Shown: positions 1-64,000 of the stretch, piece after piece
Layout: each line of letters opens with the position of its first letter
How positions within the stretch are numbered: the first letter of the stretch is position 1
Origin: a virus
IMG/VR virus record: IMGVR_UViG_3300046786_000502
Coordinates: 1 to 64,000 of that record
Direction: 5' to 3' (one strand)
Length of the DNA: 64,000 nucleotides
Notes under the pieces: model-generated
What the model was told of the DNA's origin: nothing
The model's input: only the letters and a program-made list of their open reading frames with translations
The model's database searches: none
Position numbers and translations under genes: made by a program

Positions 1-2
1 AT

Positions 3-1415
3 CAGAATGTAACTATTTCTACTGGCAGTGGAGATATCAATCTAAACGCAGATGGCACCACAAAGATTTGGGGTCAAGCAGTAGCAACTCAAGCGTATGC
101 TGATGGACTTGCAGTAAACTATGACGCTGCAGGATCTGCAACCACTGCAGAAAATAATGCAAAATCTTACGCAGATAGCCTTGCAACTAACTATGATGCA
201 GCAGGTTCTGCATCAGCAGCACAAGCAGCAGCAGAGGCAACTGCTTCAGCAGATGCTACAGATAAAGCTAACACTGCAGAGCAAAATGCTAAGGACTACG
301 CAGATGCAAAAGTAAATGATGCATCATCTGCTACAGATAAAGTTTGGTCAGCATACAAGACAGGAACAGAAATTAGTGTTGCTCAAACAGCAGCACAGAA
401 CTATGCAGATAACGCTGTAGCAGCACTGATTGACCAAGCACCAGCAATGCTTGACACTCTTAACGAGTTGGCAGCAGCACTTGGTGACGATGCAGACTTT
501 ATTGGAACTGTAAACTCAGCAATTGGTGAGAAGGTAGCTAAGTCTGGCGACACAATGACTGGAGAACTTGTTCTTGCAGCAGATCCAACACAGGCTCTAG
601 CAGCAGCAACAAAGCAGTATGTAGATACACAGTCATCAGATGCTTATAACGATGCAATTGCTCAAGCAGATCAGACTGCTCAAGGATACGCAACTACAGC
701 AGAAAACAATGCTAAGGGATATGCTGATGGCCTTGCAACTAACTATGATGCAGCAGGTGCAGCAACTACAGCTGAAACTAATGCAAACACATACACAGAT
801 AACGCAATCAATGCACTTACAACTGATGATATCCCAGAAGAGACTCTTGCTCCTGTAAATAGATACTTCACAGATGCACGTGCAAAGACAGCAGCTGCTG
901 ACTTGCTAACCAGTGCCAACCTAACAAATATCACCATTACTGGTGATGGCAATGGTATTACAATTGCAGCAGAAAATGGTATCGCAGATTCTACAACATC
1001 TGATCTTGTAGAAGGTTCAAACCTCTACTTCACAGATGCACGTGCAGTATCAGCACTTGAGGCGGTAGTTCCTAACTTTACTGAGATTGACCTTAATAAC
1101 ATTGTTACTAATGTCGCTACTCAGGCTACAGTTGCTACAGCTAGCCAGGTAACAGCACATGAGTTCGACTCAGCTGTATACCGTTCAGCAGAATATACAG
1201 TAAAGGTTGCCTATGGCTCACACACAGAGCTATCAAAGGTAATGATTACTCTTGACTCTGCAGACAACATTGCAATTACAGAATATGCTGTTGTTGGAAC
1301 TAACGGTTCTGCATCAACTATCACAGCAGATGTTAATGCTGGCAATGTAAGACTTCGTGTCACTACAGCCAACAACAACTCTATCGTGACTGTATTTGGA
1401 ACAATTATTAAGTAA
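3..1415 (+). CDS. Tail/virion fibre protein, 5' end truncated by the window edge
   Basis: The frame of ORF 447..1415 reads open back to position 3 (QNVTISTGSGDINLNADG...). It has repeated YADGLAxNYDAAGSA units, an APAMLDTLNELAAAL motif, AATKQYVD and NxYFTDARA fibre motifs, and a C-terminal YRSAEY...ITEY beta-rich domain. Confidence 0.75.
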   Translation, partial: QNVTISTGSGDINLNADGTTKIWGQAVATQAYADGLAVNYDAAGSATTAENNAKSYADSLATNYDAAGSASAAQAAAEATASADATDKANTAEQNAKDYADAKVNDASSATDKVWSAYKTGTEISVAQTAAQNYADNAVAALIDQAPAMLDTLNELAAALGDDADFIGTVNSAIGEKVAKSGDTMTGELVLAADPTQALAAATKQYVDTQSSDAYNDAIAQADQTAQGYATTAENNAKGYADGLATNYDAAGAATTAETNANTYTDNAINALTTDDIPEETLAPVNRYFTDARAKTAAADLLTSANLTNITITGDGNGITIAAENGIADSTTSDLVEGSNLYFTDARAVSALEAVVPNFTEIDLNNIVTNVATQATVATASQVTAHEFDSAVYRSAEYTVKVAYGSHTELSKVMITLDSADNIAITEYAVVGTNGSASTITADVNAGNVRLRVTTANNNSIVTVFGTIIK

Positions 1416-1431
1416 TTAGAGGAGTAAGTAG

Positions 1432-1893
1432 ATGGCAACAGTAAACAAGGATTTCAAGGTAAAAAACGGAATCCAGGTAGCAGAAGGTGGAGTCTTTGGT
1501 GGCCCTATCGTTGCTAGCGACCCAACTGATGCAACTCACGTAGCTACTAAGGCTTACGTAGATGCTAATTCTGGTGGAGCTGCTGTTGCCTCTACTGCTC
1601 CTTCATCACCTTCAAATGGTGCATTCTGGTATGACACAGTAACAAAGAGAGTAAACATTTACCACGAAGATACTGGTTGGACAACCATTGCAACTATTGA
1701 CGATACATTAACTTTAGCTCAACACATCCACGATACCTCTATTGGCGGTACTGGATTAATTACAACTACATTCCGTGAAGGTGGTTCAGTACCACAAGCA
1801 CCTATGTCAAGTGGAATTGATGGCGGAAGCCCAGGATCAACTGAGTTCACCCTAATCTTTGATGGTGGATCAGTATCTGATAATTTTAACTAA
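1432..1893 (+). CDS. Small fibre-associated structural protein
   Basis: GAGGAG SD upstream; MATVNKDFKVKNG start, ATKAYVD fibre motif, APSSPSNGAFWYDT motif and C-terminal DGG motifs; lies between two fibre genes. Confidence 0.6.
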   Translation: MATVNKDFKVKNGIQVAEGGVFGGPIVASDPTDATHVATKAYVDANSGGAAVASTAPSSPSNGAFWYDTVTKRVNIYHEDTGWTTIATIDDTLTLAQHIHDTSIGGTGLITTTFREGGSVPQAPMSSGIDGGSPGSTEFTLIFDGGSVSDNFN

Positions 1894-1947
1894 AACATAG
1901 GATATAATATAAATCAGGGATATAATTCCTGAAAGAGGAGAAAATAC

Positions 1948-3702
1948 ATGGCAACAAGAATGCAGCAACGCAGAGGTACTGCAGCACAATGGACTGCTGC
2001 AAACCCTATTCTCTCTGCTGGTGAAATTGGTTTTGAGTCCGATTCTGGACAATTTAAGATTGGTGATGGCACAACAGCTTGGACCAGCCTAACATACTTT
2101 AAGAATTTTGACGATCTTGACATTAGCGGATACGTCAAGGATGAAGAGAAAGCAGCTGCAAACGGTGTTGCTACACTAGATGGCAATGCTCAGGTCCCAA
2201 TCTCTCAGCTAAGCAATATCATTCAATCAGCCCCTGCAGAGCTAGATACTCTTGCTGAACTTGCTGCTGGACTAACTACAGCTATTTCAGATCTAAATGC
2301 TGATATTGGCAACTTGGAAACATCAACATCAACTGCCATTGTTGACATCAACACAGATATCACAGCGTTGACTACCAATCTTGCAACAGAGACATCTACA
2401 AGAGAGGCATATGCGACAAGCAATGATGCTGCACTTGAAGACATCAATACAACTTTAACAACACATGCTGGCAATATCTCAGACCTTTCTGATTCTGTTG
2501 CTGCAATTGAGACTCTCAACGGAACACAAGGATCAGCAATTGACACCCTTAACACAACCGTATCTGGAATTCAATCAGACATCGCAGGACTTACAACAGA
2601 CAGCGTTGCAGAGGGTACAAATAACCTATATTTCACTACTGAACGTGCTCAAGATGCCCTTGGTAACGCAGTAGAGGGCGGTACAGGCATTACAGCCACA
2701 TATGACGACTCTACCAACAAGATTACAGTAGCAATTGATGGTACAGTAGCAACTGAGCTTTATGCAGACAACGCAGCATCAGGAGCAATTTCTGATCACA
2801 ATGCAGATACTACAAACGTACATGGTATTTCAGATACCGCAGCTTTGGCAACAAAGACATATGCAGACGATGCAGTTGGAACACACAACTCAGACACAAC
2901 ATCTGTACATGGAATTGCAAATACTGCAGAGCTAGAGACCCAGACAGGTGCTCAAGCAAAGGCAGACAACGCACAGACAGCAGCAGAAGCCACAGCAGCA
3001 GCTACATATGCTCCAAAAGTTGCTCCAGCTATCACTGGTAACGCAACTGCTGAGAACTTGACAATTACAGGAAATCTTACAGTACAGGGAACAACTACAA
3101 CAGTAGATGCAACCAACCTTGAGGTTACAGACTCACTAATTTACCTTGCTGCAGAGCAGTACGACACAGACACTCTAGATATTGGTATCTTTGGTGCTTA
3201 TGGCGACTCAAACTCAGGACACTTCCACACAGGTATCGTTCGTGATGCAACAGATGGAAAGTGGAAGCTTGTTTCTGGAGCAGCTGAGCCAACAGATAGC
3301 CACGTTGACTTTGGAACAGCAACATTTGACACCCTAAAGCTAGGTGGAGTCGAATTTGCAGACGGAATCCAGACAAAGCAGGGTGTTCCATCTATAACTA
3401 CAATCTCTCAGAAGACAGCATCATACACATTGTCAAATCTTAACGAAAGAGATACTCTAATTGAAGTTGGAAGCTCTTCAGCAACAACTCTAACAATCCC
3501 AGCAGATTCATCAGTAGACTACCCAATTGGAACCACTCTTGATATCCTCCAGACTTCTTCTGGACAGGTTACAATTGCAGGTGCAGGTGGAGTTACTGTA
3601 AACGCAACACCAGGTCTAAAGTTGAGAACTCAGTGGTCTTCTGCAACTCTTATGAAGAGAGCAGCAAACACATGGGTTGTCTACGGAGACTTGTCAGCCT
3701 AA
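1948..3702 (+). CDS. Tail fibre protein with Mtd-like N-terminal domain
   Basis: The N-terminus RRGTAAQWTAANPILSAGEIGFESDSGQFKIGDG matches the major tropism determinant N-terminal motif. Also LDTLAELAA, HNxDTTxVHGI repeats and a C-terminal ...WVVYGDL domain; GAGGAG SD. Confidence 0.8.
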   Translation: MATRMQQRRGTAAQWTAANPILSAGEIGFESDSGQFKIGDGTTAWTSLTYFKNFDDLDISGYVKDEEKAAANGVATLDGNAQVPISQLSNIIQSAPAELDTLAELAAGLTTAISDLNADIGNLETSTSTAIVDINTDITALTTNLATETSTREAYATSNDAALEDINTTLTTHAGNISDLSDSVAAIETLNGTQGSAIDTLNTTVSGIQSDIAGLTTDSVAEGTNNLYFTTERAQDALGNAVEGGTGITATYDDSTNKITVAIDGTVATELYADNAASGAISDHNADTTNVHGISDTAALATKTYADDAVGTHNSDTTSVHGIANTAELETQTGAQAKADNAQTAAEATAAATYAPKVAPAITGNATAENLTITGNLTVQGTTTTVDATNLEVTDSLIYLAAEQYDTDTLDIGIFGAYGDSNSGHFHTGIVRDATDGKWKLVSGAAEPTDSHVDFGTATFDTLKLGGVEFADGIQTKQGVPSITTISQKTASYTLSNLNERDTLIEVGSSSATTLTIPADSSVDYPIGTTLDILQTSSGQVTIAGAGGVTVNATPGLKLRTQWSSATLMKRAANTWVVYGDLSA

Positions 3703-3727
3703 GAACTTACAGATAAGGATAAAATAG

Positions 3728-4579
3728 ATGAGCAAAAGAGCAGGTAGACACTCACAGCAAGCCAATGACTTTTTGCAACCAATGGAACCTACAAGCGTTT
3801 CAGCAACAGACATTGGGACTGGAAGAGCATTTAACGATGGTGCAGCATCTGTTAGTTTTTCTTTGCCTGCTAACTCTCCAGCTGCAACATCATATACTGT
3901 AACTGCTTCAACTGGACAGACTGCAACTGGGTCTGCATCTCCAATTACAGTATCTGGAATCCCATCTGATGCAAACGTAACGTTCACTGTTACTGCTACA
4001 AATGCTTCTGGAACATCTGGATCATCTACTGCTTCAGCATCTGTGCTGATTACAACAGTTCCAGGTTCACCAACATCTGTATCTGTATCATCTCCAGACT
4101 CTGGTACTGGTCAGCCATACGACCAGCTTTCTTGGACTGCACCAACCAATAATGGTGGAAAAGCTATTACTAACTATCACTGGACATCTAGTGATGGCAA
4201 GTCTGGCGATTCTTCTACCTCCCCAGTTAACGTAAACCAAGAAGCTGGAACTGCACAAACATATGATGTTTATGCTACAAATGCTAATGGTAACTCCGCT
4301 ATTGGAACATCTGCATCAATTACAACCTTTAGCGTATTTGGATTCTTCTCAGTATTCGGATTCTTCTCAGTATTTGACTTCTTTAGCGTATTCGGATTCT
4401 TCTCAGTATTTGACTTCTTCTCAGTATTTGGGTTCTTCTCAGTATTTGGGTTCTTCTCAGTATTTGGATTCTTTAGCGTATTTAGCTTTGCTCCAGCCTT
4501 CGGCTTCTTCAGCGTCTTCGGCTTTGCCCCATTTGGAGTATTCAGCTTCTCCCCATTCAGAGTATTCTCTTTCAGATAG
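3728..4579 (+). CDS. Fibronectin type III-like protein (two domains) with C-terminal Phe-rich hexapeptide repeat tail
   Basis: Fn3 hallmarks (SYTVT...SPITVSG...TFTVTATNASG; LSWTAPTNNGGKAITNY...YDVYATNANG), then 83 residues of FSVF(G/D/S)F repeats. Confidence 0.8.
   Translation: MSKRAGRHSQQANDFLQPMEPTSVSATDIGTGRAFNDGAASVSFSLPANSPAATSYTVTASTGQTATGSASPITVSGIPSDANVTFTVTATNASGTSGSSTASASVLITTVPGSPTSVSVSSPDSGTGQPYDQLSWTAPTNNGGKAITNYHWTSSDGKSGDSSTSPVNVNQEAGTAQTYDVYATNANGNSAIGTSASITTFSVFGFFSVFGFFSVFDFFSVFGFFSVFDFFSVFGFFSVFGFFSVFGFFSVFSFAPAFGFFSVFGFAPFGVFSFSPFRVFSFR
4328..4525 (+). repeat. Imperfect 18-bp coding tandem repeat, about 11 units, encoding FSVFGF
   Basis: Units such as TTCTCAGTATTTGGGTTC and TTTAGCGTATTCGGATTC repeat head to tail with synonymous variation. 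Confidence 0.95.
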
Positions 4580-4590
4580 TCTGCCATTTA

Positions 4591-4599
4591 TGGTATACT
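4591..4599 (+). promoter_or_regulatory. Extended -10 promoter (TGGTATACT) upstream of the oxygenase cluster
   Basis: TGn-TATACT in the intergenic gap; the same motif class precedes many other genes in the window. Confidence 0.6.
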
Positions 4600-4633
4600 A
4601 ATCTATGAATGAGACATAGAATGGAGTTCACAA

Positions 4634-5311
4634 ATGTCCAATATGGGTATGTCGTATAAAGATCAAACGACACTTAGAAGCACAAGTGCAAGCAACAAGC
4701 CTCACAGATTCTTCGAGGCATTCCTAGACAATGATCTAGATGAACTGGCAAAAGAGCTAAAGATTAGGTACGACCTAATTGAAAATGCCAAAATTGCTGG
4801 GGTAACACCAGTCAGTCCATTTGAAGTATGGAAAGAGTCTGGCAGCATCTCCACTATGAAGTGGAGACAATACAACGTATTCCAGTTCCACATTGACGGA
4901 ATCTATAAGTTGTACAAGGGAATCGGACAGCTAGTCCGTGAAGCGTGTGAATATTATGAGCTTGACTTTGAAAAAGAGCAGTTCATGATCCAAGGATGGT
5001 TTAATATTAACCACGCAGGCCAAGGTAAACTTGGCTGGCATGAACACGGTGGTCCAGGTGCACCAGATTTCCATGGTTACTACTGTGTAAACGCAGAGCC
5101 ATCTTCAACATACTACATGTGTTTTGATGAAGAAAAAGAAAACATTAATAAGAACAACAGATTAGTTCTTTCAGAAATGGGCCACCCACACTCACAGGGC
5201 GAATGGGACTGGGAAGGCGACAGAATTACTGTTGCTTACGATGTAACACCATTTAGATACCTACAGCGTGGTGGACACAATGCAGAACAGCACTGGATCC
5301 CACTAGCATGA
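4634..5311 (+). CDS. Putative Fe(II)/2OG-oxygenase-like cupin, paralogue 1
   Basis: GWFNIN, WHEH, FHGYYCVNAEPS, SEMGHPH and RITVAYD give an HxH...H triad plus a distal Arg, as in double-stranded beta-helix oxygenases. Confidence 0.65.
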   Translation: MSNMGMSYKDQTTLRSTSASNKPHRFFEAFLDNDLDELAKELKIRYDLIENAKIAGVTPVSPFEVWKESGSISTMKWRQYNVFQFHIDGIYKLYKGIGQLVREACEYYELDFEKEQFMIQGWFNINHAGQGKLGWHEHGGPGAPDFHGYYCVNAEPSSTYYMCFDEEKENINKNNRLVLSEMGHPHSQGEWDWEGDRITVAYDVTPFRYLQRGGHNAEQHWIPLA

Positions 5312-5970
5312 TTGAGAAGCCATCGCATAAGTTTTTTGATAGATACCTAGACAATGATCTATCAGAGTTAACGGCATACCTTGTCGATAAAAGAGATTTT
5401 ATTTATGCGAATGGCATCAATGCACCAAAAGAGGTATTTGATGAAAAGCACCAGCGTGGAGATGCATTGACAACTATGCTTGGTGATTATTACAACATAT
5501 TCACCTGGGACCATCCAGCAATTAAAAAGCTATATTTGGGACTACTCGAAACGACCAAAGAAGCATGTGAGTATTACGGCATTAATTTTGATGCTGCTGA
5601 TTACTACATTTGCGGATGGTTCAATATTAATGAAAAGTCTGTTTATGGTGGAGAATCCCCTCTGGGTCATCCAGAGTGGTTCCACGATCATATGCATGGA
5701 ACTGGGGCACCAGTATTCCATGGCTACTATTGTGTGAATGCAGAACCATCATCAACTTTCTATCACATCGATAGAGATGTTGACAAGTTATTTGAAAATG
5801 TAAACAAAAACAATAGACTGGTTTTATCAGAAACTGGTCACCCACATGCGATTGAAAACTGGAATTGGGATGGCAATAGAATTACCATTGCCTATGACAT
5901 AAGTCCAAAAAATCCATCAATGGTTAAGACAGCGTTCGTTGGGGATCACTGGATTAAGTTGGGAAATTAA
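5308..5970 (+). CDS. Putative Fe(II)/2OG-oxygenase-like cupin, paralogue 2
   Basis: GWFNIN, FHDH, FHGYYCVNAEPS, SETGHPH, RITIAYD; ATGA overlap with paralogue 1. Confidence 0.65.
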   Translation: MIEKPSHKFFDRYLDNDLSELTAYLVDKRDFIYANGINAPKEVFDEKHQRGDALTTMLGDYYNIFTWDHPAIKKLYLGLLETTKEACEYYGINFDAADYYICGWFNINEKSVYGGESPLGHPEWFHDHMHGTGAPVFHGYYCVNAEPSSTFYHIDRDVDKLFENVNKNNRLVLSETGHPHAIENWNWDGNRITIAYDISPKNPSMVKTAFVGDHWIKLGN

Positions 5971-5971
5971 T

Positions 5972-6634
5972 ATGGCAGATCACAAATTCTTCGAAAGATA
6001 CCTAGACATATCTGACAACGACTTGGAAGATTTTTATAATTTTTGTATTGTCGTAGAGCAGAAGATGTTGAATGGCGAATTGCCAGGTATTACAAAAGAG
6101 TATGCCCAACAAGTTAAAGAAAAGCCAGGCTGCCTAACCACAAACCTACTAGCTGATTACAATATATTTCAAATGCAGCACAAAGTAATTAGAAAGCTAT
6201 ATGCAGCAGTAAGAGATATGGCCAAAGAGGCATGTGAGCACTACGGTAAAGATTTTAATGAGATGGAATATTATATTCAGGGCTGGATCAATATTGAAGG
6301 TGCAGATGATTGCACACTAGATGAGTATGAACAATACAGCATTGAACCAAATTTGCATGAGCATTCTGGTGGGCTAGGTATGCCAGATATTCATGGATAT
6401 TATTGTGTAAATGCTGAACCATCTACAACACACTATAGAATTAATGGCGTAACACCATTTAGAAATGAAAATAAAAATAATAGGGCAATCCTATCAGAAA
6501 CTGGACATAAGCATGCTCGTGGTTATTGGGGGGATTCAAGCAAAAAGAGAATAACTCTAGCATATGATACAAGAGTTTCAGAGTCAATCCAAGATGGCGG
6601 AGGAGTATCTCAACATTGGGTACCACTAATATAG
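5972..6634 (+). CDS. Putative Fe(II)/2OG-oxygenase-like cupin, paralogue 3
   Basis: Start moved to ATG 5972 (MADHKFFERYLD aligns with the paralogues); LHEH, IHGYYCVNAEPS, SETGHKH, RITLAYD. Confidence 0.65.
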   Translation: MADHKFFERYLDISDNDLEDFYNFCIVVEQKMLNGELPGITKEYAQQVKEKPGCLTTNLLADYNIFQMQHKVIRKLYAAVRDMAKEACEHYGKDFNEMEYYIQGWINIEGADDCTLDEYEQYSIEPNLHEHSGGLGMPDIHGYYCVNAEPSTTHYRINGVTPFRNENKNNRAILSETGHKHARGYWGDSSKKRITLAYDTRVSESIQDGGGVSQHWVPLI

Positions 6635-7266
6635 AGCATAAGTTTTTTACTAAAGACTTGTCTCTAAACCTTAATGATGTGTCTATTCTGTTGTATGATT
6701 TTTTAGATTCTGTTATACCAACAGTAGCACCATCAGAACTGTTAGAAAAATTTGCTGATAATACGGATGGACTGCCAACAGCATCTCTTTCATACTATAA
6801 TCTATTCTTTTCTCAACAAGAAGATATTAAAAAATTAGCTATACACCTCAATGAGCTATTGACAGAGGCATGTACATATTACGGAATAGATTATGATAGC
6901 CACAAATGGGGTCTTCAAGGATGGTTCAATAAGCAGTCGAAGGAAACTATGTGGGATGTTTCTCCAATTGACAATAATGATAAATGGCATGAACACCAAG
7001 ATGGTTCTGGTGCTCCAAAATTCCATGGCTATTTTTGTGTTAATGCTGAGCCATCTGTTACTGTATATATGGTAAACAAAGATCCTGAAAACATAAAAGT
7101 TAATGTAAATAAGAATAATCGTGCAGTATTGTCTGAGGTGGGTCACCCACATGGCATGGGCAATTGGAGGGTAGATGGAGACAGACTCACAATCGCATAC
7201 GATATAATTCCAATAGAGGATTTACCAGAAAAGGAGCATAACTCATGGGTTTTACTAAATGGCTAA
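6616..7266 (+). CDS. Putative Fe(II)/2OG-oxygenase-like cupin, paralogue 4
   Basis: TTG start after GGAGGAG; HKFF, GWFN, WHEH, FHGYFCVNAEPS, SEVGHPH, RLTIAYD. Confidence 0.65.
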   Translation: MGTTNIEHKFFTKDLSLNLNDVSILLYDFLDSVIPTVAPSELLEKFADNTDGLPTASLSYYNLFFSQQEDIKKLAIHLNELLTEACTYYGIDYDSHKWGLQGWFNKQSKETMWDVSPIDNNDKWHEHQDGSGAPKFHGYFCVNAEPSVTVYMVNKDPENIKVNVNKNNRAVLSEVGHPHGMGNWRVDGDRLTIAYDIIPIEDLPEKEHNSWVLLNG

Positions 7267-7406
7267 TGGCCAAGAAGTGTCAAATACTAGGTCATGAGGT
7301 AGTTCGTGGCAGTCAATGTCCAGTTACGGGAATTGTGAAGCTTACTTGTACAAAGTGTGGTGCTGACAATATGCCAAAACACTCATCAGAAGATAGGTTT
7401 AAATAA
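7266..7406 (+). CDS. Small Cys/His-rich (possibly Zn-binding) protein, 46 aa
   Basis: Not in the ORF track. MAKKCQILGHEVVRGSQCPVTGIVKLTCTKCGADNMPKHSSEDRFK; coupled to both neighbours by TAATG stop/start overlaps. Confidence 0.7.
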   Translation: MAKKCQILGHEVVRGSQCPVTGIVKLTCTKCGADNMPKHSSEDRFK

Positions 7407-7942
7407 TGACAAAAGAAGACCTTAAGTCTCAAATTCATTACATTCCAGGGTTTATGCCAGCAGATGTTATAGAAATCATTGACGCATACTCAAGAAAGAA
7501 TGATGGCGAATTTGATGAGTATGGTAATGGAGAAAAAGAATTTACGGTCAATGTATTCAAGAAGGCTGACGCTGACACACAGGCTGTAAGGGCACTGGTG
7601 ACAGAATGGGGCAAGAAGGTCTATGACTTTGTCGTAGAGCACTATGGAGGCGAATTTAAGCCATTTGAGCCAGCAATGTCACACATAGCTAGGTTTGAGT
7701 CTGGGTGGGGCATGCACGAGCACTATGATGCAAGTAAGCCAAACGATATTGCCACACTAATCTATATAAATAATGACTATACTGGTGGAGATATCTACTT
7801 CCCAGAATATGATATTTCTCATAAACCACAACCTGGAGATCTGCTAACCTTTCCAGATAATCCAAGATATATTCATGGAGTCAAGCCAATTGCAGAAGGT
7901 ATCAGATATACAACTCCACGCTGGTTTACACGTATAGTATGA
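7406..7942 (+). CDS. Prolyl 4-hydroxylase-like Fe(II)/2OG oxygenase
   Basis: HYD...LIYINNDYTGGDIYFP...PGDLLTFP...YIHGVKPIAEGIRYT is the canonical HxD...H...R pattern. Confidence 0.85.
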   Translation: MTKEDLKSQIHYIPGFMPADVIEIIDAYSRKNDGEFDEYGNGEKEFTVNVFKKADADTQAVRALVTEWGKKVYDFVVEHYGGEFKPFEPAMSHIARFESGWGMHEHYDASKPNDIATLIYINNDYTGGDIYFPEYDISHKPQPGDLLTFPDNPRYIHGVKPIAEGIRYTTPRWFTRIV

Positions 7943-7964
7943 TAAAATATACTAGGAGAAACTT

Positions 7965-10900
7965 ATGCCTAGTTCATTAAATCAGTATGCGTCTAAAGTA
8001 TTAGCCGATAACCCCATTTCACTATGGTCGCTAGACGATGATTTGTCGTACATAGATCTTGTTGGGCCAACATTAAGAGATCTTGGTGCCTGGGGTGTTG
8101 GTGCAGAGTCATTCACATTAGTAAAAAACAATAATATAGATAGGCCCCTGGCAAACGAAGATTGCTATGTTTTGACTGTTGGTAGATTTAATAACCAGAA
8201 CGTGCAAAAAATTCACGTCATTAGCCCAGCAGTTGGAAAGTTCTCACATATAAATCAAGACCTTTCAACTATTACAATTGGAGCTTTTGTCAATTGTGCT
8301 CCAAAATCATCTGTCGCTGTGTCAATCGGGTATGCCTACGAAGACCCATCATTTGGTTCAAATTATGTGAATAAAAGATTCTCTGAAATTATTGCTGGTA
8401 AATGGATGTTTATATCTGAAACATTTGATCTACCAGAAGGTATGGACACTGACTACTCAATAGATATTGCTTTTGAATACATTGAAGATCCAGACAATTC
8501 ATCTTCTTTCTTTATTTCTGGTGTGTCTACTGGCCAATGGTCAGAATCGTTTAACTCATCAACTACAGGACTAACTCCATTTGCTATTCCAGAAAAAATT
8601 TATGGAGTGGCAAGTGAGCAAGACTGCCTAATTCTTTCAAATTCATGTGCCATAGATGGCAATGGTTATGTATTGGTAGATAGCAATAGACTAGGCCTTT
8701 GTTCAGATTCTGTTCCATTGGTTTTTGGATCACAAAGCTCAGTAACAGTTTCAGATACTCAGTCAGTAAAGGCTTTGATACCAGCTAATGGATTTTTGAA
8801 TAAATCTGGACAGTATAGAGACTACACACTAGAGTTTTGGCTCAGAGCATTACCAACAAATTCATCACCATTTAAGATTGTTGGTCCAGTTGGTAATGAT
8901 TCTGGAATATATGTTGATCAAGAATTCATAACATTAAAAATTGGAAAATATTCAAAAACCTATTACGTTGGTGAATGGTTTAGACCAATGCTTGTTAACC
9001 TATCAGTTTCTGCATCAAGAGCAGTCTTATTTTTAAATGGCGAATCAGTTATTGACCTTACAATAGATCAGTCCACAATTGTTTATCCAGACATGTTGGT
9101 AGATCAGAAGAGTACAGACTGGATAGCTGTATATGGAACTCAGGAGATCCACCCATTTGAAATGGACTGTATATCTTTGTATGGCTATTTGTTTAACAAC
9201 ACAATAGCTAAAAAACACTGGGTATATGGTCAAGCAATTCAAAACCCAGAATCATTGAATCTTCAATATGGAGGTTCAAGCGTTAACATTGACTACTCAT
9301 TTGCAAAATATGCAAACAATTACTCTTATCCAAAACATTCACAGTGGTCAGCTGGAAAAATAAACAATTTAACATTTGACAATAAGTCACTCAAGAATAT
9401 AGTCCCAGAAAAGCCATCAATAGTTGGTAATATTTCAGAGCAAGAGATTCTATCATCTGCAATTGCTTATCAGAACGAGGATGAATCATACATAAGACTT
9501 CCAGAAAACTCTTTTATAAACATTTCAGATGCATCAAAAAATATATCTGGAACATTTAGTGGTGTCTATGCAACTTTTAAAGATCTTGACAATAGCACAG
9601 AAAAAGAAATGCTGATTACGCTTTCTGATAAAAATACTGGAGATAGTTTTGATATCTTTAAAAAAGATGGATACATCAATTATGGATTGACAATTGGTGG
9701 GGTATATACATCAGTAACAACCTCATCACCATTTCTAGGTGGAGAAATCTATACTGTTGGCATAAACTTCAATAAACTATCTAAGGGCTATGGATATCAG
9801 GTAGAAAGATTCTTTGCTAAGGCATCATCTCTTTCTGTTAAGGTTGGCGGATCTGGAAACTCTGATACATACACAGGAAATGTCTATGCATTTGGCCTAT
9901 TCAATGAATATTCTATAGAAGAGTTCGCATCATCATTTAATAGTAGAGGTCTAATCTTTGGAACTGACGATATTTCTGACGCTGAAGGATATGCTGATGC
10001 TGAATACTACAATACTACATTCTGGCAATTTATCTGGGATGGTGGAAATGTTGCCAATTTTGCAACTACACAAGTTCTATCTGGTACAGCAAGCTATAGT
10101 GTAAAGTTCTCAGAAGTTAACAATGCCCTTGATCTAGTTGTTTCATCATCAGGGTCCTGGACATCAGGTTTGCCATTGTCCTATTTTGCAAAAAATATTA
10201 CAGACCAAGATGGCTATCAGAAATATGACCTAGACTTTCTTCAAATAAATGTAGACATTCCAGCACCAAACAAGCTAGTAAAAGTCACAACTAATGGAGA
10301 CGGATGGACATATAGTCAGCTAAAGAATGAGTTCTCAGTACCAGCATCAAGGACCTATGCTGAGCTAGACAACCCACTCTTTACTGGATATAACGACTAT
10401 GCTGATCTTGCAGTAAATACCAAAAATTCTTATAAGCTAGATACTGATGGATATCTAGCAAAGACATACATATACTTTAAAGAAAATAACAGTGGATACT
10501 CAAACTCTGACTCATACTATACAAACTACGCAAAGCTAGATGACGAATCAATTGTTGAGCCAGGGACAGAGTGGATAAACACAAAGTATGAAATTGTAGA
10601 TAACTCAATTATTTATCCACCAGCCAATGTAGACTTTAACTCCCTATCAATATTTGTTGAGGTTAAAATAATTAATGATAATGTAGTTAACAGACCAGTA
10701 TCCATTGCAAACCTAGCTATTTCATCTATGTCATTGAACGAAGTTTCAGAAACGCCAATTGGAACAAGGAATGCTGTAGATATATACCCATATGCAAAGA
10801 ATAGATACTATTATGATTTTAAAAAGAGAAATCCTTTTTCAATTTATAAGGGCAGTACACCACACCTATACTTGAACCAAAATAGTGGTATTCGTGTGTT

Positions 10901-11615
10901 TGGAACAATGGATAGAGAAGTAAACAGAGGAATTGAGATTCCAATCAACGTTAATAAGGTTGACCTATATAGAGTTATTGCCCTACAGGGTTTCATGAAG
11001 TATGATTTGCAATACTTCCCATATTCTCCAACAGAGATATTTGAGATTGAAAGTGATACCACGCATCTCAGATTCTTTGTTCAGGCAGTTCATAAGGATG
11101 GAAAGCGAGGAAAGATTTTCTGTATTAACATGAAAACTGGACAGCTTGAGTCTGGAATTGCTTTCTATCTTAACGGAAAAATTGTTAGAGAGCCAGTCAT
11201 CTCGCTAAAGCAGTGGTCAGCCCTTGGGATTTACTTTAGCAATCAGATTGACTCTTCACTGAATACGGCAGCATTAAGAATTAATGGACCAATGATGTTT
11301 AATAATATATCTTTTTATACATCAAGCAGATTAGCAGAAGTCCTAGAAATTGCTACAAGAAGCTGGCTAGGTGTCAAGGAGTCTGGAAGATTGCAATATG
11401 ACTGGAGATATTGGGAGGGCAGCTTTAAATGGTTCGAGGCCCTAGTCCTAGCTACCCAAAGCTTCTATGGAGTTGATCCAGCAGATATCTATAACTCTTA
11501 CGTTGGATCCACAAAGCTTGTCATAGATGACAAATCAACCATTAGGGCAAATAGGTACAGATTTAGGGTTGTCAATAATGACAACGTGGTAAATACGACT
11601 GTTAATATTGCATAA
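7965..11615 (+). CDS. Large virion structural protein with probable LamG/concanavalin-like domain
   Basis: YASKVLADNPISLWSLDD start and YTLEFWLR...LFLNG LamG-like strands; 1216 aa, beta-rich, just upstream of the head module. Confidence 0.55.
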   Translation: MPSSLNQYASKVLADNPISLWSLDDDLSYIDLVGPTLRDLGAWGVGAESFTLVKNNNIDRPLANEDCYVLTVGRFNNQNVQKIHVISPAVGKFSHINQDLSTITIGAFVNCAPKSSVAVSIGYAYEDPSFGSNYVNKRFSEIIAGKWMFISETFDLPEGMDTDYSIDIAFEYIEDPDNSSSFFISGVSTGQWSESFNSSTTGLTPFAIPEKIYGVASEQDCLILSNSCAIDGNGYVLVDSNRLGLCSDSVPLVFGSQSSVTVSDTQSVKALIPANGFLNKSGQYRDYTLEFWLRALPTNSSPFKIVGPVGNDSGIYVDQEFITLKIGKYSKTYYVGEWFRPMLVNLSVSASRAVLFLNGESVIDLTIDQSTIVYPDMLVDQKSTDWIAVYGTQEIHPFEMDCISLYGYLFNNTIAKKHWVYGQAIQNPESLNLQYGGSSVNIDYSFAKYANNYSYPKHSQWSAGKINNLTFDNKSLKNIVPEKPSIVGNISEQEILSSAIAYQNEDESYIRLPENSFINISDASKNISGTFSGVYATFKDLDNSTEKEMLITLSDKNTGDSFDIFKKDGYINYGLTIGGVYTSVTTSSPFLGGEIYTVGINFNKLSKGYGYQVERFFAKASSLSVKVGGSGNSDTYTGNVYAFGLFNEYSIEEFASSFNSRGLIFGTDDISDAEGYADAEYYNTTFWQFIWDGGNVANFATTQVLSGTASYSVKFSEVNNALDLVVSSSGSWTSGLPLSYFAKNITDQDGYQKYDLDFLQINVDIPAPNKLVKVTTNGDGWTYSQLKNEFSVPASRTYAELDNPLFTGYNDYADLAVNTKNSYKLDTDGYLAKTYIYFKENNSGYSNSDSYYTNYAKLDDESIVEPGTEWINTKYEIVDNSIIYPPANVDFNSLSIFVEVKIINDNVVNRPVSIANLAISSMSLNEVSETPIGTRNAVDIYPYAKNRYYYDFKKRNPFSIYKGSTPHLYLNQNSGIRVFGTMDREVNRGIEIPINVNKVDLYRVIALQGFMKYDLQYFPYSPTEIFEIESDTTHLRFFVQAVHKDGKRGKIFCINMKTGQLESGIAFYLNGKIVREPVISLKQWSALGIYFSNQIDSSLNTAALRINGPMMFNNISFYTSSRLAEVLEIATRSWLGVKESGRLQYDWRYWEGSFKWFEALVLATQSFYGVDPADIYNSYVGSTKLVIDDKSTIRANRYRFRVVNNDNVVNTTVNIA

Positions 11616-11633
11616 TATGGTATACTAATGGTT

Positions 11634-12020
11634 ATGGATTCTTTAATTAGTCAAAAAACTGGAAAGCCCCTTGTAAATAACGTCCGCCGTCAAATAATCG
11701 ATAAGATGTATGACTGGGGTCTATATGTCTACAAAAAGTCTGATGGAAAGTGGTTCACAGATGGAGAGGGCAACGTCCTAAACATACCATCAAATAAAGG
11801 TGACCTAGCACAGATTAAAAAGCTTAGAGATGCTGCAATGCACCATGGCGATGACGGCGAGGGAGAATGTGTTTTTGTTCCAGGACTAGAAAGAGTATCA
11901 GACGAAGTCTATGCTGAGCAGGTAGAAAGAATGAACCAGGGCCTAATTCCTAACCTAAATGACCTAGGTGCAGTCCAGGCAGCTAAGAAAACCCTAGAAC
12001 TTTACGGAGACGAAGAATAA
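11634..12020 (+). CDS. Hypothetical protein upstream of portal
   Basis: ORF track gives 11628; ATG 11634 lies 7 nt after TATACT (11621-11626), the spacing of a leaderless start. TAATG overlap with portal. Confidence 0.7.
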   Translation: MDSLISQKTGKPLVNNVRRQIIDKMYDWGLYVYKKSDGKWFTDGEGNVLNIPSNKGDLAQIKKLRDAAMHHGDDGEGECVFVPGLERVSDEVYAEQVERMNQGLIPNLNDLGAVQAAKKTLELYGDEE

Positions 12021-13660
12021 TGTCAGAAGACAATGGACCAATCTACATCAATGCAAATATCTCTGAGAACGAGGTTAAGGAAGATGTTTTCAAGTCACAA
12101 GACCCATTCCTAAATGATTGGTCTGCCCTTAAGCTATATCAGGGACTAGACAAAAACTTTAAGCGTAGAACAGAGCGTATCAATAAAGCAGATGACCTTA
12201 TGGAGACACGAGTTGTCTCAAGAAATTATGACCTTACAGATCCAGGGTATCAGGACAGTGCACTTGCAGTAAGAACTGGTAGAGATGAGGCACGTTCTAA
12301 AGAGATCAACCCAGGTAGAGTATACAGAAATGGATATGGCATGTTTGATGTCATTACTCCTCCATGGAACCTTTACGAACTTGCAAACTATTACGATACA
12401 TCATTTGCTAACCACGCAGCAATTGATGCTAAGGTAGAAAATATTGTTGGACTAGGCTATGACTTTGAGATGTCAAAGCGTACAATGCTTTCTTTGGATG
12501 CTGCTACTAATGAGAGTGCAATCGAGAAGGCAAAGAAGAGAATTGAAAGAACAAAGGTTGAGCTAAGAGATTGGCTAGAATCTTTAAACTCAGACGAGTC
12601 ATTTACACATGTACTAGAAAAGTTTTATACAGATGTTCAGGCAACTGGAAATGGATATCTTGAAATTGGTAGAACCGTCAAGGGTGAGATTGGTTACGTA
12701 GGTCACATTCCTGCTACAACCATTCGTGTCCGCAGAATGAAAGATGGTTACCTTCAGATTATTGGAAATCGTGTTGTTTACTTTAGAAACTTTGGTGCAA
12801 AGAATCCAAACCCAATTACTGCTGACCCAAGACCTAATGAGATTTTGCACTACAGAGAGTATTCTCCACTAAACTCATTCTATGGTGTGCCAGATATTAT
12901 GTCTGCAATTTCATCTCTTTACGGAGACCAGCTAGCATCTCAGTACAACATCGACTACTTTGGAAACAAGGGTGTTCCACGCTATGTCGTTACGTTGAAG
13001 GGTGCAAAGCTTTCAGAAGACGCAGAAGACAAGATGTTCAGATTTCTTCAGACCAGCCTAAAGGGATCAAACCACAGAACTCTATACATCCCACTTCCTG
13101 GAGACTCAGATACCAATAAGGTTGAGTTCAAGATGGAAGCTGTTGAAAATGGTACTCAGGAAGCATCGTTTAATGAATATCGTATCCGTAATCGTGACGA
13201 CATTCTTGTAGCACATCAGGTTCCGCTATCAAAGCTTGGTGGTGGAGATTCATCAGCTGTCGCTGCTGCTCTTGCACAAGACAGAACATTTAAGGAGCAA
13301 GTGTCTAGACCTGCTCAGGCTAACCTTGCAAAAATGATCAACAGAATTATTCACGAAAAAACAGACATCGTTGATTTTAAGTTTAACGAGCTTACCCTAA
13401 CTGACGAAATTGCACAGTCTCAGATTATTGAAAGATATGTAAAGAATCAGGTCATTACTCCAGACGAGGCAAGAGAGATGCTTGGAATGCCACCTAGACC
13501 TGACGGAGAAGGTAACAAGCCAATGCAGATGAAGCCACAAGATGCTGCAAACGAAACAGCTAATAGAGCGAGAGATGCAGAGAGAGCAAACAATGCATCT
13601 GACAGCACAGCAACAGTTTCTGGTAGAAACCCAAAGGGAGAAGGTAGAGCTTATCAATAA
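12020..13660 (+). CDS. Portal protein
   Basis: TGNGYLEI, EILHYREYSPLNSFYGVPDI, YFGNKGVP, ILVAHQVP and ITPDEAREMLG portal motifs; precedes protease and capsid genes. Confidence 0.92.
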   Translation: MSEDNGPIYINANISENEVKEDVFKSQDPFLNDWSALKLYQGLDKNFKRRTERINKADDLMETRVVSRNYDLTDPGYQDSALAVRTGRDEARSKEINPGRVYRNGYGMFDVITPPWNLYELANYYDTSFANHAAIDAKVENIVGLGYDFEMSKRTMLSLDAATNESAIEKAKKRIERTKVELRDWLESLNSDESFTHVLEKFYTDVQATGNGYLEIGRTVKGEIGYVGHIPATTIRVRRMKDGYLQIIGNRVVYFRNFGAKNPNPITADPRPNEILHYREYSPLNSFYGVPDIMSAISSLYGDQLASQYNIDYFGNKGVPRYVVTLKGAKLSEDAEDKMFRFLQTSLKGSNHRTLYIPLPGDSDTNKVEFKMEAVENGTQEASFNEYRIRNRDDILVAHQVPLSKLGGGDSSAVAAALAQDRTFKEQVSRPAQANLAKMINRIIHEKTDIVDFKFNELTLTDEIAQSQIIERYVKNQVITPDEAREMLGMPPRPDGEGNKPMQMKPQDAANETANRARDAERANNASDSTATVSGRNPKGEGRAYQ

Positions 13661-13734
13661 AATTGTGCTATAATTGTGGGAAAGCTCACAAAAAGACTAA
13701 AAAGTACAAAAAGGGCTCTATAATATAATATAGT

Positions 13735-15033
13735 ATGAGTATATCAAAGGCACACTGGTCTACCGAAGGTGAAGACATTCGGCTATCGATGCCACTTTCA
13801 AAAGTGGATCAAGAAAAGCGTATTGTATCTGGTTTTGCAACATTGGACAATGTTGATAAGCAAGATGACATCGTTACTCCAGAAGCATCTCTTAGTGCCT
13901 TCTCACGATTCCGTGGCAACATCCGTGAAATGCATGAACCTCTTGCAGTTGGCAAGATGGTCGCTTTCAAAGAGGATAAGTATTTTGATCCAGATACCAA
14001 GAAGGTTTATTCTGGAATCTACGTTTCTGTATATGTATCAAAGGGTGCTCAGGACACTTGGGAAAAGGTCCTTGATGGTACCCTTTCAGGTTTTTCAATT
14101 GGTGGTAGAATGAACAAGTGGGATGATGGCTATGATACAAAGGCTGATCGCCCAATTAGAATTATTAAGGACTACGACCTAGTAGAACTTTCACTCGTTG
14201 ACAATCCTGCTAATCAATTTGCTAACATTTTATCTGTTCAGAAAGTTGATGGCAAGACAGTCGTGTCTGGACCACTATCAGAGGTTTCAGTTGAAAACGT
14301 TTTCTATGATGAACAATCTGGAATCGTTAAAATCTCAACTGAAGAATCAGAGGTTAGCCCTGTCGATGGAAAGCCAATGAAAAATATAGGTTTCGTTGAA
14401 AAGAATGATGACGAAAAAACAGAAATGATAAAGTTCTTAGTTGATAGTGCTAAAGGCATTAATACTGCTAAGATGACAAAGGAGGCAAGTCCTATGACTG
14501 AAGACAACATGGAAAAGGCAGATGTAGTTGAAGAAACTGCAGCTGTGGTTGTTGAAGCTGAGGTCGCTCCAGAGGCAAAAGCTGAGTCTACTCCCGATGA
14601 GGAAAATGCAGAAAAGGCTATGAAGCCACATGCAGATGAGGAGACACCTGCTGAGGAAGCTGGCGAAAAACCAGCTGACGAAGAAGCAGAAGACGCAGCT
14701 AAGAAATCAGACGATGCCGAAGATCTTTCAAAGTCAATTGCTGACATGAAGGATACAGTGACATCAGCCTTTAGCGATCTAGTATCAACAGTAAAGTCAA
14801 TGCAGGATGAAATTTCTTCATTGAGCAAATCACTTGAGACAGTTAAGCACGAAGTTGCTTCTGCCAAAGGTACATTTGATGAGTTTGGAAAGAGAGTAGA
14901 TGCAGTAGAAGCAGATACCGCTTTCCGCAAGTCTGGCGATCTCGGAGAGATTGTTCAGGAACAGCCTGAGACACAGGTTGAAAAATCCATATGGGGCGGA
15001 CGTTTCCTCAAAACTGCCGATCTATTTAAGTAA
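13735..15033 (+). CDS. Prohead maturation protease fused to scaffold region
   Basis: RIVSGFA...VDKQDD, REMH, LSGFSIGG, ELSLVDNPAN; acidic and coiled-coil C-terminal half. Confidence 0.88.
   Translation: MSISKAHWSTEGEDIRLSMPLSKVDQEKRIVSGFATLDNVDKQDDIVTPEASLSAFSRFRGNIREMHEPLAVGKMVAFKEDKYFDPDTKKVYSGIYVSVYVSKGAQDTWEKVLDGTLSGFSIGGRMNKWDDGYDTKADRPIRIIKDYDLVELSLVDNPANQFANILSVQKVDGKTVVSGPLSEVSVENVFYDEQSGIVKISTEESEVSPVDGKPMKNIGFVEKNDDEKTEMIKFLVDSAKGINTAKMTKEASPMTEDNMEKADVVEETAAVVVEAEVAPEAKAESTPDEENAEKAMKPHADEETPAEEAGEKPADEEAEDAAKKSDDAEDLSKSIADMKDTVTSAFSDLVSTVKSMQDEISSLSKSLETVKHEVASAKGTFDEFGKRVDAVEADTAFRKSGDLGEIVQEQPETQVEKSIWGGRFLKTADLFK
14494..15033 (+). CDS. Probable nested in-frame scaffold protein
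   Basis: AAGGAGG at 14479-14485 lies 8 nt before an in-frame ATG (MTEDNMEKAD...), where the acidic/coiled-coil region begins. Confidence 0.6.
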   Translation: MTEDNMEKADVVEETAAVVVEAEVAPEAKAESTPDEENAEKAMKPHADEETPAEEAGEKPADEEAEDAAKKSDDAEDLSKSIADMKDTVTSAFSDLVSTVKSMQDEISSLSKSLETVKHEVASAKGTFDEFGKRVDAVEADTAFRKSGDLGEIVQEQPETQVEKSIWGGRFLKTADLFK

Positions 15034-15054
15034 TATCACTTAGGAGGTGACAAT

Positions 15055-16188
15055 ATGTCGGAAGAAATTAAGAAAAACAATCCTGACGCTGCAGGCAATG
15101 ACTCTGGTCTTTTTAACGGAGAAGGTGCTTTCGCTTCAGGTTCAGATGCTGGTGCTGCAATCCCTGGTAACTACGCTACTGGTGGTGCAGTTGGAAATAT
15201 CCCAACAGCGAACTATGGTCTAACAACTGGACCAAATGCCGTAAATCCTTCAGGTGATGCAGGCAGTGGTATTCTTCGTCCTGAACAAGCTCGCAGATTT
15301 ATTGATTATGTCTGGGACGCAACTGTTCTTGCTAAGGATGGTCGCAGAGTAACAATGAAGGCTAACACCATGGAACTTGAAAAGGTTAACGTGGGTGAGC
15401 GTGTTATTCGTGCTGCTTCACAGGCTAACGGTGACTACACCAATGCTGGTGCTACATTCTCAAAGGTAGAACTTACAACCAAGAAGATTCGTCTTGACTG
15501 GGAAGTATCTGCTGAAGCTCTCGAAGACGGTATTGAAGGTGGTGCTCTTGAGGATCACCTAGTACGTCTTATGACAAACGCTTTTGCAAATGACATCGAA
15601 GACCTTGCCATTAATGGTACAGGTACAGGTTCAAACGCATTCCTTTCAATCATGAATGGTTTCGTGAACAAGGTTAAGAACGATGGCGATGCTCACGAAG
15701 CAGTTGTTACAGTAGCTGACAATGCATGGACTCCAGAAGTTATGCAGAAGATCATCCTTGCTATGCCACGTAAGTACCGTGCACTTAAGAACAACCTTAA
15801 GTTCTACGCTGGTACAGACGCATTTGCAGGTATCGTAAAGCACAATGGTACCCTTGCTGACGCTATTGCTGAAGCATTTGCTGGTACACCTGCTGGTACA
15901 CCTGCAAACCGTCAGGCATACCTTGATGGTAATGGTCAGACCTTCGGTGGAGCACGTACAACTCGTGTTCTAGGAATTGACGTACAGGAAGTTCCTTACT
16001 ACCCAGAAGGTTATGTTGACCTTACATTCCCATCTAACCGTGTTTGGGGTTTCCAGAGAGACATCACTGTTAACCGTGAATACAAGCCAAAGAAGGACAC
16101 AATTGAATACACCGTATTCGTTCGCTTTGGTATTCAGTGGGAAGAGCAGGACGCTATTGCGTTCGCAGACGCTGCTGCAGATGCATAA
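15055..16188 (+). CDS. Major capsid protein (HK97 fold)
   Basis: GILRPEQARRFID, VELTTKKIRLDWEVSAEALED, EDLAINGTG; GGAGGT SD, strongly biased codons and position after the protease. Confidence 0.92.
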   Translation: MSEEIKKNNPDAAGNDSGLFNGEGAFASGSDAGAAIPGNYATGGAVGNIPTANYGLTTGPNAVNPSGDAGSGILRPEQARRFIDYVWDATVLAKDGRRVTMKANTMELEKVNVGERVIRAASQANGDYTNAGATFSKVELTTKKIRLDWEVSAEALEDGIEGGALEDHLVRLMTNAFANDIEDLAINGTGTGSNAFLSIMNGFVNKVKNDGDAHEAVVTVADNAWTPEVMQKIILAMPRKYRALKNNLKFYAGTDAFAGIVKHNGTLADAIAEAFAGTPAGTPANRQAYLDGNGQTFGGARTTRVLGIDVQEVPYYPEGYVDLTFPSNRVWGFQRDITVNREYKPKKDTIEYTVFVRFGIQWEEQDAIAFADAAADA

Positions 16189-16207
16189 TCTGTAAACAGT
16201 ACCTTTT

Positions 16208-16243
16208 AGGGGGCAGGGGCATCCAAGCTCCTGCCCCTTATCT
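16208..16243 (+). terminator. Hairpin after capsid gene, probable terminator
   Basis: AGGGGGCAGGGGC-ATCCAA-GCTCCTGCCCCTT stem-loop followed by AT-rich sequence; the U-tract is weak. Confidence 0.65.
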
Positions 16244-16286
16244 TATATATAATGTTATAATATAACTAGACAACTAAGGAGGAATT

Positions 16287-16760
16287 ATGTCTGAAGAAAC
16301 TACAAACGATGTGATCCCTGAAGCTGAAGACATTGTCAAGGAAACACCTGCTGAAGAAATTGTTGCAGAAGACAAGGCTGAAGAAATTGCAGCCCCACTC
16401 CTTGAAGAGGTCAAGCCTGTAGAAGCAGAGCCAGTTAAAGAGGATTCAAACACAATTACTAACGACCAAGGTAAGTCAAACGCAGAAGCACAGGTAATGG
16501 GCGAAGTTGCTAATGGAGTTATCGGTGCAACCACTACTAAGGCTGCTCCAAAGGTCAAGAAGGAACCAAAGAAGACAGCATCAGAAATCAAGAATGACGA
16601 TGTTGCAATCTATTCATCACGTAACGTTTACTGGGATGGTGTAGGTAGAGTTTCACTTGGATACAACATCGTATCAAAGGAAGCTGCTGCAAAGTGGCTA
16701 ACTCGCAGCCACGTCAGAGAAGCAAGTGCTGATGAAGTTGCCAGGGAGTTCCTAAAGTAA
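16287..16760 (+). CDS. Hypothetical protein (acidic N-terminus, compact C-terminal domain), head module
   Basis: AAGGAGG SD; TGTTATAAT at 16253-16261. Confidence 0.7.
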   Translation: MSEETTNDVIPEAEDIVKETPAEEIVAEDKAEEIAAPLLEEVKPVEAEPVKEDSNTITNDQGKSNAEAQVMGEVANGVIGATTTKAAPKVKKEPKKTASEIKNDDVAIYSSRNVYWDGVGRVSLGYNIVSKEAAAKWLTRSHVREASADEVAREFLK

Positions 16761-16761
16761 C

Positions 16762-17670
16762 ATGGAAATATTGAGGGTTCCACCATATCCACTAACCACA
16801 ACATGGAATTTGCCAGACGCTAATTACTCGTATATTCTTTATGTTGAGGATTTGGTGGACCACTCGATAGAAGAAACCACCATCACCTCAGATTCCAGCG
16901 GTATTGTAAACTATACACTACCAGTAAGCAAAGTACAGTTCGATAGAAGATTCTTAGTAAGATTCTATGATGCAGAACATGAACACATTATTTATGAAGA
17001 GAACCTGGACATTATCAGGCCATACACTGATCCATCAAAGCTAGGTGAGACAGCATCAGAGAAGTCACAATACAAGACCTATGAGCTAATTGCACGTTCA
17101 CTCATTGACACATATATGGGTGATGGTTTCTATAACCACAAGTCAATTTATGAGGTAGTGGGAAATGGTCTTGACTACATGCCAGTATGGAAAGATGCAA
17201 ACCGTGTACTAAAGGTATACGAGAATAATGTTTTAATTTTTGATATTGATACCCCAGAAACAAATGCTTACACATTTAGAGTTACATTAGACAACTCTGC
17301 TATTGTAAAAGAATGGACTGGTAATGCAAACCTAATTACTTCACAAACCATCTCTTTGCCTATGGCACAAGGAGATTATGTTTATGATGCAAGAAATTAT
17401 GGAACATTTGCAAAGGGAGCAAATTATCTATTTGTTCTAGATGAAGGCTATAGAGCTATTCCACCAGACGTTGAGGCAGCTACAAAGATGCTTATGGAAG
17501 ATATTAAGTGTGGCAAGTTAGACTACTATGAGAAGTATGTTGCATCTTATGATTCCACACAGTTTAAGATTCAGTTTGACAAATCTATGTTGGAGGGCAC
17601 TGGAAACATGGTGGTAGACAAGATACTTGATAAGTATAAGAAATCTATCGTCAAAGTCGGAGTCCTATAA
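16762..17670 (+). CDS. Head-to-tail adaptor
   Basis: Synteny; ARSLIDTY, GYRAIPPDVEAATKML and TGNMVVDKILDKY resemble adaptor motifs. Confidence 0.7.
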   Translation: MEILRVPPYPLTTTWNLPDANYSYILYVEDLVDHSIEETTITSDSSGIVNYTLPVSKVQFDRRFLVRFYDAEHEHIIYEENLDIIRPYTDPSKLGETASEKSQYKTYELIARSLIDTYMGDGFYNHKSIYEVVGNGLDYMPVWKDANRVLKVYENNVLIFDIDTPETNAYTFRVTLDNSAIVKEWTGNANLITSQTISLPMAQGDYVYDARNYGTFAKGANYLFVLDEGYRAIPPDVEAATKMLMEDIKCGKLDYYEKYVASYDSTQFKIQFDKSMLEGTGNMVVDKILDKYKKSIVKVGVL

Positions 17671-18119
17671 TGTCCACATGTGAATCAACAGATTTTATGT
17701 ACCCAATGACAGCGGATATATTTTATCCTAATGTCGAACAGGGTGCTTATGGTCAAGTCAAAAAACACTGGATTCACAACAAAACCATTGCCTGCTTTTT
17801 TGGTCCAGCAGGGGCATCTGCCAAAGAAGAAGTGATTCCAAACGTTAATATTAATAAAGATATAATCTTGTTTGGTAGAGTTAAGACAGATCTAAGAATT
17901 TCTGCACAAGAGTCAGGAACTGCAATAACAAACATTGTTGTTAGCAATCTTAAGGATGCTAGCTGTAACCAGATTTATATGGAAACATCTGGAGTTAGAA
18001 ATGGTAAGGCTACAATATTTGAAGTAGCGTCTCATGAGCCAGTAATGGGGCCTTTTGGTAAGGTAGAATTTTTCAAGGTTGTCCTTAGAAGATCAGAGAA
18101 CCAGGGTGTTGATGTATGA
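17670..18119 (+). CDS. Probable head-to-tail stopper
   Basis: Size (149 aa), beta-rich composition, position after the adaptor. Confidence 0.55.
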   Translation: MSTCESTDFMYPMTADIFYPNVEQGAYGQVKKHWIHNKTIACFFGPAGASAKEEVIPNVNINKDIILFGRVKTDLRISAQESGTAITNIVVSNLKDASCNQIYMETSGVRNGKATIFEVASHEPVMGPFGKVEFFKVVLRRSENQGVDV

Positions 18120-18787
18120 TTTCTGTATCCTTTGACCAAAAACAGTTTCAAAAAGAAATGGATAATGTAATCCAGTACTCTTTGGGATATTTGCAAGGAA
18201 TCGAATCTGGCAAGACAGAATTCTACAAGAACTTTGGTAAATCAGTCATTGATGTAATGAAGCAATACATTGACAGTATGGCTAGAGTTGACCATGAAAT
18301 GCTGCACCATGTATATGAGTGGAACCAGACTGGTAGCCCAGATGCTAGATTATTTGATTTAGAATATTTTGTTGCTGGCAATGGAATATCTATAGGCAGC
18401 ACATTTAGACAGTCTGTATCAGTCAAGAATGGCTCTAGAACACCATTTTATAACAAAGCTAAGATCATGGAAGATGGATCTCCTGTAACAATTAGACCAA
18501 AGAAAAAAGTTCTTGTTTTTGAGCAAAATGGAGAAACAGTTTTTACACAAAAGCCAGTTACCATTAACAACCCTGGTGGTCAAGAGGTTCAGGGTGGCTT
18601 TGCACGTGCAGTAGATTCTTTTATGCAATATTTTTCACAATCATATTTGGACCGTAGTGGTCTATCAGCATACCTATCCTCTCCAGTTGCTTATAAGCAA
18701 AATCTAGCAGCAGGAGCAGCAAGAGGTAGATCGGCAGGGTATTCAACAGGATACCAATGGATAGTTAAGGCAGGTGTATTTGAATAA
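18116..18787 (+). CDS. Neck/tail-completion protein
   Basis: Synteny; the LHHVYEW...ARLF and VTIRPKKKVLVFE...VTINNPG segments resemble phage neck proteins. Confidence 0.5.
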   Translation: MISVSFDQKQFQKEMDNVIQYSLGYLQGIESGKTEFYKNFGKSVIDVMKQYIDSMARVDHEMLHHVYEWNQTGSPDARLFDLEYFVAGNGISIGSTFRQSVSVKNGSRTPFYNKAKIMEDGSPVTIRPKKKVLVFEQNGETVFTQKPVTINNPGGQEVQGGFARAVDSFMQYFSQSYLDRSGLSAYLSSPVAYKQNLAAGAARGRSAGYSTGYQWIVKAGVFE

Positions 18788-19335
18788 TGGCAATAGAGTA
18801 TCCACCAGCATTTATTAATGCATACCTACAGGAAAAGGTAACTAATTATTTTAAAGACAATCCACTAGATGGATTTTCTGGAGACTACACATTTCCATTT
18901 TTCCCAACAAGCCCAACTGCTATCGATGACCTAACTGAGCAGTTCCCAGCCAATGAAGGTAAATTTGCTGTGTATGATAGAATGCTAAAGATGAGAAGAT
19001 CTCCATTCCCTCATATCAAATCAGAACAACTACTTTATTACTTTTATGCTACTGGATCAGAACCAGTGGTATTCATTATTGAGGCAACTCAAAAGATACA
19101 AGATTTCCTGGATAGAGAAGACGAATCAGCACAAGAGCTAAATGAGTGGATTAGGGCAAAACAGTCTAGCCAACAACCACTAGTAGATGCAGCTGGCACA
19201 CCCCTGGAACCAGTATTTTTCCACAGAATGAGGGTATATCAGATCCAAGAAACCAGAGATATTATCGACTTTGGTACAGCACGAACCTATGCTGGAAACA
19301 AGATAGTGATAGACTACGACTGGCACAAATGTTAG
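18787..19335 (+). CDS. Probable tail terminator
   Basis: Directly upstream of the major tail protein; 182 aa. Confidence 0.5.
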   Translation: MAIEYPPAFINAYLQEKVTNYFKDNPLDGFSGDYTFPFFPTSPTAIDDLTEQFPANEGKFAVYDRMLKMRRSPFPHIKSEQLLYYFYATGSEPVVFIIEATQKIQDFLDREDESAQELNEWIRAKQSSQQPLVDAAGTPLEPVFFHRMRVYQIQETRDIIDFGTARTYAGNKIVIDYDWHKC

Positions 19336-19412
19336 TTTAGTTTAAAAGGGCGGTATACTTATAACGAGGAAACAAACCGCCTATTGATTCAATACAAAAG
19401 AGGTGAAAAAAT

Positions 19413-20042
19413 ATGGCATACACACGTGGTACAAGTGCTAACATCATCGTTGGTGCAGCTGCACTTTGGACTTACGAGGACGGCGAGCTTACAGACTCTC
19501 TAACTCCTACATTCCCTAGCTCAGGAACATCCTTCAAGGATACCCTTTCTGACAATGGCGTAGGTGGAGACGGTGAAGGCTTCCGTAACGTAGGTTACAC
19601 AACAAACGGTCTTGAACTCCAGTTCCAGCCTGACTTCGCAGAAGTTTCAGTGGACCAGGTTCTTGACGCTGCCAAGCTATTTAAGCAAGGCATGAAGGTC
19701 AACCTTAACACCACATTTGCTGAGGCCACACTTGAGAATCTCTTGTTCTCGCTTGCAAGCAAGGGTACAAACCTTACTTCTGGTACTGGAACACAGACTT
19801 TGAACCTATCTGCTGGTGACATCGGTGAATGTCCAGTAGAGCGTGGTCTCATCGCTGTTGGTCCTGGTACAGGAGACTGTGCTGCAAATGAGGAAAGAGT
19901 ATACGTTGCATACCGTGCACTATCAATCGATAGCGTTACAGTAGCAGCCAAGCGTGACGCAGCAACTGAATTCCAAGTATCATTCCGCTTGCTTCCAAAC
20001 AACAGCGGATCATACGGTAAGATCGTTGATCGTACATACTAA
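19413..20042 (+). CDS. Major tail protein
   Basis: NIIVGAA, NVGYTTNGLELQFQP, VDQ and TFAEATLENL motifs; GAGGTG SD; followed by a terminator, chaperones and tape measure. Confidence 0.88.
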   Translation: MAYTRGTSANIIVGAAALWTYEDGELTDSLTPTFPSSGTSFKDTLSDNGVGGDGEGFRNVGYTTNGLELQFQPDFAEVSVDQVLDAAKLFKQGMKVNLNTTFAEATLENLLFSLASKGTNLTSGTGTQTLNLSAGDIGECPVERGLIAVGPGTGDCAANEERVYVAYRALSIDSVTVAAKRDAATEFQVSFRLLPNNSGSYGKIVDRTY

Positions 20043-20068
20043 AATATAACTTAATACAGTAAAAAGCT

Positions 20069-20106
20069 AACCGCTCAGAAAACCTCTGGGCGGTTTTGCT
20101 TTTTTT
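20069..20106 (+). terminator. Rho-independent terminator
   Basis: AACCGCTCAGA-AAACC-TCTGGGCGGTT hairpin followed by TTGCTTTTTTT. Confidence 0.85.
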
Positions 20107-20121
20107 GCTATAATATTAGAT

Positions 20122-20817
20122 ATGGCAACTCAGGTGTACAAAACAGGGTATGTAGAAACTATCAATGGTAAGATTATTAATGTTAAACCATTAAAGCTTA
20201 AATACCTTAGAGAATTTATGGATGCATTCCAATTTATCAAATCGTCTCAGGACGATGACCAAGCCCTATCTTTTGTTTGTGAATGTGTCAGGGTAGCCAT
20301 GAAGGAATTTTGTCCAGAACTGGTGTCAATACAAGATATTGAAGATAACTTCGATATGGAAAATCTGTATGGTGCACTTAGGTTTGCTGCCAACATTAAT
20401 ATTGAAGATAATGATGTAGAAGTTAGTGAGCAAGCAAGTAATGATGAAGAAGGAAACAAGTGGGATTCCCTTGATTTGGTTTCCTTAGAGTCAGAGGCAT
20501 TTATGCTTGGAATTTGGACTGACTATGAAGAGCTAGAATCTTCCATCTCTATGCCAGAACTAATAGCAATTCTTGATGCCAAGAGAAACAAAGAGTATGA
20601 CGAGCAAAGATTCTTGGCTGCGTTGCAGGGTGTTGACTTAGACGAACAAACTGGCAAAAAAGAGCAAGATCCTTGGGAAGCCATGAAGGCAAGGGTATTT
20701 AGTGGTGGACAAGCTACCAATGAAAATGATATACTTGCATATCAAGGAGTAAACGCAAACAAGGCTGGATTTGGTATTGGCATGGGCCTTGACTATGAAG
20801 ATTTACGCCAAAACTAA
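20122..20817 (+). CDS. Tail assembly chaperone, long (GT-like) form
   Basis: Between major tail and tape measure genes; the N-terminal ~95 aa is paralogous to 20867..21169, followed by an extra domain (WTDYEELESSISMPEL). Confidence 0.75.
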   Translation: MATQVYKTGYVETINGKIINVKPLKLKYLREFMDAFQFIKSSQDDDQALSFVCECVRVAMKEFCPELVSIQDIEDNFDMENLYGALRFAANINIEDNDVEVSEQASNDEEGNKWDSLDLVSLESEAFMLGIWTDYEELESSISMPELIAILDAKRNKEYDEQRFLAALQGVDLDEQTGKKEQDPWEAMKARVFSGGQATNENDILAYQGVNANKAGFGIGMGLDYEDLRQN

Positions 20818-20866
20818 TGCCTTTGTATGATATAATAAAATAATCAAAAAGTTCTTAGGAGGAACA

Positions 20867-21169
20867 GTGTCAGATAACAAAATCACACTCATCGATGGAA
20901 CTGAAGTAGCCATTAGACCACTAAAGGTTTCGCTACTTAGACAGTTCATGAAAAAGTTTGAAGGACTGCCAAAGGTGGCAGACGACAACGGTAAGTCTAT
21001 GGACTTGCTAATGGAATGCGTACAGATTGCAATGCAGCAGTATGCACCAGACTTGGCAGATGACAAGGCAAAGCTTGAAGATAATATCGACTTGCCTACA
21101 GTCTACAGAATTATCGAAGAGGCTTCTGGATCAAACCTGGCAGAACAGGGCTTTACAGGGCTTCAGTAA
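20867..21169 (+). CDS. Tail assembly chaperone, short (G-like) form
   Basis: GTG start after AGGAGG; the PLKxxxLRxFMxxF...ECVxxAM...EDNxD pattern is shared with the upstream ORF. Confidence 0.75.
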   Translation: MSDNKITLIDGTEVAIRPLKVSLLRQFMKKFEGLPKVADDNGKSMDLLMECVQIAMQQYAPDLADDKAKLEDNIDLPTVYRIIEEASGSNLAEQGFTGLQ

Positions 21170-21187
21170 TAGAGGAGCTTCGTTTGA

Positions 21188-24100
21188 ATGGCTGATATCC
21201 AATCAAATATAAATGTTAATATTGATACCGCTAGTGCTGTAGCGTCTATTAAGGCACTGCAGTCACAGATATCAGCCTTTCAAAAGGAGATGGCAGCATC
21301 TTCTAGAGCAAACGTTTTAGCTGCCAAAAATTTACAAAAAGCATTTATTGATGACATCAATGCTACAGGAAAGTTTTCTGCAAGCATTAAAGAAATCTCA
21401 TCAACAGCAGATTACTTTACTAGATCACTAGAAAAGAATAAGCTTTCGCTTGGCGAATACTTCCGTTACGGAATGGGTGCCAGCAAGTCATTCTCAAAAT
21501 ACTTTCAGTCTGAATTTGAAACAATAAATAAGGTTGCACGTGAACGTGTAAAAGACCTACAGACACAATACGTATCACTTGGCCGTGATGCACAGGGTGC
21601 ACTCAAAGCAATTTCGATTAGACCACTTGCTCTTGACATGGAGAACCTTGGCACAAAAACTCAGATAGCTGCACAACGTGCACAAATCTTTAATCAAATC
21701 CTAAAGCAGGGTTCTACACAACTTCTTAACTTTGGTAAAAACACACAGTGGGCTGGTCGTCAGCTTATGGTTGGTTTTACAATTCCACTTTCAATCTTTG
21801 GAAGCAAGGCTGCTCAAATGTACAAAGACATGGAAGAAGCAGCTATTAAATTTAGACGTGTTTATGGAGATGCAACAACTTCAAATGCTGAAACAGAAGG
21901 CATGATCAAGCAGATCCAAAGACTTGGTCTAGAGTTTACAAAATATGGTGTTGCCCTTTCAGACACAATGGAGCTTGCTGGTAAGGCTGCAGCGATGGGT
22001 AAGACTGGTGCTGACCTACTTGGACAAATTTCTCAGGCAAACACTTTGTCAGTATTGGGTGGGGTAGACCAACAGCAGGCACTAGAAACAACCATTACAC
22101 TTACCAATACATTTGGATACAGCACAGAAAATCTTGCTAGAAAAGTTGACTACCTTAACGCTGTTGAAAACCAGACAGTTCTATCAATTGAAGATTTGAC
22201 AATCGCTATTCCTAAAGCTGGTCCAGTAATTAAACAGCTTGGTGGAGACGTTGAAGACCTTGCAGTATTTATGACCGCCATGAAAGAAGGTGGAATTAAT
22301 GCATCTGAAGGTGCAAACGCCCTAAAGTCTGGTATCGCATCACTTATTAATCCAACTAAAGCATCATCTGCAATGCTTATGAATTATGGAATTAATCTTA
22401 GAGATCTTATTTCAAAAAATCAGGGTAACGTATCTGGACTTGTAAGAGACTTCTCTTCTGCACTAGATACACTAGACCCAACAACAAGAGCCCAAGCAAT
22501 TGAAAAGATGTTTGGAAAATTCCAGTTCTCACGTATTTCAACTTTGCTTCAGAACATTTCGAAAGATGGAACTCAGGCAGCTAGAGCACTTGAGCTAAGT
22601 CAGATGTCAGCTGCTCAACTTGCAGCTATGTCCAGAAAAGAATTGCAGCAAGTAGAGAACTCTCCTCTATACAAGTTCCAACAATCAATTGAAAAGTTTA
22701 AAGCCTCTATGGCACCAGTAGGTGAAGAGTTCATGAAAATGGTTACTCCACTGATTGAATTTGGAACTAGAATTCTTGATCTATTCAATAACATGTCTGA
22801 TGGATCAAAGAGATTTGTAACTATTCTTGTTGGTGTAGTGGGTGGTCTAGCACCAGTATTTATTATGACATTCGGTTTGATTGCTAACGCCCTCGCAAAT
22901 GCTATGAAGGGTTTCCTCTTTTTAAGACAACGTATTCTAGGACTTAAGTCAGACACTAACGATCTTGGAGAGCAAACTCAGTACATGTCAACTGAGCAGC
23001 TTGAGGCTGCAACAGTTGCTGCTTCGCTTGACCAGGTTCACTCAAAGCTTATTCAGACTTTCACATCAGAAGCTGCAGCAATTGATCAACTAAGAATTGC
23101 TACAGAAAGAGCTGTAGCTGCACAATCACGTATGGGTGGAGTTAGGGCTGCAGGCAATAGAAAAGCCCAAAATTTTGCAGATGGTGGAATTGTAGTTAAG
23201 GGTCCTGGTGGTCCAAAAGATGATGCAATTCCTGCAAACCTATCTAATGGTGAAGTAGTTCTTTCAGTAGAAACTGTTAAGGACAACCCAGCAGTTGTTG
23301 ATGCACTGTTGGCTGGACAAAAGATTCAGGTTCCTGGATATGCCAACCAGGGTGTTGCTGGCGATGGTGGAAGACACCAAAGAACAGCATCATCTGGATA
23401 TCAGCAGGCACACTTCTCTGGCTTCCAGCAAAGAACTGGTGCAGAGCTACTATCTACTGCACAACAAGGTAGCAAGCTATTTGAAACAATAACCGCAAAG
23501 CTTGAAGAACAGGCAAGACATCTAGGAATGACATTCGATCAAGTTCTTGATCACGTATTCCAGGCTTACGACAACCGTGTTGTAAATATGTCTAGCAAGT
23601 TAAATAACCTTTTTGGACAATCTGGAAAGGGTGGAGGCATAGAAGCCAAAGCTGTTAAGGATGAATTCGGCAAATCTAGAGGTGCTGCACATGGTGCAAT
23701 GGCTGCTCAGCTAAAGAAAAACGGTGTAGCTGACGAAGAGATTAAGTCTCTACTTAAAGAATTGGCAGATGAAGTAGACAAGGGGCTTTCAGAGTTTGGT
23801 GACGAAGTCCTAATGACTGGAGAAGACCTAGACTCAGTAATACAAAAAGCATACGAAACAGTTTCTAACGGCAACAAGAATCTCAAGAAGGCCTATGATG
23901 AGCTATCTCAAATTTCTGGATTTGCATCAGAAAAGAGGGGTAAGAATGGAGAGATCACTAGACTAGGCATTACAGATAGATCGTCTGCATCACCATTCTA
24001 TAAGGGCTCAACCCAGAGAACAAAGAATTATAGTGCTGGAGTTGCATACTCTGAAACACCAGAAAAGTCTCCATGGTCAGATGTTTCAAGAAGATACTTC

Positions 24101-27100
24101 TCCGATGCTCAAGTCAAGGTATTTGATGAAATCAGAAAGATCGATTCAAGCATTTCAGATGCGATTATTCAAGAGGGAGATGCTGTTAAGCGTCTCGCAA
24201 TGCTTGAACAAGAAGCTAGAAAACTTGGTATTGATATTCCAGAAAGCATTATGCAGGGATTCCACGATGGTGTTGTAAAGGTAACAGACCAAGCATCACC
24301 ATCAAGAGAAGCACATGTGCTTGGAGAAAACTCTGGACAAGGATATCTTGACGGAGCCAAATCAAAAATTGATGATGCACAAGCTGTTGGTGAACAGGCT
24401 GGAGATGCACTTGCTAGAGGTGCTGCTTCAAGAGCATCCCTATATGGAAATGCAGAGATTACTCCAGCACTTAAAGCAGCTAGAAGAAAGTTTGGCAGTG
24501 TTGAAAACATTCCTTCTGGTGTACAGGCTAAGCTTGGAGTCGGAACAAAAGAAACATCCCAAGAAGCTTCTAGACTAGCAAAAACTTTTAGTGGTCTTAA
24601 TGGCAAGATCATGGGATTCTCTGGAATCATCAGCACAGTTAGCCTTGGTATGCAGATGTTTGGTGTAGACCTTGGATCAACTGGAGCTGCACTAACAAAT
24701 CTTTCAAATATTGCATTTGGTCTTTCTGCTGCCTGGAGCCAGCTATCACAACTCAAGGGCATTCAAAACTTTATGGGTGGACTAGGTGGACTAGATGTGG
24801 CAGGAATGTTTAAGAACAATGGAATCTTTAAGGGTATCGGCCAGCTTGGAAAGGGAATTTTTGAGCTAGCACCTAAGTTCTTCAAGTTAGCAGGATGGGT
24901 TGGTGTTGCAATCCTGGCATTTGAGGGTATCTCATGGCTAATGAATGTTGCAAAAGAACAAGAGCAAAAGATTACTGGTCTTGGTGATGCAGCAAATATT
25001 GCTTCAGAAAAACTAAATAAATTTGCTTCTGACTTTGGTCTAGCTTTTGCAGCTGATACTGATTTTGGTGGAATGATTGGTGGAGGATACCAAAGTGCTC
25101 AACAGCAAAAGGCACAGGACAAGGGTCTAAGCCAATACGAAGGTGACACACGTGAAGACAAGCTAAAATCATTTGCTTCAGACTATGAGGCAGAAATCAA
25201 TGGTCTTAAAGGTGGAACCAAGCAGCAAGCAATGGCAGCACTTCAGTCTGAGGCAAGAAAGCAAGCACTCAGTGGTTCTACAGAAGAGATGACAACAGCA
25301 TTTATTCAAACTCTTATCGATGCATCAAATGATCCAAAGCTAAAGAAGATTAATGTTGGTAAAGAAATTATTGGAAATATGTTTAAGCCAACTGCAGATA
25401 ACGTCCAGGCACTTGGTGACGGAATTTCTAAAACAGTAGATGCTTATGGTAAGACAGCAGCAAAGGATCAATCTCTTAATGATCAGCGAACAGCTAACTT
25501 GTCTTCTGGATACATGTATTATGGTCGTGGTGGTTCTATGGCTGGCATGCAACCAGTCAAGAGCACGGAGACTAGAAGATCAGAAGCACTACTTGCTGGG
25601 CAAGTAAAGGGTGGTGCTCAAGCACTAAAGAACCAATTTGACACAAGCAAAGACAAGAATGCTCTAGCAACATATAAGAAGGGCATTGAGGGTCTTATCA
25701 ATCCTTTGAACAAGCTTAAGGGTGCTGCCAAGGGTAATGCAATTAGTGCAATTGCAAAGGAAGTTGGAGGAAAGCTTCCAGACATGATTAAGAAGACTAA
25801 CGATGCAGGCAAGCAAATCTTGCTGCTTAAGCTAGCCTTATCTGGAAACATCTCTCCTGAACTAGAAAAGAAAATTAATAGTCAAACAGTTACGACAAAA
25901 GAATTGACAGATGCTCTTTATGCAGCACAAGCTGCACAAGATGCTAAGAATAAGTCAGACGCATCAGCAGAGGCTAAGGCTGGAATGCAAGACCTTATTG
26001 CAAACAACCAAGCACAGATTGATACATACTACGGCCTTGTTGCAGCTGGCTTTGCTGCAGCAGATGCAGTATCCCTAATGGGTGATGCCTCTGTTCAGGC
26101 TGCAGTAGCAGCTGGACTTGCAGCAGATCAGGTGGCTCAGCTAAAGGGTCAGCTGGCAGAACTAGCAAAGATTAATGCATCATCTGGTGGAAGCAAGGAG
26201 AATCCTTTTAAGGATGCTATTGAATCACTAAAGAGCCAGATTAAAGAATCAAAGAATTTGATGACAGCTTACAGCAAACTAAAGGCTGCTGGGCTAAGTA
26301 TTGCAACATCCTGGAAGTATGCAAATGATGCAACTGTTGCAGCTGGACTTGCAGCAGCAAAAACCAAGGGACAGATCAAGCAGATCGTTGACAAGATTAA
26401 AGAGCTTGAGAAGCAACTAAAGGCTAATTCTTGGACAACATTCAGCAGAAACATGGACGATGCTACCAAGGCAATGAAAGATCAGCTAACAGTTACATCA
26501 AAGCTGACAGCAATGGGAGCAAGCCTAGAAGAGATTCAAGCATTGCTTGGTAATGAAGATTTCATGTTTGCATTTGCAAGTGGCAAGGTTGGTGCAGAAC
26601 AGTTTGCTGCAGCACTAGCAAAGGTTCGTGAACAAGCAAAGATCAAGCTTGAAATTGAAATGTCTACCCCAGAGGGTATGCAAGCTAAGATTGATGAAGC
26701 TTACGGTAAGGTACAAGAAGCATTTACTGCACAAAAAGAAGCAATTGAAATTAAGTACGATGCCAAGATGAAGAGTGACAAGGATATTGTCAAGCAGGCA
26801 GAAGAAGACATTGCCAAGATTAATTATCAAATTCAAGGTTACGAAGCTGGCCTACAAGAAATTTCTTGGAAAGAAGATGAGATCAACAAGAGGTATGAGG
26901 ATAGAACTAAAGCTCTTGATAAGATTCAAAAAGTTAATGAAGAAATTATTAGACAGCAAAAGTCTCAGCTTACAATTGCAGATGCTTTGTCACAAGGTGA
27001 TATTGGTGCAGCTGCAAGAGCTATCCAAGAATCACAGGCAGCATCAGCAACAGCTGCAATGCAGTCACAAAGAGATGCTCTAGACACTGCCAAGGAACAA

Positions 27101-28054
27101 GAGCTTGGATCTGTTACAGATAGCCAGGGAAGAAATAGAGAGAGCCTAGAAGCTTCTATCCTTGACCTGAAGAAGCAAATATTTACTATTGAACAAGAAC
27201 AGCTTGCACCAGCTAACGAAAGACTAAGACTTCTTGATCTTGAAAAACAGGGCGAAATTGACAGAATCACTGTGCTTGGAAAGACTGCAGCACAATGGGC
27301 TGCGATTAAGAGCGAGATTGACCTTGCTAGAGTAAACACAAATAACTTTAAGACTGCTATTGATAATGCATTTGGATCTGTTACTAAATTGCTTGCTGCT
27401 TATGCAAAGCTTGGCTCAAAGCCAGGAAACGTTACTGCAGTTGCTCCAGCACCTAGCACAACCACTACCACAACCAAGCCAACTACTACCACAACAACCA
27501 CTCCAACCGCAGTTGACTGGAGGGGTATTCCAACTACAGTAAATACAACAACATTGGCTGGTATTGCTGCTGCTTCTGGAACAACTGTTGATAAGCTTGT
27601 ACAACCTACAAAGTCACAGATTCCTGCAGGAGTTCCATCTTCTGCACTAATCTCTGGTTTGGGTAGCCGTGTAATGTCAGCAATGGGATTCAACTCTGGT
27701 GGTAGAGTCCCTGGTGCTGGAAATACAGATACAGTTCCTTCAATGCTAACTCCAGGAGAGTATGTTGTGAATAAGGATGCAGTAAGCAAGTATGGCTCAG
27801 GACTACTATCTGCAATTAATGATGGAAGTTTTAATCCAAATGTTGGCTCTCCATCATTCAAGGTTCTTCCTAAGCCAAATGTAAACATTGGTCCTTCTGG
27901 ACAAACTGCTGCCACAGGCTCGTCTTCAGTGTATAATAATTATACGCTAAGTGTAAATGTTAAGTCTGATGCTAATCCAAACGAAATTGCTAAGGTTGTT
28001 ATGGATAAGCTAAGAACAGTAGAGTCACAGAGGGTAAGAGGAGTTAGAATTTAA
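21188..28054 (+). CDS. Tape measure protein
   Basis: 2288 aa, Ala-rich and helical; TP901-like core (GINASEGANALKS), hydrophobic segments and two GGxVxG...DxxPxxLxxGExV motifs; follows the chaperones. Confidence 0.95.
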   Translation: MADIQSNINVNIDTASAVASIKALQSQISAFQKEMAASSRANVLAAKNLQKAFIDDINATGKFSASIKEISSTADYFTRSLEKNKLSLGEYFRYGMGASKSFSKYFQSEFETINKVARERVKDLQTQYVSLGRDAQGALKAISIRPLALDMENLGTKTQIAAQRAQIFNQILKQGSTQLLNFGKNTQWAGRQLMVGFTIPLSIFGSKAAQMYKDMEEAAIKFRRVYGDATTSNAETEGMIKQIQRLGLEFTKYGVALSDTMELAGKAAAMGKTGADLLGQISQANTLSVLGGVDQQQALETTITLTNTFGYSTENLARKVDYLNAVENQTVLSIEDLTIAIPKAGPVIKQLGGDVEDLAVFMTAMKEGGINASEGANALKSGIASLINPTKASSAMLMNYGINLRDLISKNQGNVSGLVRDFSSALDTLDPTTRAQAIEKMFGKFQFSRISTLLQNISKDGTQAARALELSQMSAAQLAAMSRKELQQVENSPLYKFQQSIEKFKASMAPVGEEFMKMVTPLIEFGTRILDLFNNMSDGSKRFVTILVGVVGGLAPVFIMTFGLIANALANAMKGFLFLRQRILGLKSDTNDLGEQTQYMSTEQLEAATVAASLDQVHSKLIQTFTSEAAAIDQLRIATERAVAAQSRMGGVRAAGNRKAQNFADGGIVVKGPGGPKDDAIPANLSNGEVVLSVETVKDNPAVVDALLAGQKIQVPGYANQGVAGDGGRHQRTASSGYQQAHFSGFQQRTGAELLSTAQQGSKLFETITAKLEEQARHLGMTFDQVLDHVFQAYDNRVVNMSSKLNNLFGQSGKGGGIEAKAVKDEFGKSRGAAHGAMAAQLKKNGVADEEIKSLLKELADEVDKGLSEFGDEVLMTGEDLDSVIQKAYETVSNGNKNLKKAYDELSQISGFASEKRGKNGEITRLGITDRSSASPFYKGSTQRTKNYSAGVAYSETPEKSPWSDVSRRYFSDAQVKVFDEIRKIDSSISDAIIQEGDAVKRLAMLEQEARKLGIDIPESIMQGFHDGVVKVTDQASPSREAHVLGENSGQGYLDGAKSKIDDAQAVGEQAGDALARGAASRASLYGNAEITPALKAARRKFGSVENIPSGVQAKLGVGTKETSQEASRLAKTFSGLNGKIMGFSGIISTVSLGMQMFGVDLGSTGAALTNLSNIAFGLSAAWSQLSQLKGIQNFMGGLGGLDVAGMFKNNGIFKGIGQLGKGIFELAPKFFKLAGWVGVAILAFEGISWLMNVAKEQEQKITGLGDAANIASEKLNKFASDFGLAFAADTDFGGMIGGGYQSAQQQKAQDKGLSQYEGDTREDKLKSFASDYEAEINGLKGGTKQQAMAALQSEARKQALSGSTEEMTTAFIQTLIDASNDPKLKKINVGKEIIGNMFKPTADNVQALGDGISKTVDAYGKTAAKDQSLNDQRTANLSSGYMYYGRGGSMAGMQPVKSTETRRSEALLAGQVKGGAQALKNQFDTSKDKNALATYKKGIEGLINPLNKLKGAAKGNAISAIAKEVGGKLPDMIKKTNDAGKQILLLKLALSGNISPELEKKINSQTVTTKELTDALYAAQAAQDAKNKSDASAEAKAGMQDLIANNQAQIDTYYGLVAAGFAAADAVSLMGDASVQAAVAAGLAADQVAQLKGQLAELAKINASSGGSKENPFKDAIESLKSQIKESKNLMTAYSKLKAAGLSIATSWKYANDATVAAGLAAAKTKGQIKQIVDKIKELEKQLKANSWTTFSRNMDDATKAMKDQLTVTSKLTAMGASLEEIQALLGNEDFMFAFASGKVGAEQFAAALAKVREQAKIKLEIEMSTPEGMQAKIDEAYGKVQEAFTAQKEAIEIKYDAKMKSDKDIVKQAEEDIAKINYQIQGYEAGLQEISWKEDEINKRYEDRTKALDKIQKVNEEIIRQQKSQLTIADALSQGDIGAAARAIQESQAASATAAMQSQRDALDTAKEQELGSVTDSQGRNRESLEASILDLKKQIFTIEQEQLAPANERLRLLDLEKQGEIDRITVLGKTAAQWAAIKSEIDLARVNTNNFKTAIDNAFGSVTKLLAAYAKLGSKPGNVTAVAPAPSTTTTTTKPTTTTTTTPTAVDWRGIPTTVNTTTLAGIAAASGTTVDKLVQPTKSQIPAGVPSSALISGLGSRVMSAMGFNSGGRVPGAGNTDTVPSMLTPGEYVVNKDAVSKYGSGLLSAINDGSFNPNVGSPSFKVLPKPNVNIGPSGQTAATGSSSVYNNYTLSVNVKSDANPNEIAKVVMDKLRTVESQRVRGVRI

Positions 28055-28692
28055 TGGCAACGCAAGCATACCTGCAGGGTAGAAGAACGTATACTAGACC
28101 ACACGCAATGATGTGGTCAGAACAAGCACCAACTGTTGTTAATGGTCAATATGTTCCATACGGTCTAGAGATGAACGATTCAGTGCCAGCGTTGACAGCT
28201 ACAGAGTTGCAGAATCAATTCTTGATTCTTACTGATGACAATAGAAAGCCATTACAGTTTAAGCCACAAAGAATTGAAACACGTAAAAGAATGATTAATG
28301 GACAGATGCGTTCATATCACACTGCAGACAAGTTTACAATATCTACTTCTTGGGACCTAGTGCCATCTAGAGGATTTGCTACCTATCCACAGTTTAATGC
28401 CATCACTGGCAAGACAGCACTGACAGATCCATCACTACAATATACAACTGATGGAGGTGCAGGTGGTGTAGATATGCTTGATTGGTATCAGAACCACACT
28501 GGATCTTTCTGGGTATATCTATCCTATGATAAGTATAATGAATTTGCAAAAGATCAGTTCAGATTTCAACGCTTAGGAGAATATCCACAAGCCATGGAAA
28601 TGTTCATATCATCTTTTGACTACGATGTCGTGAAGCGTGGTGGATCAACACACGATCTATGGAATGTAAGCATAACGCTGGAAGAGGTTTAA
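28054..28692 (+). CDS. Distal tail (Dit-like) protein
   Basis: Directly after the tape measure gene; RIETRKRMINGQMRSYH...WNVSITLEEV. Confidence 0.65.
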   Translation: MATQAYLQGRRTYTRPHAMMWSEQAPTVVNGQYVPYGLEMNDSVPALTATELQNQFLILTDDNRKPLQFKPQRIETRKRMINGQMRSYHTADKFTISTSWDLVPSRGFATYPQFNAITGKTALTDPSLQYTTDGGAGGVDMLDWYQNHTGSFWVYLSYDKYNEFAKDQFRFQRLGEYPQAMEMFISSFDYDVVKRGGSTHDLWNVSITLEEV

Positions 28693-31600
28693 ATGTTTGG
28701 AAATCAGACATTAGTAAATTACCTCCAGAAAGCTTCCTCTATTGACGTTAAGCCAATAATCCTTGCTGAATGGAATATGAATATTGCAGAAAACTTTGAT
28801 GCAATTGGTAACTACAGATATAGAAAAACATCAAACTCAATCTACTCAACTTTACCATCAACCTACGACAGGTATGACCAGGGCAACTACTATACAGGTG
28901 CAACACAATCAGATGTCACTCTAGACAACGGATATGACGATTCCAACCAGCCACAACAATTTACATCAGTAGATGAAAACATGAAAAATCTATTTTCTCT
29001 AGAGGAATGCTTTGGCAAGTATAGACCACGTTCAGGAATCAATAAAGCTAGATTAACAAAATTCTGGGGGTACTCATCTAAAGATGTTGCAAGTAGACCT
29101 AGGTACTATGTTGCAACAAGAAAAGACAAGTTTAAGTATTGGACATCGTATAGGTATGAGTCTGGACTAGCTAAGGGCATATCATATAGTCTGCCAGCAG
29201 GTGGCTACGGTATTGATGATGCCTGCCCATTTATCGTATACAAGGATTCTGTGCCAACCAACAGAATTGTTGTAAAGATGCAGACACACGTTGGTTCTAA
29301 AAACAACGGTCCATTCTACTCATCTACTGGTTCACAATTTTCTGACCCATTTTTTGGATATCAAAATTCACAAACTCCAGCAACATGGAGGATTCAATAT
29401 TTAGAAGATTCTGTATGGAAAGACGCTATATCATTTTCATCAACAGATGTTAGATCTGGAAATCGTCCAATCATTGGTCCAGATGGAAATGTAGAAATTG
29501 CATATGGCCTAAAAGTTCCAAATAACTTTAAAAATACATTCAATTTTAAAAGAATAATCAAGACAGTTGAAATGCTTCCTAACAATGATGTTGTTGGTTC
29601 AGCATACCTGTTTAAGCCAACAGAAACCTCTAAGGGTATTCTGTATATATTTAATGGGTCAGCTTTCATCGGATATGATGCACAGTACGAGTGGTCACTG
29701 CTAGACGGTGTAGTTGATTACAGGAATGTGGTTGACAAGTTGTCAAATCCAGACTACTTTATCAACACACTTACTGGACTTAGACAGTATGAAAAGTTTG
29801 TAAATATTTATGGTCTGAGAGTAGTTGTTGAAACAATGAACACTGATGGCTCATCATTTGACCTAATTGAAATGTCTCCAAGACTTGTTGCAGACATGAC
29901 AGATATGGTTACAGACTATAGCGTTACCAAATCGTTATCTGACTTGGGTGCATCTGGAATGCCAGTTGGACAATTGCTAGCAGGTACTGGTTCTGTAAAG
30001 CTCTTTGACTATAATCAAACATTTAACGAAAACAATCCAGCAAGCGTTATTAAAAACTTTATCAGACAAAACATAAAGTTCATGTTCTATGAGCAAATGT
30101 CAGATAACAATGGAAATCAGTATATGATTCCAATTAAAACTTTGTACTCATCTACACGACCAGCAATCTCTGGCGGTAACAGAGACGTATCTATCGAGCT
30201 AAGAGACCTAACACACCTAATGGAACAGACCTCATGTCCAGAGCTAATGATGGTAGATGTTAGCTTTAGTGTTGCTGTAACAACTTTGCTAGACTCAATT
30301 GGCTTTACAAACTATAAATTCTACAGAACATCTGGTGAAACAGAGATCACCATTCCATACTTTTATACAAATCCAGAATCATCTGTCCTACAAACATTGC
30401 AAGATCTAGCAATTTCTGCACAGGCAGCAATGTTCTTTAATGAAGAAAATGATTTTATCATCATGAGCAAAAACTACATGATGCCAACAACTGCCCAAAG
30501 ACCTACAGATTTTATTCTGAGTGGAGAAAAGACAGATGCAATTTCAGCAAATATTGAAAGCATTTCTACTCAAGACAGTAAAGTATTTAACAATGGATCT
30601 ATTAGTTATCAAGAAAAGTATATTCAGAGATCGTATGGTTCATTGAAGCAAGCAATGCTTTTGGATCGTAATAAGACCTGGATATATAAGCCAGTTCTTC
30701 TATGGGAAGCTGCTGGAGATCAAAACACAAAGACACAAACTGGTCAAATTAGTAATGCATCAAACTACACCCTATCTGCAGTACCACTAAACTCTGCTTT
30801 ATCTTCTCAACTTCCAGAGGTTGTTGGTGGACAAATCAGAAACAACACAATGGACTTGGGGGAAGGAGTCTATTTCCTATCTAGATATAATGGATATTTT
30901 TATGCAAACGGTGAAGTTATAAGATATGATGCAGTACAATACTCAATACCAAATGGCCCAGGAAATGTTTGGATCCAGAGTGCACAGGAATACTCTGACT
31001 ATTTTCAAGATGTAAAGTTTGCAAAGTCAATGTTCCCAACAGGACTAGTTAGAATCTATTGCGAGCCATTCTATGAAGAAGTAAATGGAGTAACAGTATT
31101 TAAGAACGGTCCAGTTAATAAGCATGGAAGAATGCAATTTAATACAGGCCAGCGTAATTCAGCTGGGGTATTAGAGCCAGTTACACATAATGCTGGACTT
31201 GCCCTAGAATGGTCAAGTCAGTCTGTAAATCCAACAAGAGGATGTAAGGTATCACTAAACACTACCCTTAACTTCGATCCTAAAAATGCAAAAACAGCTT
31301 CTGTTGCTGCACAAGTTGGAAATGCAGGAGTTGCAAACTCAACTGTATCAAGTGCACTAAGAGCTGGAATTATAAAGAACTCTATGGGTGGTACAGACAA
31401 GACTGATGCTCAAGTGGCTGCTTTGCAAAATACAGAAATTGGAACAGTTCAGTCATCAGCATTAGTAATGACTGGTCCAACATTCGCATCAGATATTATG
31501 GCTCAAGACTACATCTCTTATGTTCCCAAAACACTTTCTCAGGTATATGCTCACTACGGCACTAGATTGAGAATCATTGGCCAGTATGAAGATGGAAAGC

Positions 31601-32991
31601 AAAAGAAGCAGTCTCCAACAGGGTCTATGGGATACTACGATAATGGAAAAACTGGTGGAGCTTCAGCAGGTATCGCTGTCCTTTTGAATAAAGAAACCAA
31701 TAATGGATACTATTTTGAGTTATGTGCACTAACAAATGATAGTGTGACGAACACAACGACTGACCCAGATACTGGAGAAGTTACATCAACAAATGTTGTA
31801 TTTAATGATGTTATATTTTATAAGATTAAGTCTGATGGCAGTGGGAATGCTGTGCCAATTAAGCTATGGGGCGGTATTGCAAATATTCTTGTAGACACTG
31901 GAATGTTTGTCGGTCAGAGCAGGGTATATGGAGAAGACAATCCAACAATATACGACCTATCTGTAGAGCACGAAACACTTGGTAATGGATCAAAGCGTTT
32001 CTACCTTTACATCAATAATAGATCAGTTGCTGTGGTAGATGACGAGAATCCACTTCCAGAATATACATCTTTTGCACCTTTCATTAGAGGAACTAGCAAG
32101 GCGATGTTTGAAAATGTGTATGCACTCAAAAAGCGTACAATTGATGATTCAACTGCATCGCTTTCAACACCAGTACAGTCATCAATTTTTGGAATCAATA
32201 ATGTATCAGCTGATGATGCACTTAGAAAATATTCTCTTAGTGGTGCAATCCAGCAAACATACCTCTCTGACATAAGCAGTGGTTCAGGTGCAGGACATGA
32301 CATATACTTTGATGAATTTGGAACTATCATGCGTGAGGCTGCATATTTTAATATTAAATATGATAAGGCATGGCCAGCACTCAATGCTAAGATTGCACCA
32401 ACATTCACTAGACAAAAGGGGTACACAGTTTCTGGATTTACCCCAACCGCATATGGTGCAGACTTCATAGTCTTTAATAATACAGATACTGTAATCAGCT
32501 TGGACGAAACCACTGGTAACTATTTGAGAATTCAGGGTGTAACTTTTACTCAAAATTCAGATAGAAAGCTAACAGTTGACGACTTCTTTAGTCTTAACTC
32601 AGACCTATCTAACGTTGACCAGCTAAACAAAAATCCACTAAAGTCACCAGTAAAAGCTAGCAAAACGTCCTACTCAATCAAGGCAAGCAGAAAGTCATAT
32701 GGTAATTTGGAATTTTCAATTAATGCCAAATATATTCAAAATGCTGCTGCTGCAAATAGTCTGATGGAATGGATGATCAATAAGGTGATGAAGCCAAGAA
32801 AGTCTGTTGGTGTCAGTGTGTTTGGTGGTGGAGTATTACAGTTGGGTGATATCGTACAAATTTTCTGGACAGAAAATGATGTAGATCAGATCGTTGATAG
32901 AAACAAGAGATTCGTTGTTTATTCATGCGAGTACCAAAGAGGCGTAGATGGACCATCATCAATTATTTATCTTAGCGAGGTTACAGAATAA
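28693..32991 (+). CDS. Large minor tail / tail-tip hub protein
   Basis: 1432 aa after Dit; LQDLAISAQAAMFFNE and C-terminal LQLGDIV hub-like motifs. Confidence 0.7.
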   Translation: MFGNQTLVNYLQKASSIDVKPIILAEWNMNIAENFDAIGNYRYRKTSNSIYSTLPSTYDRYDQGNYYTGATQSDVTLDNGYDDSNQPQQFTSVDENMKNLFSLEECFGKYRPRSGINKARLTKFWGYSSKDVASRPRYYVATRKDKFKYWTSYRYESGLAKGISYSLPAGGYGIDDACPFIVYKDSVPTNRIVVKMQTHVGSKNNGPFYSSTGSQFSDPFFGYQNSQTPATWRIQYLEDSVWKDAISFSSTDVRSGNRPIIGPDGNVEIAYGLKVPNNFKNTFNFKRIIKTVEMLPNNDVVGSAYLFKPTETSKGILYIFNGSAFIGYDAQYEWSLLDGVVDYRNVVDKLSNPDYFINTLTGLRQYEKFVNIYGLRVVVETMNTDGSSFDLIEMSPRLVADMTDMVTDYSVTKSLSDLGASGMPVGQLLAGTGSVKLFDYNQTFNENNPASVIKNFIRQNIKFMFYEQMSDNNGNQYMIPIKTLYSSTRPAISGGNRDVSIELRDLTHLMEQTSCPELMMVDVSFSVAVTTLLDSIGFTNYKFYRTSGETEITIPYFYTNPESSVLQTLQDLAISAQAAMFFNEENDFIIMSKNYMMPTTAQRPTDFILSGEKTDAISANIESISTQDSKVFNNGSISYQEKYIQRSYGSLKQAMLLDRNKTWIYKPVLLWEAAGDQNTKTQTGQISNASNYTLSAVPLNSALSSQLPEVVGGQIRNNTMDLGEGVYFLSRYNGYFYANGEVIRYDAVQYSIPNGPGNVWIQSAQEYSDYFQDVKFAKSMFPTGLVRIYCEPFYEEVNGVTVFKNGPVNKHGRMQFNTGQRNSAGVLEPVTHNAGLALEWSSQSVNPTRGCKVSLNTTLNFDPKNAKTASVAAQVGNAGVANSTVSSALRAGIIKNSMGGTDKTDAQVAALQNTEIGTVQSSALVMTGPTFASDIMAQDYISYVPKTLSQVYAHYGTRLRIIGQYEDGKQKKQSPTGSMGYYDNGKTGGASAGIAVLLNKETNNGYYFELCALTNDSVTNTTTDPDTGEVTSTNVVFNDVIFYKIKSDGSGNAVPIKLWGGIANILVDTGMFVGQSRVYGEDNPTIYDLSVEHETLGNGSKRFYLYINNRSVAVVDDENPLPEYTSFAPFIRGTSKAMFENVYALKKRTIDDSTASLSTPVQSSIFGINNVSADDALRKYSLSGAIQQTYLSDISSGSGAGHDIYFDEFGTIMREAAYFNIKYDKAWPALNAKIAPTFTRQKGYTVSGFTPTAYGADFIVFNNTDTVISLDETTGNYLRIQGVTFTQNSDRKLTVDDFFSLNSDLSNVDQLNKNPLKSPVKASKTSYSIKASRKSYGNLEFSINAKYIQNAAAANSLMEWMINKVMKPRKSVGVSVFGGGVLQLGDIVQIFWTENDVDQIVDRNKRFVVYSCEYQRGVDGPSSIIYLSEVTE

Positions 32992-34097
32992 TGGCTAAAG
33001 CAGCTCCTAAATCAACACCTACTCCAAAGCCAACACCAGCTCCTAAACCAGCTCCTACTCCTAAGCCATCTCCAGCACCAGCCCCAAAGGCAGTTGCAGC
33101 TAAGGCACCTGTAGCTACAAAGGTTGTGGTACCAAAAGTTACACAGTCTGTTGCGTCACCATTTCTAGCTCCAACATTTAGACCAGTGGGCAACTTTTTA
33201 CCAAATAATATGTCTACCGTTATTCCTAAATCTTTAGCTAAGCCAAAGCCAACAGGTTCTAAGGGATCAAGCACACTGGATAATTATGTATATCAAAAGC
33301 AGATGGATTTGTCAAACGCTAAAAAAATTGCTGCTGATGCTGCAAAGAAAAATGCTGGACGAATTCCATCTACTTTGGAAAACTATGTTTATCAATCACA
33401 GGTTAATCTTTCAAATGCTAAAAAAGCAGCAAAGAATGTTAATGTTAAGCCTGCACCAAAGATTACCAAAGATAGAGTTGAAAGGATGCAGCCACCATCC
33501 AAGCCAAAACCAACTCCTAAAAAGACAACCACCAAAAAGACAACTACTAAAAAGACAACTACCAAAGCACCGATAATTCCACCACCAGTACTAGAAGTAC
33601 CAGAGATTGAAATTCCAGTAATTGAGGCAGTTCCATACACTCCTCCAGCTGCTGCTTCGGGATCTTCAAAACCAGACACAAAGCCTGCAACTCCAGACTT
33701 AATAATGATAACTGACGAGGCCTTCCCAGTAGAGCTTATCACAGACCTACTATTTGAAGACATTGGTGGAACTGAGATTTTGAATATAGCTAGGCATGAC
33801 CTAGTCGATGGTGCTGAGCTATCATATCAGCAAATATCTAATATGTCAAGGGTTACTACTGTTTCTGGTGGTGCAAACCTTCAATCACTTACTCAGACAT
33901 CAGAAGACGTATTCAGCCAATTCCCACTAAAAAGATACCAATATGTGCCAGCAGATACAGATGATCCAAGCGGTATGAATAGAAATGTTTACTTAAATAG
34001 TAATGGCGATTTGGTGGTAGAATTAACTGGAGTAGATAGCTCATATCAGCTAGAGGTATCTTTTCAGGTTGGTGCTGTTAGTGATATAATATACTAG
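32991..34097 (+). CDS. Tail-module protein with Pro/Lys/Ala-rich N-terminus
   Basis: PKPTPAPKPAP and KKTTT repeats, then a globular C-terminus (ATPDLI...LLFEDIGGTEILNIARHDLV). Confidence 0.65.
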   Translation: MAKAAPKSTPTPKPTPAPKPAPTPKPSPAPAPKAVAAKAPVATKVVVPKVTQSVASPFLAPTFRPVGNFLPNNMSTVIPKSLAKPKPTGSKGSSTLDNYVYQKQMDLSNAKKIAADAAKKNAGRIPSTLENYVYQSQVNLSNAKKAAKNVNVKPAPKITKDRVERMQPPSKPKPTPKKTTTKKTTTKKTTTKAPIIPPPVLEVPEIEIPVIEAVPYTPPAAASGSSKPDTKPATPDLIMITDEAFPVELITDLLFEDIGGTEILNIARHDLVDGAELSYQQISNMSRVTTVSGGANLQSLTQTSEDVFSQFPLKRYQYVPADTDDPSGMNRNVYLNSNGDLVVELTGVDSSYQLEVSFQVGAVSDIIY

Positions 34098-34106
34098 AGG
34101 AAAATT

Positions 34107-35513
34107 ATGCTTACAAATAAAGGACAAACGATTCTATCAAAATACTTGATAGGACAAACAAACTCATATGCTTCGCATATTGCTATTGGCTGTGGACAAA
34201 GACCATACTCAACTACGGACGATATCACATACGCCAACATTGCCGAACAAAGAGCAGCCAAGTCTTTAGAGTTTGAAATGCTCAGACTTCCAATTAAGTC
34301 TAGAGGATTCCTAACAGATGTCAACGCTACATCGCCAATCAATATGATAACCGTAAATGGAAGCAGCATTACATACGAGTATATCTCTGGTGGAACCCCA
34401 CAGTCACTACCATTTGAGGTGGGAGATAGAGTTAACGTAACTGGGGTTGCAGATACAAGATTTAATGTCGTGGATGCAATTATTGTCTCCAAAAGTAGCA
34501 CATCATTTACCATTAAGAAAAACACTGGATACTCAGGTCCACAGCTACCTTTACCAGGTACGGTGACATCTTACTATACTAGCATTGTTCTATCTGCTGA
34601 TCTTCCAACAGAAGAAAGATATGAGATAACAGAGATTGGTCTTTATCCAGCAGTATCCAACCCTGATGCAGGTTCTCAAGATAGCAAAAATATATTTGCA
34701 TTTTCTCAGTCTGAAAACTGGGTATATGAATCTACAACAGGTTCAGAATCAATTCCAGTAGTATATTCAAAGCTCGATGCAAGCAATGAAGCTGGAAATA
34801 TTGATGGCACTTATAATGGCAAAGACTGCTATGTGCTTCACACAAACTCAGACAATCATATTTTTAGCAACATCGCAAGAATTAATAGACACGAGACTTG
34901 CAGATTTTTAAATAACATTATTGCAGTTCGTGGAAATACATCTACAATTACATACAACACTGGGACAAAAGTTCTTACTAAGAATGCATCAAGCCCCCAC
35001 ATAAAGCTTAATGGCCTATCTCTTGGTTTTGACAAAAACTCACCATCCGATGAACTAAGACTAGCATTCTCAGTTTTGAGTAGACTTGGAACATCATCTA
35101 CACCACCTGCACGTGTTCTAATTTCTATGGACTTTGTTACATCAGACGGATATATTGGAACACTGGATTATGTTGCAGAGAATTCAGTAGATGATCCGAT
35201 GCTGAATTTTCAATCAAATAGATATATTGTTTTGAAAAAGTCATTGAGTGACTTGAAGAAAAATGATTCAAGATTTGCATGGAATAAGGTAAGCTCTGTA
35301 TCTGTATACGTAAACGTTATAAATCAAGCAGGAGAAAAGACAGAAGACTTCTATGTTGCCCTAGATGCACTAAGGCTTGAAAATGTTTCTTCTGATAGTG
35401 CCATATATGGACTTACTGGGTATGCTGTTGTAAAGACTGTTAATGGAGTTACAATTAAAAAGCTTGCCAACACAACCAACTCTATTGAGTTTAGATTTGG
35501 ATTTGATACATAA
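34107..35513 (+). CDS. Minor tail protein
   Basis: MLTNKG...YLIG...IAIGCG...EITEIGLY resembles baseplate/fibre-attachment N-termini; TGATATAAT at 34082-34090. Confidence 0.6.
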   Translation: MLTNKGQTILSKYLIGQTNSYASHIAIGCGQRPYSTTDDITYANIAEQRAAKSLEFEMLRLPIKSRGFLTDVNATSPINMITVNGSSITYEYISGGTPQSLPFEVGDRVNVTGVADTRFNVVDAIIVSKSSTSFTIKKNTGYSGPQLPLPGTVTSYYTSIVLSADLPTEERYEITEIGLYPAVSNPDAGSQDSKNIFAFSQSENWVYESTTGSESIPVVYSKLDASNEAGNIDGTYNGKDCYVLHTNSDNHIFSNIARINRHETCRFLNNIIAVRGNTSTITYNTGTKVLTKNASSPHIKLNGLSLGFDKNSPSDELRLAFSVLSRLGTSSTPPARVLISMDFVTSDGYIGTLDYVAENSVDDPMLNFQSNRYIVLKKSLSDLKKNDSRFAWNKVSSVSVYVNVINQAGEKTEDFYVALDALRLENVSSDSAIYGLTGYAVVKTVNGVTIKKLANTTNSIEFRFGFDT

Positions 35514-35938
35514 TGGCTAATAAAAAAATAGTTATCCCCAAGGGTCAACTCCCTAGTCCAACATCAGACAACTCATTCTTAATTAAATACAGACTTATTG
35601 CTGATAGAACTAAGGCATCTGATTGGTCTACTACAGAAGTAGTTAGAAATGTGTCAGTTGCATCGTCTGCGATTGTTCCATCCTACAGTTCTGCTACCAA
35701 GATTTTGTCTGTTGTTTGGCAACCATCAAACACAAACCTATATGATGTTTTTGTTAGATATGGATCAAGTGAAACATTTACTTATGCTGGATCGACAATG
35801 GCTACAAACTATTCAATTATTGTGCCAGAAGCCAATTGGTCATCTACGGCAGTCGTCAGGGTACAGTCAAATACTTCCTCTCACGAAATTTCCAATAGTT
35901 TGCTGGTAGCCTTGACATCTACCATTAATCTGGTATAA
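35513..35938 (+). CDS. Hypothetical Ig/Fn3-like structural protein
   Basis: Beta-rich, with a VVWQP...YDVFVRY...VRVQ pattern; end of the tail module. Confidence 0.5.
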   Translation: MANKKIVIPKGQLPSPTSDNSFLIKYRLIADRTKASDWSTTEVVRNVSVASSAIVPSYSSATKILSVVWQPSNTNLYDVFVRYGSSETFTYAGSTMATNYSIIVPEANWSSTAVVRVQSNTSSHEISNSLLVALTSTINLV

Positions 35939-35939
35939 T
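35912..35939 (+). promoter_or_regulatory. Sigma70-type promoter
   Basis: TTGACA-N16-TATAAT with extended TG. Confidence 0.65.
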
Positions 35940-35955
35940 CTTATAAGGAGAAAAC

Positions 35956-36402
35956 ATGGCAAATATACTAAGAACACCAAGTGCAGGTCAGCCAATTGAT
36001 GCAACCTATTTGCTAGAGATTGCTAAAGCTGTCAATGACCTATCAGACAGAATTGCTGCAACGTCTACCATGCAGTACTTGACAGTAGACACTAAGTCAG
36101 TAGGCAAGCAGTCAATCAAGACATCAGAGGCTAGAATCATTGGTGCATACACTGATGTATTCAGTGGCACTGTTACTGCTAACCAAGAAAAAGAATGGTC
36201 CATTGACTTTCCGCCAGACTTTAAGTATCCACCAATAATTACAGCAACCCCAGTAGCGATTACTGGTAGCTCTTCTGGAACTGGTGTTAGTGTTGTTATT
36301 AAGACTATTTCAAAAAGCAAGGTAACTGGTGTGGTCAGCTTTTCCACTGGTGGTAACTTCGCTATTGGTGTAAACGTCATTATTGTTGGAATTCCAAACT
36401 AA
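35956..36402 (+). CDS. Small tail-tip/fibre-like protein
   Basis: AAGGAG SD; the IDFPPDFKYPPIITAT...VIIVG C-terminus resembles fibre-tip beta domains. Confidence 0.55.
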   Translation: MANILRTPSAGQPIDATYLLEIAKAVNDLSDRIAATSTMQYLTVDTKSVGKQSIKTSEARIIGAYTDVFSGTVTANQEKEWSIDFPPDFKYPPIITATPVAITGSSSGTGVSVVIKTISKSKVTGVVSFSTGGNFAIGVNVIIVGIPN

Positions 36403-36403
36403 A

Positions 36404-36955
36404 ATGGATAAGCCCAAAAAGAGGTATGGGGCTTTAACAAGAGAAGAATACAACAATGCTCCTGTTATTCCTGGAAGTAAAAAAGTATTCTTTTTAAACG
36501 GAGATTTGGTTAGAGCACACCATCTAAATAGATCTGATGGTATTATGTCTGTTTATAATATTACAAAAGATCAGATAGAAAGTTGTTTAATTAGTGATTT
36601 TAAAACCAAAAGAGAAAGAGCATTTACTGTTGGCGAGACTGCTAGTTTAGTTAATCGTCATAAAAAGTATATGCCATCATTGGTTAGAAGAGGCATTGTT
36701 CCGCCTGCTATGGGGTCTCAGAAGGGCGGAGAGACTGGTTGGCAAGTCAGGTCTTACTATTCGGAGTCGCAAGTTTTTGCACTTCGTGATATACTGGCTT
36801 CATATCACATTGGGCAACCAAGAAAAGATAAGCTTGTAACGAATAACATTACACCAACACGCCAAGAGTTGACAAGGCGTATGGGAGATGGTATACTTAC
36901 ATATACAAAAACAGAAGATGGCAGATTCATTCCAGTCTGGTCTGAATCAATCTAG
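36404..36955 (+). CDS. Putative HTH (MerR-like) DNA-binding protein
   Basis: Start moved to ATG 36404; FTVGETASLVNRHKKYMPSLVRRGIVP...RSYYSESQV pattern. Confidence 0.6.
   Translation: MDKPKKRYGALTREEYNNAPVIPGSKKVFFLNGDLVRAHHLNRSDGIMSVYNITKDQIESCLISDFKTKRERAFTVGETASLVNRHKKYMPSLVRRGIVPPAMGSQKGGETGWQVRSYYSESQVFALRDILASYHIGQPRKDKLVTNNITPTRQELTRRMGDGILTYTKTEDGRFIPVWSESI
36869..36897 (+). promoter_or_regulatory. Consensus sigma70 promoter for replication genes
   Basis: TTGACA-N17-TATACT with extended TG. Confidence 0.8.
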
Positions 36956-36969
36956 TAAGGAAAACGGGT

Positions 36970-37173
36970 ATGGAAAACGAAAACACTAAAGTTGGTGTAA
37001 CTCTTGGTTACACTCTAAATCTGGGAAACTTCCAGTCGCTAAGGATTGACCTTAACGTTATTGATAACAAGCGTGAGAGCGAAACTATTAACGAGGCTTT
37101 TGATCGTGTCTACTCTTTTGTAGAGACGAAGCTTGCTGAAAAAGTTACAGAAGCAAAGTCTGAAGTCGAATAA
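36970..37173 (+). CDS. Hypothetical phage protein
   Basis: AAGGA SD; TLGYTLNLGNFQSLRID; coupled to the next gene. Confidence 0.7.
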   Translation: MENENTKVGVTLGYTLNLGNFQSLRIDLNVIDNKRESETINEAFDRVYSFVETKLAEKVTEAKSEVE

Positions 37174-37481
37174 TGGCTGAACGCAAAGACCGAATGGCTT
37201 TGCTCAGTCGTTACTCAAAATTGCACACACAGCGATTTGAGCAAAAGCCTACACTGAATCTGAATGTAGAGCAATGGGCTGCTGATGCACTCATTGAGTC
37301 GTACGGCATGTCAGCATGTTATGATTTACTAGAATATTATTTTTCTGTTGCACAAAACCCAACATGGAAATATTTTGCAAATTATGCACATGATATAATT
37401 GACAAACAAGAGCAACATAGAATAGACGCACAAGAAAGAAAACAACGAAGAGAAATGGCAAGGAAGTGGCTAAGTGAATAA
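37173..37481 (+). CDS. Hypothetical protein, possible helicase loader
   Basis: Overlaps the start of the helicase gene; function inferred from position only. Confidence 0.5.
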   Translation: MAERKDRMALLSRYSKLHTQRFEQKPTLNLNVEQWAADALIESYGMSACYDLLEYYFSVAQNPTWKYFANYAHDIIDKQEQHRIDAQERKQRREMARKWLSE

Positions 37482-38694
37482 TACAGAAGCAAAAGTAATA
37501 TCAGCCGTACTTGCAGATAAGCAGATGCATGTTCTTCTACAGGCAAACGTAGAAAATATTTTAAAGACACACAAAGACATCTGGAACTTTCTTCGTCTCT
37601 ACTTTGAGCAGAATGCTTCAGTCCCACCAGTATCTTTGGTTGTAGAAAAGTTCAGAGACTTCTCTCCAGTAGAAGGTGTTGGTGCAACAAAGCACCACCT
37701 AGAAGAATTGCAGTCAGAGTATATGACTGATAGCCTAAAGGATATTCTTCGTACTGCTGCAGCAGATGTGCAGGCAGACAAAGGCGTAGAGGCACTAGAA
37801 GCCATCATCTCCAAGACATCAGAGCTACGCAAGAATACAGCTGCTATCCGTGACATTGATGCAACAGACTTAGAGTCAGCAATCGCTTACTATGAAAACG
37901 TAAAGAAGCAAGCAGAGCTAGGTCTATCTGGAATCAAGACTGGTCTGCCAGGATTTGACAACTATCTTCCTGCTGGAATTATGCCAGGACAACTTGGAGT
38001 AATGCTTGCATACCCAGGTATTGGTAAGTCATGGCTATCCCTATATTTTGCGGTACAGGCATGGAAGCAGGGTAAGTCTCCAATGATCGTATCACTTGAA
38101 ATGAGTGAGACAGAAGTTCGTAACCGTGTATTCGCTATTATGGGAGATGGCCTATGGTCACACAGAAAGCTTTCGTCTGGACAGATTGAGATTGAAGACT
38201 TGAAGATGTGGCACAAAAAGGCACTTCAAGGTAAGCCAGAATTCCACATTATTTCTAATGACTCAGGTGGAGAAGTTACACCATCTGTTCTTCGTGGAAA
38301 GATTGATCAGTATAAACCAGACTTCGTTGTCGTTGACTACCTACAGTTGATGAGTCCAAACCAGAAGTCAGATAATGAAACCGTACGCATGAAGAACCTT
38401 TCTCGTGAACTAAAGCTGATGGCCATTGCTGAAGAGGTCCCAATCATTGCAATTTCATCTGCTACTCCTGATGATGTTACAAAGCTCGATACCGTTCCTA
38501 CTCTTGGTCAAACTGCTTGGTCTCGTCAGATTGCATACGATGCTGACTGGGTGCTTGCTCTTGGTCGTGGAACAAACTCTGATATTATTGAGTGCGTATT
38601 CCGCAAGAACCGTAATGGATTCATGGGTGAGTTTTTGGTACAGGCTGACTTTGATAAGGGATACTACAAGTACAAGGACTTTGAGGATAAGTAA
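37474..38694 (+). CDS. dnaB: DnaB-like replicative helicase
   Basis: Walker A AYPGIGKS, SLEM, VVDYLQLM, SRELKLMA, IAYDAD, KNRNG. Confidence 0.95.
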   Translation: MNNTEAKVISAVLADKQMHVLLQANVENILKTHKDIWNFLRLYFEQNASVPPVSLVVEKFRDFSPVEGVGATKHHLEELQSEYMTDSLKDILRTAAADVQADKGVEALEAIISKTSELRKNTAAIRDIDATDLESAIAYYENVKKQAELGLSGIKTGLPGFDNYLPAGIMPGQLGVMLAYPGIGKSWLSLYFAVQAWKQGKSPMIVSLEMSETEVRNRVFAIMGDGLWSHRKLSSGQIEIEDLKMWHKKALQGKPEFHIISNDSGGEVTPSVLRGKIDQYKPDFVVVDYLQLMSPNQKSDNETVRMKNLSRELKLMAIAEEVPIIAISSATPDDVTKLDTVPTLGQTAWSRQIAYDADWVLALGRGTNSDIIECVFRKNRNGFMGEFLVQADFDKGYYKYKDFEDK

Positions 38695-39605
38695 TGTACA
38701 CCACTGATCAGATTAAGAAGGTTTTAATTGGCTCTGGGCTAACCATCGAAAAAGAGGTTGACACAGACTACATTATTTTCTGTCCATTCCATGCTAACAA
38801 TAGAACTCCAGCAGGAGAAGTTGACAAGAATACAGGAAAGTTCTTCTGTTTTTCTTGTCACCATATTGCTGACTTGATAGAACTTGTTATGCACACTACT
38901 GGAAGAACCTACTTTGAATCTGCTCGTTTTATTAAGTCAAGAGAAGGTCTGTCATCAATCACCACAGACATTGAGAAAAAGCTGATTATGGTTCCAGATT
39001 ATACTCAATATGATCAGGTACTAATTAAGAGATTAAACATACAAGCTTTGGATTCACATAGAGCAATGCAGTATTTTGCAGGTCGCTCTATAACTGAATC
39101 TTCAGTAAGAAAGTTTATGCTTGGATTCTCAGAGAAGCAAGATATGGTAACGATTCCAGTTTCTGCACCAGATGGAATGGAAGTTGGATTCGTTGGTAGA
39201 TCTATCGAGGGCAAGGATTTTAAGAATACGCCTGGGCTTCCAAAATCAAAAGTTTTGTTTAACCTACACAGAGTAAAAACATCTAATAGGGTATATGTTG
39301 TCGAGTCATCATTTGATGCAATTCGTTTAGATCAAGTTGGTCTTCCTGCAGTTGCTACTCTTGGTGCTAATGTGTCAACTAAACAAATAGAACTTCTTCG
39401 CAAATACTTCAATTCAGTATTTGTAATTGCTGATAACGATGAGGCAGGTGGCAATATGAAAAATAAGATTGTTGAAAATCTTAAGTCTATGGTCACTGTA
39501 ATTAAGCTAGATAGCAAGTACAAAGACATTGGAGATATGAACGATGAAGACATAAAAAGGCTAGATATGTCATTTGACAAATCAATAATGGCCATGCTAC
39601 AATAA
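38694..39605 (+). CDS. dnaG: DNA primase
   Basis: CPFH...CFSC zinc finger; TOPRIM VVESSFD and ADNDEAG; KDIGD. Confidence 0.92.
   Translation: MYTTDQIKKVLIGSGLTIEKEVDTDYIIFCPFHANNRTPAGEVDKNTGKFFCFSCHHIADLIELVMHTTGRTYFESARFIKSREGLSSITTDIEKKLIMVPDYTQYDQVLIKRLNIQALDSHRAMQYFAGRSITESSVRKFMLGFSEKQDMVTIPVSAPDGMEVGFVGRSIEGKDFKNTPGLPKSKVLFNLHRVKTSNRVYVVESSFDAIRLDQVGLPAVATLGANVSTKQIELLRKYFNSVFVIADNDEAGGNMKNKIVENLKSMVTVIKLDSKYKDIGDMNDEDIKRLDMSFDKSIMAMLQ
39574..39603 (+). promoter_or_regulatory. Sigma70-type promoter for SSB gene
   Basis: TTGACA-N18-TACAAT with extended TG. Confidence 0.7.
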
Positions 39606-39633
39606 TACAACAAACAACAATAAGGAGAACACC

Positions 39634-40287
39634 ATGGGTGTAATTAAAGGGCTAAAGGATATCAATGCAATCCTTGATAAGCCAAAATTCGAAGGTACAG
39701 GAACAAAGGTTCGTTGGGTCAAGCTTGCAGATGGTCAGGCTGCTAAGATCCGTTTCGTTGAGGAGCTAGACTCTGATTCAGCACACTACGATGAGGCACG
39801 TGGCCTCTCAGTAGTTATTGCACAGCACACTAATCCAAAGGACTACAAGCGTATGGCTGCTTGTACCATGGAGACTGAAGGTCGTTGCTTTGCATGTGAA
39901 ATGGCTCGTAAGGAGCCAAAGGCTGGATGGCGTTCAAAGCTTCGCTTCTATTGCAACGTACTTGTTGACGATGGCCTAGAGGCACCATACATTGCAGTTT
40001 GGTCACAGGGCGTTACCAAGCAGTCAGCATTCAACACAATTCGTGAGTACGCACTAGAGACTGGTTCAGTATCAAATCTTGAGTGGAAGCTAAAGCGTAA
40101 TGGTCAGGGAACTGAAACCAACTACACACTTCTTCCTACCAAGCCAGATTCAGAGCCATTCAAGTGGGGCGAATTTGAATTCCACAACCTAGAGAAGGTT
40201 GTACGTGAAGTGCCTTACCCAGAGCAGGAAGCTTTCTACTTTGGTTTTGACACTCCGTCTGTAACATCAACCAACATCGATTGGTAA
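39634..40287 (+). CDS. Single-stranded DNA-binding protein (gp32-like)
   Basis: KIRF, H...C...CFAC metal site, KLKRNGQGTETNYTL, aromatic/acidic end (IDW); between primase and polymerase. Confidence 0.75.
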   Translation: MGVIKGLKDINAILDKPKFEGTGTKVRWVKLADGQAAKIRFVEELDSDSAHYDEARGLSVVIAQHTNPKDYKRMAACTMETEGRCFACEMARKEPKAGWRSKLRFYCNVLVDDGLEAPYIAVWSQGVTKQSAFNTIREYALETGSVSNLEWKLKRNGQGTETNYTLLPTKPDSEPFKWGEFEFHNLEKVVREVPYPEQEAFYFGFDTPSVTSTNIDW

Positions 40288-40299
40288 TTAAGTTTGATT

Positions 40300-40327
40300 T
40301 GGGGGTGGCTTCGGCTGCCCCCATTTC
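40300..40327 (+). terminator. cUUCGg hairpin after SSB gene
   Basis: TGGGGGTGGC-TTCG-GCTGCCCCCA followed by TTT. Confidence 0.7.
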
Positions 40328-40369
40328 ATCCTATTTTCAAAACAACACTATATACAGAAAAGGAATTAA

Positions 40370-43300
40370 ATGAGTTACGCTGGTCTACACGTCCACACAC
40401 ACTACTCACTATTTGACGGAATTGCAACACCACAGGAATATGTGGACCGTGCCGTAGAGCTGGGAATGCCAGCAATTGCAATCACTGACCATGGAAGTCT
40501 ATCTGGACACCGTGAAATGTATCGTGCTGCTAAAGAAGCAGGAATCAAGCCAATCTTGGGTATCGAGGGGTATATCACAAAGGATCGCTTTGATCACACA
40601 GACAAGAAGGAAAAGAATGATCCTCTTGATCTTAACTACAATCACCTAATTATTATTGCCAAGAACTCTAAGGGTTTGCAGAACCTTAATAAGCTAAATG
40701 AGATTGCTTGGACTGAAGGATTTTATAAGAAGCCACGTATTGACTGGAACATCCTAGAAGAGTATAAGGATGGATTGATCATTACATCTGGATGTTTGTC
40801 TGGAGTACTTGCAAAGGCCATAGAAGCCAATGAGTTTGCGTATGCAAAAGAGCACATTCAGAAATGTAAGAAAATCTTTGGAGATGACTACTACATCGAG
40901 GTAATGCCACACAACCCACCAGAGATTAATAAGGCTCTCCTAGATCTGGCAGATGAGTTTGGCGTAAAGCCAGTTGTAACCCCAGACTGCCATCACTCTG
41001 ACCCATCGCAAAAAGAGATTCAAGAGCTAAAGCTGATTCTTAACTCTTACTCTAATAAGGTTGAAAAGGGTGCAACCTATGATGGTTCTAAGAAGTATGA
41101 CAACCTAATGGACCGTCTTGACTACCTGTATGGTGCTGACCGTCAGATGTCATTTAACAAGTTTGAGATTCATCTACTATCTGATGAAGAAATGCATAAT
41201 GCCATGAAGGCACAGGGCATTGACCGTGAAGATATGTACGAGGCTACTCGTGAGATTGTTAACAAGGTAGAAGACTACAAGATTAAAGACCACCAAGACC
41301 TTCTTCCTGTACAGTATCAAAATCCTAATCAAGAACTTCGTGAGCTTGCAATTGCAGGACTAAAGGAGAGAGGCATTGAGACTGAGGAATATCTTGCAAG
41401 ACTCGAAGAAGAGCTTGAGGTAATTGAGGCTAAGAACTTCGGCCCATACTTCCTTGTAGTACGTTCTATGATTGCATGGGCAAAGAAAGAAGGCATTATG
41501 GTGGGGCCAGGTCGTGGTTCTGCTGCTGGCTCATTGCTTTGCTATGCACTTGGTATTACTGATATTGATCCAATCGAACATGGTCTATTGTTCTTCCGTT
41601 TTATTAATCCAGAGCGTAACGACTTCCCAGATATCGATACAGACATTCAAGACTCACGCCGTGAAGAGGTAAAAGACTATCTTGTTCGTCAGTATAAGCA
41701 CGTAGCATCTATTGCAACATTCTTGCAGTTCCGTGGTAAGGGTATGGTTCGTGACATTGCACGTACACTAAATGTGCCATTGCCAGATGTGAACAAGGTG
41801 CTAAAGGTTGTAGATGACTGGGATGACTATTGCTCATCAAAGCAGTCCGCATGGTTCCGTGAGAAGTATCCAGAGATTGAAACCTATGGAGATTTGCTTC
41901 GTGGTCGTATCCGTGGTACTGGTATTCACGCTGCAGGTGTTGTAACATCGAAGCAGCCTATCTTTAAGTTTGCACCACTAGAAACTAGAACCTCTCCAGG
42001 AAACAAGGAGCGTATCCCAGTTGTGGCGGTAGATATGGAAGAGGCAGAGCGTATTGGTCTAATTAAGATTGACGCACTTGGTCTAAAGACTCTATCTGTA
42101 TTGCGTGATACTCTTGATATTATTGAGGAACGTCATGACAAGAAGATTGATTTGCTATCTGTAGATATGGATGATGCAAATGTTTATCGCATGCTTTCTG
42201 ATGGATACACAAAGGGTGTTTTCCAGTGTGAAGCTACACCATATACAAACCTATTGGTTAAAATGGGAGTGAAGAATCTAGCAGAACTTGCTGCTTCTAA
42301 TGCTCTTGTTCGTCCAGGTGCTGCTAATACTATTGGTAAGGATTACATTGCTCGTAAACAAGGTCGTCAAAATATTGATTACAAGCACCAAGTTATGAAG
42401 TCATTTACTGCAGAAACCTATGGATGTATTCTATACCAGGAACAGGTTATGCAGGCTTGTACAGAACTTGGCGGTATGACAATGGCTGAGGCTGACAAGG
42501 TTCGTAAGATCATTGGTAAGAAGAAGGATGCCAAGGAGTTTGACCAGTTTAAGGACAAGTTTGTCAAGGGTGCATCACGATTCCTATCACCAAACGTTGC
42601 TGAAGACTTGTGGACAGACTTTGAGGCACATGCTGGATACTCTTTTAACAAGTCTCACGCTGTAGCTTATTCAACGCTTTCGTACTGGACAGCATGGCTA
42701 AAGTATCACTATCCTCTAGAGTTTATGTACTCAATTCTTAAGAATGAGAAAGATAAGGATGCACGTACAGAGTATTTGATTGAGACTAAGCGTATGGGTA
42801 TCTCTATTAAGCTGCCACACGTAAATGACTCAGATGCTGACTTCAAGATTGAGGGCAAGGGTATTCGTTTTGGATTGACTGGCATCAAGTATATCTCTGA
42901 CAACATTGCATCTAAGTATATGGCTGCTCGTCCATTTAACTCGTACAAGGAGTTGGAAGAGTTTACATTTGGCAAGGGCAATGGAGTTAATAGTCGTGCA
43001 CTACAGGCAATGAGAGTGGTAGGTGCAGCAACATTCCAGGATCAGCCTAGAAACGATGATGAGATTCGTGAGAACCTGTACGAGTATCTAAACCTACCAG
43101 AATTTAACATTTCAGTACCACAGCACTATCATGCCTTTATTAATGAGGTAGAAGAGTTTGAAGAGAAGGGGTCATTCATCCTAATGGGAATGGTCAAGTC
43201 TATCAAGCGTGGTAAGGGGTGGTCTCGTGTCGAACTACTAGATAAAACAGGAAGCGTAGGTATATTCGATGATGAACAGTCTACAATCGAAACTGGAAAG

Positions 43301-43651
43301 ACATATCTTATTTTGGCTAGCGATAATCGCATTACTGAGGCCATCCAGATTGATGAGATTGGTAAAGCTGATACGCAACCAGCACTTATAAAATATCTTA
43401 ACTATAAGCAATTGCCTTATAAAGATGAAGAACTATTTGTTGTATCGTTCAAGTCACGCATCACAAAGGCTGGCAAGAAGATGGCAACACTTACATTAGC
43501 AGATGCTGCAAGAGAGCTTCACCCAGTGACAGTATTCCCTACAGCATATGCTAAAGCATATATGAAGATTCAAGAAGGGTCTGCATATAAATTTGATTTG
43601 GGTAAGACCAAGGATGGAACAGTAATTATGGAGGATGTACATGCAATTTGA
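40370..43651 (+). CDS. dnaE: DNA polymerase III alpha subunit (family C)
   Basis: PHP motifs LHVHTHYSLFDG and AITDHG; GPGRGSAAGS, FPDIDTD, GIHAAG, KIDALGL, YSFNKSHA. Confidence 0.97.
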   Translation: MSYAGLHVHTHYSLFDGIATPQEYVDRAVELGMPAIAITDHGSLSGHREMYRAAKEAGIKPILGIEGYITKDRFDHTDKKEKNDPLDLNYNHLIIIAKNSKGLQNLNKLNEIAWTEGFYKKPRIDWNILEEYKDGLIITSGCLSGVLAKAIEANEFAYAKEHIQKCKKIFGDDYYIEVMPHNPPEINKALLDLADEFGVKPVVTPDCHHSDPSQKEIQELKLILNSYSNKVEKGATYDGSKKYDNLMDRLDYLYGADRQMSFNKFEIHLLSDEEMHNAMKAQGIDREDMYEATREIVNKVEDYKIKDHQDLLPVQYQNPNQELRELAIAGLKERGIETEEYLARLEEELEVIEAKNFGPYFLVVRSMIAWAKKEGIMVGPGRGSAAGSLLCYALGITDIDPIEHGLLFFRFINPERNDFPDIDTDIQDSRREEVKDYLVRQYKHVASIATFLQFRGKGMVRDIARTLNVPLPDVNKVLKVVDDWDDYCSSKQSAWFREKYPEIETYGDLLRGRIRGTGIHAAGVVTSKQPIFKFAPLETRTSPGNKERIPVVAVDMEEAERIGLIKIDALGLKTLSVLRDTLDIIEERHDKKIDLLSVDMDDANVYRMLSDGYTKGVFQCEATPYTNLLVKMGVKNLAELAASNALVRPGAANTIGKDYIARKQGRQNIDYKHQVMKSFTAETYGCILYQEQVMQACTELGGMTMAEADKVRKIIGKKKDAKEFDQFKDKFVKGASRFLSPNVAEDLWTDFEAHAGYSFNKSHAVAYSTLSYWTAWLKYHYPLEFMYSILKNEKDKDARTEYLIETKRMGISIKLPHVNDSDADFKIEGKGIRFGLTGIKYISDNIASKYMAARPFNSYKELEEFTFGKGNGVNSRALQAMRVVGAATFQDQPRNDDEIRENLYEYLNLPEFNISVPQHYHAFINEVEEFEEKGSFILMGMVKSIKRGKGWSRVELLDKTGSVGIFDDEQSTIETGKTYLILASDNRITEAIQIDEIGKADTQPALIKYLNYKQLPYKDEELFVVSFKSRITKAGKKMATLTLADAARELHPVTVFPTAYAKAYMKIQEGSAYKFDLGKTKDGTVIMEDVHAI

Positions 43652-43961
43652 TGATTGGGCAGAAGAGCTACACAAGACTGCCGTAGCAAAAGGTTTTTGG
43701 CCTGAAGATGTAGATGATATCTTTATTACCAAACAGTTGATGATGATTGTGTCAGAGGCTGTAGAGGTAATGGAAGCTATCCGTAAGGACAAGGGAGAAG
43801 ACCAGATCGCTGATGAGATGGCAGATATCCTCATCCGTACTTTTGACCTGTATGCAGGACTTGTAGAAAACGGGTATACTAAGACTTCCCTAGATTATGC
43901 TATGGAAAAGAAAACTAACTTTAACAAAACCAGACCAGAAAGACACGGTGTAAAATTCTAA
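43641..43961 (+). CDS. MazG-like nucleotide pyrophosphohydrolase
   Basis: SEAVEVMEAIRK...DEMADILIR all-alpha NTP-PPase motif; start placed after GGAGG. Confidence 0.85.
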   Translation: MQFDDWAEELHKTAVAKGFWPEDVDDIFITKQLMMIVSEAVEVMEAIRKDKGEDQIADEMADILIRTFDLYAGLVENGYTKTSLDYAMEKKTNFNKTRPERHGVKF

Positions 43962-44188
43962 TGATTAAAGTATATACAAATGTAAATTGTGTTCAGTGTG
44001 ACCAAACAAAGAAGTTTTTGGATAACGCAGGAATTGATTATGAGGTAAGGCCATTTGCTGACTACCCAGAAGAGCTTGCAAAGTTTGTTGAGCAAGGATT
44101 CAAGGCAGCACCAATTGTCGAAACTGATAATGATGTATGGTCTGGATTTAAGATTGATAAGCTAAAAGCTTTAGAGGTATCTGAATAA
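43961..44188 (+). CDS. nrdH: NrdH glutaredoxin-like protein
   Basis: CVQC active site, APIV, WSGF. Confidence 0.92.
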   Translation: MIKVYTNVNCVQCDQTKKFLDNAGIDYEVRPFADYPEELAKFVEQGFKAAPIVETDNDVWSGFKIDKLKALEVSE

Positions 44189-45201
44189 TGGCAGTAACTG
44201 TAGAAGATGTTTTGGCACAACTAAATCCAAAACTACGTAAAAATATTATGGTTGGCGACTCAGTTCCTGAAACTGAATTTCAACCAACACCAAGCTTTGG
44301 CTTGAATAGAGCACTTAATGGTGGATTGCCGTATGGTCGCCAGGTACTAATTTGGGGATCAAAGTCATCAGCCAAGTCATCAGTATGCCTACAAACAATT
44401 GCTCTTGCACAAAAAGAGGGAAAGATCTGTGCATGGATCGATGCTGAGATGTCATACGATAAGTCGTGGGCAGAGCGTCTAGGGGTAGATACATCTAAGC
44501 TAATTGTCTCTCAGGCACGTACAATTAATGACATGGTAGATGTTGGCGTACAGCTAATGGAAGCAGGAGTAGACATCATCGTTGTTGACTCTATCACATC
44601 CTTGCTTCCTGCAATCTATTTTGAAAAAGACTCTGATGAGCTTAAGCAGCTAGAAAATACTAAGCAGATTGGTGCAGAGGCACGTGACTTTAGCAATGCA
44701 GTTAAGATGCTTAACTATGCCAATAACAAGGTAAAGCCAACGCTGCTTATCTTTATTAGTCAGTCTAGAAATAACATTAGTGCAATGTATACCAGCCAGC
44801 AACCAACAGGTGGAACGTCTGTCAAGTTCTATTCATCCACAATTATTAGATTGTTCTCATCTGAATCAGATAATCAAGCAATTAAGGGGAAGATTAGTGT
44901 CGGAGATAAACTCATTGAAGAAAAGATTGGTAGAAAAGTTCGTTGGGACCTACAGTTCTCTAAGACTTCTCCTGCTTTCCAAGGTGGCGAGTATGACTTC
45001 TATTTTAGAGGCGATGACCTTGGCGTTGACAGTGTTGGTGATCTTGTTGACACAGCAGAATCAGTAGGCCTTGTATCACGTACAGGAGCCTGGTATCAGC
45101 TAGAAGACGGTACAAAGATCCAGGGTAGAGAGGCTTTTGTGGCTAGAGTAAAGGAAGATCTAGACCTACAAGATTCACTTAAGGCAAAACTTAATGGCTA
45201 A
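44188..45201 (+). CDS. recA: RecA/UvsX-like recombinase
   Basis: LNGGLPYGR, variant P-loop GSKSSAKS, WIDAE, VVDSI, TGG..VKFYSS, GAWY. Confidence 0.93.
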   Translation: MAVTVEDVLAQLNPKLRKNIMVGDSVPETEFQPTPSFGLNRALNGGLPYGRQVLIWGSKSSAKSSVCLQTIALAQKEGKICAWIDAEMSYDKSWAERLGVDTSKLIVSQARTINDMVDVGVQLMEAGVDIIVVDSITSLLPAIYFEKDSDELKQLENTKQIGAEARDFSNAVKMLNYANNKVKPTLLIFISQSRNNISAMYTSQQPTGGTSVKFYSSTIIRLFSSESDNQAIKGKISVGDKLIEEKIGRKVRWDLQFSKTSPAFQGGEYDFYFRGDDLGVDSVGDLVDTAESVGLVSRTGAWYQLEDGTKIQGREAFVARVKEDLDLQDSLKAKLNG

Positions 45202-45364
45202 ATATTCTGTTTATGCTGGAGAGTTCTTATGCCATACCTGCAAAGAAAACGTTAAGAGTATGAGGCTATACCCAGAAACCTACGAAGTTAGCTGGATGTG
45301 TTCTCAGAAGCACCTTACTCGTGTTATAATATACAAGAAGAAAACGAAAAAAGACTATGAGTGA
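45194..45364 (+). CDS. Small zinc-ribbon protein, 56 aa
   Basis: Not in the ORF track. MAKYSVYAGEFLCHTCKENV...WMCSQKH; fills the gap between recA and the resolvase with overlaps at both ends. Confidence 0.7.
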   Translation: MAKYSVYAGEFLCHTCKENVKSMRLYPETYEVSWMCSQKHLTRVIIYKKKTKKDYE

Positions 45365-45647
45365 ACGAGGCGAGAGCAAGCGTATTGGTGCCAAGCAGCA
45401 TAAGAATTCTGGTAGAAACACCCACAAGGGTGATGCTACATGGAAAAACTTTACTGTTGATTTTAAAGAGGTTGGAAAATCTTTTACAATCAATAAAGAT
45501 GTTTGGGCCAAGGCAAGTACTGATGCCATCAAAAATGGCAACGATCCTGCCATCTTTATTGTCTTGGGTAGCGAAGGAACAAAGACACGCCTAGCAGTTA
45601 TTGAGTTATCTTTACTAGAACAAATAATGGAGGATAGCAATGAATGA
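45357..45647 (+). CDS. PD-(D/E)xK nuclease, Holliday junction resolvase-like
   Basis: NSGR...KGDA...VDFKE motif in a small protein. Confidence 0.7.
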   Translation: MSERGESKRIGAKQHKNSGRNTHKGDATWKNFTVDFKEVGKSFTINKDVWAKASTDAIKNGNDPAIFIVLGSEGTKTRLAVIELSLLEQIMEDSNE

Positions 45648-46200
45648 TGTAGTTATTCGTAACCTGTTCAGTCCTGAAGAGATTGCACAGCTAAAGGATT
45701 TCTTTGCCAATGAAAAAGCAATCAGAAAGATGATATCTGCTGAGGACGCTGACGTAAATCAATACCATACATTTGAATATACTATTAATAATCAAACTCT
45801 TGGCAAAATAATTATCGATATTACTGGTTCAGATATACCAGATAATATAGTTAAGACAATTCAGTCTAAGGTGCCAGAGCACTGGGGTATTGGTAAGCCA
45901 CTATCATTGGCATATACAGAATATTCTAAAGCATATGGTAAGCCAGTGCTACCTGTACATAAAGACAGAGCAGATAACCTTCTAGTTGATTATCAGCTAG
46001 AAACAAATACTGAGTGGCCATTAATTTTGGATGAGGATCATAGAGAGGTCATCCTTCAGGACAATGACGCTCTTGTATGCGAGCCATACAATCAACTGCA
46101 TGGTAGACCAGAAAAAACTTTTAACGATGGAGAAAAGGTGGCTATGCTATTCTTCTATTTCGTGTATAATGGTAATAAAGAGGAGTACAAATACTTATGA
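45640..46200 (+). CDS. Putative Fe(II)/2OG oxygenase
   Basis: LPVHKD...WPL...NQLHGRP (HxD...H). Confidence 0.65.
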   Translation: MNDVVIRNLFSPEEIAQLKDFFANEKAIRKMISAEDADVNQYHTFEYTINNQTLGKIIIDITGSDIPDNIVKTIQSKVPEHWGIGKPLSLAYTEYSKAYGKPVLPVHKDRADNLLVDYQLETNTEWPLILDEDHREVILQDNDALVCEPYNQLHGRPEKTFNDGEKVAMLFFYFVYNGNKEEYKYL

Positions 46201-47006
46201 TTAATAACCAAAGACCATACAATCCAGCACCCATGCATAAGTGGCTAACGGATTTTGACAAATATAATAAAACACTGCCAATCTATATTGAGAAGCCATT
46301 CTCAGATGATCAGGTAGCAGAACTGCGTAATGTAATCGAAAAGAACAGACAGCTAATGTATGATAACTCATACTATGCAATGCCAGGTTCTCAGGAGCAA
46401 TATTACGGTCAGTCACGCTTTCATCCAAAAAAGATTGTTCACATGTCAAGGCTGCTGATTGAATTCTTGTGTCCACCATCAATTGAGCAGACAATGGATT
46501 CATATGCAAAGCCTTTGCACCAGGATCCAGTTAGGCTGACACACTTCAACTACATCGACTATAACATGAAGTATGGTGATGGAAAGAATGCACCATCACT
46601 TCCACCACACTTGGATGCAGACGAGAATCTGGTAACATTTAACTACTGCCTTGATCAGAACATCGAAGACTGGACTTTGTGGGTAGACGATAAAGAGTAT
46701 AACCTTAAGAAGGGTGATGCCATTATCTTTAGTGCTGTGAATCAGGTTCACTGGAGACCAAAGCGTAAGTGGAAAGAGGGAGAGTTCTGCGAGATTGTAA
46801 GTTTTGATTACTGTCCAGTAACAAATTACAGATGGACTGGCATGGACAATCCTCTTGATGGACAGCTAAACTTCGAGGGCAGAGAAGCCTACGGAAGAGA
46901 AGTAGCTGCACATCCAAAGATGGTTGCAGCATGGGAGATCTATAACGCTATGGGACTTGAGGCTGGAATTCCACAAAACGAGATTGCAGGCTTTGTGAAT
47001 GAGTAA
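46197..47006 (+). CDS. Putative Fe(II)/2OG oxygenase, paralogue of upstream gene
   Basis: LPPHLD...WTL...GDAIIF...NQVHWRP. Confidence 0.68.
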   Translation: MINNQRPYNPAPMHKWLTDFDKYNKTLPIYIEKPFSDDQVAELRNVIEKNRQLMYDNSYYAMPGSQEQYYGQSRFHPKKIVHMSRLLIEFLCPPSIEQTMDSYAKPLHQDPVRLTHFNYIDYNMKYGDGKNAPSLPPHLDADENLVTFNYCLDQNIEDWTLWVDDKEYNLKKGDAIIFSAVNQVHWRPKRKWKEGEFCEIVSFDYCPVTNYRWTGMDNPLDGQLNFEGREAYGREVAAHPKMVAAWEIYNAMGLEAGIPQNEIAGFVNE

Positions 47007-47301
47007 TGAAACAACACTAGATATGATCAATGGTCTAGCGGACATTGCTGATTACATGCAAGATGAAGAGCTAACTACAGCACTTACATTTATTGCGAAG
47101 TTAATAGTTAAACCAGACATTCCTTTGAATGTCGCAACAATTGAGATCGTACGCCTACAGGCAATTGCTGCTAAAATGTCTTTTAAGGCAACCTGGATGG
47201 CTAACGTAGATAAGGGAGATAGAGCGAAGAAAAACTTGTACTTTACTGCTGCAGAATCAATCAATAACTTGGTTGCTGCCCTAAAGTACATAACTCGCTA
47301 G
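46999..47301 (+). CDS. Hypothetical helical protein
   Basis: Clean ORF overlapping the upstream gene, typical codon use. Confidence 0.7.
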   Translation: MSNETTLDMINGLADIADYMQDEELTTALTFIAKLIVKPDIPLNVATIEIVRLQAIAAKMSFKATWMANVDKGDRAKKNLYFTAAESINNLVAALKYITR

Positions 47302-47308
47302 TGGTATT

Positions 47309-48142
47309 ATGGCTAAAAATTTATTGAGTCAGGTAATGGAAAGAAAGTTAACTGACAAAGACAATACTTTTATTAATCACGAGCAATTTATTCAGAAGCT
47401 AAATTCTGGATATCTTGTTGGTAGAGAAACTAAGTATCAAAAGAAGAAGACCTTTGCACCAAGCACTATTGCGTATTCTCATGGAGAATGTCCACGCTAT
47501 TGGTACTTGGCATTTGACGGAGGTAACTTTGAAGACTTTGCTGACCCATATGGTGTAGCAAACATGACAGCTGGAACTCTGTCTCACGATAGAATTCAGA
47601 GTGCTATGATGAAATCTGGTATTGCCAAGAAGTTTGTAGACGATAATGGCAATGAGACAACTGAGTTCAAGATCACGAGCCAGGACCCACCTATCTTTGG
47701 ATACGGTGATGCCATGGTTCTTTGGAATGATGAAGAGCTTGTTGGTGAAATTAAGACAATGCCAAATGAGGGATTTGAGTATAGAAAAACTGCAGGAAAG
47801 CCTAAGACTGGCCACCTTGTGCAGATTCTTATCTATATGAAGATTCTTGGCAAGTCTAGGGGAGTTCTTATATATGAGAATAAGAACAACCATGACCTGA
47901 TTCTATTTCCTATCGAAGTAAAACCAGGCAGCTATTATGTATCGTGGGTAAACAACGCATTTGATTGGATGCGAACAGTTCGTAAGGCATGGGCAGACAG
48001 AACAATGCCTGAAAAGAACTATCGATCTAATTCAAAAATCTGTAAGACATGTCCTCTAAAGGCTACATGTGCAGAGGTTGGCAAGGGAGATATTAAAATT
48101 AAGTCCTTGGAGCCAATCGATGAAACATTGCCAATGGTGTGA
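47309..48142 (+). CDS. Cas4-like PD-(D/E)xK exonuclease (solo, phage type)
   Basis: CPRYW, GTLSH, GYGD...EIKT, QILIY and a C-terminal CKTCPLKATC cluster. Confidence 0.85.
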   Translation: MAKNLLSQVMERKLTDKDNTFINHEQFIQKLNSGYLVGRETKYQKKKTFAPSTIAYSHGECPRYWYLAFDGGNFEDFADPYGVANMTAGTLSHDRIQSAMMKSGIAKKFVDDNGNETTEFKITSQDPPIFGYGDAMVLWNDEELVGEIKTMPNEGFEYRKTAGKPKTGHLVQILIYMKILGKSRGVLIYENKNNHDLILFPIEVKPGSYYVSWVNNAFDWMRTVRKAWADRTMPEKNYRSNSKICKTCPLKATCAEVGKGDIKIKSLEPIDETLPMV

Positions 48143-48443
48143 CACACAGTTTAAGCCAAAAACTTCTTATCAAATATATTGTTCTGTAGCCTGTAGAGAC
48201 GCAGCAACTAAAGAAAAGATTGCAGCCAGATACGAGCAGACACGCAGAGAAAGACGTAAGAATCGAGATCGCAAGTGTAAGATTTGCGATACGATATTGT
48301 CAATATATAATGATGAGAAAGTTTGTGAATCTTGTATTGTAGATCCAAAAGAAGTTAATAAAGTTTTAAGACAAATAAAGGGAATAGTTAATGGGAAATC
48401 TAGCATCATTAATTGGGAAACCGAAGAGAATCCTGGCAATTGA
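48120..48443 (+). CDS. Cys-rich zinc-finger protein
   Basis: Start moved to ATG 48120; CQWC...YCSVAC...CKIC...CESC. Confidence 0.7.
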   Translation: MKHCQWCDTQFKPKTSYQIYCSVACRDAATKEKIAARYEQTRRERRKNRDRKCKICDTILSIYNDEKVCESCIVDPKEVNKVLRQIKGIVNGKSSIINWETEENPGN

Positions 48444-48969
48444 TGCTAGCACATCCAGCCTAGCATTCTCTTTATTTGACTCAAAAGAATTAGTTTCTTT
48501 TGGAAAAATAAAATATACAGGAATAACAACTTACGATAAAGTTATTGATGCCTGCAAAAAGACTAAGGGATTTCTAGATGCCTATCAGTCTATAGATGCA
48601 ATTGTCATTGAGCACACTGTGTTTATGAATAGTCCAAAGACTGCTGCAGACCTAGCACTTGTACAGGGTGCACTGCTAGGTGCTGCAGGTCTTTCTGGGG
48701 TATCTATAATAAAGTCGGTAGCACCAATTACATGGCAGAACTATATTGGCAATAAGAAGTTGACTAAGGAAGAAAAGCTTGAAGTGCGTAAAGAATACCC
48801 TGGCAAGTCTGAGTCATGGTATAAGACACATGAGAGAAATCTCAGAAAAGAAAAGACTATTAATTATATTAATATTCAATATGATAGGGTGGTCAGCGAT
48901 CCTGACGTTGCTGACGCTATTGGCATTGGGCATTATGCTATAAATAACTGGGACAGGTTGACAAACTAA
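48391..48969 (+). CDS. ruvC: RuvC-like Holliday junction resolvase
   Basis: ILAIDAS, IVIE, LALVQG, DVADAIGIG. Confidence 0.85.
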   Translation: MGNLASLIGKPKRILAIDASTSSLAFSLFDSKELVSFGKIKYTGITTYDKVIDACKKTKGFLDAYQSIDAIVIEHTVFMNSPKTAADLALVQGALLGAAGLSGVSIIKSVAPITWQNYIGNKKLTKEEKLEVRKEYPGKSESWYKTHERNLRKEKTINYINIQYDRVVSDPDVADAIGIGHYAINNWDRLTN

Positions 48970-48986
48970 TGGCAAAGCTGTATACT
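48958..48986 (+). promoter_or_regulatory. Sigma70-type promoter
   Basis: TTGACA-N17-TATACT, overlapping the start of the small HTH gene. Confidence 0.6.
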
Positions 48987-49121
48987 AATGAGACGTGGTT
49001 GAGAAAGAGATTTCTCGTAGACAGAAAATCACCAGAGGACATTGCTAAAGAGTGTGGTGTTAGCATGGAAACTATTTATGTTTATTTAGCTAAATTTGGA
49101 CTAAGAAAGAGTAAGCGATGA
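48969..49121 (+). CDS. Small HTH DNA-binding protein, 50 aa
   Basis: Not in the ORF track. MAKLYTNETWLRKRFLVDRKSPEDIAKECGVSMETIYVYLAKFGL; TAATG and ATGA overlaps. Confidence 0.8.
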   Translation: MAKLYTNETWLRKRFLVDRKSPEDIAKECGVSMETIYVYLAKFGLRKSKR

Positions 49122-49354
49122 GTAATAAGTTAAAGATCACAGTGGATCAAGTAAATCACCCAACGCACTATACCAGCCACCCCAGCGGTATTGAGGCACT
49201 ACAAATAACAAGACACATGAATTTCAACCTAGGGAATGCTATGAAGTATATTTGGCGAGCTGGGATTAAGAGTGAAGAGAAGCATATCGAAGATCTTGAG
49301 AAAGCAATCTTCTATATTCAGGACGAGATTAAGCGTATTAAGGGTGAGTTTTAG
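49118..49354 (+). CDS. DUF3310-like phage protein
   Basis: VNHPTHYT...GNAMKYIWRAG.K...EDLEKAIFYI. Confidence 0.85.
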   Translation: MSNKLKITVDQVNHPTHYTSHPSGIEALQITRHMNFNLGNAMKYIWRAGIKSEEKHIEDLEKAIFYIQDEIKRIKGEF

Positions 49355-49663
49355 TTGGCACGTAAGAAGGCTTTTGCAGAACCACTAGAGACTAAATTTT
49401 CTAGAGAGTTCTCAATGGAGGTTAATGGGTTTGAGATTAACCGTGGTGATATAATTAAGATTAGTGGAGAATATGGCCTCAAGTTTAAATTTGATGCTAT
49501 TGTTACCAACAAGGAGACTGGCTCAAAATGGGTAGACTGCTTCGAAATCCATCGAGGTATGTCTCATTCATATAGGTCATTTGATATGGGCAGGGTAAAA
49601 AGAATTCCACAGAAGGGCAAACGAGGTGTACGAAAGAATACAGCACAAGTCGTATCCAACTAA
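49355..49663 (+). CDS. Hypothetical protein
   Basis: TTG start right after the upstream stop; RGDIIKISGE...WVDCFE. Confidence 0.65.
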   Translation: MARKKAFAEPLETKFSREFSMEVNGFEINRGDIIKISGEYGLKFKFDAIVTNKETGSKWVDCFEIHRGMSHSYRSFDMGRVKRIPQKGKRGVRKNTAQVVSN

Positions 49664-50372
49664 TGTTTGGATTATCGATAACTTCTTTGATGATGCCACC
49701 ATTACGGCAATCAATGAAGACTTCTACGACTTCGATGATGAAAGATGGCTGACTCGTAACCACACTGAGTTTGAACAAAAAAGATTGTCCACACACTGGG
49801 ACTGGTATCCAGGAAGCATTTATCGTGCTATGTTTCACCTTTCGTCTCAAGACTTCGTAGATCAACTTGAGGGTATGACTGGAATCAATGGGCTAGTTGC
49901 AGACTATGGCTTGCATGCAGGTGGTATGCATTTACACGCACACAATGGAAGGCTAAACCTACACAAGGATGCTGACCTACACCCAAAGCTAGGGCTAAGG
50001 CGTAAGCTAAACATTATTGTTTATACTAATCCAGATTGGAAGCCAGAGTATGGTGGCCAGTTAGAGTTTTGGGATGATGAGAATGGTCAACCAAAAGAAA
50101 AGATTTTTGATGTAGATCCAGTATTTAATCGTGCTGTAGTATTTGAGACAGATCAAAATTTTTGGCATGGCCTACCTGCAGATGATGCATGTCATGCTCC
50201 AGATGGAGTAAACAGAGAAAGCCTAGCGTTGTTTTATTATGTCCCAGTTGAGAATGTTTCTGGACTAACCACAAGAGCATTATTTGCACCAACAGAAGAG
50301 CAGTTGCAATCACCAGAAGCTATTGCTAAAATTAAAGAGCGAATGGAGAGTGCTTTTAAATATGGAAGATAA
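49626..50372 (+). CDS. Fe(II)/2OG oxygenase
   Basis: GGMH...LNLHKD...RRKLNIIVY...YGGQLEFWD...PVFNRAVVF...WHG...RESLALFYY. Confidence 0.85.
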   Translation: MYERIQHKSYPTNVWIIDNFFDDATITAINEDFYDFDDERWLTRNHTEFEQKRLSTHWDWYPGSIYRAMFHLSSQDFVDQLEGMTGINGLVADYGLHAGGMHLHAHNGRLNLHKDADLHPKLGLRRKLNIIVYTNPDWKPEYGGQLEFWDDENGQPKEKIFDVDPVFNRAVVFETDQNFWHGLPADDACHAPDGVNRESLALFYYVPVENVSGLTTRALFAPTEEQLQSPEAIAKIKERMESAFKYGR

Positions 50373-50898
50373 ACTAATTGAGCATTTGGATAGTGTAAAC
50401 AAGGTAGTAGAAAAATACCTTGCTGGTAGCGATCCAACACAGATTTCTAAAGAACTTGCTATGCCAAGGCAGACAGTTGTGGCATACATTAGTGAGTGGC
50501 GACAGATGGCTGCTGATAATGCTGCTATCCGTGCACGTGCCAAGGAAGCACTTGTTGGTGCTGATACACACTACAGCAAGCTTATCTCAAAAGCCTATGA
50601 AGTTATTGATGAGGCAACTACAACTGCTAACCTTAATGCAAAAACCCAGGGTATCAAGTTGGTCATGGACCTTGAGAAGACACGTATTGATATGCTACAA
50701 AAAGCAGGACTATTAGAAAATAAAGAGCTTGCAGAAGAGATGATTGCCATCGAGGAGAGACAAGAAGCACTTATCCAAATCCTAAAAGACATTGCATCTG
50801 AATATCCAGAAGTCCGTGATGAGATTATGCGTAGACTTTCTAGGATTAGCAAGAATTCATCAGAAACAATTACGATAGTGAATAACGATGTTCGATGA
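50362..50898 (+). CDS. HTH/coiled-coil protein, candidate terminase small subunit
   Basis: Start moved to ATG 50362 after GGAG; N-terminal HTH (PTQISKELAMPRQTV); overlaps the terminase large subunit start. Confidence 0.55.
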   Translation: MEDKLIEHLDSVNKVVEKYLAGSDPTQISKELAMPRQTVVAYISEWRQMAADNAAIRARAKEALVGADTHYSKLISKAYEVIDEATTTANLNAKTQGIKLVMDLEKTRIDMLQKAGLLENKELAEEMIAIEERQEALIQILKDIASEYPEVRDEIMRRLSRISKNSSETITIVNNDVR

Positions 50899-52666
50899 AT
50901 TTTTAGATGCACTCAAGTCTGATAATTTTAGGGAAACTCCCGTAGATGCACGTACATTTGTTGAGGGGGAAGATTACCTAAACCAGCCTAGACTGTCAGA
51001 TGTTCAGTATGACATTGTCGAGGCAATGAGTCAAATCTATAAACTAGAGGACCTCATTGATCTAATGGGAGAAACAGATGGAACAAGATACTATAAGAAA
51101 TACACCAAGAACGAAGTCATCCTTCAGCTTGGTAAGGGGTCTGGTAAAGACTTCACTTCGACAGTTGCATGTGCTTACATTGTATATAAACTTCTATGCC
51201 TTAAAGAGCCTGCTCGTTATTTTGGTAAACCTCCTGGGGATGCCATTGATATCATTAACGTTGCGATCAACGCTCAGCAGGCGAAGAACGTATTCTTTAA
51301 AGGCTTTAAGACAAAGATTGAAAAATCTCCCTGGTTTATTGGCAAGTTCAACGCAAAAGCAGAATCTATTGAGTTTGATGAATCAATTACAGTATATTCA
51401 GGACATTCAGAAAGAGAGTCTCACGAAGGGCTCAACCTTATCCTTGCGGTGCTTGACGAGATTTCTGGTTTCGCTACTGAGATTGGAACTGGAAATGATC
51501 AAGGTAAAACAGCGGATAACATCTATAAAGCGTTCCGTGCATCAGTAGACTCTCGTTTCCCAGACTTAGGAAAGGTAGCACTGCTATCCTTCCCACGTTT
51601 TCCAGGAGACTTTATTTCTACACACTATGATGGGGTAATTGCTGAAAAAGAAGTCATACACAAGACTCATAAGTTTATTCTTAACCCAGATATCCCAGAA
51701 GATGCAGATGGTAATAGTCTAGAAATTGAGTGGGATGAAGATGAAATTGTTAGCTATAAGTATCCCAATGTATTTGCTCTAAAAAGACCAACTTGGGTAG
51801 TTAATCCAACTAGAAAGATTGATGACTTCAAGCTTGCATTCTTTACAGACATGGGAGATGCGATGCAACGTTTTGCATGTATTCCAACATATATGACTGA
51901 TACCTTCTTCAGACAACGTGACAAGGTACGATCTTCTATGAGCATTAGAAATCCTCTAGACCAGTTTAGAAGATTTGAGCCATCATTCACTCCAGATCCA
52001 GATAAGATTTATTACGTTCATGCTGACCTTGCACAGAGACACGACAAGTGTGCAGTCGCAATCGCACATGTTGACAAATGGGTTAATGTTCAGGTAATCA
52101 AAGATTATCAACAAGTCTCTCCAGTTGTTATTGTTGATGCCGTTGCCTGGTGGGAGCCAAAGACAGAAGGTCCTGTTGACCTATCAGAAGTAAAGCAATG
52201 GATTCAAAATCTAAGAAGACTTGGATTTAATATAGGTTTGGTATCGTTTGACCGCTGGCAGTCATTTGATATTCAGAAAGAACTTGCAGAAGTGGGTATG
52301 AGAACTGATACTGTTTCTGTGGGTAAAAAGCACTACGAAGATCTGGCTATGCTCGTATATGAGGATAGAATTGCAATGCCAGCAATCGAACTTTTGTTCG
52401 AAGAGCTAACAGAGCTAAAAATTACTAAAAATGGAAAGAATGTAGACCACCCACGTAAACTCTCAAAAGACTTGGCTGACGCTGTGTGTGGTTCTGTTTT
52501 TGGTGCTATAAGTCACACCCCAAGGGACCTTAACCTTGAGGTAGAGATCCATACATTCAGAGATAGGCCCAAGTCGGAACTTGACAAGGCAAAAGATAGT
52601 GTGATACAATATAAACCTATGCCAAAAGAAGTTAAAGACTACTTGGATAGATTAAAACTAATATAA
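50888..52666 (+). CDS. terL: Terminase large subunit
   Basis: Walker A GKGSGKD, Walker B AVLDE, and an RNase H-like nuclease with HADLA, SFDRW, VDHP..SKDLADA. Confidence 0.9.
   Translation: MFDEFLDALKSDNFRETPVDARTFVEGEDYLNQPRLSDVQYDIVEAMSQIYKLEDLIDLMGETDGTRYYKKYTKNEVILQLGKGSGKDFTSTVACAYIVYKLLCLKEPARYFGKPPGDAIDIINVAINAQQAKNVFFKGFKTKIEKSPWFIGKFNAKAESIEFDESITVYSGHSERESHEGLNLILAVLDEISGFATEIGTGNDQGKTADNIYKAFRASVDSRFPDLGKVALLSFPRFPGDFISTHYDGVIAEKEVIHKTHKFILNPDIPEDADGNSLEIEWDEDEIVSYKYPNVFALKRPTWVVNPTRKIDDFKLAFFTDMGDAMQRFACIPTYMTDTFFRQRDKVRSSMSIRNPLDQFRRFEPSFTPDPDKIYYVHADLAQRHDKCAVAIAHVDKWVNVQVIKDYQQVSPVVIVDAVAWWEPKTEGPVDLSEVKQWIQNLRRLGFNIGLVSFDRWQSFDIQKELAEVGMRTDTVSVGKKHYEDLAMLVYEDRIAMPAIELLFEELTELKITKNGKNVDHPRKLSKDLADAVCGSVFGAISHTPRDLNLEVEIHTFRDRPKSELDKAKDSVIQYKPMPKEVKDYLDRLKLI
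52581..52610 (+). promoter_or_regulatory. Sigma70-type promoter for secreted protein gene
   Basis: TTGACA-N18-TACAAT with extended TG. Confidence 0.7.
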
Positions 52667-52686
52667 CAAGAAAAGGAAATATATAT

Positions 52687-53664
52687 ATGACTTCAATTAA
52701 GAAGATCGCATTCGCAGTGGTTGCAGCTACTGCCCTTGCAACATCAGTAATCGCAACACCTGCAAGTGCTGCAGTATCTACTGCTCTAACAGTTGGCGGT
52801 TCAGCTGCTACTGGCGGTACTGCTATTTCAGCACCAGTCGCTCTACCAGTTCCTGCAGATAACTCTGTAGATGCTGCAGACGCACTAAAGATTGCCCTAA
52901 CAGGCCTTGACACTGGAACTACTGTTTCTGCTGTCGCAACTAACGGTAAGATCGTTACTGCACTTGCTGCTTCTGGTTCTCCAGTAACTGCTGCTGCAGG
53001 CACATCATCTGTATCTGTTCCAACTGGAACTGGTACATCTGTTGACCTTTATGTATTCACTACTACTACAGCAGTTGGTTCTGTTGCAGTAACTATTGGT
53101 GGAAACACAACTACTTACTACTTCCAGGGTACTGCTGGTGCATTGAACGCAATTGAACTTGCTGGCTCTGCAACTGGTGCTGCTGGTACTGTATACACTG
53201 CAACCGTTCGTGGTGTGGATGTATTCGGTAATGCTAAGGGTGGTGCAACCATTAACCTTCAGGTTACTACAGCAACTACAAACGAAACATTCGCTCTAAC
53301 TACAGACACTGCAACTGCAACTCTTGGCACAAAGACCAAGGACATTACACTTCCTGCTTCAGGAACTGTTCGTCTGCTTGCAACTGCAACTGTAGCATCT
53401 GCTGTAACTGGACTAGCAACACCTGTTGCGGTTCGTATTGCTGATGTTACAGTTCGTGACCTTGCAACAGAGCTTGCTTCTGAGAAGGCTGCACACGATG
53501 TAACCAAGGCAGAGCTTGCCAAGATTAAGGCAGAACTTGCACTTGTAACTGCACGTGCAGAGGCTGCTGAGGCAGGCACCAAGTCTGCAAAGGCAAAGTA
53601 CAACTCACTTGCAACCAAGTGGAACAAGAAGTTCCCAAAGACTAAGGTTGCATTGCTTAAGTAA
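52687..53664 (+). CDS. Secreted Ala/Thr-rich surface protein
   Basis: Sec-type signal peptide (MTSIKKIAFAVVAATALATSVIATPASA), Ig-like strands (VRGVDVFGN), C-terminal coiled coil and basic tail. Confidence 0.75.
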   Translation: MTSIKKIAFAVVAATALATSVIATPASAAVSTALTVGGSAATGGTAISAPVALPVPADNSVDAADALKIALTGLDTGTTVSAVATNGKIVTALAASGSPVTAAAGTSSVSVPTGTGTSVDLYVFTTTTAVGSVAVTIGGNTTTYYFQGTAGALNAIELAGSATGAAGTVYTATVRGVDVFGNAKGGATINLQVTTATTNETFALTTDTATATLGTKTKDITLPASGTVRLLATATVASAVTGLATPVAVRIADVTVRDLATELASEKAAHDVTKAELAKIKAELALVTARAEAAEAGTKSAKAKYNSLATKWNKKFPKTKVALLK

Positions 53665-53678
53665 TAATAGTCAAACTG

Positions 53679-53712
53679 GTAGGGGGAGGGAGTAAAATCT
53701 CTCCCCTTACTT
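53679..53712 (+). terminator. Hairpin after secreted protein gene
   Basis: GTAGGGGGAGGGA-GTAAAA-TCTCTCCCCTTAC stem-loop. Confidence 0.65.
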
Positions 53713-53736
53713 GTCTAATAATCAGGAGTAAAGTAG

Positions 53737-54130
53737 ATGTCTGTGGGTATTGTGTATTTCTCTAACCATTCTGGAAATACTAAAAAGTTTGTAGAAAAGA
53801 TAACAGATAACGCAACAAGGATTCCCATAATGTGGGATGATGACAACCCAATTATTATTGATTTTAAATATGTCTTATTTGTTCCAACATACGGTGGTGG
53901 AAGTGACAAGACAGCAATCCCTAAATCAGTTAGAAAATTTTTAAACATACCAGAGAACAGATCAAAATTAGTTGGTATAATAGGTCTTGGTAACACAAAT
54001 TTTGGAGAACATTTCTGTAAAGCAGCAGAAATGATATCTCAAAAGACTGGAGCACCAGTCATTGCAAAGGTAGAAATCTTTGGTACATCAGAAGATGTAC
54101 AACGAGTAACGAATAGGTTGGATGAGATAA

Positions 54131-54138
<8 letters not shown>
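53737..54138 (+). CDS. nrdI: NrdI flavodoxin
   Basis: [25 protein letters not shown]. Confidence 0.95.
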
Positions 54139-57219
<3,081 letters not shown>

Positions 57220-57232
57220 AGTTATCTGATTT

Positions 57233-57261
57233 GGCCCCTCTTTGGAGGGGCCTTTTCTTTT
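57233..57261 (+). terminator. Rho-independent terminator
   Basis: GGCCCCTC-TTTG-GAGGGGCC followed by TTTTCTTTT. Confidence 0.9.
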
Positions 57262-57321
57262 GTCAAAATGGTGTATAATTAGATTGTTAAGCTTCTTAAC
57301 CCTACAAAGGAGACCCCTACT

Positions 57322-59550
57322 TTGAAGAAGTCTTGGGCAATATTTGCCTTATTTGTGCTAACTGGAGTCATGACACTGTGGCCACTTGCTACTGCATCAG
57401 CTGATGAAGTAGTAAATTCTGCTACCGTAACTGTTGTTCAAGAGGGCGATCTGGCAACAGTGGTGGTTCAGGTGCAAACAGCCAATACTGATTTAGTGGT
57501 CGTTTCTCAAAATATGGAATCAGCGGCACAAAGCTCAGGATCAGTCTCAGTAACAGAGGCAATCTCTACAGCAATTACTACAGCGACACAAGCAATTGAG
57601 GTTGCTGCAAATGCGGTAGATTCTGCAGAGACGGCTGTAGAGCAGGCTAATGTTAAGATTTCTGTAGTAGATGGTGCCACAGCAACAGTAACTCAGGCAG
57701 AGTCCAATCTAAATAATGCTCAGGAGAATTTAGTTGATGCTACAGCAGATCTGGCAGAAGCATCTGCAAACGTTGATGCACAAGAGATTGTAGTTGCAAC
57801 AGATATTCAGAATGTTCAATCAGTTCAGACTGCCATTAATCAAACAATAGGATTGTCTTCTGGCCTTAAGGCAGAAATTTATAACATGGGTGGATATAAT
57901 AATGCTCCACCACTTCCAGAGCAGATTGGTAGATCGCCAGTATACACAACCACTGTAACACAGATTAGTTTTGACTGGGGTAGTGGTGCAGCCTTTAATC
58001 TGATTGCAGAAGACTTTATTGTTAAGTTTAGTGGTAATATCACATCTCAATACACTGGAACAATTGCTTTGTCTGCCCCAGCAGATGACGGTGTTATCTT
58101 GAAGCTAAATGGAGAAACAGTTATCAATGACTGGTATGACAAGGGTGGTGGTGGATCAACTGTTACATATAATGTTCAGGCAGGTCAACCAATACCAATG
58201 ACTCTTTACTACTATGAAAATGGTGGGGGAGCTAATGTTCACCTTCTGTGGACTCAGGGTAATAATTGGGCAATAGTTCCTACAACAGCTTTTTCTAGAA
58301 CTACCTCAAGCCCAACACAGCAACAGGTACAAAGCTTGGCAGATGCAAATAATCAATTACAGTCTAGCAATACATTGTTGAATAGCCTAATTCAAATTGA
58401 AAATGAATCATTAGACCAAGTATCTTTAGCCACATCTGAAGTTGCTATTGCAGAAGAAGCAGTTATATCAGCACAGGCTGAACAAGAGGTTGCAATTCAA
58501 GATGCCAATCAGGCAATAACAACAGCCGTTAACTTGTCAGCAATTGCAGTTTCAGCAGTTCAAAGTGCAAGTGGATCAGTTAGTAATTTGTCTACTGTTA
58601 TTGCACAGCAGTCAGCAGCTGAAGAGGCTGCTAGACAGGCTGCTATAGCTGCAGAACAAGCTAGATTGGCAGCAGAGGCTGCAGCAAGGGCAGAAGCAGA
58701 AAGACTTAGGCTAGAAGCTGAAGCTAGAGCTGCTGCAGAAGCAGCTGCAAAAGCAGAAGCAGAAAGGTTAGCTGCAGAAGCAAAAGCTGCAGAAGAAGAG
58801 AGACTCAGACTTGAGGCAGAAGCTAAGGCAGCAGAAGAAGAACGGCTAAGGCTTGAAGAAGAGGCAAGGCTTGCTGCAGAAGCAGAGGCTAAAGCTAAAG
58901 CAGAAGCAGAAGCATTGGCTAAGGCTGAGGAAGAAGCAAGACTAGAAGCAGAAAGGTTGGCTGCAGAAGAGGCTGCAAAGCTTGAGGCAGAAAGACTAGA
59001 GGCAGAAAAACTTGCAGAAGCAGAGAGACTAGCTGAGGAAAAGGCAAGACTTGAGGCTGAACAAAAGGCTGCAGAAGAGGCAGCAAAAACTGAAAACATT
59101 GTAGATGATGCCAAGGCAGACGGGGTAGTTACAGAAGAAGAGAAGGAAGCAATTGTTTCATCTTTGGTAGAGGAGCTAAAGCCAGGAGAGGCATTGTCTA
59201 GTGAACAAATACAGGCAGCAGGTATATCATATTCTGATCTACCACCAGAAACACCAGTGGATGTTAGAACTGATGAAAATGGAAACGCTGTTGTTATTAC
59301 TGCTGAAGTAGCAGCAGATATTGAATTGATTTCTGACCCAGCAGCATTCGTAGGGGAATTGCTGTCTGATCCAGGAGCAGCCATTGCTGCCCTTGGCTCT
59401 ATTGGTGCAGACATGAGCCCTGCTGAGAGAGAAGAGGCTCAACACATGGTAGTGGCAACAGTGGTCGCTGCAGGTGCAGCGATGAATGCAGTTTCTGTTG
59501 CTTCATCAGGTGGTACTACAGGTGGGTCTAACAATACAAGGAGACAATAA
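57322..59550 (+). CDS. Secreted/membrane-anchored PA14-domain protein with long coiled coil
   Basis: Signal peptide; PA14 motifs ISFDWGSG, EDFIVKFSG, ADDGVIL..NG..VINDW, YYENGGGA; an AEAERL-type repeat stalk; hydrophobic C-terminal stretch. Confidence 0.8.
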   Translation: MKKSWAIFALFVLTGVMTLWPLATASADEVVNSATVTVVQEGDLATVVVQVQTANTDLVVVSQNMESAAQSSGSVSVTEAISTAITTATQAIEVAANAVDSAETAVEQANVKISVVDGATATVTQAESNLNNAQENLVDATADLAEASANVDAQEIVVATDIQNVQSVQTAINQTIGLSSGLKAEIYNMGGYNNAPPLPEQIGRSPVYTTTVTQISFDWGSGAAFNLIAEDFIVKFSGNITSQYTGTIALSAPADDGVILKLNGETVINDWYDKGGGGSTVTYNVQAGQPIPMTLYYYENGGGANVHLLWTQGNNWAIVPTTAFSRTTSSPTQQQVQSLADANNQLQSSNTLLNSLIQIENESLDQVSLATSEVAIAEEAVISAQAEQEVAIQDANQAITTAVNLSAIAVSAVQSASGSVSNLSTVIAQQSAAEEAARQAAIAAEQARLAAEAAARAEAERLRLEAEARAAAEAAAKAEAERLAAEAKAAEEERLRLEAEAKAAEEERLRLEEEARLAAEAEAKAKAEAEALAKAEEEARLEAERLAAEEAAKLEAERLEAEKLAEAERLAEEKARLEAEQKAAEEAAKTENIVDDAKADGVVTEEEKEAIVSSLVEELKPGEALSSEQIQAAGISYSDLPPETPVDVRTDENGNAVVITAEVAADIELISDPAAFVGELLSDPGAAIAALGSIGADMSPAEREEAQHMVVATVVAAGAAMNAVSVASSGGTTGGSNNTRRQ
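58612..59090 (+). repeat. Low-complexity Ala/Glu/Arg/Lys coding repeats (AEAERL, AEEERLRLE)
   Basis: Visible in the translation; purine-rich GCAGAAG repeats in the DNA. Confidence 0.8.
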
Positions 59551-59552
59551 GA

Positions 59553-59723
59553 ATGGTTAAATTCTTTAAAGATATGGTAGACCAACTTTGGACACTTCTA
59601 GGCATGTTTATTGCTTGGGTTGTCCTTGACGGTAGTGCCAAAACAGTAGTTGGGTATGCGATATTAGGAACCATGTTTGCATGGATTGTTACCTATCCGA
59701 TAAGAAACAGAGAGGAAGACTAA
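59553..59723 (+). CDS. Small two-TM membrane protein, 56 aa
   Basis: Not in the ORF track. MVKFFKDMVDQLWTLLGMFIAWVVLDGSAKTVVGYAILGTMFAWIVTYPIRNREED; AGGAG upstream and TAATG overlap downstream. Confidence 0.75.
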   Translation: MVKFFKDMVDQLWTLLGMFIAWVVLDGSAKTVVGYAILGTMFAWIVTYPIRNREED

Positions 59724-60013
59724 TGGCAACTAAAAAAGAAGCAGGAACAGTGCCAGCAAAACCCCAGGGCCAAAAAGCTCTGTCTAATGTCCTCATGAGA
59801 ATCGTTGCAGTATTTGCTGCAAATGGTCTTGGAGTCCTTGGTGCAGGAGCTGTTGTAGGTATTGATACCGCACAAGCAGTATTTCTTGCAGGTTTGCTAG
59901 GTGTAGCCACAGTCGTAGAAAAGCTTGCAAGAGCATTTCTTGACGATGGCAAGCTCACAATTGCTGAAATTAATGACGCATTCGCAACAGTCGATAAGAA
60001 ACAAGTTAAATAG
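59723..60013 (+). CDS. Small membrane protein, holin-like
   Basis: Start moved to ATG 59723 after GAGGA; two hydrophobic helices and a charged DDGKLT..EIN tail. Confidence 0.55.
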   Translation: MATKKEAGTVPAKPQGQKALSNVLMRIVAVFAANGLGVLGAGAVVGIDTAQAVFLAGLLGVATVVEKLARAFLDDGKLTIAEINDAFATVDKKQVK

Positions 60014-60029
60014 TCATTTTCAGGGGTAA

Positions 60030-60058
60030 TTGACGAAGTCCCCTAGTTCGTGTATAAT
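60030..60058 (+). promoter_or_regulatory. Sigma70-type promoter overlapped by an inverted repeat
   Basis: TTGACG-N17-TATAAT; the spacer is complementary to 60082-60095. Confidence 0.7.
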
Positions 60059-60099
60059 AGGTATGTACCTAATACTACAGAGAGCTAGGGGATTTTGCT

Positions 60100-60621
60100 A
60101 TGACTTGTATTGCCGTTGTCAGACAAGACGATAAAATTTTTATGGCAGGCGAACGTGCTGCCTCAACAGATGACGTTATCATGACTTTAACATCCCCAAA
60201 AGTTTGGAAATCTGGAGAGTATCTATTTGGATATTGCGGTGCAATGGATGGCGACAGAATGAGACATAACTTCAAGCCACCTGCACCAAAAGGTGATCTA
60301 GATAAATTTATGTACACTGAATTCTTGATGGCTCTTAAAGTATTTTATGAAAATTGGTGGGTAGACACAGGCAAAGATTCAGACTTTGCACTTATAATTG
60401 CTGTAAGAGGCAAGATATATGAGCATGATGCTGTTGATATGTCATTAAATCAATACACACAAGATTATATTGCAATGGGCTCTGGTGCATCATATGCATA
60501 CGGATCTTTGTTCGCAACAGAACACCTTAAAGACCCAAAGAAGCGTGTAGAAAAAGCTGTTGAAGCAGCGGTAAGATTCTCACCAAGTTGCCGTGGTCAA
60601 GTTGACATTGTCAGTCTTTAG
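60100..60621 (+). CDS. Ntn-hydrolase (HslV/proteasome-beta-like) peptidase
   Basis: N-terminal MTCIAV with Thr2, K in PKVW, AMGSGASYAYG, A...SPSC.G. Confidence 0.75.
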   Translation: MTCIAVVRQDDKIFMAGERAASTDDVIMTLTSPKVWKSGEYLFGYCGAMDGDRMRHNFKPPAPKGDLDKFMYTEFLMALKVFYENWWVDTGKDSDFALIIAVRGKIYEHDAVDMSLNQYTQDYIAMGSGASYAYGSLFATEHLKDPKKRVEKAVEAAVRFSPSCRGQVDIVSL

Positions 60622-60636
60622 TGCTATTATATTTAT

Positions 60637-60816
60637 ATGACAGATAAAAATTTTGATGAGCTATATGATTGGCTTATGCACGGCGTTGAAAAGGGATGGG
60701 TAACTGAACCATTCTGCTACACCCATGATGGTGATCCTTATATGACAGAAGAAGAAGAGCAAGAGTGGGAAGACGGTGGAGATCCGTGTTGCCCAGTAGT
60801 TAAACTTAAGCAGTAA
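60637..60816 (+). CDS. Small acidic Cys/His protein, 59 aa
   Basis: Not in the ORF track. ...GVEKGWVTEPFCYTHDGDP...WEDGGDPCCPV; ATG 6 nt after TGCTATTAT. Confidence 0.75.
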   Translation: MTDKNFDELYDWLMHGVEKGWVTEPFCYTHDGDPYMTEEEEQEWEDGGDPCCPVVKLKQ

Positions 60817-60827
60817 GGATATTCTGT

Positions 60828-61880
60828 ATGAAAAAGATTATGGTCTTTGGCCTAACTTTTGTATTTTTATTTACTGGTGTTGGTTGTGCAGATGCAGCAA
60901 CTGTAAAGTGTTCATCTTCAAAAAAGACAGTTGCTTGTAAGACTGTTACAGCACCAAAAAATCCTACTCCTACTCCTACACCAAAGGTATTAGGGTCAGA
61001 CTTTTCTACGCTAGTTGCATCATTCAAAGATGTAGATAAGTATATTAATTATGGCGGATATGTTTTTCCAACTGAAAACCTAAAGATTGGGCCAAGCCTT
61101 GACCCAGCAATTAAGAAAAATATTCCAGAAGTCTATCAGCTTATAGGTAGTGTCTTTTCTCCATTCTATGCACCAACATACTATTACTCTATCGTTACAT
61201 CTGAGCTTGACGTTGCTTGGGGAGCATCTCCAGAAATCAATCGTGTAGATGATAGATGGAAGGGCTACTCTACTGACATCAATGGCAAAACCTGCGAGAA
61301 TGGCAATGGCGGTAATGAGTGGAGCTCAATCTCTTGCATGTGGTCAAACAAACCTGAGTGGTGGAGAAACCAACTATTAGCACATGAGTATGTTCACAGT
61401 GTGCTGTACACAACAGGTGGAACAAAGCTTGGCAAAGTAACTAACTACCAACGTGCTTTCGATATTCCATCTTGGCTCAATGAGGGTGCTGCAACATACT
61501 ATGGTTGGTGGCTAGCACAGGTTAAAGACAAGAATATTGAAAAAAATGTTGGAGGTCACCTGTCTGGATTTGGCTGCATGATTCCTGGATACAATGACCT
61601 AAAGACACAGGATAAATTTGTTTCTGAAATGAAGTCAATTGAAACAGGCAAGGGTAGCTGGGCAAAGCAGTATGGATATGGTGCTGTCTCTGTAGCAGAA
61701 CTGATCACATACTATGGTGGGCACAAAGCAATGTTGAACTTCTATGAACGCATGAGAACTACTAGTGACTGGAGACTTGCTTTCAAAGAATCATTTGGAG
61801 TTACTCCAGAAGATTTTTATAAACAAGAATATAAAGATTTCATGAAAATTTCTCCAAGTTTGACTTGCAAACTACCGTAG
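60828..61880 (+). CDS. Secreted zinc metallopeptidase (HExxH...E type)
   Basis: Signal peptide, PTPTPTP linker, AHEYVH...WLNEGAATY, AFKESFG. Confidence 0.75.
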   Translation: MKKIMVFGLTFVFLFTGVGCADAATVKCSSSKKTVACKTVTAPKNPTPTPTPKVLGSDFSTLVASFKDVDKYINYGGYVFPTENLKIGPSLDPAIKKNIPEVYQLIGSVFSPFYAPTYYYSIVTSELDVAWGASPEINRVDDRWKGYSTDINGKTCENGNGGNEWSSISCMWSNKPEWWRNQLLAHEYVHSVLYTTGGTKLGKVTNYQRAFDIPSWLNEGAATYYGWWLAQVKDKNIEKNVGGHLSGFGCMIPGYNDLKTQDKFVSEMKSIETGKGSWAKQYGYGAVSVAELITYYGGHKAMLNFYERMRTTSDWRLAFKESFGVTPEDFYKQEYKDFMKISPSLTCKLP

Positions 61881-61893
61881 TACATGTTATAAT
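61865..61893 (+). promoter_or_regulatory. Promoter of tRNA cluster
   Basis: TTGCAA-N17-TATAAT with extended TG. Confidence 0.7.
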
Positions 61894-61934
61894 TAATTAC
61901 AACAAAATAGGAAGTCCATCCTTAACGGACACAA

Positions 61935-62007
61935 TGCCCTATAGCTCAGCTGGCAGAGCGTCCGACTGTTAATCGGCAGGTCCCTGGTTCGATCCCAGGT
62001 GGGGCAG
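61935..62007 (+). tRNA. trnN: tRNA-Asn(GTT)
   Basis: Acceptor TGCCCTA/TGGGGCA, anticodon arm TCCGA-CTGTTAA-TCGGC, T loop TTCGATC; no encoded CCA. Confidence 0.93.
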
Positions 62008-62010
62008 CAA

Positions 62011-62192
62011 ACACATTGACGACGGTTGATGTGGAGTATGACCGAATAATTCCCAAAGTCAAATGGGGGGAATAAGGTACTATCGGATCTTAGCGGATCG
62101 TCTTAGCGGACAAACGGTAGGTGTGCTCAAAGCGGTACTTGATGAACCGTATTGACTAGGCACTGGTGGTAAAAGGCAATCCACCTACTCAC
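62011..62192 (+). ncRNA. Candidate structured RNA between tRNA-Asn and tRNA-Asp
   Basis: Several stems found by eye (see findings); no family recognised. Confidence 0.45.
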
Positions 62193-62196
62193 TCTT

Positions 62197-62270
62197 GGTC
62201 CTGTAGCTCAGTTGGTTAGAGCACTACCCTGTCACGGTAGGGGTCGCCAGTTCAAGTCTGGTCAGGATCG
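62197..62270 (+). tRNA. trnD: tRNA-Asp(GTC)
   Basis: GGTCCTG/CAGGATC, CTACC-CTGTCAC-GGTAG, T loop TTCAAGT; no encoded CCA. Confidence 0.93.
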
Positions 62271-62277
62271 CTCAGAA

Positions 62278-62436
62278 GCATGAGTCTGAACAACTTATGT
62301 GGAGATTGTTATACTGAAACTACGCTGTGGACGCATCATACGAAGGGGTTCAGCCCGATGGAGATTGCTCTGCTAATCCACTAGGTATAACAGCCAATGG
62401 GAACAGTTCCTTAACCAAAAGGTGACCACGATTGGC
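62278..62436 (+). ncRNA. Candidate structured RNA between tRNA-Asp and tRNA-Leu
   Basis: Long-range stems TGTTATAC/GTATAACA and GCCAAT/ATTGGC plus local hairpins; no family recognised. Confidence 0.4.
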
Positions 62437-62440
62437 AAAT

Positions 62441-62514
62441 GCTTCTCTAGCCCAATTGGTAGAGGCACTAGATTTAGGATCTAGGTGTTACAGGTTCGAC
62501 TCCTGTGAGGAGCA
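62441..62514 (+). tRNA. trnL: tRNA-Leu(TAG), short variable loop
   Basis: GCTTCTC/GAGGAGC, CTAGA-TTTAGGA-TCTAG, ACAGG-TTCGACT-CCTGT, discriminator A. Confidence 0.9.
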
Positions 62515-62515
62515 C

Positions 62516-62589
62516 TGGGATATAGTGTAATGGTAACACAACGGCTTCCAAACCCGTTGACGTGGGTTCGATTCCTACTATCCCTGCCA
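62516..62589 (+). tRNA. trnW: tRNA-Trp(CCA), atypical pairs
   Basis: TGGGATA/TATCCCT, discriminator G, encoded CCA; anticodon arm ACGGC-TTCCAAA-CCCGT with a C-C mismatch. Confidence 0.75.
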
Positions 62590-62590
62590 T

Positions 62591-62665
62591 GCCTTCTTAG
62601 CTCAGTGGTAGAGCAACGCACTTGTAATGCGTAGGTCGTCAGTTCAATCCTGACAGAAGGCTCCA
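62591..62665 (+). tRNA. trnT: tRNA-Thr(TGT)
   Basis: GCCTTCT/AGAAGGC, ACGCA-CTTGTAA-TGCGT, encoded CCA. Confidence 0.95.
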
Positions 62666-62666
62666 T

Positions 62667-62741
62667 GGTCCCATAGTTTATCGGTTAGAACGCTGCCCTT
62701 TCACGGCGGTGGGAGGGGTTCGACTCCCCTTGGGACTACCA
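62667..62741 (+). tRNA. trnE: tRNA-Glu(TTC)
   Basis: GGTCCCA/TGGGACT, CTGCC-CTTTCAC-GGCGG, encoded CCA. Confidence 0.93.
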
Positions 62742-62745
62742 ATAT

Positions 62746-62816
62746 TCTCCCTTCGTCTAATGGCAAGACTCCAGGTTTTGGTCCTGGCTATCGAGGTTCG
62801 AGTCCTTGGGGGAGAG
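62746..62816 (+). tRNA. trnQ: tRNA-Gln(TTG)
   Basis: TCTCCCT/GGGGAGA, CCAGG-TTTTGGT-CCTGG, CGAGG-TTCGAGT-CCTTG; no encoded CCA. Confidence 0.92.
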
Positions 62817-62856
62817 CAAGATTAATTCATTAGTGCTATAATAGTCTAAGAAAGGT

Positions 62857-63567
62857 TTGGATGTGGAAAAACCAGATATAATGACGATGGACGTACCCAA
62901 TTTTAACGTGTGGTACGAAACTTTTGATCCTATTTTTTCTAAGATAAGTCAGCAGTCGAATATCCCATTAAAGTGGATAGAGTTTTGGCCAATAAGATAT
63001 GGGCAGAACAAGAACTCTCCAATCAAACCAATCAATAGATATGTAGAAAGGTTGTACCCAAAGCCAAAGCTTATAGATATTAGTAATAATATAGTTAGGC
63101 TTAGACAGGGCAACCATGCAGAAATCATTCTACTGGTAGATCCAGAAAATAGATTCCATAGTGGCGGTCAAGATACAGATGGATTCTACAATGTTGATAG
63201 GCCATGGATGAGACAATACTATCAGTCTAAGCTACAAATTCCAAAGCCAGACAATTGCTTTGACCCATTATATAAATTTTACGTTCCATGGTTTCCAGAT
63301 GCTGATGTTACTGTTCATTTTGAGCCATCTCCAGTAGAGACCCCATTCCACACCTTTGAGTCAGTAGGATCGTACAAAAAAGTAGATGCATTCCTAAGAT
63401 TTGCTGAGCCACACTTTGTTCCCTTCTATTTTAAAAAAGAAGGGGCACACATGGAAAGTCCAACACAAGGAAGAGTTCTAAGACAGTCTGCAATGTACGA
63501 TATGGTATTTCATGCAGATGATGCTTTGATAGAGAGAATAAGGAAACAATATGAAGAAAAAGAATAA
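62857..63567 (+). CDS. Hypothetical protein
   Basis: 236-aa ORF after TGCTATAAT (62834-62842); start uncertain (TTG 62857 or ATG 62881/62887). Confidence 0.65.
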   Translation: MDVEKPDIMTMDVPNFNVWYETFDPIFSKISQQSNIPLKWIEFWPIRYGQNKNSPIKPINRYVERLYPKPKLIDISNNIVRLRQGNHAEIILLVDPENRFHSGGQDTDGFYNVDRPWMRQYYQSKLQIPKPDNCFDPLYKFYVPWFPDADVTVHFEPSPVETPFHTFESVGSYKKVDAFLRFAEPHFVPFYFKKEGAHMESPTQGRVLRQSAMYDMVFHADDALIERIRKQYEEKE

Positions 63568-64000
63568 AGTAAACAAAGTACGTTTTTTCAACATTAGCGA
63601 AAAGACACTAAACTTTGTCCCAGAACCTGGACCTGCAAGTAAGTTTATGCCAGCTTGGTATAAGAAGCAACCAGGTAACGTTGATGAAAACATGTTGGCT
63701 GTAACTGGTCAGCCAGCAAATACTGTAAAGAAGTGCATGCCAATCTTTGATGCAATGACTGGTGGATACATTATTACACTTCCAATGGACATCTTTGTTG
63801 ATGCCAGCCATCCAGATAAGCTAGATAAGCAGATACCTGCTGCAATGGGTGGATACAAAGCAGAAATTTTTGCAACTCATGATCGCAAGCAATACTCAGA
63901 ATACCCAATTGATGAAGAGGTCTACCACAAAGATCTTCTTAGAATTTTCCCATTTTGGGTTGTAGGTACTAGCGAAGGCGTAAGCTCTTTGTTTATTCAG
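63551..64000 (+). CDS. Hypothetical protein, possibly DUF6065-like; 3' end truncated by the window edge
   Basis: Not in the ORF track because it has no stop in the window. MKKKNKVNKVRF...PAWYKK...TVKKCMPIFDAMTGGYIITLP, open to the end. Confidence 0.65.
   Translation, partial: MKKKNKVNKVRFFNISEKTLNFVPEPGPASKFMPAWYKKQPGNVDENMLAVTGQPANTVKKCMPIFDAMTGGYIITLPMDIFVDASHPDKLDKQIPAAMGGYKAEIFATHDRKQYSEYPIDEEVYHKDLLRIFPFWVVGTSEGVSSLFIQ

Follow-up and report, generated by a model that had tools for sequence, protein, structure and literature searches.

Which molecule would be the target of the oxygenase-like enzymes that an uncultured freshwater phage encodes directly behind its fibre genes? The question arises from the window, that is, the whole stretch of 64,000 nucleotides under analysis, taken from a 116,893-bp IMG/VR record. 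There, a gene for a two-domain protein ending in a phenylalanine-rich repeat is followed by four related enzymes, a small Cys/His protein and a prolyl-hydroxylase-like enzyme (Table 1). A sequence-only reading had proposed that the repeat tail is the substrate of these enzymes, which would make such tails testable candidate substrates for many unexplained phage oxygenase genes. In literature searches, no published description of such a phage system was found. The tight coupling of the genes pointed out by that reading is indeed seen: 54 nt separate the first enzyme gene from the repeat gene and, from there to position 7965, genes overlap or lie at most 22 nt apart.

Table 1. Features of the locus (positions in the window)
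Feature	Position	Strand	Basis or remark
Fibre protein, 584 aa, directly upstream of the FnIII gene	1948..3702	+	Pfam, PHROG
Tip-type FnIII protein, 283 aa	3728..4579	+	ORF list
Repeat tail, 83 residues, 12 FxxFxF units, 46% Phe	4328..4576	+	Composition/codon table, Tandem Repeats Finder, AlphaFold2
Promoter-like site, TG-extended -10	4571..4599	+	Consensus match only; in the 54-nt spacer upstream of paralog 1
Paralog 1, 225 aa, PF13759-kind 2OG-oxygenase-like double-stranded beta-helix	4634..5311	+	Alignment
Paralog 2, 220 aa, modelled copy	5308..5970	+	AlphaFold2, Foldseek
Paralog 3, 220 aa	5972..6634	+	ORF, alignment, tree
Paralog 4, 216 aa, TTG start, most divergent copy	6616..7266	+	ORF, alignment, tree
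Small Cys/His protein, 53 aa (46 aa from the ATG at 7266)	7245..7406	+	ORF list
Prolyl-hydroxylase-like (P4H-like) 2OG-Fe(II) oxygenase, 178 aa	7406..7942	+	Pfam, PDB sequence matches
1216-aa protein, closes the slot (context only)	7965..11615	+	Homologues downstream in most related loci

A tip-type protein with an aromatic repeat tail

The tip-type protein begins with a conserved N-terminal peptide (..NDFLQP..), continues with two FnIII domains and ends with the aromatic repeat. The two Fn3-like domains read from the sequence are supported by the AlphaFold2 model, in which residues ~20-200 form two confident beta-sandwich domains (pLDDT >90); tandem FnIII pairs are the top PDB matches of this two-domain model in Foldseek (E ~4e-9). 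With Pfam, the sole match of the window protein itself is a sub-threshold one to PKD_6, and PF00041 (fn3) is matched by 26 of its 31 long homologues. The model, the structural matches and the Pfam matches of the homologues all agree with the tandem seven-strand beta-sandwich that defines the FnIII class. The family is large: of 8000 candidates that were scored, 921 are homologues at E<=1e-3. Its members come solely from uncultured phages. At least seven types of aromatic repeats occur in it, frequently followed by a C-terminal Hint-like domain or a Cys knot.

The 83-residue tail contains 38 F, 14 S, 12 V, 9 G, 3 P, 2 D and 2 R. About 11 FSVF(G/D/S)F units had been announced; 12 FxxFxF units are counted, 10 of which read FSVF[G/D/S]F. 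According to the codon table, the units vary partly at synonymous sites, and Tandem Repeats Finder reports a period of 18 with 7.8 copies at 4334-4473. In the AlphaFold2 model, residues ~205-283 have no confident fold (pLDDT 32-46), so that the tail by itself is predicted to be without a fixed structure. Six-frame translation of the whole record gives 191 ORFs with a length of 100 aa or more, and only two of them reach at least 20 Phe per 83-residue stretch: the tip-type gene and an ORF at G000 114462-115004.

The occurrence of the same repeat type in a second protein of the genome is a new observation. Both tails end with ..VFSFR. Moreover, each of the two repeat proteins comes after a fibre carrying a common C-terminal domain of ~120 aa with a GDLSA end. 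The fibre upstream of the tip-type gene has an Mtd_N-type N-terminus (PF18454, 3.9e-14) and matches PHROG tail-fibre families; over the C-terminal 120 aa it shares 32% identity with the second fibre (G000 113767-114450; E 2e-12). Of 37 unique related loci that extend upstream by 8 kb or more, 19 contain another repeat-tailed ORF, located on the same strand at a distance of 4-8.5 kb upstream. The dominant repeat unit of this ORF is identical to that of the FnIII protein in 18 of these 19 loci, including loci with YSFTP tails that have neither enzyme family. As part of the explanation put forward below, we propose that the tip-type product is a virion fibre-tip protein.

The enzymes and their surroundings

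The four paralogous HxH...H enzymes described from the sequence are present. They are 42-45% identical to the first copy, and H-x-H, H, G-H-x-H and R-x-T are invariant in their alignment. The AlphaFold2 model of paralog 2 (pLDDT 94) has the double-stranded beta-helix fold of the 2OG-Fe(II) superfamily. Its best structural matches in Foldseek are, with TM values of 0.63-0.67, 3bvc (1.1e-6) and 2rg4 (1.6e-6), two PF13759 proteins of marine alphaproteobacteria deposited as uncharacterised, with which it shares just 12-13% sequence identity; SnoK, PHD2, HygX and ACC oxidase follow, at E 1e-5 to 3e-4. At E<=0.01, the PF13759 model (2OG-FeII_Oxy_5) picks up 12 of the 77 members of the family, with 2.8e-5 as the best value; at E<=0.1, it picks up none of the four window paralogs. 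A genome-wide search with the PF13759 model also recovered none of the four, its sole match (14 bits, below cut-off) lying at 93080-93202 on the minus strand. The window paralogs are therefore named PF13759-like rather than members of this family.

Residues H126, H128, H138, H180, R191 and T193 are conserved in at least 90% of the 77 family members. As judged from the sequence alignment, the metal-triad region would be H126-x-H128...H180, that is, H-x-H where the superfamily has H-x-D/E...H. In 2OG oxygenases, an R-x-S/T motif binding 2-oxoglutarate is expected about 10 residues after the distal histidine. R191-x-T193, 11 residues past H180, provides the putative basic residue for binding the C5-carboxylate. 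In the tree, the paralogs form position-wise orthologue clades. Paralog 1 is the position-1 orthologue kept across the lineage, within a clade of 37 position-1 genes (support 96), and paralog 4 has a long end branch (0.96). The four paralogs are old, separately conserved copies of a 2OG-oxygenase-like fold. Their conserved catalytic-type residues, orthologue clades and predicted fold make them look active.

The small Cys/His protein, previously given as 46 aa, has that length when started at its second ATG. Its motif, C..GH..CPVTG..CxxC..H, is kept in 66 unique homologues, and it co-occurs with the paralogs across loci. The last enzyme, read as an HxD...H prolyl-hydroxylase-like protein, deserves this name: it scores 33.6 bits against PF13640 (cut-off 27), and H-Y-D is present within an H-x-D...H...R pattern. 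Its best PDB sequence matches are prolyl 3-hydroxylase 1 (6.3e-5), to which its distal HGV and the arginine in GIRYT can be aligned, and a bacterial P4H (1.2e-3). From these nearest solved relatives, we infer that it may act on peptidyl proline. The window tail, with 3 Pro in 83 residues, has neither the regular X-Pro-Gly nor the Pro-rich repeat of collagen-type P4H substrates. Further PF13640 genes are found in the genome at 49626-50372 and ~93068-93304 on the minus strand. The 1216-aa protein that closes the slot has no Pfam or PHROG match; a portal gene follows at 12020.

Three RNA libraries contain contigs that cover these fibre, FnIII and paralog genes with an identity of >=99%, one contig spanning paralogs 1-4 (4662-6979); this coverage is at most compatible with expression. 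The promoter-like site before paralog 1 is not above chance, a scan of positions 1-12500 giving 36 sites where 38.7 are expected from shuffled sequences.

Conservation of the gene neighbourhood

The sequence-only reading expected repeat genes and oxygenase genes to co-occur, and took repeat genes commonly lacking oxygenase neighbours, or these oxygenases found without the repeat gene, as speaking against it. Through the paralogs, 78 new IMG/VR loci were fetched from the best 80 of 270 confirmed. An FnIII-repeat gene lies upstream on the same strand in 75 of them; two of the others are cut too short and one is without it. In 37 of 50 unique paralog-bearing loci, the first paralog ORF begins at most 120 bp from the FnIII ORF, and this adjacency spans FnIII proteins that are just 50-60% identical. 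In the other direction, FnIII loci were fetched irrespective of enzymes. Of the 58 unique ones that extend downstream by 3 kb or more, 33 contain paralogs, 43 contain P4H-like genes, and 47 contain one or both. Co-occurrence thus holds in both samples, within this lineage.

The opposite situations were also encountered, in part. Eleven of the 58 FnIII loci have neither enzyme family in the slot. Another 80 loci were fetched via distant relatives of the paralogs. In 48 of these, all with at least 2.5 kb upstream, there is neither an FnIII gene nor a + strand aromatic repeat ORF; 16 do not extend far enough for a decision, and those with a repeat gene, 16 as well, all belong to this phage lineage. 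Some of the distant family members sit in arrays of small genes of ~200 aa, on contigs of 160-340 kb. In addition, a close paralog-1 orthologue (locus L161) has P4H-like genes, dUTPase and ThyX as neighbours, and the 9.9 kb upstream of it contain no FnIII gene.

The slot of the relatives holds other enzymes. In 36 of 60 unique loci, the interval from the FnIII gene to the large downstream gene includes a class II ribonucleotide reductase, usually flanked by the paralogs on one side and the P4H-like gene on the other. Sulfotransferase-like (PF03567), Asp/Asn-hydroxylase (PF05118), DUF6065 and DUF6171 genes occur as well, and the slot of locus L085 contains a cobalamin adenosyltransferase. The P4H-like gene is not next to the FnIII gene; in 41 of 42 loci, its end lies at most 120 bp from the homologue of the 1216-aa gene.

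Tail type and enzyme set

Seven tail types were compared in 75 unique loci. Paralogs accompany VFGF tails in 43 of 44 loci (the exception being L018), FGFTP tails in 5/5 and YNF tails in 2/2, in numbers of 1-4. PFF tails have no paralog (0/12) and 3-10 P4H-like genes; likewise, the GFFSPP tail goes with 6 P4H-like genes and no paralog. The Pro fraction in these two tail types is 0.29-0.35. Over the seven types, tail Pro fraction and median P4H-like gene count are correlated (Spearman 0.78, p 0.039). The anticipated covariation of repeat sequence with oxygenase type and number is thus borne out within this lineage. FGA tails (0/6) and YSFTP tails (0/5) occur without either enzyme family; together with L018, they mean that modification by these families is not needed generally for tails of this kind.

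In a tree of the first 120 residues, the enzyme-free FGA lineages are nested among enzyme-bearing VFGF lineages. Independent contrasts number 2 on well-supported branches and 5-6 on all branches, and are not significant. Inheritance as a block of the tail end and of the physically linked downstream genes could give the same covariation pattern.

Possible targets of the enzymes

Several explanations may be envisaged. In one of them, which we put forward tentatively, the Phe-rich tail would be the substrate of the enzymes encoded behind the FnIII gene. Late in infection, the tip protein would be made together with the second protein bearing the same tail. The four PF13759-like enzymes would oxidise side chains of the repeat units, most likely by Fe(II)/2-oxoglutarate-dependent hydroxylation, and the P4H-like enzyme would hydroxylate the few tail prolines (FAP, FSP). 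A tail that would otherwise be very sticky may thereby become soluble, or fit for assembly or adhesion. We counted for this reading the linkage in both directions, the adjacency, the covariation and the nesting in the tree, the active-looking enzymes, a predicted disordered and accessible tail, the peptide-acting relatives of the P4H-like enzyme and the RNA-library contigs. Counted against it were the ribonucleotide reductase and the other slot enzymes, L161, the distant relatives without repeats, the scattered PF13640 genes, the P4H-like gene keeping to the 1216-aa side, the enzyme-free tails, the weak phylogenetic contrasts, the only 3 Pro of the window tail and a possible separate transcription from the promoter-like site. 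Of the original claim, co-occurrence and covariation stand in support, and the loci with one partner alone and the reductase in 36/60 cassettes weigh on the other side.

Of these contrary observations, those on the slot enzymes, L161, the distant relatives and the scattered PF13640 genes, along with the cobalamin adenosyltransferase of L085, also favour a different view, in which the interval from the fibre block to the 1216-aa gene would be a hot spot for auxiliary enzymes of this lineage. These enzymes would act on nucleotides, metabolites or host proteins, and the proximity of the FnIII gene would reflect inherited gene order. That T4-like cyanophages also carry several 2OG-Fe(II) oxygenase genes (PMC3037559) agrees with such an island. 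However, on this view one would not expect the family and number of the enzymes to track the composition of the neighbouring tail, nor the first paralog to stay adjacent to such divergent FnIII genes. Co-inheritance of tail and slot as one block could account for the tracking. We rate this view level with modification of the tail, and hold it with the same reserve. It seems to us unlikely, in turn, that the tail remains unmodified and serves as a docking or co-assembly module, its partner, and not an enzyme, preserving the repeat identity of both genes. This partner might be the second repeat protein's tail, the end domain common to the fibres or a hydrophobic surface of the host. The matching units in 18/19 loci, enzyme-free ones included, the shared C-terminal end and the position of both proteins after related fibres fit this idea, which nevertheless leaves the covariation of enzyme and tail unaccounted for and is compatible with modification rather than exclusive of it; gene conversion between the two genes could also yield matching repeats. 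Finally, the enzymes may act on another virion protein, either the 1216-aa protein, near which the P4H-like gene ends, or a Pro/Thr/Lys-rich protein at 32991-34097; the sole Pro-rich stretch found in genome ORFs of at least 150 aa lies at 32976-34094. This we regard as highly improbable: the same scan finds no such stretch in the 1216-aa protein, and the paralogs stay on the FnIII side of the slot.

Comparison with known systems

Chlorovirus PBCV-1 also encodes a small 2OG-Fe(II) prolyl hydroxylase together with repeats proposed as its substrates. However, PBCV-1 infects eukaryotes, the repeats that it encodes are rich in Pro rather than in Phe, and the main enzymes of the window phage belong to a different, PF13759-like family with four old copies. 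According to a review, the role of the PBCV-1 prolyl 4-hydroxylase in replication is undefined and hydroxyproline was undetected in virion proteins. In T4-like cyanophages, several small oxygenase genes per genome are clustered in variable regions, with substrates unassigned; a link with DNA repair or with the level of 2-oxoglutarate was proposed, and the available part of this account names no protein substrate (PMC3037559). In contrast, the window-type sub-branch is tied to one virion-type gene, in the 75/78 loci mentioned above.

RiPP multi-core clusters, invoked by the sequence-only reading, resemble the locus in that a repetitive peptide is encoded next to tailoring-type enzymes. The analogy does not hold further: the window repeat has no leader and is the C-terminal tail of a folded, virion-type FnIII protein of about 200 residues in the fibre block, and ribonucleotide reductase is found within the relatives' cassettes. 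A RiPP precursor cluster was rejected, no protease or exporter family being recognised among the slot genes scanned with Pfam and PHROG.

The family also has a likeness to BIL/Hint proteins. The window protein stops at ..FSFR and has no Hint/BIL domain, and the BIL structure 2lwy is matched without significance in the PDB sequence comparison (E 0.78). Among the FnIII-protein homologues listed, about half continue directly from the repeat into a domain of ~170 aa with a Cys start (C-I/V-D-x-D-T) and an ..HN end; PF14890 or PF13403 is matched by 5 of 31 homologues with this Hint-like domain.

The FnIII protein and its family

The sequence-only reading had described here two FnIII-like domains followed by a Phe-rich repeat tail, four paralogous oxygenases, a small Cys/His protein and a prolyl-hydroxylase-like (P4H-like, PF13640) enzyme, and every one of these elements is confirmed (Table). 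In the structure model, the FnIII protein (283 aa) forms two beta-sandwiches predicted with confidence (pLDDT >90), the best PDB matches of which are tandem FnIII pairs. The tail corresponds to the last 83 residues, 46% of which are Phe. It contains 12 FxxFxF units, FSVFGF units among them, and a FAPFGVFSFSPF stretch, and Tandem Repeats Finder detects in the gene a repeat of period 18 with 7.8 copies. Comparable Phe richness is found in only 2 of the 191 long open frames of the genome. Modelled alone, the tail shows no confident fold (pLDDT 32-46).

Table. Coordinates of the features discussed (G000, coordinates on the whole viral record)
Feature	Position	Strand	Remark
Fibre gene	1948-3702		
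FnIII gene	3728-4579	+	two FnIII domains, then repeat tail
Paralogs 1-4	4634-7266		PF13759-like enzymes
P4H-like gene	7406-7942		PF13640 enzyme
Large gene	7965-11615		1216 aa
Portal	12020		
Head protease	13735		
Major head protein	15055		
Tail-block protein	32991-34097		368 aa; Pro/Thr/Lys-rich start (PKPTPAP..)
DnaB-type helicase	37474		
Prolyl-hydroxylase-type gene (PF13640)	49626-50372	+	just upstream of the terminase gene
Terminase	50888		
Ribonucleotide reductase (large subunit)	54131-56245		
Two tandem DUF6065-like homologues	63542 to G000 65077		~60 kb from the FnIII gene
Prolyl-hydroxylase-type gene (PF13640)	G000 ~93068-93304	-	
Fibre-block protein	G000 111452-112360	+	collagen-like Gly-X-Y runs (GPIGPKGDPGDNG.., GDKGDKGDKGDTG..)
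Fibre gene	G000 113767-114450		directly precedes the second repeat-tailed protein
Second repeat-tailed protein	G000 114462-115004	+	181 aa; FNVFGF-type repeats; outside the window

Homologues of the FnIII protein are numerous: of 8000 candidates scored, 921 reach E≤1e-3. The 120 best of them keep the N-terminal peptide and the FnIII domains and nearly always go on with an aromatic repeat, its unit depending on the lineage (FSVFGF, FSPFGVFGF, FGFTP, PFF, GFFSPP, YSFTP, FGA or YNF). Three endings of the tail are observed: a short ..F-R like that of the window protein, a Cys-rich knot such as ..GCRG.KPYPYC.CQ....C (homologues P0095, P0104 and P0111, loci L058, L042 and L046), or a domain of ~170 aa that begins with Cys and finishes with ..HN. 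Since 5 of the 31 long forms carrying the latter match Hint-type Pfam models, this end domain is predicted, with moderate confidence, to be Hint-like. In FGA-type long forms (L037 5677-7209, L051 8302-10095), the aromatic repeat is split into two stretches by a Pro/Val/Thr-rich linker and by Cys-rich modules, before the Hint-like domain. The family is thus large, and no published description of it was found: in the literature searched (main text, mostly open-access), no paper turned up on FnIII proteins with Phe-rich repeats or on Hint-capped phage repeat proteins.

The enzymes encoded downstream

The first of the four paralogs starts 54 nt after the FnIII gene. Paralogs 2-4 share 42-45% identity with paralog 1 and no further copies occur in the genome. 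They are followed by the genes of a 53-aa Cys/His protein and of the 178-aa PF13640 enzyme, neighbours overlapping or almost touching. The small protein keeps a C..GH..CPVTG..CxxC..H signature in 66 unique homologues, and the nearest sequences to the PF13640 enzyme are prolyl 3- and 4-hydroxylases. In PHROGs, the FnIII protein, the Cys protein, the 1216-aa protein and all four paralogs are without a family.

The four window paralogs match no Pfam model either. With a profile of the paralogs, 276 cluster representatives were retrieved at E≤1e-3 from 1.84 billion proteins, and PF13759 is matched by 12 of 77 aligned family members. The AlphaFold2 model of paralog 2 (pLDDT 94) is closest to 3bvc and 2rg4, two uncharacterised PF13759-type structures, and then to several 2OG-dependent oxygenases. 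An H-x-H motif, a distal His and, eleven residues on, R-x-T are each at least 90% conserved in the family. Because of these conserved residues, the fold and the PF13759 matches, the earlier label of cupin oxygenases is roughly right; these proteins are better described as PF13759-like double-stranded beta-helix enzymes, in which the H-x-H motif is unusual. In trees, the paralogs group as orthologue clades according to their position, paralog 1 falling among 37 first-position genes with a support of 96, which indicates that the duplications are old and that every copy has been kept. Run against PDB sequences, the paralog profile met nothing above chance level (formin and Hook proteins, E≥0.014). 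Co-folding of paralog 2 with tail residues 196-283 scored 0.00 without controls, a value that weighs neither for nor against binding.

Linkage between the tail gene and the enzymes

Starting from the paralogs, the FnIII gene is found upstream and on the same strand in 75 of 78 loci; two of the others are too short to tell and one is devoid of the FnIII gene. Many loci are near-copies, so that counts refer to unique FnIII sequences where so stated. Loci found by the paralog search (L088-L165) are biased to enzyme presence, and the unbiased set is that of the forward test, in which 83 loci found by the FnIII gene reduce to 64 unique ones, 58 of them with at least 3 kb downstream. In this direction, either or both enzyme families are present in 47 of the 58 loci (paralogs in 33, P4H-like genes in 43), and neither is in 11. 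The first paralog ORF starts at most 120 bp from the FnIII ORF in 37 of 50 unique loci.

It had also been asked whether the repeat type covaries with the type and number of oxygenases. Among 110 unique FnIII sequences, 82 passed a filter (at least 220 aa, NDFL within the first 40 residues), and for 75 of these the locus extends 3 kb or more downstream. Within this phage lineage, the enzyme set of the 75 loci does follow the tail type, named after its repeat unit.

Table. Enzyme genes downstream of the FnIII gene according to tail type
Tail type	Loci	Loci with paralogs	P4H-like genes
VFGF	44	43	at least 1 in 43 loci
FGFTP	5	5	0 to 2
YNF	2	2	none
PFF	12	0	3 to 10
GFFSPP	1	0	6
FGA	6	0	none
YSFTP	5	0	none

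When the seven types are compared, a higher Pro fraction in the tail goes with a higher median number of P4H-like genes (Spearman 0.78, p 0.039), YSFTP being the outlier. A tree built on the N-terminal 120 residues nests the FGA lineages among VFGF ones. The phylogenetic contrast test of enzyme set versus tail type is not significant, with only two contrasts on branches of good support, both pointing the expected way, and five to six on all branches. Furthermore, the tail-coding end of the gene adjoins the slot, the stretch delimited by the FnIII gene and the large gene, so that co-inheritance of the two as a unit would produce this covariation as well. An apparent rule that short repeats go without enzymes was an artefact of the search pattern, such tails carrying other repeat types.

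Is the tail the substrate of the enzymes?

Considering the sequences, the tail of the FnIII protein may be the substrate of the enzymes, as was first proposed, with a likelihood that we place somewhat below one half; the first interpretation is thus supported in part. Within this phage lineage, the link of the paralogs to the FnIII-repeat gene and an enzyme set that tracks the chemistry of the tail argue for it; the mixed content of the slot and the weak phylogenetic test argue against it. Indeed, the slot could be a mixed island of enzyme genes, with no dedicated tailoring cluster, a reading to which we give the same likelihood. In 36 of 60 unique loci, the slot contains a class II ribonucleotide reductase, the usual order being FnIII gene, paralogs, Cys protein, reductase, P4H-like gene and large gene. 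The P4H-like gene stays next to the large gene, its end lying at most 120 bp away in 41 of 42 loci. In other lineages, slots contain varied other genes (DUF6065-like, sulfotransferase-like, Asp/Asn hydroxylase, DUF6171, cobalamin adenosyltransferase). At one locus (L161), a close orthologue of paralog 1 is located beside P4H-like genes, dUTPase and ThyX, with no FnIII gene. Distant relatives of the paralogs have no FnIII or repeat gene in 48 loci (repeat ORFs sought on the + strand), some being part of arrays of small ~200-aa genes on contigs of 160-340 kb, and the window genome has further PF13640 genes elsewhere. Such an island does not sit easily with the behaviour within the lineage, where the paralogs stay with the FnIII-repeat gene and the set of enzymes varies with the chemistry of the tail. 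The modest share of probability that is left goes to an unmodified docking tail, or to another virion protein as the substrate.

Extending the idea of the tail as substrate, it may be imagined that aquatic phages tailor the tips of their virion fibres, each tail type being matured by matching phage enzymes, often before a Hint step. As a whole this model is rather unlikely. Two tip proteins per genome would carry such tails, which are of low complexity, aromatic or Pro-rich, and fall into at least seven repeat types. PF13759-like oxygenases would act on tails of the F-x-V-F-G-F kind and expanded prolyl hydroxylases on those of the PFF kind, while Tyr-rich tails would possibly be served by a sulfotransferase and an Asp/Asn hydroxylase. 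In many lineages, the Hint domain would afterwards cut or ligate the tail end. If true, phage 2OG oxygenases, a large class of orphan enzymes, would obtain in these tails their first natural substrates, and phages would use enzymes of their own for the chemical decoration of the appendages that bind receptors, a new layer of host recognition.

To our knowledge, lake and ocean phage genomes contain many 2OG-Fe(II) oxygenase genes, the substrates of which are unknown. No protein substrate of phage oxygenases was found in the literature (main text, mostly open-access). For cyanophage 2OG-Fe(II) oxygenases, the only proposals found there are roles in DNA repair or linked to 2-oxoglutarate (PMC3037559). 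The closest known case is the prolyl 4-hydroxylase of PBCV-1, together with the Pro-rich peptides of this virus; its role in replication is still unknown, according to a review (PMC7019647). One branch of phage oxygenases is now tied to a defined and easily expressed candidate substrate, which opens the substrate question to direct test by co-expression and mass spectrometry.

Other genes of the slot

The slot reductase (for example L013 6258-8315) is an almost invariant protein of 676-677 aa, of class II (B12-dependent). The window phage has none in its slot, its own ribonucleotide reductase being encoded elsewhere (Table). Sulfotransferase-like genes (PF03567) occur in several slots (L058 10982-12492, L077 6313-9161, L016 2916-4125). 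L058 and L077, with Tyr-rich YSFTP/YAFTP tails, also encode a DUF6171 protein, and in the L077 slot an Asp/Asn beta-hydroxylase (PF05118) is joined by a DUF6065 gene; tyrosine sulfation of Tyr-rich tails is a candidate idea raised by these two loci. L016 has a VFGF-type tail, and a HIPRTAG sulfotransferase-type motif was recognized by eye. In loci with neither oxygenase family, a DUF6065-like gene follows the FnIII gene. It was dropped as a linked partner because the homologues in the window genome are far off (Table); an Atlas search with it gave no fold and nothing beyond viral clusters of its own.

A second repeat-tailed protein in the fibre block

Another repeat-tailed protein, missed by the sequence-only reading, is encoded near the other end of the record, ~6.2 kb upstream of position 3728 if the record ends are joined. 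It has no FnIII domain and shares the ..VFSFR end of the FnIII protein. The two fibres of the Table have in common a C-terminal domain of ~120 aa (32% identity, E 2e-12), ending in GDLSA or GDLTA. As each of these fibres is followed by a repeat-tailed protein, the fibre block seems to run over the ends of the record and to hold two such pairs, which suggests a fibre-plus-tip cassette used twice. A second repeat ORF is found upstream in 19 of 37 unique related loci (those with at least 8 kb upstream). In 18 of these 19 loci, across VFGF, FGFTP, YSFTP and PFF types, its dominant unit is that of the FnIII protein of the same locus; hence, one repeat type per genome would be either selected for or copied. 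With its tails that switch type, its varied endings and this match between two genes per genome, the family is of interest even if the tail is not a substrate.

Expression and genomic context

Three RNA libraries yielded contigs with ≥99% identity over the fibre genes, the paralogs and the 5′ part of the FnIII gene, one contig bridging paralogs 1-4; contig depths are unsuited to ranking genes and DNA carry-over is possible. In the three RNA runs, contigs end at ~4146-4174 and resume at 4662-4680, that is over the repeat, and those of a DNA run also break there (4420-4467). The assemblies therefore give no verdict on co-transcription across the junction. Promoter and terminator counts in 1-12500 were not above those of shuffled sequences.

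The viral record (116,893 bp), of which the window forms the first 64 kb, carries a completeness rating of 100% and lacks end repeats. A tailed-phage gene set is present in the window (Table). There are no close cultured relatives: among 50,697 GenBank phage records, tblastn gave no match at E≤1e-3 for the FnIII protein and paralog 2, and DNA 3000-9000 is matched over just ~1-2% of its length. The portal shares 44.5% identity with Streptomyces phage portals, which may be taken as the sole, weak hint on the host. Public runs containing the window stretch are labelled freshwater metagenomes. The two further PF13640 genes of the genome are of the prolyl-hydroxylase type. The Pro-rich start of the tail-block protein, the only Pro-rich stretch found among long ORFs, makes this protein another possible prolyl-hydroxylase substrate, and collagen-like runs are present in a protein of the fibre block (Table).
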